Assembly (NCBI RefSeq): GCF_001194135.2
Contig: NC_068981.1
Location: forward strand, 90,418,521-90,477,917
Direction of reading: 5' to 3'
Source of the DNA: Octopus bimaculoides
Lineage: Eukaryota
Length of the DNA stretch: 59,397 nucleotides
Part shown: positions 1 through 59,397 of the stretch, one piece after another
Layout of the letters: each line of letters begins with the position of its first letter
Numbering within the stretch: the first letter of the stretch is position 1
Position numbers and translations under genes: made by a program
Notes under the pieces: model-generated
What the model was told of the DNA's origin: nothing
What the model saw: only the letters and a program-made list of their open reading frames with translations
Database searches by the model: none

Positions 1-474
1 TATATATATATATATATATGTACACACTATGCGCGGTGCGCACTAATCGTTATACGCTTATTTACTTATATGTACGCATATGTATGAATGAATACATATC
101 TATGGAGATAAAATTTACATGTATTTATAGAGCGAGGTCACTAAAAGGGAGGCCTTTGATTCTTAAAATTGAAATCATTGTCTCTGCACATGTTAACTGT
201 CACGAAGTCCACTTTCATATCTATTTTCAACAATACCATGTGTTTGCAACCGTATTTGCGTGGGTAAATTCATGCATACTTGAAATAATAAAAAAAAATT
301 TGTCTTTAATCTGTCGAAACTGTGGAGGCGTATGTATATATGTATGTATGTATGTATGTAGTAAATCCAAAAAGAAGAACAAACACAATAAACACAACAC
401 GAGGACGTGGTATATATAAAGTATTAGCAGACGCTCAGAGAAGGAAAGAATGTATATATATATATATATATATA

Positions 475-565
475 CTAGCAGAAATACCCGGCGTTGCCCG
501 GGTTAAAGAGAATAATGAAATCTAAAAACGCCGTCTAGACTACGCATCATCTTTATATATAGAGA
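475..565 (-). mobile_element. Minimal non-autonomous Helitron (91 bp)
   Basis: Minus strand A|TCTCTATATATAAAG..ACCCGG-gcaacg-CCGGGT hairpin..CTAG|T: 5' TC, 3' hairpin + CTAG, A/T insertion site. Confidence 0.8.
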
Positions 566-758
566 TGTATATACACACACGCACCCAAACACACGTATAT
601 ATATGTATATCAATATAAATATATGAAAGTCAATGAAGTTTCGTAAAAGAAGGTGATCATGTACATACTTTCTTGCTGTTGTGATTATAACACCTCATTG
701 TAAACTATGTTCCTTGTTTTCCCTTGTGGAGCATATACAAATAGGTTTTTTTGCTGCC

Positions 759-1405
759 NNNNNNNNNNNNNNNNNNNNNNNNNNNNNNNNNNNNNNNNNN
801 NNNNNNNNNNNNNNNNNNNNNNNNNNNNNNNNNNNNNNNNNNNNNNNNNNNNNNNNNNNNNNNNNNNNNNNNNNNNNNNNNNNNNNNNNNNNNNNNNNNN
901 NNNNNNNNNNNNNNNNNNNNNNNNNNNNNNNNNNNNNNNNNNNNNNNNNNNNNNNNNNNNNNNNNNNNNNNNNNNNNNNNNNNNNNNNNNNNNNNNNNNN
1001 NNNNNNNNNNNNNNNNNNNNNNNNNNNNNNNNNNNNNNNNNNNNNNNNNNNNNNNNNNNNNNNNNNNNNNNNNNNNNNNNNNNNNNNNNNNNNNNNNNNN
1101 NNNNNNNNNNNNNNNNNNNNNNNNNNNNNNNNNNNNNNNNNNNNNNNNNNNNNNNNNNNNNNNNNNNNNNNNNNNNNNNNNNNNNNNNNNNNNNNNNNNN
1201 NNNNNNNNNNNNNNNNNNNNNNNNNNNNNNNNNNNNNNNNNNNNNNNNNNNNNNNNNNNNNNNNNNNNNNNNNNNNNNNNNNNNNNNNNNNNNNNNNNNN
1301 NNNNNNNNNNNNNNNNNNNNNNNNNNNNNNNNNNNNNNNNNNNNNNNNNNNNNNNNNNNNNNNNNNNNNNNNNNNNNNNNNNNNNNNNNNNNNNNNNNNN
1401 NNNNN
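759..1405. other. Assembly gap. Other gaps: 3000-3477, 13950-14000, 16763-16772, 36458-36900, 41585-42067, 49090-49558, 51623-51632, 55031-55752, 59020-59029
   Basis: Runs of N. Confidence 0.99.
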
Positions 1406-1428
1406 ACATCTATATGTATACATATACA

Positions 1429-1464
<36 letters not shown>

Positions 1465-1499
1465 TGTGAAAGTATCTGTCACTACAGTATCGAAATTTG

Positions 1500-1795
1500 A
1501 TTGTTTCAGTTAGTGGAATAGTTTCATTTTTAAAGTGAAAGTATTTGACATGAGTGTTTTTGTTTCACTTTTGACACGTAATACTTAAATAGTGGAGGAG
1601 ATATTATGTTGCCGTGTGCTCGAACTCTGCAAGAAGTTAATAATTTTTTTTGACTAAAACACAACTGGAACCCTAAGTAAGGCATGTGTAAAATTTGAAT
1701 GAAATTGGTTGCGTAGTTCTCGAGTTTTAGGGATTCACACAGACAGACAGACAGACAGACACACACACACACATTCTCATTTATATATATATAGA
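1500..1795 (-). mobile_element. Non-autonomous Helitron 5' portion (Lep1-like organisation)
   Basis: Minus strand starts A|TCTATATATATATAAA followed by (TG)n(TCTG)n and 'actacgcaaccaatttcattcaaatttt'; 3' end not seen (gap nearby). Confidence 0.65.
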
Positions 1796-2070
1796 TGTAT
1801 GTATGCTACCTTGCCAAGTCTCACGATAAAGTCGTGTGTTTCACGATTTTACTTGTAAACTCACGCTGACACGTTTTCACAAACACTTTCACAAACACTT
1901 TCTCACGGCCTCTTCGAATATAAACTCTATGGTTCGTATCATCATACAATTGGAAAAAAAATTTATTACGCGAGTGGCCCGCAATTGTGGTGGACGGCGT
2001 TTATGCGCAGGCTAGAAATCTTGAGCCGCGAGTCAGCGTCTTTGCGACACAGAAGCTAGAAACTGCAAGG

Positions 2071-2190
2071 ATAGGGATAGGGTTTTAGAGTTAGGGTTAG
2101 GGTTTTAAGGTTTTAGGGTTAGAATTGGGTTTTTAGGGTTAGGGGTTTTAGGGTTTTAGGGTTAGGGTTGGGATTTTAGGGTTAGAGTTA
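2071..2190 (+). repeat. Degenerate interstitial (TTAGGG)n-like tract
   Basis: Run of ttaggg/ttttaggg/ttagag variants over ~120 bp. Confidence 0.85.
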
Positions 2191-3477
2191 CGGAAAACAA
2201 ACGACTTCATTTCAATGAATGCTAGGAGAATGCTAGGAGAATCCCTAAACAGATGCTATACGACAGACTTGTTTTTTATTAAAACGCCCAGGTCTTTTCT
2301 GCTTGGTTGTCACTTTTCAATTTCTTCAATTTTGTTCCACTTGATTCATATTTGGTGAATAAATGTAGTTTTGTATGATAATTTTTGATATGAAATTCTT
2401 TTCCCCCACAAATCAATAAATACAGAGTTAATAGCTTTTAAGTATACAAATTTAGGGTAATTTTAACCAATCGAAAGTCGCAGACATTTTCTGAAAATTC
2501 CAAAAAATAAAGAAGTTATGAGGGATTATATGGCCTGCGTTAAGCAGAATTCCGCCAATGTTTCATTTGTTTTATAGTTTGATGTTAAAACACATGCTAT
2601 CGTTGCAATGTTGAGAACACGCGCGGTCACGCACAAAATGACGGCTTCCAAATCCTGTTTTCTGGCCGGGTAAAAATGATCAAACTTAAAACTTACGTAA
2701 CTTTTTTTTGTTTTTTTTTTTTGAGCAAGTGTATTACACCCTGAGATTCAATGCGAAAAATTTTTTATCAAAACACCAAATTTGAAAATTTTCACTTAAT
2801 TTCAAAATTTCAAAAAGTGCTGCTAACCAGAAAAGATAACAAGCGCCCCAACGGAAACTAAGTCAACAGTTTAAGGATTTTTAAAGATTATGAGTTAATC
2901 GATGTATCGACACTAGTAATTCTGTCCACCTCGGAAGGAAACAAGTAAGAATTGACCTTCGCGAGATTTGAACTCAGAATGTAAAGAGTCGAAAGAAATN
3001 NNNNNNNNNNNNNNNNNNNNNNNNNNNNNNNNNNNNNNNNNNNNNNNNNNNNNNNNNNNNNNNNNNNNNNNNNNNNNNNNNNNNNNNNNNNNNNNNNNNN
3101 NNNNNNNNNNNNNNNNNNNNNNNNNNNNNNNNNNNNNNNNNNNNNNNNNNNNNNNNNNNNNNNNNNNNNNNNNNNNNNNNNNNNNNNNNNNNNNNNNNNN
3201 NNNNNNNNNNNNNNNNNNNNNNNNNNNNNNNNNNNNNNNNNNNNNNNNNNNNNNNNNNNNNNNNNNNNNNNNNNNNNNNNNNNNNNNNNNNNNNNNNNNN
3301 NNNNNNNNNNNNNNNNNNNNNNNNNNNNNNNNNNNNNNNNNNNNNNNNNNNNNNNNNNNNNNNNNNNNNNNNNNNNNNNNNNNNNNNNNNNNNNNNNNNN
3401 NNNNNNNNNNNNNNNNNNNNNNNNNNNNNNNNNNNNNNNNNNNNNNNNNNNNNNNNNNNNNNNNNNNNNNNNNNNNN

Positions 3478-3780
3478 CTTTGCCTTTCATCCTTTCGGGG
3501 ATCGATAAATTAAGTACCAGTTACGCACTGGGTGTCGAAGTAATCGACTTAATCCCTTTGTCTGTCCTTGTTTGTCCCCACTACGTTTAGCCCCTTGTGG
3601 GCAATAAAGAAATAAGAAACGTTAGCACGCTGGCCGAAATGCTGTCTTTACGTTCTGAGTTCAAATTTCGCCGAGGTCGACTTTGCCTTTCATCCTTTCG
3701 GATCGTACTGGGATCGATCTAATCGACTGGCCCCCTCCCCCAAAATTTCGGGCCTTGTGCCTAGAGTAGCAAAGATTATT
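3478..3780 (+). mobile_element. tRNA-derived SINE family A, two partial copies. Other copies near 2895-2999(-), 4160-4300(+), 5580-5780(-), 13459-13680(+), 25705-25870(-), 26700-26910(+), 30580-31040(-), 44740-44950(+), 45340-45560(+), 48420-48780(-)
   Basis: Shared gttctgagttcaaat..gtcgactttgcctttcatcctttcggggtcgataaa..agtaccag core across copies. Confidence 0.85.
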
Positions 3781-3799
3781 ATAAGCATCACAGCAGCTT

Positions 3800-4010
3800 C
3801 ACATCGTGGCTTTTGCAGGGACCGAAACACGTTCCGCATAATTCAACACAAAGCATCTTCAGAAGAGCATGGAGCAACACTTCCATTGCATTTGTGGATC
3901 TGTTAAAGGCTTTTGATATTGTAAAGAGGAACCTTTTATGGCATACTCTCAGACAATTTTGTTGCCCGTCGTGAATTTCTTCCATTTCTTTTCAATACAT
4001 GAATGATGGC
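3800..4010 (+). mobile_element. Degraded RTE-clade LINE reverse-transcriptase fragment
   Basis: Translates to ..AFVDLLKAFDIVKRNLLWHTLRQFCCP.., matching the RTE FVDLxKAFDxVxRxxLWxxLxxFGCP motif; frameshifted. Confidence 0.75.
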
Positions 4011-5171
4011 TTGAGATGCTGGAGATCAGAAATGGGAGCTCTCCGTTGTAAAAATGAGGAGAGCTGAACAAGGTTGCCTACTGGCTTTTAGCTTCAAGGA
4101 ATGGCATTCCATAAATGCTCCGCTTTACATATTTTGAACACACACACTAGTTATTTTAATCGTATAGGTGGCCAATTAGCATAGTGTGCTTTGAAGTAAT
4201 CGTTTTGAGTTCTAGGTTCAAATCCCGCCGAGGTCGGCTTTGCCTTTCATCTTGTCGGAATCGATTAAAGTGCCACTCCTGTACTGGGATCGATTCTTTC
4301 TCGAACTCTTTCTTTCTTTCTCTTCCTTATGGAAGAAATCAACTGTGACCAGGCCTGTAGAGAGATGGGTTGTGCAAAGTCCGAAATTCTCAACAAATTC
4401 CATCAAAGAGTCGTGGGACAATGGTATGGCGTCTTGTTTAAGTGGAATAGCACCTCCTTTGTTAAATTTTCATGGAAATATTTTGGAAAGAAGGTAAGGA
4501 TTTATGTACTAAAATTATATTGGACCTTGATGCATCAGTCAAGTTTCGACTTACTGATAACACAATATTCTCTTCATATCTTAATCTGGAAAAAGGTTGT
4601 TTTTTTTCATAGAAAATATGGTTAAAATAGTATTTATTGTACCTGGTATACCGTCACCTGTTATAGACGAATGTGAAATGAAATTTCCTTAGATCGCTAA
4701 TTTCAACAGAATTCTCGGATACTTTTCACTGCACCAATCACAAAAAAGGTATTAGGAAATAGGGATAAGGGATGTTGTCACTTTGATGCTTTTCCTTGGA
4801 TGGTATTTGCAGTATCACTGAAATGAACCTACTCTACCAGAATGAAAATCAAAATGGTTAGCAATTTGGCTAGAGCGATTTCTAATAGTTATTTCTGGGA
4901 TAGAAACAATACTTAAAATATCTGCTGTGTAGGGGCTACAACACTCACAAGAACATGTGGACGTGAAATATAATTTCTATAATGGAAAGGCAGATAAATC
5001 AGCTCGCAGCATAATTCATTTATTGATATTATTATTAAATGCAATTAGTGAAAATAAATGTTGAAATGTATTGGGAATATACTGATTAAAGGGAGCAAAC
5101 TGCGTAAAACGTTTATTATTTATGACAACGCGAAGGTTACTTTTAATTAAACAAAACGGCATATTTTAAAC

Positions 5172-5399
5172 TAGTGGTACTCGACTGGGGTCCATATAAG
5201 ATTTTGTTGTTGAAATGTATGTGCAATAAAAGAGGTTATACTTTTACAACACGCAAAATATTTCAACATTTTTTTCTATAAAATTCTTAATAATATTCAA
5301 TTATAAAAACTATAGTAGAATTTTTAAACATTGACTGGTTATGAGGGATGAAATAGGAATGAAAGGGGCCCATGTGTAAAAACTGGTTGAGAACTACTG
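5172..5399. mobile_element. hAT-like MITE, degenerate
   Basis: Imperfect TIRs tagtggtactcgactgg / ctggttgagaactactg; partial TSD. Confidence 0.55.
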
Positions 5400-6699
5400 T
5401 TTTAGTTAGAGGAAATAGTCATTCTTTTTCAAAGATCATACGGTCGTCAAAGCCGTTACGTTAGCTTCTTAACTAAACACAAGACATAACCTGTTGATCT
5501 TGGGTACCTTTCTCAGGATCCGAGATGTTGAGGTTAACCTTCTTCTATATTCTCACCTTTCACAGAGGAGCTACGAAACATCAGTCCTGGTTTCAAATTT
5601 TTGGCACAAGGCCAGCAATTTCGGGGGAAGGGGATAGTCGATTACATTGACTGGTTCTTATCTTATCGACCTCGAAGGCATATAAGGCAAAGTCGACCTC
5701 AGCAGAATTTGAACTCATAACGTAAAGATGAACGAAACAGTGCTAAGCATTTTGCCAGGCGTACCCGTTTGCCGCCTTGCGAAACAGCAATATTGCTACT
5801 GAAACACTCCACTTCCTTCTTCTACAAAGTTCTTGTTTAATCCGAGGTAAACTCTACTCAAGCGGATTAATAATGATTGACATTCCGCACATAACCATTT
5901 CGTTTTGTTTGCAGAGCCGGCACCAGGATATTCATGCCCTTAGCCAGACCTAAAATATACACCTCCTTTTCTCAGCTGTACAATAAGAGACTACTTTTCC
6001 AATTTGTTTGTTTGTTTCTTTCTTTCTTTTTTTCCTTCTTTTTTTTCTTATTTCATTATATTTATAGGCTCAGGTGTGGCTGTATGGTCAAGAAGTTCGC
6101 TTTGCAACCATATGGTTTTCAGGTTCAATCCAGTTGCGTGACACCTTAGGCAAGAGTCTTCTACTATAACCCCGGATCGACCAATTCCTTGTGGGTAAAT
6201 TTGCTAGGTGGAAACTGTGAAGAAGCACGTCGTATATATCTGTGTCTTTGCGTGTGGTACGCACGCGCGTGTGTTGTCTGTCCCTCACCACTGTTTGACG
6301 ACTGCTGTCGGTTTGCTTACGCCCCCGTAAATTGGCACTTCGTCAAATGACACTGACAAATTCAGAATCAGACTTTAAAAAAAATATGGTAGGTCGATTT
6401 GTTCGACAAAACCCTTCAAGACCGCAATCCAGCATGACCGCAATCCACAAACTGAAACAAATAAAAGACAAATGAAGATCATCATCTAGATATTACCTTC
6501 ATTCACCAGCCAGAAAATGCAGTCGAAAAATGTCTGGTCTTTTTGAGAACTGGTTATTATACATTAACTAGATTTACTTTCCATCGCCGAATAATTATTT
6601 CTAGTCGGCTTTCTATTGCTTCCAACATTAAATATGTTAACCTTAACAAAACTTGTGTATGGCGTCCCTGAATTTTTTGTTTTCTAAATAATTGTATAT

Positions 6700-7810
6700 C
6701 CTTATAAACCCCAATGTAAGATTATGGGCATACCTACACAAATGTGCCCCCCACAGACTTTGTGACGTGTTAGATTCGGCGGCTTTGATCTGTTCTGCAC
6801 CTGGATCTACCGGCCTATTTTCCCCCCAGTCTCCTTCAGCCTCAGCCTCAACTGCGAGATAGTCCACAGATGTCGAACCAGATGTGGCCCAAGAACTGGA
6901 GTTGGCCCGAGCCGATGGGACCGCTGAAGGCCTTGCTCTACCTCCCAGAAAACAGTTGTCCAATGTAACTGGGATGGCATGAGAGGCAAGTCTGCCTTCG
7001 GGTGGATGAGACATCATTTGACCAGCACTACCTCGCTTACCTCCGTTCCACTTCGCAGCCGAACAACAGCGCATAGCTCAATTCGATGCCCTACTCATAC
7101 ACCGGTACCCTTCTAGATGATGGGTACACTTGTATCGGAGTGGCCTAACACCTCAGTCTCCGCGCGTGTGAGCCGCACAAATGCTGTTGTGGTGTGGTAG
7201 TCGATGAATTCGACCTGCATCAATAGCGCGGGCCGATTCCCTCGACACTCCACTCTGAAGGACATTATTAACCGGCTTCCCGTCTCAGCTGGAACCAGTA
7301 GGTCTTGACCGCGTGGACGGTAAGCACCCTGAAGAAATTCCCATTTGAGGGAGGCAACTCGCCAGTCTGGGACGCGACGTGCAGCAACAAATTCTCCGGT
7401 TCCAACCTTGCTGCATTGTCTGAAAACTCGGATATTGCCGCCCGTAACGCAGAAGAGAGGGAAATAAATAAGTATAGAAGCCTGACCGGCTGCTATCAGT
7501 CTGTGCCAGTCGCCATTGAGATCTCGGGTGTTCTCAGACCCTGCACTACCGATTTCCACCGCAAAATCAGGGTAACAGTGGCCCGACTGAGAGATGAACC
7601 CCGCGAGGTGGATTGGCTGCTGCAGCATGTGTCATTGGCCATTCTCCGCAGCAACGTCATCGCGGTCATCACTGCAGGGCGCGGCTGAGCACACCATCAA
7701 TTCTGGGATGTGTTACCCATTCCTCCCTCCGCTTTCTGCCACCTACCCCCTCACACCTATTTTTCTTTTTCTTTGTTTCCTTGCAATTAAACTGTGATTC
7801 AATAAAATTT
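6700..7810 (+). mobile_element. 3' relic of an RLE-type non-LTR retrotransposon (CRE/HERO-like)
   Basis: Degraded LNSMPYSYTGTLLDD..CEPHKCCCG..SAGRFPRH..LEPVGLDRVDGKHP..PVWDATC..KYRSL..PVAIE..VSLAILRSN: Zn-knuckle plus restriction-like endonuclease; several stops and frameshifts. Confidence 0.8.
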
Positions 7811-8375
7811 TGCCATGTCCAAATTTGCTAAGATAAAAATTTAAGTCACATGTATGCGTATATGTGACTTAAATCAAACATTTTAAATTCAGCATTAATA
7901 TCAGCTGTTCAATTAATCAAAAGGAGAAAAACACCAACATTCTCCTCTATTACGACTTCCTCCCAAGCGAAAGGGTTGCTACATAATTGCTGGAACCGCT
8001 AGGAATAGTACCCAAATCTCCCTCAAATAAGACCTCATCCTCTTACAAAAGGAGATATAGATACTTTGGTCCTGAGTTCTCTACACATAAGAAAAAGGCG
8101 AGTGTTCACGGTTGGATTGTCTTTAATCATAGGTCGTAGGCTAGCATTAGACAACTTCCTTACACGTGACAAAATAACAACCGTCAACAAAGTGTTTTCA
8201 AATAGCTAACTGGCGGACAACGCCGAGAATTAGCGACTTTTTATTTAGGGAATATCCACTTTCAATAGATTTTATTCAAAAATTCAAACAAGAATTTTTA
8301 AGCATGTTACTTTAAAAAATATGTATTTTTAATCAGTCGTGTTTATTTAATTGCTCTTTGTTCGTATTAAATAGG

Positions 8376-8457
8376 TTGGCGAAAATTTCGGTTAACTCCG
8401 GAAACTACCGAATCACATTTTCCGTCGTCCACGGTATCAACCGGCGCTAAGTTTGAA
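8376..8457 (+). promoter_or_regulatory. Anillin proximal promoter with CDE/CHR tandem element and E2F-like and Myb-like sites
   Basis: GGCGC-taag-TTTGAA (8443-8457); CAACCG (8438-8443); TTGGCGAAAA (8376-8385); CpG-rich patch ~140 nt upstream of the ATG. Confidence 0.6.
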
Positions 8458-8593
8458 TTAGATAACAGCAAGTATATTTTACCAGTATCTCGAACCTAAT
8501 TAATTATATTCAAATATACTTCTTGTGATTGTTATTTATTATTCAACACAAATCGACAAAAGGTATTCGAGTTCAGTCCCGATATATTACACC

Positions 8594-8611
8594 ATGGATG
8601 AAGAAACACGG
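8594..8611 (+). CDS. ANLN: Anillin exon 1 (MDEETR), phase-0 donor
   Basis: accATG GAT GAA GAA ACA CGG|gtaagt; joins exon 2 in frame to give the conserved anillin N-terminus. Confidence 0.85.
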
Positions 8612-11600
8612 GTAAGTTGGAAAATATAATATGCAAAAAAAGATATTGCCGTGAATATAAATTATGATGAGCCATAAGGCATTGTTTCTGTGTTAATGCA
8701 TCTCCCTCACTCGTTCAGGTTTTCTCTGACTGTCAATATATTATATATACTGTATATATTTAATTTAATTTCACTACTTTTAACTCTCCCACTTTTATAA
8801 GTACCTTTTCCTTATTTTAAATACTTTCTTAAATTTTAAAACTATTAACAGTTTTTAAATGTTTGCTTTCGTTTTTGCTTGACATATTTCCTTTTTTGGA
8901 AACATTTTTTCAGAAAGTTGGAAGTTGATGTTCATGCAAGTTTATTAATAATTTACTAGTTTTAGCTTATTTATTTATCTATTAATATTCAGCTTTAACT
9001 ATTGTCTTACTGTGTTCCTTATATTTGGTTAAGCATAAACATTTTTTCTTTGTAATTTTCTTTTTTTTATTTACACATTTAATTGAATTTAGCAAATTGT
9101 TTCATCAAATTTTGTTTCTGCAACTAATCGTATTTTTCTTCCATCTATATTATTTTTTTCTATATTTATCATTTCAAAACATTAGTAAATATTTTTTTTA
9201 TCTATTTTTTTTTTTTTTGTCTATTCAACGTTGCCTGAATTCATAATTTGAATCGACAACGATTAATTATTATAACATTATTATTCTCGAATTGAGCGCT
9301 GAACATTTTGCAAACAGCTCTTTTTCTTTTCCTAAAACTTTATACATTTTTAACTATGAATTTGTTAAAGATGTTAAATGACAGCTTCTATGATGACAAC
9401 GATTATGATTGCAACTCAGAACGAAAGACTTACACGCGCTCTTTAGCTCCTGTTGCTTCTTCGCCGATACGAGTCGGTGCACGAGCATCTTTTGACAGCC
9501 TTTCCTGGTCACTCTCTACTCAGTCTGATATCACAGAGGTTGATACATCTTGTTCCAGCTTCGTTTGCATCCCAACACAACGTAAGAACTGTTCACCAAA
9601 GGCTAAACGTCGTTCTGATTGTCCCCAACATCCGTCACTCCATAGACCAAATTTCACTATCAAACCACTCTCAATAACCACTAATTATTCGCCATCCTTA
9701 CAGTTAACTGATGGCTCTTCCGTTTTTTACACGCTCAGCAACTGTAATGATTCTTGTCTGACGTCCATCGCTGGCCATGTCGGCTCCGATTGCGAATTTG
9801 AATTCAATATTTCTGATAACAACGAAAAGAATAAATGCCACTCGGTCTTTCGGCTACGAAAAAACTTTGAACGGATGGCAGCTTCTAGTAAAGAAAATCG
9901 TTATGTTTGGGTTGGTATGTTTTTATTTAGATTGAAGTGAATTTAAAACCATTAAGGAAGTCTTAACTCTTGTCGACATTTGTTTTCTGTAGCCCTTATG
10001 TTATTTTTATAAATGCTACTATGACTTAATGTGTCACTCATTTATCGTATATATTGAATAGAAAAGGCAAAATTTGTGTTGGCATGGACAACAACGAAAG
10101 GTTGTTATAAAATTTATTGATTTGTCAGTGTTTGTTACCCTCAGGAATGCATGCCCTGGTTGAGCAGACCTACCAACGGGGTCCCAACCGTGACTGCTCT
10201 GTCCAATGCTAAAGTGCCAATGACGTTCCAATTAAGTCAGGAATTATCTAGTGCGCCATAAATCGCAAGTTCTTTGGTTATGTATATTTTAAGCATTGTA
10301 GATTACATTTTGCCAAATAAAATTCGACTCTATAGTTGGTTAGACCAGGGGTTTTCAAACTTTTTGACTTGCGGACCCCTTTATATTTCAGGCTTTACCT
10401 TAGACACCCTTATAAACGCTTATGAAATTTACACATAATTATTTGCTTAAAATAACATTTTTACATTTATTTATTTAACAGTATTTAACAAATAGGTTTA
10501 TTGTCAATTAAAAGATTTCGATTAAAAAACATATATAAAATCAAATTGCCCATAAAAAGTATTTGCTGTCCACGGACCCCCTGTCTTGTCCTTGCGGACC
10601 ACAGTTTGAAAACCCCTGGGTTAGACTATCTGCCTCCTTTTTCCCGTAATCTTTCAGTTTCGACTTCTTTTTCATATCTACGATTTAAAAAGTTACGCAT
10701 ATATTTGAAGATTCATCGTCCCGAATGTTAAAAAAAAAATTATAACGCAAAAATTAAGCAAAGTCCTCTTCTCCCTTGGATTTGCCCGCCCCCTCCCCCT
10801 GAATCGTAAAACATACACACATCCGTAGAAGTTTTGGATTTTGACGCACAAGATAATTTCCGACTCTCTTCTACAGGAATGCCCAACTGGCCATACTGTC
10901 TGTCATTACTTTTCTGAATCAATAAGTAGTTTGGAGAAAAAAAAATAGCTGTTATTTCTAACTGTTTGAACGACCACTTAGGGGGGTGGGGGGCACTTTT
11001 ATATACATGTAATGCATAACTAAGCTACGAATCCAGGTAAGGTATAATTGCAGTTCAGCTATCTTCCCTGACATTATTTTACCCATAACTCTTTTTTTTT
11101 TAATGTATATTTTAAATGAAAATTTGCAGAGATATGCTCGTGCTGATTAGGAATATCTTGATGAATTCTTTAAAATTATATTATTCAGAAAGAAAAAATA
11201 CGTATTTCTAAACCATTCTTTGTGGATCCTCAGGTGGATTATTAGGCCAATATTAGCACAAAATCTACGGTTACAATAGGGGCACGTTATAGGAGAGTCA
11301 AGACCCAATGGAGCTCTTGCTTTCTGTGGTGCAACATGACATAGAAGTAACTCTGCAGAATATCATCTGCAACACTTAATGTTTTTGTTTTTTTGAATAC
11401 TTGATCTGGATTATTTTAGGCTAATTTCTTTTTAACTCTGACATAATAATATCAATCAGGATAATGTTGTAGATTTAAAAAAAAAAAAAGTTACGTTCTG
11501 CAACGACCACCAAGTTATTGAATGCTGTCTCTGTTCCTTATATCTTTTATAGTTACGGATGACAACAGCTGTCACCCAAGTTTAAAACCACATTTGACCC

Positions 11601-14600
11601 TTTGATCCCTTTTAGTGGAATCCTTTCTGTTGGAAGCATTTGGGGTCAGGGCGGTCCTATACCTCACAGAAGGGAAAAGAGTAGTTTTATTCTTTTTTTT
11701 TTCCTTGTGTGTGTGTTCTTTCACAAACGGAAATTACGATTCAGAAAATAATTTTTTACCAAAAAAAAAAAAATTTTTTAGTTTTCCTTCTAATTTTACC
11801 CCTTCTTCCTTTCATGTGCTTTCCCATGAGATAAGGGTCTTCGAGGGACAGCTAATTCAAAACTCAGGCCTCATCGTGTTTTATGACTTGAAATCTAGTC
11901 AGTTGACTTTTTTTCCCCACTCTTTTGGTGTAGAATACTATATCTAGATCGAATGAATGTGAACTGTTACTCTTCCACTTTTTTGTCTTCTCGGCAGACT
12001 TTCGGAATAGCAAGTGCCTGTTGTTCGGAAGGCACGATGAGGTGGGTGCGACGGCGAGGACAAAATGTTTGAAAAGCATGAATTAAAACTAAACTTTTTT
12101 AAAAAAAGATCCCTATCCCTTTTCCAGTTTCAATGTTCTGAGATGTGAGATACTATAAAATATGGAAAAATCCAGAAAAAAAAAAAAAATTCCGATACTA
12201 TGTGGGACAGCGATTCCGAAAGTTCGTCTTTTCTTAGGTTGAAAATTTAAAATCTATTTAATCTCTTAATTTTTCTGCTCTGTCTGATATTTTTAAACCT
12301 GTTTCTAAAAGGCTGTTTGAACTATTTTTATTTTTGTACTATTTCAGTTAAAAAATAAAAACTCAACAAATAAACAAAACTGCTGTAACCGTTTTATATA
12401 TGCTGTGTGAGGTGTAGACAACAATGTAGACAAGTCCATAGACCCACATACACTCACTATTGTTTATTCTATATATATTTTCTCTCCCACATTTCTGTCC
12501 CTCAGTATTTAGAGTAGCAATAAAGAATTTACTTTTCAGTATCTGGTATTAATTAAAGCAACGAGCTCTATAAATACACACCAACTAGTTTAGAGGAAAC
12601 AATTGCTCAAATGTTGACAAGTTAAAATTTGAATTTCCCTCCCCAACAGTCTGTTGGTGAGAAATCCTGGTCACGTTTATTCCTCGCCTCCTCTGTGAAG
12701 ATAAAATTGTTTATCTTTTCGGCTTTGACCTAATAAGGATGGGCGTTAGAACGTAACCGGTTTTCTCTCATTTGAAAAAAGCAACTGTCATGTTCTCCTT
12801 CAACCTGAAATATTTTGTTTGTTCTTTTCTTAAATATTTCTTTATGTAATATAAACTATTTTAAGCATAACTACAGGGTTGTAGTTATGCCCTAATTTAT
12901 TTGTAGTTTAACTTCTGGACAACGAACAAAAGAATTTTTGTTTTGACGACTACGTCTTTTTTAAGGGGTCACTAAACAGTACTCAGTATGATGGATTTGG
13001 CTGCTCTTTCTAACAAGCAGAATGACCACGTAGTCTCGTTAGTAAAAGAATCTAATTGTAGCATAAGTAAAAATTGAAATGTGCTTTATTAAACATTTTT
13101 CAACTTTTTCTTCTTAATCATAGAACATGTTAATTATGTATTAATGAGTAAGGAGGTAGCAAAGTTATAGTTATTCAAATTAAAGTGTTTATTTTTTTAA
13201 CGAAGTTTTCAAAAGTTCGACATACCGGTGTTTCTCTCCAAAAACCGGTCGGGGAAAGGGGTTAAAAAAGACGTTTCTTCGCAATTTTTTTTTCTTTTTT
13301 TCTTTTTTTTTTTCTTGCTTAAAATATAGTCCAGAGCATTTCCATGGGCACTGTGAATAAGAAAATTAAAAAAAATCCCCTTCAAAACGGAGAAATTGCA
13401 ACTTGGTGTTGACTGCAGCATCAGCCCATATATTATTATTATTATTATTATTATTATTAAGGCGGTGAGCTGGTAGGATCGTTAGCGCACTGGACGAAAT
13501 GCTGAGCGGTATTTCGCCCGTCTCTATGTTCTGAGTTCAAACTCTGCCGAAGTTGACTTTGTCTTTCGTCCTTTCGGGGTCGATTAAATAAGTACCGGTT
13601 ACGCACTGGTGTCGATGTAATCGACTTAATCCCCTCCTACAAGCTACCTTTGAGGCAAAAATTTGAAATCATTAGCAGGAGCAAGTGATTCAAAGATACG
13701 AAACTATAGGCTCTTGAGTCACTCTGTTTTTTTTCTGCTAAACATATATATCTTCGAAACGTCTAGATAGAATAGAGACAGCTGATGAAGGGATATTCCA
13801 AGTGGCTTTCCGTTTTCCTATGTGTTCGTTCCGTTGTCTGTGGTTTATTGTTCTAACGTCCTGTACCCTGATATGCATATATATACACATGTAGATGTAA
13901 GTATGTACATATGTGTGTATACATGTATATATATTCTTTGTATTATTATNNNNNNNNNNNNNNNNNNNNNNNNNNNNNNNNNNNNNNNNNNNNNNNNNNN
14001 CATAGTGAATATTAAAATGGAGGAAGAACAAAGTTTAATTTCAAATACTGTTTTTATACATACACTCATCATCGTCGTTTAACGTCCGCTTTCCATGCTG
14101 ACATGGGTTGGACGGTTTGACTGAGGACTGGTGAGCCAGATGACTGCACCAGGCTTCAATCTGATCTGGCAGAGTTTCTACAGCTGGATGTCCTTCTTAA
14201 CGCCAACCACTCCAAGAGTGTAGTGGGTGTTTTACATGCCACCGGCACGAGAGCCAGTCAAGCAGTACTGGTGACAGCCACACTCAAATGGTGTTTTTTA
14301 TGTACCACCTGCACAGGAGCCAGTCCAGCTTCACTGGCAACGACCTCGAAGACAACAAATTTCCAGCAATTTAATTTTTAGTAATTAAAATAAATCAGAA
14401 GCACTGTTCTAAGCAAAAAAGTGCAAAGCACATCTGAGAAGCAATTATATTGTGTACTCAACTCCCATTTTGCCACCAGCTTTCTTCTATTTCACGGTAC
14501 TACCACCTGTATACTAAACATCACTTCTGATTAGGTGCTGGTGCTATTCAGTGGGACTGAACCTATATAACATCATCAGTAGTTCCCAACCATTTTTTTT

Positions 14601-16717
14601 TTTACCTATAGACCCCTTTGATTTCTGTTTTACTCGAGTGGACCCTCATAGCAGTCATGGCAGATACCGGTGTCATGCAAATGGCACCTGTGCTGCTGGC
14701 ATGTAAAAGCACCCATTACACTCGGAGTGGTTGCTGTTTGGAAGGGCATCCAGCCATAGGAAACCATGCCAAATCAGACTGGAGTCTGGTGCAGTCTTCC
14801 AGCTTACCATCCCTGGTCAAACCATCCAACCCATGCCAGCATGGACAACATATGTTAAATGATGATGTTCTTTGATGCTGAACACATAGTATTAAGTAAA
14901 GACTGGAATTTGCTTGTACATGTTTGCAACCATTAGTTTATAGTTTGTTCCATTTCCATGGAGAGTGAATAATGTAATATTTCAGGCCCTTGCTCTTCAC
15001 CTGTGATCTCATTAGCTGTTAAAACTGGCCAGTTACACACATCCAAGCTTTACTGCAATCTTTTATTAATCCCATTTCCTATAATTTTGAAATCTACATT
15101 CTTTGTTAGCCATTATAAAGGACTTATATTGTTTCATTGTGTATGGCAGAATCAGTACTTCAAACAAAATACTTTACTAAATTTAGTTACATTTATGTTC
15201 CAAGTTTAAATGAAACCCAAGTTGATTTTTGCCTTTCATCCATCTGAGGCCAAGAAAATAAGTGCCACTAATGTACTGGAGTTGATCATAATCCACTATG
15301 GTGGATTGTCAGAAACCACTCGAAGATTAAGAGAATGCATACTCTTTTACTCTTTTACCTGTTTCAGTCATTTGACCGTGGCCATGCTGGAGCACTGCCT
15401 TTAGTCGAGCAAATCGACCCCAGGACTTATTCTTTGTAAGCCTAGTACTTATTCTATCGGTCTCTTTTGCCAAACACACTAGCATCGGTTGTCAAGCGAT
15501 GTTGGGGGGACAAACACACACGCATATATACACATATATATATATATATATATATACGGCGGGCTTCTTTCAGTTTCCGTCTACCAAATCCACTCACAAG
15601 GCTTTGGTCGGCCCAAGGCTATAGTATATAGTAGAAGACACTTGCCCAAGGTGCCTCGCAGTGGGACTGAACCCGGAACTATGTGATTGGTAAGCAAGCT
15701 ACTTACCACACAGCCACTCCTACGCCTCAACAAAAATATATATATTACATGTTTTTTTTTCTTTTAAAATATATATTATTACATGTTCTTTTTATTTTAA
15801 AAGAATGGTTTTTGTCAGATGATTTAATTTTACAACTGGGTGTTCTCCCTGCAGCATATTACCCAATGCTAAATGTACTGAAATAATCTGTCCTTATCAA
15901 TGTATTTTTAAAATAGTGTTATCTAGGATATGTTTGACTTCATGAGTGCAGTTTTAACTGACATTCTTATATTCTAGCTACTAAGCAATGTTGTTAGTCT
16001 GGGGTTTATTGAAGCATTAGGCACCATTATGTTATCTCTGTACATTCATTTGTAACCTCTTTAAGCATTATCATCTTGATTTCAGAATGGTTTGCAAGCA
16101 CACATCATTCTGATTATGTAGTCACGCCAATAAAGTTAATACATTTTTAATTCAGTGGCATCTTAAACCAAAGAAATTATTGCTAAAGTTATTTAACATT
16201 AAATAAGATTACTTAGCATTGAGAAAACTGGAAAATTCTAAAAATTTGTTTGGAGAGCAAGTTTAAATTTATTGATATGAAACCTAAATTTGGTCAGCTT
16301 TCTTGATCAGGGCCATAGTTCAGATCTCTTTATCTCTCTCATATTTATATGTGTGTGTGTGAAGGTCCATGGCTCAGTAGTTAGTGTCGAGCTTACGATC
16401 ATGAAGTTGTGAGTTCAATTCCCGGACCAGGTTGCGTGTTGTGTTCTTGATACTTTTATTTCATGTTGCTCCAGTTTACTCAGCTGTAGAAATGAGTTGC
16501 GACATCACTGGTGCCAAACTGTATTGGCCTTTGCCTTTCCCTTGGATAGCATCAGTTGTGTGGAGAAGGAGGGCTGGTATGCATGGGCGACTGCTGGCCT
16601 TCTACAAATAACCTTGCTCGAATTTGTGCCTCGGAGGGTAACTTTCTGGGTGTAATCCCATGGTCATTCATGACTGGTGGGGTCTCCTCCTCCTCACACA
16701 GACACACACACACACAC

Positions 16718-16762
<45 letters not shown>

Positions 16763-19700
16763 NNNNNNNNNNTAACGTCTAGATATTTTACTCTGGATAA
16801 TTACACTTGTGGTACCAGCTTAAATGAGGTATCATTCCAAAAATTAATATGAAATAAGAGGAAACCTTCATTGAAGTAGTTTTTCTTTCTCTTTATATTT
16901 TGCTATTTAACCAACTAATCTATGCTAACTCTTATAGATTGGGTAAGCTCTAAAGAGATTTAAAAACTTTTTGCTGCTTGAAGTGATTTGGGATGTCATC
17001 CAACTGTAGGGTCATAGGAAAAAGACAAAAGGAAGAAAACCTAATTTCATAGAGATTGCCATATGTTTTACTGCTGGAGAAAGTGGATTGACATTGGTCA
17101 GAGAAGAAGTCACTAAGAAACTAGTGTACATATTCAGATATGTGTTTCATTGATTCATTTATTTACAAGGAAATATGCTGAACAATAAAATAGCTACTAA
17201 ATGCTTGTATTTAAGACAGCTGTTGTTAAATAATCACATCAAATTCAAAAACATTAATATTTATATTCATTAATATCTATATTAAGTTTTCAATAATTTT
17301 GATTTTGTTCATGTCCAACGTATTGTCATCATTATGAATGGAAATTGTTTTCACTTTTTTTTTAGTTTTATTATTACTAATCTTGAACATTGTTTTGATA
17401 AGGTCATGTAAGGTTTATACTGAGGAGGATTCATTTTATCAAACCAAGAAAGTGGACTGGAAATGTTGTCAGATTGAGTTTGTGGTTTGAATGAAATTAA
17501 GTAATCTTATGTAAATTAACTACATACCTTTTAATTGTCTGATGACTTAGTTTTTTTTTTGTCATTTCTAAATATCAGAAAATCATTGAGAGGACTAAAG
17601 AACGAAGAGAGAAGCTGAAAATGATGAGCGAGACAGATGGAACACACAGAAGACGGAGACCTTTGTCTGAAGACATGTCAGCTAACATAGAAACAGTTCA
17701 AGATGATGGTAAGCAGTTATTGCTTTGGTCAATTGTAAAAAAAAAATAGTTTTAATATTCCAATCTCTATAAGATTTGAAATGTCTTTTCTTCTTTTGTT
17801 TTAAGAGTTTGATAAGTTATCTAACTGCTCCAACTAGCACTACCATCACTGGCATTTGGTTTACCAAGTATTGTAATTATGTCAGTTAAACATTTTCATT
17901 CAGATTAGTTTAAGAGATTTTATTATATTGAACTCTATTTTGCATTATTTTGTTATATATAATTTTAGTGTTAAATGATTAATGGGATGGAAGAAATGCA
18001 ATTGTCTTTCAATAAGTACATCTGTCATTCAGAATACTGAATTCAAATCCTATGAAGTTTGATTTTTTTTTTTTTATCTCATGGGGTGGGGTGTGCAAAA
18101 TAAATGAAGTATCAGGCTTGTACTTAGTTGTTTTCAGTAACATTTTCTCCTCGATTTAAATTTGGGGCTTTCAGCTAAGATAAAAAAGAAAATCAATATT
18201 ACTCTTTTACTTGTTTCAGTCATTTGACTGTGGCCATGCTGGAGCACCGCCTTTAGTACTTATTCTATCGGTCTCTTTTGCTGAACTGCTAAGTTACGGG
18301 GACATAAACACACCACCATCAGTTGTCAAGCGATATTGGGGAGACAAATACAGACACACGAACCCACACACACACATGCATACGACTGGCTTCTTTCAGT
18401 TTCCGTCTACCAAATCCACTTACAAGGCTTTGGTCGGCCCGAGGCTATAGTAGAAGACACTTGCCCAAGGTGCCACAGAGTGGGACTGAACCTGGAACCA
18501 TGTGGTTGGTAAGCAAGCTATCAATTTTGACAGCTAAAGCATATCTAAAGTATATCACTTCATAATGATCCTCCTCCCCATTTAAGACTTTAAAAAGGGT
18601 GTGGGAGTGACATGATGAACCAAAAGGAAGCTGCTGGATGAGTTTTACTATAGCCTTTTGCCGGTCATTTTTGAAATGATGTACAGACATAGCTGCAGTA
18701 GTTTATGGTTTGAAATATATTTGATATCAAAGCAAAGAAACTAATGGAATTTACCAGAAGTATAAAACAAAATAGCATCGTATGAATTAATAAATTTGGC
18801 ATAAGTAAACATATCTTCTCTCACTGTGATTAAAGTTTTATGCTATGATTCCAAATTAGAGAGAGTGGTAGTCCAATGACTGAAACAAGTGAAAGATAAA
18901 TGATATAAGGCAGTCAACTGGCAATTGAAATCATATATCTTTCATGTTATAATAAGATTTTAATATTTTTCCTCAAATATGAACACTTAAGTAGGAGCAG
19001 TCTGTAGGGTAATCTATTTACTCTTTACTCTCTCTTTTACTGTTTTACTTGTTTCAGTCATTTAACTGCGGCCATGCTGGAGCACCGCCTTTTAGTCGAG
19101 CAAATTAACTCCAGGACTTATTCTTTGGAAGCCTAGTGCTTATTCTATCGATCTTTTTTGCTGAACCACTAAATTACGGGGACGTAAACACACCAGCATC
19201 AGTTGTCAAGCGATGTTGGGGGATAAACACAGACACACACACACACACACACACATATATATGACGGGCTTCTTTCAGTTTCCGTCTACCAAATCCACTC
19301 ACAAAGCTTTGGTCGGCCCGAGGCTATAGTAGAAGACACTTGCCCAAGGTGCCACGCAGTGGGAATGAACCCGGAACCATGTGGTTGGTAAGCAAGCTAC
19401 TTACCACACAGCCACTCCTGCACCTAATATTTGATAATCATTTTTTTTTTTAATCTAATTTTCACTTCATTATAAAGTGTGCAGGAATGCACTTTTACTA
19501 ATTTTTCTTCATATTTATTAAAGATTCTCCTAAACGTCAGTGTCTCCGATCAGCAGAACAAAATATAAAACCAGATACCCCAGCTATACGCGGTGTACAG
19601 TCGCGGAGAAATGACTTGACTACTCTTTGTCTTAGTTCTGGTGAGTTTTTGAACTTATTTGATGTTTGTAATTGTCATCATCAACATTTAACATCCGTTT

Positions 19701-22700
19701 TCCATGCTGGCATGGGATTTAGATAATATGCTTCCCAATTTTCTTCCGTTACTTTCCCCAATTAGATTTTTGATGTTGCAGACAAAATAAGTTTGCCTTA
19801 TCAAGCAGAGTTCTCTTTTATCCATTTTTGCCTGGCAGAGTTGATTCTGTATAACTCTTCATCTTTGTTTTACTTTTAGATGATGGTGATTATGTACCAG
19901 TCCCAGTACCGCGAAAGTCTCTTTGCCAAGAAGAGAACAGAGATCCTAATCAAGAAGTATTCAAGCCACAGTGTCGCTCTCGTCTGGCTAAACTAGCTCA
20001 GCGTATTAATGCTTGGGATGATGACTATTCAAAACATGAAACAGTTGGGTCAGTTCAACTTCTCACTTATTAAAGTTCCTGCTTAAATATCATCATCATC
20101 ATCATTTAACATTGGTTTTCCATGCTAGCATGAATTTTTAAAACAATATTTTCAATATTCATTTTAAATGACTTTGAAACCTGAATTTGTGCAAGACTGC
20201 AATTTGGAGATGTTACTTCTACTTGTTTCACTCATTAGACTGCAGCCATGCTGGGGTACTGCATGAATGAATCAACCCCAAGACTTATTTTTTAAGCCTG
20301 GTACTTATTCTATTTGTCTCTTTTGCTGAACTGCTAAGTTATGGGAACACACACGCCAACACCAGTTGTCAAGTAATGAGGATGGCGGTTGATACACACA
20401 CACACACACACACACATATATGTGTGTGTGTGTGATTGGCTTCTTTCAGTTTCCATCTACCAAATCCACTCAAGATTTTGGTCAGCCTGAGGCTATAGTA
20501 GAAGACACTTGCTCAAGATGCCATGCAGTGGGACTGAACCCAGAACCATGTGGTTGGGAAGCAAGCTTTTTATCACACAGCCACACCTGTTCAACTGTAT
20601 TATGAATATTGTATGCATTTTCCAGCTAGTAGTAGTAGTAGTAGTAGTAGTATGGAAAGCAGAATAATGTGATTAATTTCAAGACTTAAGACAGTTCCTG
20701 AGGTACTGTTTAATCTTAAAATCAGTACATCAGCATTGTCACTATCCTTGTCTTTTGATGTCCATCTTTTATATTGGCATGGATTGGACAGTTTGAGAGG
20801 ATGCAATGGGTCCAAGGACTGTCATATTCCAGTGTCTGCTTTGACATGGTTTCTACAGCTGGATGCCCTTCTTAATGCCAACCAATTTACAGAGTATACT
20901 GGATATTCTTTTTATGTGACATTGGTACTAGTGAGGTTGCTGTGGAGCTCTCAAGACTAAGATCTCTTGACTGAGTGAGGCGCTACAATTAAGAAAGGCG
21001 ACTTTATGTTAAGAGATGAGAAATTAGGAGCTACATGGCATCTCACACTATGGAAGAGTGGGTGGAAGTAACCAGAATGGAGCTAGGGGAAAAGAGAGAG
21101 AGATAAAAGTGTTAGTGTCAGGGTAGACCCTAAAGGTATAAGATGAAGAGGAGTGGGCACAGAACAGGGATTGAGTGTGGGTAGAGGTTACAAGTGTATG
21201 AACAGAGTGAAGGATGGTTAAAAATGGGGAATGGTTGAGGAGCAAACATGAAGAACAAGTGTTATTCACAATATGTTCACAATCTTTCACAGAAGATTGT
21301 GAACATATTACACCTTTTGTATGAAGGTTACTTTTGATTGCAATTAATCTACACATATCAAGATGAGGGTATGCACACTAGTGCACATACATACAAATAT
21401 GACAAGCTAGTTTCTGTCCACCAAATTTCATGCATCAGGATTGTTCAACTCAAGACCATAGTAGAAGTCATTGCGTCCACAATGGGAGTTTTGTCATGCT
21501 ACTGGCACCAGAAAGGTGTCTAGCATTACTCAATTTCTCCTTCTACATTGTATCAATTATTATTGAAAGTTATTAACCCATTACCTCTCATAATTCTTTT
21601 AACTGGAATTTAATAGAAACACGCTGGAATGATCAAAATAACATTTTAAATAGAAATAAGTGAGATATTGGGAGAAAAATTAGCAAACCTCATTTGAATA
21701 TCAGAGAAATATACCTAGTTGATATAGCCAAAAGTTTAGATATGTGTAAATATTGACAGATAATTACGAAATTTGTAATTTTTAAGTGATCTCATATGAG
21801 ATCACTGGTAGGTAATGGGTTAATGTATGAGATGTGGTGTTCCACTGGAGCTTGCAAAGTCCATCTCTTCTCCATGCGATATGAGCCACTCTTAATTCAC
21901 ATGCTGCTGAGTTTGCTCAGTGTCTTACTTTCTAGGCAGGTCGCTCACTATGGCTGAAAAGTCATATCTCTCCATGCTGCTGCTAAGAGATTTCATAGTA
22001 TTGAGGCAGACTGAAAGAGGAAGGGAACCTGCAGTAGTAGTCTGATGAAGGATAAGACTTTTTCCATGACTTAGATTAAGAGTGGCAGCTAAACTTAGTT
22101 TAGTAAGAATGATGTGAGATGGGATCCCAACCAAACTATCTAGATATATTCATTTAACATGTTCAAACACTGATAATAAGAAGTATTTACATAGATGAAA
22201 AGAGTAATCATCATGCACCCTGCTTTGTAACTTCAACTCTTCGTTGAACATAGCTGTTTGACAAAAACTGTATTTGACTGAATGAGAAATTGACATGATT
22301 CATGATTGACTCTTGAGGATTTTGTCTTCATTTCACAACTGAGTAGTTTAGCTTCTACAAGGGTATTACTGTATATCTCTGTTCAGAAAAATTCTTTAAA
22401 AATTTATGTAGGTATCTGGATTTGCAGATGTAGTCAAACCATGCAAACAGAATGACATATGTTAAAAATATTAAAATCATGCTACAAAACAACATACATT
22501 AAAAATATTTGAAAAAATATAAGTCTTAAGTGTCAGACATAATGATTTTTTTTTTTTTTTTCTTTTAGCTTATTTAGTCGACCCAACTCAGTTCATTCAG
22601 TTGACAGGGAACGTGACATACCAATGACCACTGCTTTTACTGAAGTGCCACTTGAAACTAGGGATTCTCGGTCAAGGTCTGCTGCTCCAGTGGCCCCTCA

Positions 22701-25700
22701 TATGAGGTCTCCTCGCTCCAAATCTGCTGCACCCATAGCATCTGCACCTGCAACACCTGTACCAGTGCGTTCAAAGTCTCCTGGTCCTTCATATGCTCCG
22801 AGATCTCCAGCACCTGTTGCTCCACGTCTTATGCCAAGTGATGACTTAGAAACAGCTATTGAGACTATGTCAAGGCAGCAGAAGCCATTAAGAAACAACA
22901 AAAAGATCCCTTATACTGCCAAAGGTAGTGGTCATGACCATTTGCAGGATATTCCCAGTGGAATACCTGTTAATGCTCGGGGGCTTAATGATTCCTTAAC
23001 TCAAGGTGAAACCACAGATGATGAACCAACTAACAAACCAGTCTCTGAGCGATTGGCTAAATGGTCAAAGAAAGTATCTGCAACAGAAATTAACTGTGCT
23101 AGTCCTTCTAAAAGTGAAAATACTCAGCCAAATTCTAAAACCACTACTCCTATGGGCAATAGATGCAGCCAGAACTTGTCATCAAAAGTTGCTCAACTCG
23201 AAAAGAGCCTCGGGATTTCATCTACGCCAAAACAAAACAGAGCTGCATTTAGCAATCAACAGTCTTCCCAGTCATCAGGTTCTTCTTCAGTGCAGATTAA
23301 CAGTGTATCGTCGAGTGCACCGTCATCAGCAACACACAATACTCCTGCGGCTGAACCTATAAATGGGAAAAATAAACAGGGTAACAAGCGCCGTGAGAGT
23401 TTTGAACCAACAAGCCAGTCAGTTTCTGAAAGAATGGCTGAATGGCAAAAGAAAGTCAACACTCTTGAAGCGGTGACTGAGAAAGAACCAACCGCTTATC
23501 CAGTAAATGCTCGCATGTCTGCATGGGAACAGGTGACTGCCAGTGGGAGTACTGAATCCAACAAAATGATTAAGCCTAAAGGTACTACATTACCTTGTCC
23601 TACTACAACACCTTCGAGACCAGTGTCTGCAAATATTCCCACAAGTGCTTGCATTCCCAAATCTCCTGGAATGGCAAGGAAATTCGAATCTCCTGTTGTC
23701 AAATCTAATTCTGTTGATGCTAAATCTAAGCCTCTGAGTCCTTCAAAAGCCAGCTGTGCCATGAAAGCTATTCAACAGCGCTTATTTGAAACTCAACAGA
23801 GTACCACCACTCAGTCATTGGCTGAAAGAATTCGGCAGGAACGAATGGCTGAGCTGAAAGTACTTGAAAATCGATGGCATAATGGTATCTTAAAAGATAA
23901 CACTGTGGTGAGTGTCTTACTTTTCCATCAATTAATATTGTATATTATAATTAGAATTGATGTTTATCCTAAGCTTGCCTACATCAAAAGCATTCCTGCT
24001 GTGAATGTCTTTATATATTTATTTCATCATCATCGTCGTCGTCGTCGTTTAACGTCCGCTTTTCATGCTAGCATGGGTTGGACGATTTGACTGAGGACTG
24101 GTGAAACCAGATGGCAACATCAGGCTCCATTCTGATTTGGCAGAGTTTCTACAGCTGGATGTTCTTCCTGACGCCAATCACTCAGAGAGTGTAGTGGGTG
24201 CTTTTACGTGCCACCGGCACGAAGGCCAGTCAGGCGGTACTGGCAACGGCCACGCTCAAAATGGTGTATTATATGTGCCACCCGCACAAGAGCCAGTCCG
24301 CAATGGACTACATTAACCAATGTTTTTTCAAACTTTTTTTTAAGGCAATAAAGTATAGTTTGAGGCAGATTTGACTGCTACTTCTAGTAAGTTGAGCAAC
24401 AACATAGAGGATTCCTCTTTGGCTTGTTGAATGGTAATGTTAAAAACAGTTACGTTGCTTAGGACATTTTACTGTGACTAGTTCAATATTTCAATGCTTT
24501 TAGTTCAAATCTTGTCAGTTAATTTATTATTTTCATTATTCTGGAGTTATAATATTTGTGAACTAGTGTTAATTTAAGTGATTTTGTATCTCCCCTGCAA
24601 AGAATTGGCACAATGAGTCCATTGGAAATATATATATATATATTGTGAATGTGTACTTTTATATTTATATTCATCTATATTGTCTTCTATTTTTTAACTT
24701 GGGTTCTTCTGCCATTAAAAATTTATGAGTCTGATACAGCTCTCCGGATGATGATATATATATAAAATGTGGCTTAATTTAATTATTTAAAATTTTATGT
24801 TGCAGAAATCTGACCAAGAAAGTGATGTCAATGAACCTTCTGGTGAGTATTATTACTTTTAATGAATTTTACTTTGTGTTTTTGATACCTGTTCTATAAA
24901 CTGGGGGTAGTGGTGGAATGAATGTGGATTATAGCTATCAATAGAAATTTTGGAAATGACCTTAAATATATGTATCTCTTGGCCATGGTACACATTATCT
25001 CTCTAACTGTTAATTTTAAAGTTTATTGCTTTTGAGATAGCCAGCTGCTTACAATCACAATACAGATGGTATGCAGTTGGCTAGGTCTTCTTTTCAATAC
25101 CCTTACTGTAACTCAGCATTCAGTTACCACATTTAAACCAGTCTTTACTTACCCAGATTACTCAACTTCAGATCTACAAGTCTTAGTGGAACTGAAAATA
25201 TCATAGTCACTGTTCCATCCCTCTAAATTCATTTGTAAAAACGAGACAAGACTATTCATTGCAATATGGTTAGAAAACGAAGTGTGTTACTGTCCCTTGG
25301 AATATCAACTCTTGTTGATGTTGTTACAATTTGTTGTATTATTTTCTTCCTCTAGCAACTGTACCTAATGAAAAAAAGACTGGACAGATGGTAGCAACAA
25401 GTGGAATACCACCACCACCACCACCATCACTGCCAGCACTGAGCAAAACAACAGCCTCTGCAACTAGCTCCAAGACGACTACAACTGCTTCTACTGGAGA
25501 GAGTAGTAGTATATTCAAACTGGTTGCAGTCCCAGAGAAGAAGTCTGCTCTAGTAAATTCAGAGGATACTCCTTTGAAAAGTGTAGTTAAGCAAGTTCGT
25601 TTTGAGGACAGCTTTGAAAGTTCAGATGACTATTATGGATATGGACAGTAAGTGTTCTATTTTATAAATTTGTTTGTTTTTATCTTGCACTTTCTTAATA

Positions 25701-28700
25701 TTGGTTTCGAATTTTGTCAAGGCCTGCAATTTTAGGTGAATGGGTTAAGTCAATTAAATCTATACCAGTGGTCAATTGATACTTATTTTATTGCTCCATG
25801 GCAGAATTTGAACACAAAACGTAAAGATGGGCAAAATGCCACTAAGCATTTTGTCCGGTATGCTAACAGTTCTGGTTGAAAGAATGTTCTGAATTATTGT
25901 TGAACCATACTCATAGCAGACATTCCAAATCAATGAAGGTTTGTGGTGAAATGATCAAATCAGACTTGATATTGTTGGACCACAGTGACATGCACAAAAC
26001 ATCCCTCCAGGGTCAGTAAAATAATGTACCAGTCATGTACTAGGGCTGATGGTATCAACAAACATCCTTCTCTCAAAATTGTTGGCCTTGTACCTAAATC
26101 ATCATCATTGTTTAACGTCCGCTTTCCATGCTAACATGGGTTGGACGAGTTGACTGAGGACTGGTGAACCAGGTGGCTACACCCGGCTCCGATCTGATCT
26201 GGCAGAGTTTCTACAGCTGGATGCCCTTCCTAATGCCAACCACTCAGAGAGTGTAGTGGGTGCTTTTACGTGCCACCGGCACGAAGGCCAGTCAGGCGGT
26301 ACTGGCGACGGCCACGCTCATAATGGTGTATTTTACGTGCCACCTGCACAGGAGTCAGTCCAGCGGCACTGGCAACGATCTCACTCAAATGTCTTTTCAC
26401 GTGCCAGGAACGTGAAGCTGTAGCACAAGTTTCGCGTTCCTGGCACTCGTGGCGGTGGCACGTGAAAAGATATTCGAGATGCTTCACATTTCTTCCAGCT
26501 CTTTGCTCTGAATGCAAATCTTACCATAGTCAACTTATTTTATCAACCACTGAAAGGATGAGACAGAGTACCAGTTGAGCACTGGGATTAAAGTAACAGA
26601 CTCCTTTCCCTTAAAATTGCTGACCTTGTACCAAAATTTGAAACAAAGATTATTAGGCCTTGTGCCTATAGTAGAATTACTATTATTTTTATTATTTTAG
26701 AAGGCAATGAGCTGGCAGAATCATTAGCATGCCAGACGAAATGCTTAGTGGTATTTCACCTATTGCTACGTTCTCAGTTCAAATTCCCCTGAGGTAGACT
26801 TTGCTTTTCATCATTTCAGGGTCAATAAATTAAGTACCAGTGAAACACTGGGGTCAATGTAATCTACTAGTCCTCTCCCTGCAAATTTCCAGCTTTGTGA
26901 CTTTAATAGAAAGAATTATTGTTATTATTATTTAATTTGATTATTTTTATTTATTTACAGTTATCAAGAATCCAGCATTGATGATATCAGCGATGAGACT
27001 GATGCAGAAAGAACCCTCGAGTCTCATCAAGACTTACAGTACATGGAGCAAGATTTTGAGGACGATTATTATTCCAGCAGTGAAGAGAACGAAGCCCTGT
27101 GCCGTGCTGCAGCTGCACAAAACAACATGTCCCATCCCGACAATGATGAGAGTGATGACGTCAGCATCAGTGCCTTCGTCCCAGAATCTGTGCGTCAGCA
27201 ATACAAGCTTTCTTTGCAAACAGAAAGCTCCACTAATATTATTGAACTGGCCAAACGCCAACAGCACCTGGAGAAAAGCAAAAATCGCAAATACCAGCCT
27301 CATGATAATATAGACAGTACCGATGACACTTTGGATGAAGACTACGATAGCGATGAGATGGAATCTATGGCAACTACGAGTGTGGACGACTTGATTGATG
27401 ATGCTTTGGACTCGGATACAGATGACAATAGACTCCAAACAACCCCGATTCAATCAGCTGTTAGTGATGGTTTTGTTTTTTGTCCCTTTCTTCTTAGGTT
27501 CCATCATACTGCACAGCACCTTTGCACCAGTGCCTTCTATAGCTCTGGACCAAACAAGGTTTTGTGAATGGATTTGGTAGATGGAAACTGAAAAAATGCC
27601 CATTGTATGTGTTTGTGTGTGTGTGGTTGGCATTAGGAAGGCCATTCACCTGTCAAAAAAAAACGTACCAAAACAAACAGTGGAGCTCGGTGCAGTCCTC
27701 TGGCTTGCCAGCTCCTGTCAAACCGTCCAACCCATGCCAGCATGGAATATAGATGTTTGATGATGATGATTGATATATATATATATGTATGTATAAAAAA
27801 ATAAAATTTAGGAAATGGAGATGTAGCATTAATATAATCTAAACTGTAAGAGAATATGTTGGATTTTTGCAGTTGATAAATTGTATTAATTGCTACATCT
27901 CCATTTTCTGAATTTTATTTTGAATAAACCAAGATTTATACTTAGACCTATTTTTTTATGAATACCACTATTCACAAAAAAAAAAAACACTAGGCAATGA
28001 ACCAGTAATTCATTCGATATATTTTTATCCTTTAATGTGGCTATTTTAACCCCTAATTGAATAAATATATATATATATATTGAACTCTCCTATTAACAGA
28101 TGAGGGTTCTGTAATTTCTTGCATAACAACCACACCAATGATTTGTTTATAGTGATCAAATGTTTGTGTTTATATAAGCTCACTCCTTCCATCAAATCAA
28201 CGTTAGCTGTACAGGTGCACAAGTGTGTCAGATGTCGAAATGATTGCCGAGCAGTGTGAAATGAAGTGTTTTGCTGCCCATTCCAGGAATCTAGCTGATT
28301 TCACAATTGTGAGCCCAACATTCTACCACCTGTCCATGCACCTAGTCATTATGAATGTGTGTGTGTGTGTTATTGTCTCCTTGTCTTGACTTAGCATGGT
28401 AGTTGTCAAATGCATGTCACCGTCATGCAAGTAGTCTTTTGTTTACAATCTTGTGAGGAGATACTATCTTAGAAACCAGTCAGAATTGGTGACAGAAAGG
28501 GCGTCCAGCTATAGGAAATCTGCCTCAACAAATTCCATCTGACCCGTTCTAGTGTGAAAAAGTGAACATTAAATGATTATGATGTGCATTCATGCACGGC
28601 TACTTCAATATACTTATGCAGTTCAAAACATGAATACAGTAAGCAGCTTGGTTCTGGGTTCAGCCTCACTGCATGGCACCTTGGGTAAGTGTCTTCTACT

Positions 28701-31700
28701 ATAGCCTTGGGCTGACCAAAGCCTTGTGAGTGGATTTGGTAGATGGAAATTGAAAGAAGCCTGTTGTGTGTATGTATATATATATACACATACATTGATG
28801 CATGTCTAAATATGTGTATCTGTGTTTGTCTCCATCACCATTTGACAGCCAGTGTTTGTGTGTTTACGTCCCTGTAACTTAGTGGTTCATCAAAAGAGAC
28901 CAATAGAATAAACATTAGGCTTAAGAAATAGGTACTGTGGTCGATTTGTTTAACTAAAATCCTTTCAAGGTGATGTTCCACCATGGCCACAGTCAAATGA
29001 CTGAAACAAGTAAAAGAATAAAGCATAACAGAATCCTGTAGAATATTCCTAAACAGTTAAATTTTAATAGAGTTGACTCAACAATAACCACTTTTAAGAT
29101 TTGTGATGGAATAAATTTTGTTATGTTTAACATAGCCTTCATTTATATTTCTTGATTATTTATTTTTATTTTACTAGAACAAGCGTGGCAGTCATTTGTT
29201 AGCCACTTGTACAGACAGTTGCTATGATGATACAACAACAGATGATGATGTGGTGATGCGCAAGAGAAGCCCACTGATGTACAGTATTAGCATGTATCGC
29301 TCAAAAAGGTAATGTTCTTTCGTTCAGTAATGTTTTTAAAAGTTTTTATTTATATTGGTTCAGGCTCAGCTGTTAGGTGAAGAAGCTTGCTTCCCAACTA
29401 CATGGTTCTGGGTTCAGTCCCACTGCGTGGTATGTTGGGTGTCTTCTGCTATAGCCTCAGACCAACCAAAGCCTTGTGAGTGGATTTGGTAGACAGAAAC
29501 CAAAATGAAGTCCATTGTATATATATGTATATATTTGTATGTGTGTCTCTTTGTGTTGGTGTTTACGACAAACATCCCACCGTCGCTTGACAACTGATGT
29601 TGGTGTGTTTATGTCCCTGTAACCTAGCAGTTGGGCAAAGGAGACCAATAAAATAAGAACTGGGTTTACATATAGTAAGTGCTGGGATCGATTTCTTCCA
29701 CTAAAATACCCTTTAAGATGGTGCTCCTGCATGGTCACAGTCAGAATGATTGAAATGAATAAAAGACTACTGTATCATTGGCATTGGTAATTATAAGCCT
29801 TTCCCGAAATAAACGAATGTTTCTTAGAGCCTCTTAAACATAAGGATGAAATGTTGACAAATAATGTCTCATGTTATTGGCTGAGAGTAATACTGGTCTT
29901 TTGATTTTATTGTAACCTTGTTTAAATTTGGTCAAAATACAAGTTGTCCATAAAGTCATGGTGCAATGCTACAAAATTACTTCATTCCTAAGCTTGAACA
30001 ATTAGAACCGATAGAGAATACAGTTTTCAACAAGATGGTGCACCTTGTCATTTTAAGCTGTTTTTTAATTGAGAAATTTCTTAACAGATAGATTTGAAGT
30101 GATAGACCATTGTTTTGGCCTCCACATTCACCAGATTTGACTCCATTGGGTTTCTTTTTATGGGGACATGTGAAGAGTATTGCTCATTCAACTAAGACTT
30201 GAAAGCAAGGATAACTGATGCAATTGAAGGTGTTACTGAAAATCAGCTGGAAAGTATTTTCTGAGAACTACAGAATCGTATTTCATTCTATATAAGTAAT
30301 GATGTTGAAAATTAACTAGATGAATAAAAAATTTAGGTCCTTCTTTTTTATCCTTTTTACAAATTCTGTCATGTATAGTTTGAAGATACAAGTATTTTAA
30401 TTTGTGCCATGACTTTATGGACACCCTGTATGTTCATTCTGTCGGTGCCAGTTGACTTGGATGATAAGTGGTTAGAAGGGTATCATAAATCAGTTACAGT
30501 GATCATTCCAGCCAACTGGAAATGACCAGTTGTTTACACACACACACACACACATACCCACATCCCTGCCACATTGTTTCAAGGGTTGTAGTTTTGACAG
30601 GAGGATGTTAGTCAATTATATCGACCCCAGTACTTGAGTAACACATTTTATTGACCTCAGCGGGATGAAATGTAAAGTCGACTTGAGCTGGATTTGAACT
30701 CAAAATGTAAAGTTCCAGAAGATATACAAGACATTTTGTCCAATACTAATTTGCCAGTTTGTCATCATCATTTAACATTGGCTTTCCATGCTAGTATGGG
30801 TTGGATGGTTTGACAAGGACTGGTAAGCTGCATGGCTGTGTCAAGTTAATACTTTCTGATTTAGGCTCTCAAGACCAGCAAATTTAAAGGGAGAGGATTA
30901 TTTGATACTCTGGACTCCAGTACTTCTCTGGTACTTTATTTTATCAACCTTAGAAGAATAGAAAGCAAAGTTGACCTCAGCTGCATTTGAATTCTGAACA
31001 GGCATTTTGTTCAGTACTCTAAAAATTCTCTCAGTTTCCCACCTTAATAATAACCATCATTATTTAATGTCTTCCTTCCATGCTGACTGGGATGGTTTGA
31101 CAGGAGCTGACCAGGCAGAAGACTGCACCATACTTCTGTGTCTGTTTTGGCATGGTTTTTACAGCTGGATGCCCTTCCTAACACCAACCAACCACACTGC
31201 AAATTGATGATAATAATTGTTTCTCACAAAGGCATGAGGTCAAAAATTATTGGAGGGGAATTAAACCACCTGACTGGCCTTCGTGCTGGTGGCACGTAAA
31301 AGCACCCTCTACACTCTCGGAGTGGTTGGCGTTAGGAAGGGCATCCAGCTGTAGAATCTCTGCCAAATCAGATTGGAGCCTGGTGTAGCCATCTGGTTCA
31401 CCAACCCTCAGTCAAATCGTCCAACCCATGCTAGCATGGAAAGCGGACGTTAAATGATGATCCCAGTACTTTCTTACATATCTTTTACTTGTTTCAGTCA
31501 TTTGACTGTAGCCATGCTTGGGCACTGCCTTGAAAATCTTTTAGTCAAATGACTGACCCCAGGGCTCATTTTTTCACTCTGTCTCTTTTGCTGAACTACT
31601 TAGCTATGGGGGACATCATACAGCTGGTTGTCAAGCAGTGGTGGAGAAGAGACACATGTGCACACACACACACACACATATATGACAGACTTCTTTTAGT

Positions 31701-34700
31701 TTCCATCTACCAAATTCACTCACAAGGTTTTGGTTTGCCTGGGGCTATAGTAGAAGTCACTTGTCCAAAGTATTACACAGTGGGACTGAACCCAGAACCA
31801 TGTTGTTGGGAAGCAAACTTCTTACCACATAGCCCCACACCAGCACCTGATATTAATATACTTTGTTTTTTCTCAACCCTGGGAAGAAAAAGTTTGAACT
31901 TACAATCTAAAGAGCTGGAGTAAATATTTGTCTGATGCTTTAACTATTTAACCAGTCCAGTGCCAATATTTCTAATAAAAGCATAAAGCTTTTATGCCTT
32001 GCAAATTTTCATGGCAACCTTACTAGTGCCAGTGACATGTAAAAATCACCCAGTACACTCTGTTAAGTGCTTGGTATTAGGAAGGTCATGTAGCCATAGA
32101 AACCATGCCAAATATGACATCAGAGCCCGATGCAACCCAGCTGGGTTTCCTGTCAAATCATCTAACTCATGCCAGCATGGGAAACAGACGTTAAATAATG
32201 ATGAATTGATAATACTTTTTGTCAATAATTGTCATGTTTCATCTACTGATTCTGATACACTAATTATTAATTCACAGATTCAGTAACAACACTACACCTG
32301 TTCAAAAAATTGTCCGGAACAGCCGTCCTATGAGCAGTGAAGAGGAACTGGAAAGAGAAAAACCTAAGGAGGATAGTCGTAAGAGTATATTAGAAAGGAT
32401 AAAGGTTAGTTGATGCATTTTGTTATTGGATGTTTTTATAATGATTGGAACAGCAAACTATTTGTTCACTGAAGTTGTAAATTGTGAATAAAAAAAAAAT
32501 ATTAAAAACAATTTATCCTCCATTTTGATTTAATATTATGAAAATTCATACTGACCCACTGTATGTGTGTGTGATGTTCACTTACTCATTGTCTGCCACC
32601 AAGCTTAGTATGTGTACTCATGCTGCATCTCTTATGTTAACTCTTTTTTATTTTCTCATCCTTTCACTATATGATGTAAAATGTGACTGTAGAAAACCAG
32701 CCAACCAATCAAAAATTTATATTGGCTATTATTACACATTTTATATATGTGTATGATGGACTTATTTCAGTTTCCATCAACCAAATCTGAATCTGCTCAG
32801 TTTTTGGTCATCTCAAGGAACCACATAATAGGGCTAACTCCAAAGCCCTGCACTTGGGAAATAAACTTCTTAATCACATGCATCCATTCCTGTTACAGGG
32901 TGTAAAATTATTACCTTCTCATGACAACTGACCAAATGACTTCTGGTGTAAGTTGTATGTAAATAGTAATTTGACTTTTCTCCATTTAAACCAGTCATAT
33001 CTAGCCCCAAATTTTCTACTTGTTTTACATTCTAACTGGTCAGATATGGCCTCTCACACCTACCCAACAATGTCTTTGTTCAAATATACACTTACATCAT
33101 TGAAATCATTTGTTGGCACTCCGTCGCTTACGACGTCAAGGGTTCCAGTTGATCCGATCAACGGAACAGCCTGCTCGTGAAATTAACGTGCAAGTGGCTG
33201 AGCACTCCACAGACACGTGTACCCTTAACGTAGTTCTCGGGGATAATCAGCATGACACAGTGTGACAAGGCTGACCCTTTGAATTACAGGCACAACAGAA
33301 ACAGGAGGTAAGAGTGAGAGAAAGTTGTGGTGGACGAGTGCAGCAGGGTTCACCACCATCCCTTGCCGGAGCCTCGTGGAGCTTTAGGTGTTTTCGCTCA
33401 ATAAACACTCACAACGCCCGGTCTGGGAATCGAAACCGCGATCCTATGACCGCGAGTCCGCTGCCCTAAACACTGGGCCATTGGCGCGTCCACTCATTGA
33501 AATCATAAAGCTACAAGATAATGCATGATTAATTCAAAACAATGTGAATAACTAAACATTACATTTGATAGAGTAATCTGAATGTTAAAGAGTTAAACAT
33601 TTATTCTATAATCATTTTTTTTTCTTTTTCTTCTATTTTAGCAACTCAGTAATCAGGTATCCCTTGAACAGACTGTAATTTTGCAAACCAGCAACGCACT
33701 AAATCAGTGCTGCACTGAAGGCTCCAATTTCAGTGGTTCGGCCCAGCAAGTAGAATGCCACAAGTTACTTTTAATTGCCTGTATGTTCATTAAATATCCA
33801 CTTCTTTTGTTGACTCTCTATGTATTTTTTAACCAGTGAGCACGCTTGCTTTGATGGTAATAATCCCTGGACATTACTGTTTTGAGTTCTGGAACTCTTA
33901 GGAATGATTACCTGGTTTCTATGGTGTATAAGTGACTGAGAGTCATGAGGTTGCAACATTTTCCCTGAATGGGACACCATTGCAGGGTTACTCATTTACA
34001 GCTGAGTGGACTGGAGCGACATGAAATGATGTATTTAGCCCAAGAACACAATGTGCCACTTGGTCTGAAAACTGAAACTGCAATCTTACATGATTGCTTG
34101 CAGCAACCTAGCTACTAGGCAACATGCTTTCATGCTTGCTTTGGTACAATTTCATTGAAAAAAAAAAAAAAAAAAGACAGTATTGATGAAAGTTAATTTT
34201 AAATGTCAAGCAAGTGTGATCATGTCTTTTTTCTTTTATATACAAGGGGGGTGCTGCGAAAGGCCTGGTTGGAGGCCTAGCCCTCCGACTTCTTTTGCAG
34301 GGCTTAGAAAAACTGTATTAAGCTGGTTGTTTTCTTATTTCAGGTCAGAAGCGTCGAGCATATCTAGAAGAAATTCAGCGTTTGAAAGCTTCCAACTGCT
34401 TGAATCCTTTTGGGCCTGGCACTAAAGGAACTTTGGCTATAAGTGACATCCGACTACCATTAAAAAAAGACTTTGTCAGCAGAATGAGCACAGTGTATGG
34501 TAGGCAGTCAAGTTTGTTTACTTTTGTCTAAGACATACCCTTTGTCTTTGCTGAGAAAGTTATTTCTCTTGCAAAAGTTTGTCATAGACTATAGTATAGA
34601 ACACAACTACATTAATCTTATAGTGAAGTAGTCACTTCCATACATTGCTTTTGAAATTAAGTTTATTTACATTTATTCTTATCCTTCAAATAGTGGCATG

Positions 34701-37700
34701 AACCAGTTTGTCTTTTATGTCTTCCAACTTCAACTTTTCAGTTTGATATAATTCTTTTGTGACCATATTTCCAACAAAATACTTTCTGCTCCAATTTTTA
34801 AAATAAGTATTTGGAGAAATTTACTAAAATAACTATCTTCTCCATCATTAAGCTGGTGTTTGGCATATAACTTCACAAAAGGTTCTATAAAGTATTGATG
34901 CTTATAAGTACCTAAAAACAGAATTTTCTATCATAGAACCAGAGCAGTCTCAGACAGGTCCGTATTAAAGTGGTTAAACACATGATATTTGGGAATCGAA
35001 ACCGCGAGTCCGCTGCCCTAACCACTGGGCCATTGCGCCTCCACGTATCAGTTAGTACTGTTGAGGTGAATAGCTTGTTTTGAACTTACCTTCTTGAAAT
35101 GATATTCCAATAAATGTTATTGTCCTGGGATTTAACATCAGTTTTATTATTTCTTTACATTTGAATGATTTGATACCCATATCTATTTCTTTTTATATTT
35201 TCATCTCTCTTCAGATCTGAATGTTTTCTACTATGTTATACTTATCCGCAATGGTCCTCAAGTGTTTACCACTCAGCTTATATCAACACATGATCCAATG
35301 GTCAGAGGAAGTTTGGACTTTCCAAACATGATAAAAATGACAGATATTACATCAAAATTTCAAGTTACTTTGGAACTCTATGAAATGGTTAGGATTGCTA
35401 ACAAATTTTTTTCTATTATTGCTTTTGCAAAAATTCTTTTTAGCAGATTCCGTATTTCGTCTTACTTCCCTGTAGCACATACTCCTTCCTCTCACATATC
35501 TCAAAATTTTTGACAACTCTTCTCCATACAAAACCAGTTTGTCACTTAGTTGACTGGTTGACTGCTGATTTGTAAAATTACATTTTACTTTCTCTTTTCA
35601 ATCATTGATTATTTGATGAAGAGAAAAATTTGGATTAAGTCTGTTTTATTAATTTCTTATTTCTCTACTCAGGAAACCAGTATGTCATTTATCTTGTCCA
35701 AGAAAATTCATAATTTTTTTTCTACTTTTCAATTGTTAAATGAATATTTGGAATAAAATAAAATTAATTGTATGTTAAATATATTATACTAACTAAAGGA
35801 CTTTAAGTGACTTGTAAATGCAAAGTAACTCTGTTTTATAGAGAAAAAAAACGTTTTAAATGTTCAAATTGTATTGGTGTACCTCATAGTTTGAATAGTG
35901 AAATAGCATTGAAGCGGATTTATTATTGTGCTCAAAAGAAAAGTATTTTGAAATAGTGAAATTAGATATTAATTTTGAATTTCAAAACTTGATTTTTATA
36001 TTAACAAACGAAATATAGGTTTAAAAGCTAATGTACATTGTGAAGTAGAAAAGAAAATTCTATTTCCTTGTATCTAGAATCATATATTTTATTGATTTCA
36101 ACAGTGAGTGTGCTAGACCTATTGATAAAAATACATTAGTCACTGTATTTATTTTGAGAGGCTCTGCGTTTCTTTCAATTACTTTAAATATAACAAAGAA
36201 TTTAATAAAATAACTTAGTTATCATTCAGCTAGTGTTAGGAACATAAATCGTGACTAAGGTTTGGTGGAAGATTTTTAATTGAAAACTTATGAAAACAAG
36301 ACATTTGTACTCAGAGCCAGTTTCAGCTGGGTTGGTAATGAAAGGGTTAATATTTTGCTAAATAAATTATGGGGGAATTATTCAATTTCATTTTAGATTT
36401 TTCATTATAGTTTTGGAATTTAATTGAAATATCTTGTATTACAGAAATTGTCAAAAGNNNNNNNNNNNNNNNNNNNNNNNNNNNNNNNNNNNNNNNNNNN
36501 NNNNNNNNNNNNNNNNNNNNNNNNNNNNNNNNNNNNNNNNNNNNNNNNNNNNNNNNNNNNNNNNNNNNNNNNNNNNNNNNNNNNNNNNNNNNNNNNNNNN
36601 NNNNNNNNNNNNNNNNNNNNNNNNNNNNNNNNNNNNNNNNNNNNNNNNNNNNNNNNNNNNNNNNNNNNNNNNNNNNNNNNNNNNNNNNNNNNNNNNNNNN
36701 NNNNNNNNNNNNNNNNNNNNNNNNNNNNNNNNNNNNNNNNNNNNNNNNNNNNNNNNNNNNNNNNNNNNNNNNNNNNNNNNNNNNNNNNNNNNNNNNNNNN
36801 NNNNNNNNNNNNNNNNNNNNNNNNNNNNNNNNNNNNNNNNNNNNNNNNNNNNNNNNNNNNNNNNNNNNNNNNNNNNNNNNNNNNNNNNNNNNNNNNNNNN
36901 CCGATCAACAGAACAGCCTGCTCGTGAAATTAACGTGCAAGTGACTGAGCATTCCACAGACACGTGTACCCTTAAAGTAGTTCTCGGGGATAATCAGCGT
37001 GGCACAGTGTGACAAGGCTGACCCTTTGAATTACAGGCACAACAGAAACAGGAAGTAAGAGTGAGAGAAAGTTGTGGTGGAAAAGTACAGCAGGGTTCGC
37101 CACCATTCCCTGCCAGAGCCTCGTGGAGCTTTAGGTGTTTTCACTCACAACGCCCGGTCTGGGAATCGAAACCGCGATCCTATGACCACGAGTCCACTGC
37201 CCTAACCACTGGGCCATTGTGCCTCCACACTGAGAACCTTACACTTGTCCTAAAATTATCAACGTCATCATTATTTTGATATCCACTTTTCCATGTTTCA
37301 GTGAGTCAGATAAAATTTGTTGAGGCAGATTTTCTATGGCTGGATGCAACTTCCTGTTGCTGATCAACTTTTGTCTCAAAACAAAGTAATATGATCAGAT
37401 ATGTGATGGAAGGTTGGAAATGAATGACATTACTTGTATGATGATGAAACTTATTTGCAACTATTCCAACAATGTCAACGAGGAACACATAACAGGTTTC
37501 TTTCAGTTTCTATCCACCAAATCCACTCACAAGGCTTTGGTTAGCTTAGGACTGCAGTAGAAGGCATTTGCTAAAAGTGTCATACTGTTGGACTGAATCT
37601 GAACTTATATATTTAAGAAGCAAACTCCCTTATCACACAGTCATGGCTGTTACTAATACTAGTATAAATCTAGAATCTAATATTTGGTTAACTGCCTACA

Positions 37701-38247
37701 TAATTTTTGTTTTGGAATAAATCTTTTTCACATTTGCATGGATGTGGCAGTGGCTGTTTTTCTAAAATATGAATTGAAGAACAGATCTGATGAAACCTGT
37801 TCTTTGGTTAGTCAGGCAGACTAGAGGAAGCAGTTATGTTCCTGTGAAAGGCTAATGTAGGATTTGAATGTAATGAAAAGACAGGGTTAAGAGAAGCTTT
37901 TAGTTTCGGTATTCACATAACCCCTCTAGTCCTGATGTCTCAAAAAATTGCTCCCAGTATACTCTACAAAGTGGTTATTGGTTTGTGAAGGTTTTGCTCT
38001 TTAGTCTTGATTTGTTGAGATGGCAACCTCTCTAGTGCTGGTGCCATAAAAAATATTTTAAAGCATCTAATACACTTTGTAAAGTGGTTGGTGTTAGGCA
38101 CGACATCCAGCTGCAGAAAACCTGCAAAATGAAACAGACAAGTGTGTGGTCCCTAGACCAAACCTAATGGGACAGTAACTTCACACAAGGACTGGCTCAG
38201 GCTGTGATGACCAAGTCAACTCAGGCTGGCATAGAAAACATGCATGC

Positions 38248-38279
<32 letters not shown>

Positions 38280-41200
38280 GATTGATGTCTGTAGTTCATA
38301 ACCCTAGTGAGGTTTATTACTGGCTTATTTCAATACTTTTTTCTTCTTTCAGTTTCCAGTAACCCAGCAGGCCCTACTTCAATTCACAGCAGCAGCTTTA
38401 CTCTCACCTGGTCTACCAGTCTGAAAATGTCAAATATTGATAAAAATAGCTTCACTATGGACCGAGTAAGCCTTTTCTATTGTTACTACACTGGCCTCTG
38501 CTTCTCAAAATTAGTTAACTACACATCTTTGCCACCCAGGCCTGCTTACTCTACCTGTTTCTCTTCCTATCATTCTTATTGTGTTTTACTTAAATAATGC
38601 ACTAAATACTTGATCCATTCATTCCCCACCAAAATATTGGCCTCCTGGGATAACTTCTTCACTCACATTTTGACCCCCAGCATTCAACTTGAACCTCATT
38701 TACCACTGGTGTTATAAGTCTGGGAGAACTTGCAATGGACATTCTCTCTTTTGACCAATTTAAAAGACTACAAATAAATATGTCTTGTTATATAATGTTG
38801 ATTTCTGATTTTTTTTACTTGAAACCACAAATTTAAGTTATGGTCAGAATATAAGTTGATTACATTCAACCCAGTATTTTACTAGTGTAGGAGCTTGCTT
38901 AATCCTGCCTAACTGAGATTCAAAACCAAATCTACACACTTGTTGCTTGTCAGACGACTGTCTGATTCTATTGTGTTTTATCTCCATGCTGGGAGATTAA
39001 TGAGAAAGAAATCAGACTCTTCTGACAAGCAACAAGTGTATAGATTTGGTTTCAAATCTCAGTTACGCAGGGCGAAAGCGAGCTCCTACACTATTACTTT
39101 ATTTATATCAACCTTCACAAAAAAGTGAAAAGTAAACTCTGGCTGTTGGGATTTAAAATCAATTTAGGAGATATAAAAATTTCACATGGTATTTTGTTTA
39201 GCAGTGAACACTTCTGCCATCCACCAATCTTGTGTATTTTATATTCCCAAAGAATCTGGTATCTATTTCTAATTTTATGAATGCATAAAGGTTAAAAGGA
39301 TGTAAACAGGTAGTTCACTTTCATGTCTATTTAGATTCAGTAGGGTTAATACTGCTCATGTTTACAGTTTCGATTTAAAAGGGGTAAAGATATTAGCTAA
39401 TGATTGTTAATTTTGAAATTTCTAAATTTTTGTTCCTCTTTATCAGGTTCCTTATGATGCCCCGTTGATAGGATCTATTTATCTCCGTATGAAATGCAAC
39501 ATGGAAACCAATGTTAGTGAGAGTGGCTTTCTGGTAAGTTGGGTTGCTGAGCCATTTATTTATTTATTAACCCATTAGTGTTTAAACCAGCCCAAATAGT
39601 CTACTTGTTTTGTTCAAACTGGCCAGTTTTTGGCCTCTCACACCTATCTTACAATGTTATTCTAAAACTAAACTCTCAAATCATCAAAATCTTGAAGTTA
39701 GGAGATAATTCCTGATTAATTCAGACCATTTGGCAGAATAATCTGAATGCTAAAGGGTTAAAGAGGACCTTATCAAACAAAATAGTCCTTTCCAATTCCG
39801 AATCTATCTTGTTAATTAAACAACATTTTCAGTAGAAAAATTGTTATTGTTACAAAAGTAAAATAAAGCTTTTCTTTCTTTTAACATCAGTTGAAATAAT
39901 TGTATTAGTTTCTTTACATGATTTTTTTTTTATTCAAGAAATCTTTGATGTAGGATCCCTTTTATCAAGTAAGCATGAATTACAAATTCTGTCTCCTGAT
40001 ATTTAAATTGGATTAATAGCGATGAGGGCTTCAAATGATATAAGGTGTATCATAACCGAGCATTATAACATTTATAAAACAGTATTAAGACATGCTTTCA
40101 GAAACATGTGTCATTAGTAATCACTAGATCTCAGTTTATTTTGATTGTTTTTCTCAACTGATTAAAACAGGAATATTATGAGACATAATAACCTAGTCTA
40201 ATTCAAATCGTAGTCTGCTTTAAAAAATTGCTTGCTAGATAATGGAGACCAAGAAACATTGAAAACTTGACAAAATGATTACATTTGAGTTGACTTGGCC
40301 CTAAACTACAATATTTTATGTATAGGTCTAAGATATTAAAATATTTTAACCCTTCAGCATTCAGATTATTCTGTCAAATGTAATGCTTATTAATTTACAT
40401 TGTTTTGAGTTAATTATGCATTATCATGTAGCTTTGAGATTTCAATGGTGTGATTGTTTATTCTTAAAATGACATTGTAGGATAGGGGGTGAGAGGCCAA
40501 ATCTTGCCAGTTTGAACATGTGGAAGCATGTGGTTAGGGTGTTGGACTCATGATCAGAAGATTGTGGTTTTGATTCCTGGACCAAGCAATATGTTGTGTT
40601 CTTGAACAAAAATTTCATTTCACGTTGCTCCAATCCACTCAGCTGATGAAAGTAAGTATTCCTGCAACAGACTAGTGTCCTGTCTAAGTGGGGAATTTAT
40701 ATGCCTTGGAAACCAGCCCTTATGAGTTGGTATGACCCAAGAAGGAACTTTACTTTTTTTACCTTTTTTAGTTTGAACCCAAAACAGGGAATATTTTGAC
40801 TGGATATGGCCAGTTTAAATGCTAAAAGTTAATATTTTTTTTATCTAGATTTAAGAAAAGTTCATGTAAATGCCTAATATTACAGAATTGTGTAATAGTT
40901 TTGTTTTTTTTAATCAATTTCATTTCCAGACTATGTTTGAAGATGTAAGTGGGTTAGGTGCCTGGCATAGGCGTTGGTGTGCTCTTTCTGGAAACAAAAT
41001 GAAATATTGGAAATATCCAGATGATGAAAACAGAAAGGTAACTGTTTTTTCTTTGTTTTTAAGTTCTTATGATTTCATCAGAGTAGTCTTAGCTAGTCAA
41101 TTATTCAATTTCATTTTTGTGATTTATACTTCTACCCTAAGGTTGAACTCTTTTAATCATATTTTACCAAGGACTTATTAGCTTGTACTGATACCACGAG

Positions 41201-42719
41201 AAAATGTATTTGGTATGCTCTGTAAAGTGAATTGGGTTGGTGATAGAAGGGCATCTTAATTGTAAAAACCAAGCCAAAATGACATACATGAGCACCAGTC
41301 TGTGAGAGCAGTGGCTCCCCACTAAAAAGTGACTTGGATCATGAACTGTTCTGCTCATTCCAGCATGGAAAGTGAATATAAATTTGATAATAACTTGAAG
41401 TGTTGCTAAGTGGAAGTATTGAATTGTTCGTGCATCAGACAAAATGCTTAACATTTCTTCTGGCTCTTTATGTTCTGAGTTCAAATACTGGCTAAGTGGA
41501 AGTATTGAATTGTTCGTGCATCAGACAAAATGCTTAACATTTCTTCTGGCTCTTTATGTTCTGAGTTCAAATACTGGCATGGTCNNNNNNNNNNNNNNNN
41601 NNNNNNNNNNNNNNNNNNNNNNNNNNNNNNNNNNNNNNNNNNNNNNNNNNNNNNNNNNNNNNNNNNNNNNNNNNNNNNNNNNNNNNNNNNNNNNNNNNNN
41701 NNNNNNNNNNNNNNNNNNNNNNNNNNNNNNNNNNNNNNNNNNNNNNNNNNNNNNNNNNNNNNNNNNNNNNNNNNNNNNNNNNNNNNNNNNNNNNNNNNNN
41801 NNNNNNNNNNNNNNNNNNNNNNNNNNNNNNNNNNNNNNNNNNNNNNNNNNNNNNNNNNNNNNNNNNNNNNNNNNNNNNNNNNNNNNNNNNNNNNNNNNNN
41901 NNNNNNNNNNNNNNNNNNNNNNNNNNNNNNNNNNNNNNNNNNNNNNNNNNNNNNNNNNNNNNNNNNNNNNNNNNNNNNNNNNNNNNNNNNNNNNNNNNNN
42001 NNNNNNNNNNNNNNNNNNNNNNNNNNNNNNNNNNNNNNNNNNNNNNNNNNNNNNNNNNNNNNNNNNNTATACACAGGCATCATACAATTTGCCTTTCACT
42101 CTGAGGAAGAGGCCCTTCGTTTCTAATAGAGGTAGTAGCTCTCTGAACTTTACCCAGCCTGTTCTAGTAGCTATGCTTTTGGAACAACCACCCCAACTAC
42201 TAACTTGGTCACCTAAGTAATGGAAACTATCTATTATCACTAAGAACCCCCCACCCCCCGACATTTGAGGGAGTCTATTTTTTGTACATTCCTGAAGTTT
42301 AATGTACCTGCATATCTGCTACATGTAAAGACTACTTTCTCTGTTAGTCTTCCAGTGATACTGCTGCACCTCTTATGTGTCCATAGCTTGCAATCATGTA
42401 CACCAAATGGAGTTTCTACACCGATATAAAGAAGTCAAAAAATGAGTAAGAATACACTTGGAAATGGAGTTAGAGGGAAAATGATAGAATCCAAAACAAT
42501 GAGAAAGAGTAAAAGTATGCAATTATACACAAGGATCCCAGCTCCTTCATTTACTACATATATTTATGCTTTTTCAGATGGTAATGCTTTCCCAAATAAA
42601 ACTGCACTTCGTTTTTGAAACTCTGAAGCTATACCGCAATGGTTCCCAACCTTGTCACTACCAAGGACCCCTTTTATTTAAATGAGTTTTCCTCATGGAC
42701 CTCTTAATATATCTATCCT

Positions 42720-42773
<54 letters not shown>

Positions 42774-44038
42774 GAAATTTTGAATTTAGTTCATGGACCC
42801 CCAGTACTACCTTTGCAGACCACCAGGGGTCCACAGACTACAGGTTGGGAACCACTGCTATAGAGTGATATACAAACACTGTTATGAATGCATTGCATCT
42901 TATAGCAGAAACAGTCATAAGCTATTGAAGTTCATGACATAATTTCTTATTTCCATGTCATTTATCTAATCTCTTATTACTGCTCTGTACTTAACTGACG
43001 CATATATTGAGTTTTGACACCAGGTTATTAGTATGGCTATGACTAAGCAAAATTATATATATATATATATATATATTGCTATGTTGGCATTGCTTTAATT
43101 AGTTCTTGATCTTATGTTGGTTTCAAACTAGAGTTTCCCAGTTACTCTATTTATTCTTTGAATATGTGGCTGTGTATATGAAATAATGTAAATGTCCAGC
43201 AGAACCAACATAACACAGTGTGTAATAAGGCTGGATCTTTGAAATACAGGTGCAGTTCTATCCAACAGCCTTCTGTACATTTCATGTCTACTGAATTCAT
43301 TCACAAGGTTTGGGTTGATCTGAAGTGTTAGTTGTTGAAGATACTTGCTCTAAGTTCTGTTCTTAACCGCAGACAGAATAGCAAAATAGCTACTTAACAA
43401 TTTTCTTAGACCTGATCTGTTTGTTAGCTAATGAAACTCTTTTTGTCTTCAAGAACATGTTATTGGTGTTATAGAAGAATACTCATCTTTCAAACTGTAC
43501 TTAACAGTTACATGTTCCAGAATTCATTGTAACAATCAAACAAAACTGTTCATATAAAAAAAAATGTTTTTTTATCTCCAGGACCCTATTGGTTACATTG
43601 ACCTAAAGAGATGTATCACTGAGAAAGTTGGGTTAATCTCACGAGATATCTGTGCTCGACCAAACACATTTGAGATGTGTACTGTAAGACCACTTCGGCC
43701 CGGAGAAGAAGACACATTGGTCACTCGAAAACATCACACAATGGCTACAATCAGGTATGTATTAACCATTCTTATTTTGTATCTGAATTTCTCTCTCTCT
43801 CTCTGTTTTTATGTTTGCACACACAATGTATTCATTAAAAGAATATATGTAAATATCTATTTAGATTATTCTGAGAAAATTAAAATTTGTCTTCTCTATT
43901 TTCAGACATATGTTATCTGCAGACACCAAAGAAGAACGCATTTTATGGTGCAACAAATTAAATGAAGCTCTTGACAACATCCGGGCTTGGCAAGTGGATG
44001 CATTAAAGCCTATCAAAGTTCCATCTCATGCTGTCTAG
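8594..44038 (+). CDS. ANLN: Anillin (actin-binding cytokinesis scaffold), spliced gene, about 1,280+ aa
   Basis: Hand-spliced exons keep frame. N-term [19 protein letters not shown] resembles human MDPFTEKLLERTRARRENL; [22 protein letters not shown] resembles the actin-binding region; [11 protein letters not shown] and the AHD are present; PH domain [39 protein letters not shown]. Confidence 0.96.
9356..9914 (+). CDS. Candidate alternative first coding exon of anillin ([14 protein letters not shown].., 186 codons + 1 nt)
   Basis: Stop-free ~190-codon CpG-retaining ORF in AT-rich intron 1, ending at a TTG|gtatgt phase-1 donor. Confidence 0.5.
10346..10618. mobile_element. hAT MITE with perfect 8-bp TSD
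   Basis: TIRs CAGGGGTTTTCAAAC / GTTTGAAAACCCCTG; TSD GGTTAGAC at 10338-10345 and 10619-10626. Confidence 0.92.
11998..12041 (+). CDS. Candidate 44-nt linker exon ([15 protein letters not shown]) of the alternative N-terminus
   Basis: Strong pyrimidine acceptor (cttccacttttttgtcttctcggcag|), GAG|gtgggt donor; phase 1 in, phase 0 out, open frame into exon 2. Confidence 0.45.
13459..13680 (+). mobile_element. Near full-length SINE family A copy, CpG-retaining, preceded by (ATT)n
   Basis: ggcggtgagctggtaggatcgttagcg..gttctgagttcaaac head plus core. Confidence 0.85.
16361..16690 (+). mobile_element. tRNA-derived SINE family D. Related heads at ~33880-34130(-), 40520-40750(+), 56290-56525(-)
   Basis: A/B-box-like tggctcagtagttag..gagttcaattccc and shared tttcatgttgctccagt..ctcagctg core. 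Confidence 0.7.
17579..17708 (+). CDS. ANLN: Anillin exon 2 ([16 protein letters not shown])
   Basis: T-tract..atatcag| acceptor, |gtaagc donor; 130 nt, phase 0 to 1. Confidence 0.92.
19020..19423 (-). mobile_element. tRNA-derived SINE family B, full-length. Other copies near 6066-6470(+), 15342-15727(-), 18200-18520(-), 20215-20590(-), 28620-29015(+), 29361-29765(+), 31483-31848(-), 37493-37645(-)
   Basis: Head ggagtggctgtgtggtaag..ggttccgggttca.., internal (TA)/(TG) microsatellite, tail ..gactgaaacaagtaaaa(gagta)n. Confidence 0.88.
19880..20048 (+). CDS. ANLN: Anillin exon 3 (..[15 protein letters not shown].., myosin-binding-like)
   Basis: tttttag| acceptor, |gtcagt donor; 169 nt, phase 1 to 2; motif resembles human RMQKLAEQRRRWDND. 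Confidence 0.92.
20628..20651. repeat. (TAG)n microsatellite. Others: (TA)n 1-18, 451-474, 16720-16762; (TC)n 1427-1465; (ATT)n 13432-13458; (GAT)(GGT) 38248-38282
   Basis: Directly visible. Confidence 0.9.
22569..23907 (+). CDS. ANLN: Anillin exon 4, large S/P-rich disordered and actin-binding region
   Basis: Poly-T acceptor, |gtgagt donor at 23908; covers ORF 22624+; ends with [25 protein letters not shown]. Confidence 0.95.
24806..24842 (+). CDS. ANLN: Anillin exon 5 ([12 protein letters not shown])
   Basis: ttgcag| acceptor, |gtgagt donor; 37 nt, phase 0 to 1, bridging exons 4 and 6. Confidence 0.85.
25356..25647 (+). CDS. ANLN: Anillin exon 6 (polyproline [13 protein letters not shown]-rich)
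   Basis: cttcctctag| acceptor, |gtaagt donor; phase 1 to 2. Confidence 0.88.
26100..26470 (-). mobile_element. RTE-type 3'-end repeat, family C. Other copies near 14068-14350(-), 14660-14870(+), 20700-20960(-), 24026-24300(-), 27615-27770(+), 31060-31200(-), 31270-31460(+), 32015-32200(+), 38030-38270(+)
   Basis: Shared catcatcgtttaacgtccgctttccatgc..acagctggatgcccttcctaacgccaacc block, matching the 47040-47718 element. Confidence 0.85.
26961..27459 (+). CDS. ANLN: Anillin exon 7 (acidic region, ..[11 protein letters not shown]..)
   Basis: tttacag| acceptor, |gttagt donor; phase 2 to 0; contains ORF 27043+. Confidence 0.88.
27798..27921. repeat. Long imperfect palindrome / hairpin
   Basis: 27798-27838 is the reverse complement of 27880-27921 with few mismatches; inner aactgtaag/tttgcagtt pairing extends the stem. 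Confidence 0.85.
29178..29308 (+). CDS. ANLN: Anillin exon 8 (..[12 protein letters not shown])
   Basis: ttactag| acceptor, |gtaatg donor; motif resembles human PLAYSIDAYRS. Confidence 0.92.
29938..30430 (+). mobile_element. Internally deleted Tc1/mariner element (TA TSDs included)
   Basis: ~28-bp imperfect TIRs (tacaagttgtccataaagtcatggtgca / RC tacagggtgtccataaagtcatggcaca); transposase remnant [29 protein letters not shown]. Confidence 0.88.
32278..32404 (+). CDS. ANLN: Anillin exon 9 (..[15 protein letters not shown])
   Basis: ttcacag| acceptor, |gttagt donor; phase 2 to 0. Confidence 0.9.
32975..33596 (+). mobile_element. piggyBac-like (TTAA) MITE interrupted by a SINE
   Basis: Shares sequence with 39567-39761; ends ctgaatgttaaagagTTAA. 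Confidence 0.65.
33110..33493 (-). mobile_element. Young full-length tRNA-derived SINE with 13-bp TSD
   Basis: A/B-box-like head (tggcccagtgtttag..ggtttcgattccc); TSD TCATTGAAATCAT at 33097-33109 and 33494-33506; CpGs retained. Confidence 0.9.
33642..33780 (+). CDS. ANLN: Anillin exon 10 (RBD: [22 protein letters not shown])
   Basis: Long pyrimidine acceptor, |gtatgt donor; resembles human QQTVIYQASQALNCC..RLLLIA. Confidence 0.93.
34241..34315 (+). mobile_element. Truncated mariner-like MITE fragment (same family as 48012-48229)
   Basis: tacaaggggggtgctg..cgaaaggcctggttggagg..agggcttagaaaaactg aligns to 48012-48108. Confidence 0.7.
34344..34499 (+). CDS. ANLN: Anillin exon 11 ([27 protein letters not shown])
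   Basis: tatttcag| acceptor, |gtaggc donor; resembles the AHD GxVTLSEIRLPLK motif. Confidence 0.93.
35215..35387 (+). CDS. ANLN: Anillin exon 12 (C2-like part of AHD, ..[10 protein letters not shown])
   Basis: ctcttcag| acceptor, |gttagg donor; phase 1 to 0. Confidence 0.92.
35673..35679 (+). CDS. ANLN: Candidate 7-nt anillin microexon (GAAACCA)
   Basis: tttcttatttctctactcag|GAAACCA|gtatgt; supplies the phase 0 to 1 shift needed between exon 12 and the 38353 exon. Confidence 0.55.
36901..37228 (-). mobile_element. Second copy of the 33110-33493 SINE family
   Basis: Near-identical to 33160-33480; 3' end lost in the gap. Confidence 0.88.
38353..38465 (+). CDS. ANLN: Anillin exon ([20 protein letters not shown])
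   Basis: ttctttcag| acceptor, |gtaagc donor; resembles SPGGLSAVRTSNF..FVLDK. Confidence 0.88.
39447..39533 (+). CDS. ANLN: Anillin exon ([21 protein letters not shown])
   Basis: tttatcag| acceptor, |gtaagt donor; resembles VPFLSSLEGHIYLKIKC..RGFL. Confidence 0.93.
39567..39761 (+). mobile_element. piggyBac-like MITE
   Basis: TTAA-cccattagtg..gaatgctaaaggg-TTAA termini. Confidence 0.75.
40346..40832 (-). mobile_element. piggyBac-like MITE (reverse copy) with nested SINE at ~40520-40750
   Basis: TTAA-cccttcagcattcag..aatgctaaaag-TTAA; interior is the reverse complement of 39567-39761; SINE head gtggttagggtgttggactc inside. Confidence 0.7.
40930..41037 (+). CDS. ANLN: Anillin PH-domain exon ([23 protein letters not shown])
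   Basis: tttccag| acceptor, |gtaact donor; 108 nt, phase 0. Confidence 0.96.
41405..41576 (+). repeat. 86-bp exact tandem duplication next to a gap (likely assembly artefact)
   Basis: gctaagtggaagtattg..tcaaatactg repeats at 41405 and 41491, just before the N-run at 41585. Confidence 0.75.
42068..42430 (-). mobile_element. RTE-clade LINE fragment (end of RT / Cys-rich region)
   Basis: ..[63 protein letters not shown]. Confidence 0.82.
42637..42857. mobile_element. hAT MITE containing a (TG)n(TA)n microsatellite
   Basis: TIRs caatggttcccaacct / aggttgggaaccactg; flanks ctataccg / ctatagag (6/8 TSD match). Confidence 0.8.
43582..43754 (+). CDS. ANLN: Anillin PH-domain exon ([16 protein letters not shown])
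   Basis: tctccag| acceptor, |gtatgt donor; phase 0 to 2. Confidence 0.96.
43906..44038 (+). CDS. ANLN: Anillin terminal exon ([22 protein letters not shown])
   Basis: ttttcag| acceptor; PH C-terminal helix; TAG at 44036-44038. Confidence 0.95.
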
Positions 44039-44391
44039 CTGTGATATACATATTCTTTGCTTTCCAATACCCACCTTTTGCTAGTTATTACTGAATCCTA
44101 ATGTCATGTTGCATTAGCTTGTGATTGTCCTTATTATCCAGATCATGTTGTGAACTGGCTATCTTACAAATAATGTCTAGCAACGATACTATTTATATAT
44201 ATAATCATATTTATTCCTTTTTTTTTTTTTTTCCTCTCTGTTATATATGAGTGTGATGTTCATCTCATGGTCACAATCCAGGTATAGCAGATATCTGCAC
44301 TGAAATAGTTTTAGAGGAAAATTTACAATATTTTTGCACTTTACATTGTCTCTTTGTGATCAAAAGCCTTTCTGAACAAATCACACACACT

Positions 44392-44397
44392 AATAAA
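44392..44397 (+). terminator. Candidate proximal poly(A) signal of anillin
   Basis: First AATAAA noted after the stop, in AT-rich UTR-like sequence. Confidence 0.35.
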
Positions 44398-46602
44398 CGA
44401 TTTTAAAACTTTCATTCATCAGAAAATATATTTTGTGTATTTAAACTAAATATTGATATAGATATTTGAATAATGAGAAAATGATGGGGGGGGGGGGGCA
44501 GACGAAATAGATACAGGTAATTGCCATGCATTTGTTTACTTTTTTGTGGCATTTTTATATTGATTATCAGTTTAAAGATACACAATATTACGTTTGTTAC
44601 TTAATTCAATTGAGTAAAAATTGGATCAGGACTATCCTAATGGTGCAAGTGTGTGTTGTTTGAAAAGAGATCACATTGGAAATTTGTAACTTATATTTTT
44701 AATCTGTATGCTGCTGCTTTTTATTATCATCATAATTAAAAGTAAGGTCTGTGGATTGTCAGAGCATTGGACAATATACCTTGTGGTATTTGTTCCAATT
44801 CTTTATTCTCTGAGTTCAGATCCCTCTAAAGTCAATTTTTCCTTTCTGAGATTGATAAAATAAAATATCAATCAAGTACTGAGATGGTTTAACTGATTAG
44901 CCCCTCTCCAAAATTTTTGGCTTTGTACCCAAGTTAAAAATCATTATGAGCCGTGAATTAGCGAAACTAGTAGTACTTGCGGTATCAAGTTGTGGTTTAG
45001 GTTAACTTGGTCTTTCATGTTCCAGGGTAATTATTAAATAGTAGCCAAATATGGGAGTCTAACTAACCATTGTACCCCACTCTAATATTTGTGTTTTTGT
45101 GCTGATGTTGGAAATTATTATTAGTAAGAATAGTGGATTGACAGAACCAATAGTATGCTGGACTAAATATCTCGCAGTATTTAATCTTGTCGCCACATAT
45201 TCTGAATTCATACCTACTTCTAGCTGGTTTATGACTCTCATCTTGTATGGTCATGTCATGTACAGATATGAACTGAAATTAACTCTAACATTTCATTGTC
45301 TTTGTAACTATGTTAGAAATCATTATTATCATTATTACTCAAGGTTGTGAGATGGCTGAATCATTTGGACACTGGACACGATACATAGTAACATTCTGTC
45401 CATCTTTATGTTTTGAGTTTAAATTCCACCAAGGTTGACTTTGCCTTTCATCCCTTTGAGGTTAATAAAATAAGCACCGTTAGATACTGGGGTTGATGTA
45501 ATCAGCTTCCCCTTCCCCTCAAAAACTGCTGACTTTGTGCCAAATTTTGAGACTTATTAATAATATTACTACTTTGTTGAGGAGGATGGTAAATTAGCAG
45601 ATAAAGTGACCACAGGCATGGCCAAGTGATCAAGTTCACTTTACGTTTCTGAGTTCCTGATTCCTGCCACTTCATAGTATTTTGGGTATCTTTTGACATA
45701 GTCTTAGTAAAAGTGGCCTGATGGAAACTGCATAGAAGCCTGTAGTATGGATTGCATCTATAATTTAATGGTCTAGCCTTGTCATGTATCATTGATCCAA
45801 CCTGAGAATTACATAAAATGTTCATGTATATTTGAAATACTCAGACATACATGCTAATTTAACAAGTAGGTCCGGTTGTTCATTAAAATTAATGGAGAAT
45901 CCAGCAGCACAGCAAGTAGGATGTTTCGTAGGTCCTTTTATATTCTGAGTTCAGAAATATTGTATCTAAAACTTCAGTAGGCTTTTTAAGTAATTGTGGA
46001 AATCTACTGTTTTAGTAATATCTTATCCTTTGTATTTATAACTGATGTCTAAGTTGACATCTGTTAGAAATTTATATTGTACTCGTCTTGTATTTTCATT
46101 TGTTACACTAGTGTGACAAGTGAAAATTCATCAAACTTGAAACCAGACAATCTGTCTTAGAACCATGAACATTTTTAAAATTAAGACTGGCTTAAGCATT
46201 TACATATCTTTCCCCAACACATGCATACTTAGAATTTTAATTTTGAAGCAAAATTTTGGGGGTTTATTATTTTTTTTCCTTTCTTTCCCCACCACAGATT
46301 GCTTGTGAGTTTGTATCAGTGACAATACAAGTTTGTGAATGAATTGTTTGTGTCTGGAAGAAATAGCTTTTATACTATACCTTAGCCCATCAGTTACAGA
46401 ATACTGGTGATGCATAATATATTTTAATTAATCTCCCACCTCAATTTCTTTTTCTGATAAATGTAATATATCTGTAGAATGTTAACTGAGAAAGATATAT
46501 AATATATTGACTATTTTGTTGTTTAGAACCTTTGTGATATCAAAACCCAATAGGGTAGGGTTCTTTTCTTTCATCAGAGAAATATCTTGTAAACGATTCT
46601 GG

Positions 46603-46608
46603 AATAAA
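46603..46608 (+). terminator. Candidate distal poly(A) signal of anillin
   Basis: AATAAA followed after ~15 nt by a U-rich tract (tgcattttctttttctttattt). Confidence 0.35.
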
Positions 46609-47039
46609 AACCTATATACATGCATTTTCTTTTTCTTTATTTAATTGCCTTATATTCCATTTTATACCAATATCTTACTGCAACTTTTGCATGTTTCAAC
46701 TTTGTTTTTGTTTTTTTTTTCTTGGTCTATAAAGACCAAGAATGTCTATTGCTCAAGTAATATATTCCAGCCTGGTGAATCTACTTTTTCTCTGTAAAGA
46801 TGTGGGTAGAGCAGGAGTTCTGATGGGTTGCAGTTTGAAAGGAGAATGTTTCAAAAAAGTATTTCATGGTGGAATGATGTAGTTGTTGGTACATCAGATG
46901 AATTTAGTTGGAGGAAATACATAATTAGCTATTTGAGAGAAGCAGGAGACATTGTAGTAGATTTAGTATCTCTATAACTGACTGGATTCAATATGTTGGT
47001 GAGTGTTTGCTAATCAACCAGATTTGTATTTATTTACTT

Positions 47040-47718
47040 TTAAACCCGTGGCCTTTACCAGGGGTGTAGCCAGCCCACTTACGCGTACTTTTCCTTCTTT
47101 GGACACAAAACCCTGCTTGCAAAGACCTGTTGAGGCAAGTGAAATTGAAATTGAACCAAATTCGATGACTGGCACCCATGCCAACCTTCCTTCATTGGAC
47201 ACTAAACTCTACTTGCGAAAACCTGTTGGGGCAAGTGAAATCGAAACTGAACCAAATTCGATGACTGGCACCCGTGCCAGTGGAGCACTAACACCACCAT
47301 CTGAGCAGGATCACTGCTAGAGCAGTGGTCTGGCTTCCATGCCAGTGGCACGTAAAAAGCACCATTTGAGCGTGATCGTTACCAGCGTCACCTTCCTGGC
47401 ACTTATGCCGGTAGCATGTGAACAAAACATTTGAGTGAGGCCGTTGCCAGCGTCGCTGGACTGACTCCTGTTCAGGTGGCACGTAAAAAATACCATTTGA
47501 GCGTGGCCGTTGCCAGTACCGCCAGACTGGCCCTCGTGCCGGTGGCACATAAAAGCCCCCACTACACTCTTGGAGTGGTTGGCATTAGGAAGGGCATCCA
47601 GCTGTAGAAACTCTGCCAGGTTAGATTGGAGCCTTGTGTAGCCATCTGGTTCGCCAGTCCTCAGTCAAATCATCCAACCCATGCTAATATGGAAAGTGGA
47701 CATTAAACGATGATGATG
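47040..47718 (+). mobile_element. Long 3' segment of an RTE-like retroelement with internal tandem modules
   Basis: ~93-bp internal duplication (47093-47280), repeated ggcacgtaaaa..catttgagcgtg modules, (GAT)n tail shared with the other copies in the window. Confidence 0.75.
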
Positions 47719-48011
47719 TAGTCAGCAATTTCACTAGCATTCTAATGTTGGTCTTACTTGAGCTTTGTAGATCAACTGATGAGAGCTTTAATTCTTTCTG
47801 ACTTTTGGGATTTCTAGTGAAATCCCTTCTGTGACGGTCTTTAAATGTCCACCAATAAATGATGCTTAAAATGAAAAATTGAAAGAATTAAACTAACACT
47901 AGTCAATAATGAATATTCAAACATGTCAGACTAAACAGAATGCTGCAAAAACGAATTCACCTTGATAGATATAACTGTTACTACATCCAGTAAAACACCT
48001 CACACTACATA

Positions 48012-48229
48012 TATGAGGGTGCTGAAAACTTCCTGCTTTAAGGGTGTCACGAAAGGCTTGATTGGAGGTCCAAATTTCTGAGTTCTTATACAGGTCTTAG
48101 AAAAACTGAAGGACTACTGCTATAAGAGTATGAATCTGAGGGGAATATGTTCAATAAAAACATAACTGATCCTCCTATATCTTTTTTTCTTTGTACCCAA
48201 AGGCAGGAACTTTTCAGCACCCCCTCATA
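48012..48229. mobile_element. Mariner-like MITE with TA TSDs
   Basis: TIRs TA-tgagggtgctgaaaacttcctg / caggaacttttcagcaccccctca-TA. Confidence 0.85.
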
Positions 48230-50587
48230 TATTATATAAACCAAATACTTCCAAGTTATTCAGCGAATAAATGCACCATTAAAAACTCATAAACCAGAAT
48301 GCGTATTGCACATACTGTTAGTTGTTAACCGCGAATTAACTATATTAATATAAAAACCCCAGAATTAAAACTTCATGGAAGCTTTATTATTGGTATATGA
48401 CCTGAATATTAACAGATACAGACTATAATACATTTCAAATTTTGGGGGAGGTGTAAGTTGATGGCATCTAATCCAATGTTCAACTGGTTCTTATTTTATT
48501 GATCCCTGAAAGGATGAAAGGCAAAGTCAACCTCAGCTGAATTTGAACTAAGAACGTAAAGATGGATGAAGATGAAATGTCGCTAAATATTTTGACTGAT
48601 GTGCTAACGTTTCTGCCAAGTTGCAGCCTTGACTGTATAATATCTTGTCTTCAAATTTTGGCACAAGGCCAGTACTTTCGGGGAAGAGGGTAAGTCGATT
48701 AAGTTGACCTCAGTGGAATTTGAACGGACGAAATGGTGCAAAGCATTTTGCCTGGCCTGCTAACGATTCTGCCTGCTCACTGACCAACACTACAAATATT
48801 GATATGTCCCTGACAGCATAGTTGTGATTAGAAACTTAACCACTAGGCACTCGGTCAGACACCATGGGTAAACTAATGATATGGTTTTCTTGAATGTTCT
48901 TATCCACTACAAAAAAAACGTTTTGGCAATCCATTAATCGTGTTGAAGGCGGCCTACTGACTTGCATCTCCACTCTTGCCATTTAGACGGTTCCGGACAT
49001 TTGTGCAGACTACTTCAGATTCTCGGATAAACCGAATTCACACAATGTCTCATAAGTAACTTCTATGGATGTGGCGCAGTTTTTCTCCGNNNNNNNNNNN
49101 NNNNNNNNNNNNNNNNNNNNNNNNNNNNNNNNNNNNNNNNNNNNNNNNNNNNNNNNNNNNNNNNNNNNNNNNNNNNNNNNNNNNNNNNNNNNNNNNNNNN
49201 NNNNNNNNNNNNNNNNNNNNNNNNNNNNNNNNNNNNNNNNNNNNNNNNNNNNNNNNNNNNNNNNNNNNNNNNNNNNNNNNNNNNNNNNNNNNNNNNNNNN
49301 NNNNNNNNNNNNNNNNNNNNNNNNNNNNNNNNNNNNNNNNNNNNNNNNNNNNNNNNNNNNNNNNNNNNNNNNNNNNNNNNNNNNNNNNNNNNNNNNNNNN
49401 NNNNNNNNNNNNNNNNNNNNNNNNNNNNNNNNNNNNNNNNNNNNNNNNNNNNNNNNNNNNNNNNNNNNNNNNNNNNNNNNNNNNNNNNNNNNNNNNNNNN
49501 NNNNNNNNNNNNNNNNNNNNNNNNNNNNNNNNNNNNNNNNNNNNNNNNNNNNNNNNNNACCGGGTGTCGAAGTGGGGTTACTGGATCGTGTGAATTATCC
49601 GAGTCCGCAATTCACCCACCCCCATCATAAAAATTGAAATAAAAAAGTGTACTAGATGTAAAATAATGTGTAGTAAACGAATACGAAGAAAAAAAATTTC
49701 GACGACGAATGGAGAAGTGGTGAGAGGACTCGGAACATTCCCAATGTGAATTTTCCGAGTCGTCTTCCCCCCTCCCGTTCGCCATATTTGTTTACTACAT
49801 GTTGTTTTACACCTATTGCACTATTTAAAAAATTTTTTTTTGCTCGGGTCAAACACTGGAGTTTAACCTAATCTTGTTCATTGTAATTCACCAACACTAA
49901 ATACCATTATGCCTGACAATATATACTACAGTTAAACATTCGCGAGTGTGCTTCAGTTATACTACACACAACTTTCCTCCAACAAAAAAGGCCCTGCAAC
50001 GAGACATTCTACTACAACTGGAGCCAAAAGCAAACATACCTCGCGACAACAATATTCCAGAAGTGACAATTAAACAGATTTTTAATCTAGCAATGACAAT
50101 TTATCAGCTACGATATTCTTGTGATCCCTAAAACTAATCATAAAACGCCACTATATGTAATTTTTTAGTTTGTTAACATTGTCAAACAGTGTAAATGATA
50201 AAGAAGTAAAACTGTTTGGAATATCTTGAAATTAAATGATTTGAATATTCGAGGTATATATTTGTTGTTGTTAGGAGATTTAATAGCTTTACGAAGTAAT
50301 AGTCCACCACACAAAAATGTATTTACGTATGTGTAAGTAAAAGAGTCATAATCATAAGACCAAATGTTAGCATATAATAGCCTATTCAAAAGTGTTGCAA
50401 AAACTAGAAATACCAGTTTTCAATAGAAGTCACTTAATTGGTGGTATATTCAAATAGAGAGTAATAAAAGATTGAGGGTCGTTTCAACATGGATTTATAC
50501 TGGATCAAGATAGGATAGACTACGCATCAAATTCCTCTTTTAAAAAGCATACTTCTCTAAAGTTGAATAAAAAATATGTAATGTAAC

Positions 50588-50917
50588 TGTGGTGTAAAGG
50601 AAGAAAAATGACAGAAGCGAAGAGAGAATTACGGTAGTCTTACCTGTCGGTCGGGAGAAAGGGTCACTTTCAACATCCACGTGCTGTCACGATCTCCAAG
50701 GTTCACTCCACGTCCATATGCGCTATCCGATGCTCTATCTTCTCGCATGTCCGCTCTGATGTGCTTTTCGCCGCTGACTGACCTTCGTGCTTCACTGAAT
50801 GCCGCATGTCCACCGCGGTACTTCCAGTGGGATCCACAGGCCCCACTTCCGACAGGACATGCCTATTCCCTTACTTCCGATCCTTCCCTGCAACACAACC
50901 TGGCTAATAACACCACA
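50588..50917 (-). mobile_element. 3' LTR (330 bp) of a Gypsy element
   Basis: Bounded by the 8-bp inverted repeat TGTGGTGT/ACACCACA; purine-rich AGGGGGGCG (PPT-like) immediately precedes it on the minus strand. Confidence 0.85.
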
Positions 50918-50985
50918 CGCCCCCCTGATCTGAAGATCATTCAACCAACCTGCCCACGCCCTCTTCTCAACTCTGACCACACACC

Positions 50986-52260
50986 TTAACTTGTCTCGTA
51001 ATCAGCCAACCAGCGAAGAAGGCACCGTTCTCTCTGTGACCGCCGTGGGACTTCAGGACTGGTCTCAGTTCTTGGCATGTTCCTGCCGGTTTCGTCCTTT
51101 TGTCCATTACTATTGGCCCTATCCTCCATCGCAGTGATGACCCTGCGCACATCCAAAACATATCGCGGCGTGCCATCTACGGATACGTTGTTCCTCGAAT
51201 TCACAGAGGTTATTGTACCCTTTTCCCACTGTGATGTGCACCGCGCATTTGGGGGCTTAACCCAGACTTCTCCGACCTGCTCCTTCTCTTCTGCGGGACG
51301 CGGCGATGCAGTACATGGATACCTCCACTCGTACTTGAATATTGCTCTGTGTGGCACTGACTCCTCAGCCTGTCCCGTCCTGGACGACATATTATACCAA
51401 AAAACGGCCTCGACCGGTGAGATGTGGCCCCTTTCTGCTATGGTCTTGATGGAACGATGATGCCTCTCCACAACCCCATTGCCACTTGGCTGGTATGCCA
51501 TCCTGAAGAAACGACTGACATGCCACCTGTCGAGCATTTCCCCCAGCACCTCCGAGCGAAACGCAGTGCCATTGTCCACAAGCAGCTCATCCACTTGGCC
51601 TCGTTCTAGGAATACCTCATTCNNNNNNNNNNGCAGCTCATCCACTTGGCCTCGTTCTAGGAATACCTCATTCAGTATTCTTGTGATTTCCTCCTCGGTC
51701 CCCGTCTTCATCTCCCTCTATATGGCCAACCACCCCGGTCCGCAGTCGACCATCGAGAGGTATGTTCCCTGCCGGTCATGCATCACGTCCACTGCCAGTT
51801 GTTTCCAGCTGAGTTCCATTGGAGTGCTTCCTGCCTCATGCACACTCGGAGCGGGGTCAATGAACTGGTACCTGTCGCAGCTCCCAACTACTCTTTGCAC
51901 ACTCTGCCTGGCCACACCAGTCAACTTTCCTGGCTAGGAACAGGGTCCTGTCCACCCCCATGTGATGCATGGTATGCAATCTCCTCAGCTCCGAATCATT
52001 CAGTCGACACACCGCAGCCACTCCTTGCTCCAGATCCTCTGGCACCTGCAACCAGGCTTTCTTTACTCTGGTCAGGACGTTGATGTGGTTGCAGTCGTCC
52101 TTCTTCCTAAGCCAGGCCGCATCCTCCACCACGACACCTCTCGTCGTTATTCTGCTGGCATCACACCACATGAACCCCTTCTTCAATTTGGGCACATACC
52201 AGTTCCCTCTTACTGGGTCCTCCGCAGTCACCCTCTCCAAGACTTCTTGCATCATGGCGG
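50986..52260 (-). mobile_element. Ty3/Gypsy pol remnant (RNase H fragment, HHCC region, DD35E integrase)
   Basis: WCDAS..VVEDAAWLRKKDD..NHINV; HHMGVDRT..C; LAVDV..VDNG-(35 aa)-E (VVERHH); frameshifts and internal deletions. Confidence 0.9.
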
Positions 52261-52329
52261 TTGTCTAAACTTAGCTAGTTACTAAATCTAAGAGACTCAG
52301 AACAAATGGTTCACTTGAGGGTGCACCAC

Positions 52330-53595
52330 CATCTGTTATTAATGATGGCGCCACATAATGCCCTCTGTACCAGGTACTGTACTTACCCAGGTACTGTACT
52401 TACCTGTACGTCCAAGTTTTTTTTTCTGAATAATGCCACCACGCCCTCGCCTCCCCGTCAACTAGGAGAAATAAATTTCTTATGGCCATTTCGAAGAGGT
52501 GATAACGCCTGTGGCCCGTTCAACTTGGACTCAGTCACTACACATATGTCAATTTCTAGTTAACTGAGGTCGTCCAGGAGACAAGTTTGCTTCCATTTCG
52601 ACTCCAGGCCACGAACATTTATACAACATAACTTAATCTCCATGAGAAAAATAAACTTACATTTTAAGTTTGGGGAGGGATTGCACGAATTCGCCAACCT
52701 CCCCAACCTTTTCTTTCTGAGGTGTAGCTGCTGGTGTAGCCGCTGGGCAAAGCACAAGTCCTTTGTTGGCCATTTTTTGGCTAACATCTTGTATGTCCTG
52801 CGAGTATTTCATTTTAAATTGTTTGAATAGGTCTGCTTCTATCCTTGCCAACTGTATATTTGGTGGCATACTTTGTATTGGTTGAAGAATATACGATTTA
52901 TGATGCGCAGTTAATATTCTCGCTAGAAACTCATTTTTCTCATTGTAATTCACAATCCTTTCTCCTGGTGCTTTTTTAGGGATGGGGTTGGTGTCGGGTT
53001 TCGACTTGGGGGTGGATTGGGGAGTTTTTCTCTGTGTGTTTGCGTTTTATGTAGATGTTTTCTTTGTCAGGGGAGGGGAATCTGGGGCATGGGTGTTTTC
53101 TTTTATGTGAAGTCACTGTGGTAAATTCCATTTCCTCTTCGGCTTCCATCTGTTGTGTGTTTTCTACGTTTTGCTTATTCCTTTCTTCCGCTTTTTCTGT
53201 GACGCTTTCCGTCGCTTTATTACTACTTTCCTTTTGGGGAGGGACTTCAGCCTTTTTCTGTTGTTTTTTTTTCGCAGTCCGAGCGGACGTGCCTTTTTCT
53301 CCGCATTTAATATATCTGGGTCTACGTCCCTCGACTGATATTCTATCGCTCAGGCCCTCCTCTATAAAAATGCGGTCTGGCCTCGATTCAAACAAGTCAT
53401 TTGAGGCTTGAATCACCATCTCAAGTGTTTGACCTTTCCAGTTTAGAGCCTCTCTGTTTTTCATCCGGAGTATTGTTATCTCCTCCTCTGCGTCGTAAAT
53501 TACGGCCGCTGCCATCCCTGTTACGTCGTAACCAGCTGGTATTTCCTCTATAGTTATTTTTGTTGTTCTCCTGCCTAGGTAGGTCAGGAGCAAAA
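52330..53595 (-). mobile_element. 5' part of a degraded L1/Tx1-clade LINE (ORF1 plus start of ORF2 APE endonuclease)
   Basis: ORF1 TYLGRRTTKITI..VEGRRP.(degenerate Zn knuckle); ORF2 start MEIKLCCINVRGL..LLDDLS*LEIDICVVTESKL; in-frame stops. Confidence 0.75.
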
Positions 53596-53981
53596 TTATT
53601 ACTTCCGCCAAGGAAGGAGGTTATGTTTTCATCGGCGTTGGTTTGTCCATCTGTCCGTCTATGTGCAAAATAACTCAAAAAGTTGTAAACGGTATTTGAT
53701 GAAACTTGCAGGAAAAGTTGGTAATGACACAAGGAACAGATGATGAAATTTCGGTAGTGATCTGGGAATCTTTATAGATTCTTGAAGGATTTTTCATTTG
53801 TTATGTTTACTTTACATGAAGTATTACAATGTTACGTTCTTTGATTATCTCCCTTGAAAACACGTTCATCGTTTCCACATAACCTATGGTGGCGTTGCTG
53901 TTTCCAAAGTTTATTTTCGTTTCACTATTAGTAATTTTACTCGCGTATCTATTTAAAATGAGCTGCTTGGCGGAGGTCTGC
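53596..53981 (+). mobile_element. Helentron-associated non-autonomous element (HINE/DINE-like)
   Basis: 5' ttattacttccgccaagg..gaggttatgttttc and 3' subterminal inverted cttggcggagg; 3' hairpin end missing. Confidence 0.8.
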
Positions 53982-54375
53982 AGAGGATGACATGACGAGC
54001 CTTGACTGTCGGGATCGACTCAAAAAAGCTCAGGCTTTGCTCCCTCCACCACCGCTGTGAGCTCTATATCATCTGTATGTTGTGGTAAATATTCCATCAA
54101 CATTACCCATCTTTAAAGTTCGTCCGAGGCTTGGCCCCCGTGCCATCCGTCCACTACAGAAATGTTCGTGTCGTATCACAACACTATAACAGAACTATTT
54201 CACCTCAATTGGTCCTGCTCTCTTCAACATCATGCCAGACACACATAAAGGAGGAAAGTAACTTCAAGGCATTCAAACGATCCCTTGATGATTACCCCCA
54301 ACAAATACCAGATAAACCACCCACATATGTCTCTGAAAACAATAACCCTCTGCTTGAATGGGCTACGGTTCCCTA
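53982..54375 (+). mobile_element. 3' fragment of a CR1/L2-group LINE
   Basis: LDCRDRLKK.RLCSLHHRCELYII..PRLG..IGPALFNIMP..FKAFKRSLDDY..IPDKP..NNPLLEW, typical RT C-terminus. Confidence 0.72.
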
Positions 54376-56113
54376 GAGCTGACTGTGTATCTCTTCCATG
54401 TGGTTCTATTAAATTAGACATGGACTGAGTCAACTTCGGCCGAAACTTATCTAAGTAATCTAATCTATGCTGTAACCTTTTAATCAAAGCATGGCAACGT
54501 AGGTAGAGGCTGATATCTTAACATTTCTGATGGTCTTAAGTATAAAAAAAATTGTTAAAGATTTATAGGAAAGTTGGTAGTCCAGTGGGTTATACATCTT
54601 TAGATTGTATACCTGACTTTCTACTATAAAATTAAAGAAATAGACGGAACGCTGAACTCCAGACTAAACAACTTAAACAACTTTTATTTAGGTGGTAAAA
54701 CATACATATCTTTAGTTATACATCTTTAGAGGTGAGAATAACGATCTGTCGAGTATAAGACCGAAAGATGTAGAGACAGCTTTAAACACACGTCCAGGCT
54801 CAATCGCTGGCCAGCGAGAAAGAGAATGAATTGAGCGGGAAACGCTTGCTTGTTTAATTCTACGCATGCGCAGGCGTTACAACAGAGCTCCCTCGCCAGG
54901 ATAGCCACTGAAAAACCACCCACAAGATGTGGTACAAACACACACAAAGAAAATTCAAAGAAATGAAATGTACACTTGTGAAATACATGCATGCAACGTA
55001 TAAATGAAATGACAATGACAAAACAACCATNNNNNNNNNNNNNNNNNNNNNNNNNNNNNNNNNNNNNNNNNNNNNNNNNNNNNNNNNNNNNNNNNNNNNN
55101 NNNNNNNNNNNNNNNNNNNNNNNNNNNNNNNNNNNNNNNNNNNNNNNNNNNNNNNNNNNNNNNNNNNNNNNNNNNNNNNNNNNNNNNNNNNNNNNNNNNN
55201 NNNNNNNNNNNNNNNNNNNNNNNNNNNNNNNNNNNNNNNNNNNNNNNNNNNNNNNNNNNNNNNNNNNNNNNNNNNNNNNNNNNNNNNNNNNNNNNNNNNN
55301 NNNNNNNNNNNNNNNNNNNNNNNNNNNNNNNNNNNNNNNNNNNNNNNNNNNNNNNNNNNNNNNNNNNNNNNNNNNNNNNNNNNNNNNNNNNNNNNNNNNN
55401 NNNNNNNNNNNNNNNNNNNNNNNNNNNNNNNNNNNNNNNNNNNNNNNNNNNNNNNNNNNNNNNNNNNNNNNNNNNNNNNNNNNNNNNNNNNNNNNNNNNN
55501 NNNNNNNNNNNNNNNNNNNNNNNNNNNNNNNNNNNNNNNNNNNNNNNNNNNNNNNNNNNNNNNNNNNNNNNNNNNNNNNNNNNNNNNNNNNNNNNNNNNN
55601 NNNNNNNNNNNNNNNNNNNNNNNNNNNNNNNNNNNNNNNNNNNNNNNNNNNNNNNNNNNNNNNNNNNNNNNNNNNNNNNNNNNNNNNNNNNNNNNNNNNN
55701 NNNNNNNNNNNNNNNNNNNNNNNNNNNNNNNNNNNNNNNNNNNNNNNNNNNNGAGAAAGAGAATGAATTGAGCGGGAAACGCTTGCTTGTTTAATTCTAC
55801 GCATGCGTAAGACTACGCATGCGCAGGCGTTACTACAGATTTATATAGAACTACATTCAGAGTATGTCTATAAGCTATTGTGTTTAGACCTGGTTTCTAT
55901 CCTCAAACTGTTCCGTTTTGTAGATGCAATTTTTTTTTTAATAAAGCACTCCGAAATTAGAAAAATCAAAAATCTGCAACAGTCTCGGTCCCATGAGTAT
56001 CGGATAATGGATTTTCAACTGTGTATAGAAACTGATTGTGGTGATCGTAGTTTTGACGGTGACTGTGGTGAAAGCAGAGACAGTGTTGATGACAATGGTC
56101 GAGATAAGTATTG

Positions 56114-56233
56114 AAGGAGGTTATGTTTTTGCCGGCGTTGGTTTGGGAAATTGGGCGATTTTCAGCATGCGTGTATATGGGTGGAAATGAGCTGCTTGGC
56201 GGAGGTCTGCGCTCTCCAAGTGCTTTTCTAGTT
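56114..56233 (+). mobile_element. Second, internally deleted HINE copy with intact 3' end
   Basis: aggaggttatgtttt..gctgcttggcggaggtctgcgctctccaagtgcttttctagtt. Confidence 0.78.
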
Positions 56234-57550
56234 TATTAATGTTTTAGAGTAGTAGTAGATATTTCCTTTGCTGTTTCAGCGTTCTCGAATTGCGCCTCAA
56301 CAGTGGCGCTTCTTGCTCCTTGACCGACATAGGTAATTTTTCCCCAAATGGGGGCGAGGCACTGGACGCTGGTCCGTCGCCGGATTATTCACTTCTGCCA
56401 GCTGAGAGGACTGGAACAACGTGAAATAAACTGTTTTGATCAAAACACGATGCATCACCCAGTCCCAGAATCGAAAGCACAATCTTACGATAATGAGTGC
56501 AAGACCCTAAACACTACACCACGCATCTCCACACCAAGCTATCCAGTGAACTTAAGTGAGCGTTCTTTTAATGAGAAAGTACAACATATTCCGAAGAATG
56601 CAACTTTTTTGTTCCATCCAATGAATGAAGGTGTGATAACTATGAGAACTTATGAAAGCAATTCAGAGGAAGGATAAACCTACACTTAGAGACTTCTGGG
56701 ATTATTGGGGCACTGGGATATGTAACACGCTGCCTAAATACCAATCTTGAGAAAATGGGCTTCTCAAAACCAAAAGGAGAAAGCTGATTCGAAAGCTGAT
56801 ATATAAATCTACACATATACATACATACAAAAATACCCTTCTGATATTGAAATTCCAATGAAAGAGCTTTGGATCTAGATTAGAAGCCAGCTCTTTCTCT
56901 ATTGGCAAGAAATCTTGAAGGAAAACTGAATAATGACATACGTACATATGTATCTACGAACGTCGTTATATGTACACACACACACACACACACACGACAG
57001 TCATTGCGTACATTAAACCAAACATAATCGCACAAAAGGGCATTCAACTGCTGCAATAAAGAATAACAATTTTCTATAGAAGTAATTTCATTGGTGATAG
57101 AAATATAAAGAGACAGCAATAATAACCCGAGGGACGACTCAGCATTAGTCTTAACTGGATCAAGATAAAATAAGGTAAGCAACAAAGTCTTGTCTTAAAA
57201 AAACACTTCTAAACTTGCAACAGAAAACATTATCTAATTAAGATTTTGTTCTTGTGCTGGTGGTTATTAAATTCCAGCTCCATCTTTATCTAACAAAGTT
57301 ATGATACAAGACGTTTCATCCATTATCATTTTTTACGTCTTTTATTTCAAAGACATCGTAGCCATGATCACAATATTAAATGTCTTTTATCTGTTGTTGT
57401 TGTTGCTACTGCTGCTTCTGTTTAACTTGAAATCTACCCTGACTAAGCAAAATTAGGATAAAATGCGCTCCAACCGTAACTATCACGTCATTTATTTAGA
57501 TAGTGTGTCTAGAATCATATTATCCAAAGAATCCACCATAGCGGAATTCT

Positions 57551-58034
57551 GGTTTAAGCATCCCATATAACCCATCATAACCTTTTAATTTTAGGGAATT
57601 TTCGGAAAATTTTTGCGAATTTGTGTTCCACACACAGGAATTAGTACGATTATGAAAAAAAAGAAGTTTTTAAGCCTATTCCTACCATAAATCTTAAAAT
57701 TTCTATTCATTCGATTTGAAAAAAAAAAATCAGTGTTTAAAATACAGACAGTTTGAATTTTCTTGCTTAGATCCCAACGATAGAGCACTCTTGGGTGCAT
57801 CATCATTCTATTAAATGTGTTTATAAGAAAAATATTGAAAAATATTAATATATGTCAAAGTGACAAAGAAACAAGGAAAGTATCAGGTGGTCGTGGGATG
57901 TGCAAAAAAACAACAGCTAAATCGCCCTTAAATCACACACATGAATTCACGTGTGTAGAATTTAAATTTGCAAAATTTTCTGAAAACTTTAAAAAAGAAA
58001 AAAGTTATGCAGGGTTATATAGGGTGCTTAAACC
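57551..58034. repeat. ~23-30-bp inverted repeats enclosing ~440 bp (MITE-like)
   Basis: ggtttaagcatcccatataaccc (57551-57573) vs gggttatatagggtgcttaaacc (58012-58034), 21/23 complementary. Confidence 0.6.
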
Positions 58035-59397
58035 CGAATTACCCCTTCAGCATAATTACAGAATTGTGCTTCATCGCAAGTTTGTTTCCTCAAATCTTTT
58101 TGAAAAATAGTTTGTTTTATTTTTAATGAAAGCTTCAACAAAAATCTCTCTGATGATGTAGATTACAACCATTTTGGAATTTAATGTAGAAAAAATTGGG
58201 GTTGGGCAGATATTTTATGCACCTCTGTTTCCTCATACGTTTTGATGATGTACATTATAATTACATTGAGGAAAAAAAAATACTTTTGAGAAATATACCA
58301 TCGTTTGTCATCTAGAACTTCTTAAAGTAATATTTTTTAAAAATAACTTACCAAGCAGCCATACCAATAAATTTGCTTCTCATATATTTTCTTTTTTAAT
58401 GATGCTGGCAATTTTCATTTCATTAAAAGATATATATACTATATTATATATTCTATTTGAATATGTATATTCATATATGAATATGAATATGTAAATGGAT
58501 TTTTAATTTTTTTTTTAATTGTTATTTGTCACACCAACTCACAGCTCTTGTTTCACACATACGTGTATATATTTATCCGTCGAAACTACTCTGCTACTGC
58601 CTCCATCTTCCCCATCTCCTCCTCAATGATTCTTTCCCTCTCATCGTATGTGTGGCATTCTATTACTATTTGCCAGCAAACACTCATGCTGCAACTTTTG
58701 TGTTAACTCTTTCTGTATCTCTCTATTACTTTTTTTACTCTTATCACTATATGCTGTGAACTCTGACTGGAAAAGAATTAATCAACCAACCAGCCAACCA
58801 ATGTTTATATATATTGGCTATAACACATACATACATGCATACATACATACATATATTGCAAAGATAATCTGGAACTCGACTGAGGAAAGAAAACTCCAAA
58901 TGATCCGTCCTTGTTTTCTTCGTATCGTCAATCTGGATGTTTTGTTGTCCCCCTTTTTTGTATCACCTAACTGTCTGGATGTTTTGCGTCTTTGTCCCCT
59001 TTTGTATTTTATATATATANNNNNNNNNNGTAATGAAAGACCACAACCGTATTAGATGAATAACAGAGATATTTACTGTAGCGTTAAAGATGTATGTTTG
59101 TGTGTGAGTGTGAATGCGACATTAATCAAAGACAGGCCGTCATACAAAGAAAAGTGTGTATGTGAGTGATACATGTGTGTGAGTTATTACAGCAGATGGA
59201 AAGAGAGTCAATAACACGTGAGCAATTATACCAGTTCTTTAGTACACTATAGGAAAAGTTCTGTATGTGAAAGTGAGGAGGCTGAGTGTGGCAGAGCTGA
59301 TCACTAGTTGTGATGTCGTGACATCGATGCCGGGCCGTGATTCTTGTTATACAGATGTTCGTCGTTCGTCGTTTGGCAGAGCTTATCACTAGTTGTG

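What the first reader, a model, noticed from the sequence alone, without database searches (positions are those of the whole stretch)
9356..12041. Hidden two-exon alternative N-terminus for anillin inside intron 1
Seen: a ~190-codon ORF ([14 protein letters not shown].., S/T/C-rich) sits in an otherwise AT-rich intron and ends at a phase-1 donor (TTG|gtatgt, 9915). A 44-nt segment (11998-12041) has a strong pyrimidine acceptor and a GAG|gtgggt donor and converts phase 1 to 0 without a stop. Splicing 9914>11998 and 12041>17579 gives ..[36 protein letters not shown], a ~200-aa leader replacing MDEETR. Skipping directly to exon 3 (phase 1) is also in frame and would delete the conserved KIIERT segment. 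Established: anillin N-termini carry formin/myosin/actin-binding elements, and N-terminally different anillins (C. elegans ANI-2) act at germline bridges. Inference: a second promoter makes a tissue-specific (e.g. germline) anillin isoform that I do not recognise as described.
Basis: partly seen in the sequence, partly recalled or inferred. Interest (0 to 1): 0.78.

Follow-up and report, generated by a model that had tools for sequence, protein, structure and literature searches.

The report
Conserved hidden coding exon in anillin intron
A 181-codon open reading frame inside the first intron of an anillin gene is a real coding sequence kept by selection in a second species.

Summary
Every sequence fact in the finding checks out: the ORF, the TTG|GTATGT phase-1 donor at 9914/9915, the 44-nt segment 11998-12041, and the in-frame joins.

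The ORF is not chance. Its only relative in about 15 billion proteins lies on an orthologous genomic contig of a related species. That comparison shows:
- dN/dS of 0.24, with differences of 10/10/28 by codon position
- three indels, all multiples of 3, against 8 of 61 in the flanks
- 21 amino-acid changes, against 33 ± 3 expected if neutral (0 of 5000 simulations)

The conserved start is ATG 9371, not 9356. The donor is conserved. The ORF is single-copy in the window and has no detectable domain or fold.

A direct join to constitutive exon 2 frameshifts (…VWVENH*). An in-frame anillin fusion therefore needs the 44-nt micro-exon or skipping of exon 2. The micro-exon has the second-strongest splice signals of 6140 AG..GT pairs in the intron. 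Its frame fit alone has about 0.15 chance probability, and its conservation could not be tested.

No transcript data were reachable. The second promoter and germline specificity remain speculation. A stand-alone nested gene (189 aa, stop at 9938) is a live rival. Interest is modest.

The parts
8594..8611 (+). Canonical anillin exon 1 coding part, MDEETR|gtaagt, donor in phase 0
   Evidence: Conserved in the orthologous contig L001 with one synonymous change. [19 protein letters not shown] matches the MYQQLLERTRLRKERL start of bivalve anillin P0003.
9356..9370 (+). Window-specific in-frame extension (MNLLK). This first ATG is not conserved.
   Evidence: L001 has ATA at this position and an in-frame TAA further upstream.
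9371..9914 (+). Conserved coding exon: 181 codons plus 1 base, from conserved ATG (MLNDSF…) to the phase-1 donor TTG|GTATGT
   Evidence: 84% amino-acid identity to P0001 on the local alignment of the 201-aa query. dN/dS 0.24. Differences by codon position 10/10/28, p=3e-4; indels of 21, 3 and 3 nt only. Neutral simulation 0/5000. GC 42.7% against AT-rich flanks. Single copy in the window.
9915..9940 (+). Either the first 26 nt of an intron (GTATGT…) or a read-through tail (G)MFLFRLK plus TGA stop if the ORF is not spliced
   Evidence: Positions 9914-9940 are identical in L001 except for one change that is synonymous in the ORF frame. Divergence rises right after the TGA. The first 27 nt after the exon 1 donor are equally conserved, so this does not decide the question.
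11998..12041 (+). Candidate 44-nt micro-exon (D)[14 protein letters not shown] that converts phase 1 to phase 0
   Evidence: Crude PWM scores: acceptor 8.8 bits, donor 10.5 bits, rank 2 of 6140 pairs in the intron. One of 3 pairs reaching 19 bits on the + strand of the whole window, with none on the - strand. After exon 1 (phase 0) its inclusion would frameshift exon 2. Conservation not testable, because L001 ends near 11328.
17579..17708 (+). Anillin exon 2 ([13 protein letters not shown]…VQDD, phase 0 to 1)
   Evidence: A direct ORF-to-exon-2 join gives …VWVENH*.
19880..20048 (+). Anillin exon 3 with a phase-1 acceptor, in frame with the 9914 donor
   Evidence: The frame is confirmed by 45% identity over 53 aa to bivalve anillin P0003. 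The donor TGG|GTCAGT scores 5.5 bits.

Best explanation
Shown:
- Window 9371-9914 (+) is a genuine protein-coding exon found so far only in this lineage. It sits inside intron 1 of an anillin gene, on the same strand.
- It has a conserved ATG and a conserved GT donor in phase 1.
- It encodes a Ser-rich sequence with no detectable domain or confident fold, probably disordered.

Inferred:
- It is most likely an alternative 5' coding exon of anillin transcripts.
- Its phase-1 donor cannot join exon 2 in frame. The most economical in-frame route goes through the 44-nt micro-exon 11998-12041 (phase 1 to 0) into exon 2.
- That route gives an anillin in which MDEETR is replaced by a leader of about 196 aa. 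The leader is 181 aa from the conserved ATG plus 15 aa across the micro-exon. The conserved [13 protein letters not shown] segment and everything downstream are kept.
- Where transcription starts, and in which tissue, is unknown.
For: Coding constraint:
- The only homologue, P0001, lies on genomic contig L001 (Logan assembly of SRR11869391). L001 is colinear with window 6692-11328 and includes anillin exon 1.
- dN/dS is 0.24 with dS 0.25.
- Differences by codon position are 10/10/28, binomial p=3.3e-4.
- ORF divergence is 9.2%, against 14-18% in the flanks.
- All 3 ORF indels are multiples of 3, against 8 of 61 in the flanks.
- A neutral simulation gives 33.3±2.8 amino-acid changes against 21 observed, 0/5000.
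- The ATG at 9371 and the sequence GGGTTG|GTATGT are identical in both species.
- GC content equals that of the anillin coding exons.

Link to anillin:
- Same strand, 760 bp downstream of exon 1.
- The donor score of 5.4 bits equals that of the real exon 3 donor, 5.5 bits.
- The micro-exon has the 2nd-best combined splice signals of 6140 pairs. The other two pairs of that strength in the window include a genuine anillin exon, 39447-39533.
- The micro-exon has the one length class (2 mod 3) and an open frame that restore the exon 2 frame.
- It makes sense only behind a phase-1 donor, because after exon 1 it would frameshift.
Against: - No transcript, junction, CAGE or peptide evidence of any kind.
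- The ORF-to-exon-2 join is out of frame, which is unusual for an alternative first exon.
- The frame fit of the micro-exon has about 0.15 chance probability. A coarse filter found 1-2 compatible candidates in the control phases too.
- Conservation of the micro-exon could not be tested, because L001 stops at about 11328 and the fishing search failed.
- The other top-scoring pseudo-exon (10877-11036) has stops in all frames and its donor is not conserved. Strong signals alone therefore do not prove use.
- The splice PWMs were written from general consensus values, not trained on this organism.
- The ORF reads through 8 more conserved codons to a conserved TGA, so an unspliced product is possible.
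- The comparison rests on only two species.
Confidence: 0.4

Rival explanations
1. Independent nested gene. The ORF is translated without splicing from its own small mRNA (CDS 9371-9940, 189 aa, ending …[11 protein letters not shown]). It merely resides in anillin intron 1. The GT at 9915 is a chance donor-like site.
For: - The read-through tail and the TGA are conserved, with one synonymous change, and divergence jumps just after the stop.
- The donor is only 5.4 bits. An equally good GT lies inside the ORF at 9581, and 22 of 442 intronic GTs score as well.
- The phase mismatch with exon 2 is what an unrelated gene would give 2 times in 3.
- A highly conserved block at 10030-10118 holds a conserved TATAAA at 10106, followed by a drop in identity. 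This could be a 3' UTR end.
Against: - There is no conserved canonical AATAAA or ATTAAA downstream.
- The first 27 nt after the exon 1 donor are just as conserved, so tail conservation is not diagnostic.
- From general knowledge, same-strand nested coding genes are much rarer than alternative 5' exons.
- The exon-grade, frame-restoring micro-exon would then be a coincidence with p of about 0.15.
Confidence: 0.25
2. Alternative 5' exon spliced directly from 9914 to exon 3 (19880). This skips exon 2 and the micro-exon, and gives an anillin that lacks the conserved [13 protein letters not shown]…VQDD segment.
For: The join is in frame (…[17 protein letters not shown]…). The exon 3 frame is verified by homology. 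No unverified exon is needed.
Against: It needs a constitutive exon with normal signals, and a micro-exon with very strong signals, both to be skipped. Phase compatibility alone has a one-in-three chance.
Confidence: 0.12
3. Alternative 5' exon spliced to exon 2 out of frame. The locus then produces a short separate protein (184 aa from ATG 9371, …VWVENH*), with the anillin exons acting as a long 3' UTR. Such a transcript would probably be subject to nonsense-mediated decay.
For: Exon 2 is the default acceptor for any upstream donor. The translation stops 3 codons into exon 2. Purifying selection on the ORF does not require a fusion to anillin.
Against: A premature stop far upstream of many junctions normally destabilises the mRNA (general knowledge). 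The strong micro-exon lies in between.
Confidence: 0.1
4. Cassette exon. Exon 1 (8611, phase 0) is spliced to an acceptor at 9370|9371, and the exon continues to exon 3, giving MDEETR-MLNDSF… This exon would be mutually exclusive with exon 2, since both run from phase 0 to phase 1.
For: The join is in frame. The AG at 9369-9370 is conserved in L001. Its phase class is the same as exon 2.
Against: The acceptor is very poor: pyrimidine content 0.5 and a PWM score of -6.0 bits. The conserved ATG right after it argues for a start codon.
Confidence: 0.04
5. Non-functional chance ORF or fragment of a dispersed repeat.
For: No Pfam, PDB or other homologue. The AlphaFold model has pLDDT 29. Only two species were compared.
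Against: dN/dS 0.24, third-position excess, in-frame indels only, 0/5000 neutral simulations. There is no second copy in the 59-kb window and no transposon-like protein match among 1.84 billion representatives.
Confidence: 0.04

Closest known systems
Alternative first (5') coding exons and alternative promoters that give N-terminal protein isoforms (general class)
   Same: An ATG-initiated exon inside intron 1, on the host strand, with a conserved donor. It would replace the short canonical exon 1 coding part (MDEETR).
   Different: It is not in frame with the common second exon. It needs a 44-nt phase-correcting micro-exon or skipping of exon 2. No promoter or transcript evidence was available.
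C. elegans ANI-2, the short anillin of germline intercellular bridges (PMC4085705)
   Same: An anillin form with a different N-terminus and a specialised role.
   Different: The paper describes ANI-2 as a shorter anillin that lacks the N-terminal myosin- and actin-binding domains. From my own knowledge it is encoded by a separate gene. The candidate here would add about 196 aa and keep all anillin domains. No homology exists between the ORF and any anillin.
Lineage-restricted (orphan) genes nested in introns
   Same: No homologue outside one close relative among about 15 billion proteins. Low-complexity, probably disordered product. Located inside a host intron. Stop codon shortly after the putative donor.
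   Different: It is on the same strand as the host and carries a conserved donor-like site that is phase-compatible with host exons. No conserved canonical poly(A) signal was seen.
Frame-correcting micro-exons or poison exons
   Same: 44 nt with very strong splice signals. Frameshifting if included after exon 1, frame-restoring after the ORF exon.
   Different: Its use is entirely unverified and its conservation is untested.

Membership tests
Protein-coding exon under purifying selection | Open frame retained in an orthologous locus of another species | tested here: met
   P0001/L001: frame open over the full length, indels of 21, 3 and 3 nt only. P(no stop) under neutrality is 0.13. P(3 of 3 indels in frame) is about 0.002, using the flank indel spectrum of 8/61.
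Protein-coding exon under purifying selection | dN/dS well below 1 and excess of third-position changes | tested here: met
   dN/dS 0.24. Differences 10/10/28. 21 amino-acid changes against 33.3±2.8 expected, 0/5000 simulations.
Anillin gene (host locus) | Homology of neighbouring exons to known anillins | tested here: met
   Large exon 22624-23994 against Tegillarca granosa 'Anillin N-terminal domain-containing' protein P0003, E=2.8e-25. Exon 3 shows 45% identity over 53 aa. There is a weak PH-domain hit at 40870-41061, 20.6 bits against a cut-off of 25.1.
Alternative N-terminal isoform of anillin | Exon lies within the gene on the coding strand with a usable donor | tested here: met
   + strand. 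Donor TTG|GTATGT is conserved. It scores 5.4 bits, similar to the exon 3 donor at 5.5.
Alternative N-terminal isoform of anillin | Reading frame continuous into the next constitutive exon (exon 2) | tested here: not met
   The direct join gives …VWVENH*.
Alternative N-terminal isoform of anillin | Some in-frame route into anillin coding exons exists | tested here: met
   Via 11998-12041 into exon 2, or directly into exon 3.
Alternative N-terminal isoform of anillin | Spliced transcripts joining the exon to anillin exons | not testable with these tools
   No transcriptome of this lineage was reachable. The protein collections hold no close relative of this anillin. Exact look-ups were empty.
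Alternative N-terminal isoform of anillin | Own promoter or transcription start upstream of 9371 | not testable with these tools
   Only a conserved 35-nt block at 9277-9312 was seen. No CAGE or ATAC data.
Real micro-exon (11998-12041) | Splice signals of exon grade | tested here: met
   Rank 2 of 6140 pairs in the intron. One of 3 pairs reaching 19 bits on the + strand and 0 on the - strand. The PWM is crude.
Real micro-exon (11998-12041) | Frame compatibility beyond chance | tested here: inconclusive
   It is compatible, but the chance probability is about 0.15. Control phases give 1-2 candidates under a coarse filter.
Real micro-exon (11998-12041) | Conservation in related species | not testable with these tools
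   L001 ends at about window 11328. The fishing search found nothing.
Dispersed repeat or transposon-derived ORF | Multiple copies, or homology to transposon proteins | tested here: not met
   Single copy in the window. No relative among 1.84 billion representatives except the orthologue; P0002 is a spurious repetitive hit. This was tested in the 59-kb window only, not genome-wide.

The most novel reading that the evidence does not exclude
A young protein-coding sequence restricted to this lineage was recruited as an N-terminal leader of about 196 aa for anillin. A dedicated 44-nt micro-exon exists only to restore the reading frame. The result is a second anillin isoform, possibly tissue-specific, that keeps all cytokinesis domains but carries a new disordered Ser/Cys-rich head.
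Probability: 0.3. Interest if true: 0.5.

Novelty: new member of a known kind. Interest (0 to 1): 0.38.

Why it matters
Anillin is the central scaffold of the cytokinetic ring, and its N-terminus holds the binding sites for the contractile machinery. A conserved leader specific to this lineage could change where or when the protein acts.

If the ORF is instead a nested orphan gene, it is an example of a young gene held under selection inside a host intron.

Either way the exon is likely to be missed by homology-based annotation. The comparative evidence here shows it deserves a gene model. The biological importance is modest until transcripts are seen.

Tried and rejected
1. Annotated isoforms. 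A search with ORF plus micro-exon and an exhaustive profile search found only the orthologous ORF, P0001. P0002 is a repetitive spurious hit. A search with the large anillin exon showed that the collections contain no close relative of this anillin. Absence of an annotated isoform is therefore uninformative.

2. Fishing for related-species contigs over the micro-exon. I used a concatenation of six-frame open segments from 11459-12253. No hit.

3. Exact look-ups of the window ORF with three start variants. Not on record.

4. Metagenome scan with the ORF alignment. Nothing.

5. Domain, structure and fold. No Pfam match, no PDB match, AlphaFold2 pLDDT 29. The model was too poor to justify a fold search.

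6. Literature. Nothing for SRR11869391 and nothing relevant for anillin plus octopus. No description of an alternative first exon of anillin.

7. Conservation of the 27 nt after the donor as a test of read-through against splicing. Rejected, because the start of intron 1 after exon 1 is equally conserved.

8. Phase-0 donor at 9910 (TGG|GTTGGT), which would join exon 2 in frame. Considered and rejected: 3.0 bits with T at +3.

9. Dispersed-repeat explanation. Rejected.
Full report
**The locus.** The window is a draft eukaryotic sequence with N gaps. An anillin gene lies on the + strand.
- Exon 1 ends its coding part at 8594-8611 (MDEETR|gtaagt, phase 0).
- Exon 2 is 17579-17708 ([13 protein letters not shown]…VQDD, phase 0 to 1).
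- Exon 3 starts at 19880 in phase 1.

Three results support the anillin identity:
- The large exon 22624-23994 hits a bivalve 'Anillin N-terminal domain-containing' protein at E=2.8e-25.
- Exon 3 aligns to the same protein at 45% identity over 53 residues.
- The canonical N-terminus resembles the MYQQLLERTRLRKERL start of that protein.

I could not verify the organism.

**Check of the observation.**
- The ORF starts at 9356 and covers 186 codons up to a G at 9914, followed by GTATGT.
- The 44-nt segment 11998-12041 sits behind a long pyrimidine tract plus CAG and ahead of GTGGGT.
- The spliced product …[36 protein letters not shown] is as stated.
- The alternative join to exon 3 is in frame.
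- The ORF is 42.7% GC, like the anillin coding exons (43.1%) and unlike its flanks (24-36%).

**Is the ORF real?** A word-indexed search of 5.8 billion proteins found one relative, P0001. An exhaustive profile search of 1.84 billion cluster representatives found the same one. A second hit, P0002, is a repetitive artefact.

P0001 sits on a 4153-bp genomic contig, L001, from the Logan assembly of SRR11869391. L001 is colinear with window 6692-11328 and contains the orthologous anillin exon 1. It is therefore the same locus in a related species, with dS of about 0.25.

The ORF shows the hallmarks of coding constraint:
- Divergence is 9.2%, against 14-18% in the surrounding non-coding DNA.
- It has only three indels, of 21, 3 and 3 nt. 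In the flanks only 8 of 61 indels are multiples of three.
- The 48 substitutions fall 10/10/28 over the codon positions, binomial p=3.3e-4.
- dN/dS is 0.24.
- I simulated 48 substitutions drawn from the flank mutation spectrum. This gave 33.3±2.8 amino-acid changes against 21 observed, and never reached 28 third-position hits, in 5000 runs.

The ORF is single-copy in the window, so the dispersed-repeat escape is not supported.

The first ATG (9356) is ATA in L001, with an in-frame TAA further upstream. The conserved start is ATG 9371. The stretch GGGTTG|GTATGT is identical in both species.

The product has no Pfam or PDB relative and no confident predicted fold (pLDDT 29). It is 17% serine, which fits a disordered region or a young protein.

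**What is it joined to?** This is the weak point, and no transcript evidence could be reached. The protein collections contain no close relative of this anillin at all. Exact look-ups of the window ORF were empty. A fishing search over the micro-exon region returned nothing, and so did a metagenome scan. What follows therefore rests on sequence logic.

1. The default join of an alternative first exon, to exon 2, is out of frame and stops after three codons (…VWVENH*).

2. The join to exon 3 is in frame, but it requires skipping a constitutive exon.

3. The 44-nt segment restores the frame into exon 2. I scored all 6140 AG..GT pairs of 20-300 nt in 9915-17578 with simple consensus-derived matrices. 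This pair ranks second, with an acceptor of 8.8 bits and a donor of 10.5 bits.
   - Over the whole window only three pairs reach 19 bits on the + strand, and none on the - strand. One of the three is a genuine-looking anillin exon at 39447-39533.
   - The signals are therefore exon-grade.
   - Having the right length class and an open frame has a chance probability of about 0.15. An earlier coarse filter gave 1-2 compatible candidates for the control phases too.
   - The other top candidate (10877-11036) has stops in every frame and its donor is not conserved in L001. Strong signals alone are therefore not proof of use.
   - After exon 1 the micro-exon would frameshift exon 2. It yields a sensible protein only behind a phase-1 donor such as 9914.

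4. The 9914 donor scores 5.4 bits. That is low, but equal to the real exon 3 donor at 5.5 bits. A similar site lies inside the ORF at 9581.

**The main rival.** The frame runs on for eight codons past 9914 to a TGA at 9938. This tail is conserved except for one synonymous change, and divergence rises immediately after the stop.

A highly conserved block at 10030-10118 contains a conserved TATAAA. An unspliced nested gene encoding 189 aa is thus possible.

Against it, no canonical poly(A) signal is conserved. Also, the first 27 nt after the exon 1 donor are just as conserved, so the tail argument has no power.

**Weighing.** From general knowledge, alternative 5' exons are far more common than same-strand nested coding genes. 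That favours a link to anillin. The phase mismatch with exon 2 counts against it. The exon-grade, frame-restoring micro-exon counts for it.

My estimates are:

| Model | Probability |
|---|---|
| ORF exon, then micro-exon, then exon 2 | 0.40 |
| Stand-alone nested gene | 0.25 |
| Direct join to exon 3 | 0.12 |
| Out-of-frame join to exon 2, making a short separate protein | 0.10 |
| Cassette exon | 0.04 |
| Chance ORF | 0.04 |

That the ORF is a genuine coding sequence I hold at about 0.9.

**Comparison with the known.** This is the ordinary class of alternative 5' coding exons, or alternatively an intron-nested orphan gene. The ANI-2 analogy is weak. The paper describes ANI-2 as a shorter anillin lacking the N-terminal myosin- and actin-binding domains (PMC4085705), and from my own knowledge it is a separate gene. 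This exon would add a leader and keep everything else. I found no paper describing such an exon.

**Verdict.**
- Novelty is a new member of a known kind.
- Interest is modest (0.38).

Noticed in passing
window 10345-10619: A 275-bp MITE-like insertion with perfect 17-nt terminal inverted repeats (CCAGGGGTTTTCAAACT). It is absent from the orthologous contig L001, so it was inserted after the two species split, or was lost in the other species.
   Followed up: partly
window 10877-11036: The strongest splice-signal pair in intron 1 (160 nt, 22.3 bits). It has stop codons in all three frames, and in L001 it carries a 13-nt deletion and has lost the donor. It is probably a pseudo-exon or a species-specific non-coding or poison exon.
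   Followed up: partly
window 10030-10118: An intronic block conserved at about 93-95% with L001, higher than the ORF itself. It contains a conserved TATAAA at 10106, and identity drops after about 10120. It could be a regulatory element or the end of a short 3' UTR.
   Followed up: no
window 13429-13637, 14066-14347, 14682-14867, 15340-15760: SINE-like dispersed repeats. They have many copies at 70-88% identity, in both orientations, in other introns of the window (for example 18199-18520, 19032-19451, 24036-24299, 26099-26382, 47437-47718).
   Followed up: partly
window 50986-53611 (- strand): GC-rich stretch (45-53%) with long minus-strand ORFs of 241 and 211 aa. By eye the first carries an integrase-like motif (DNGTAF…YQPSGNGVVERHH). 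This suggests a retroelement insertion, but Pfam gave no hit at E<=0.01.
   Followed up: partly
window 6600-7700: GC-rich region (43-49%) upstream of anillin exon 1 with overlapping ORFs on both strands (7113-7628 on -, 7305-7688 on +). It is conserved at 72-92% in L001, with no Pfam hit. It may be an old transposon fragment or promoter-proximal sequence.
   Followed up: no
window 9183-9275: A 93-bp T-rich segment just upstream of the ORF that has no counterpart in L001. The spacing between the conserved intron sequence and the ORF therefore differs between the species. The 35 nt that follow (9277-9312, …TGAGCGCTGAACATTTTGC) are well conserved.
   Followed up: no
window 39447-39533: An 87-nt exon candidate ([29 protein letters not shown]) with very strong splice signals. 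It is probably a genuine C-terminal anillin exon and served as a positive control for the splice scan.
   Followed up: partly
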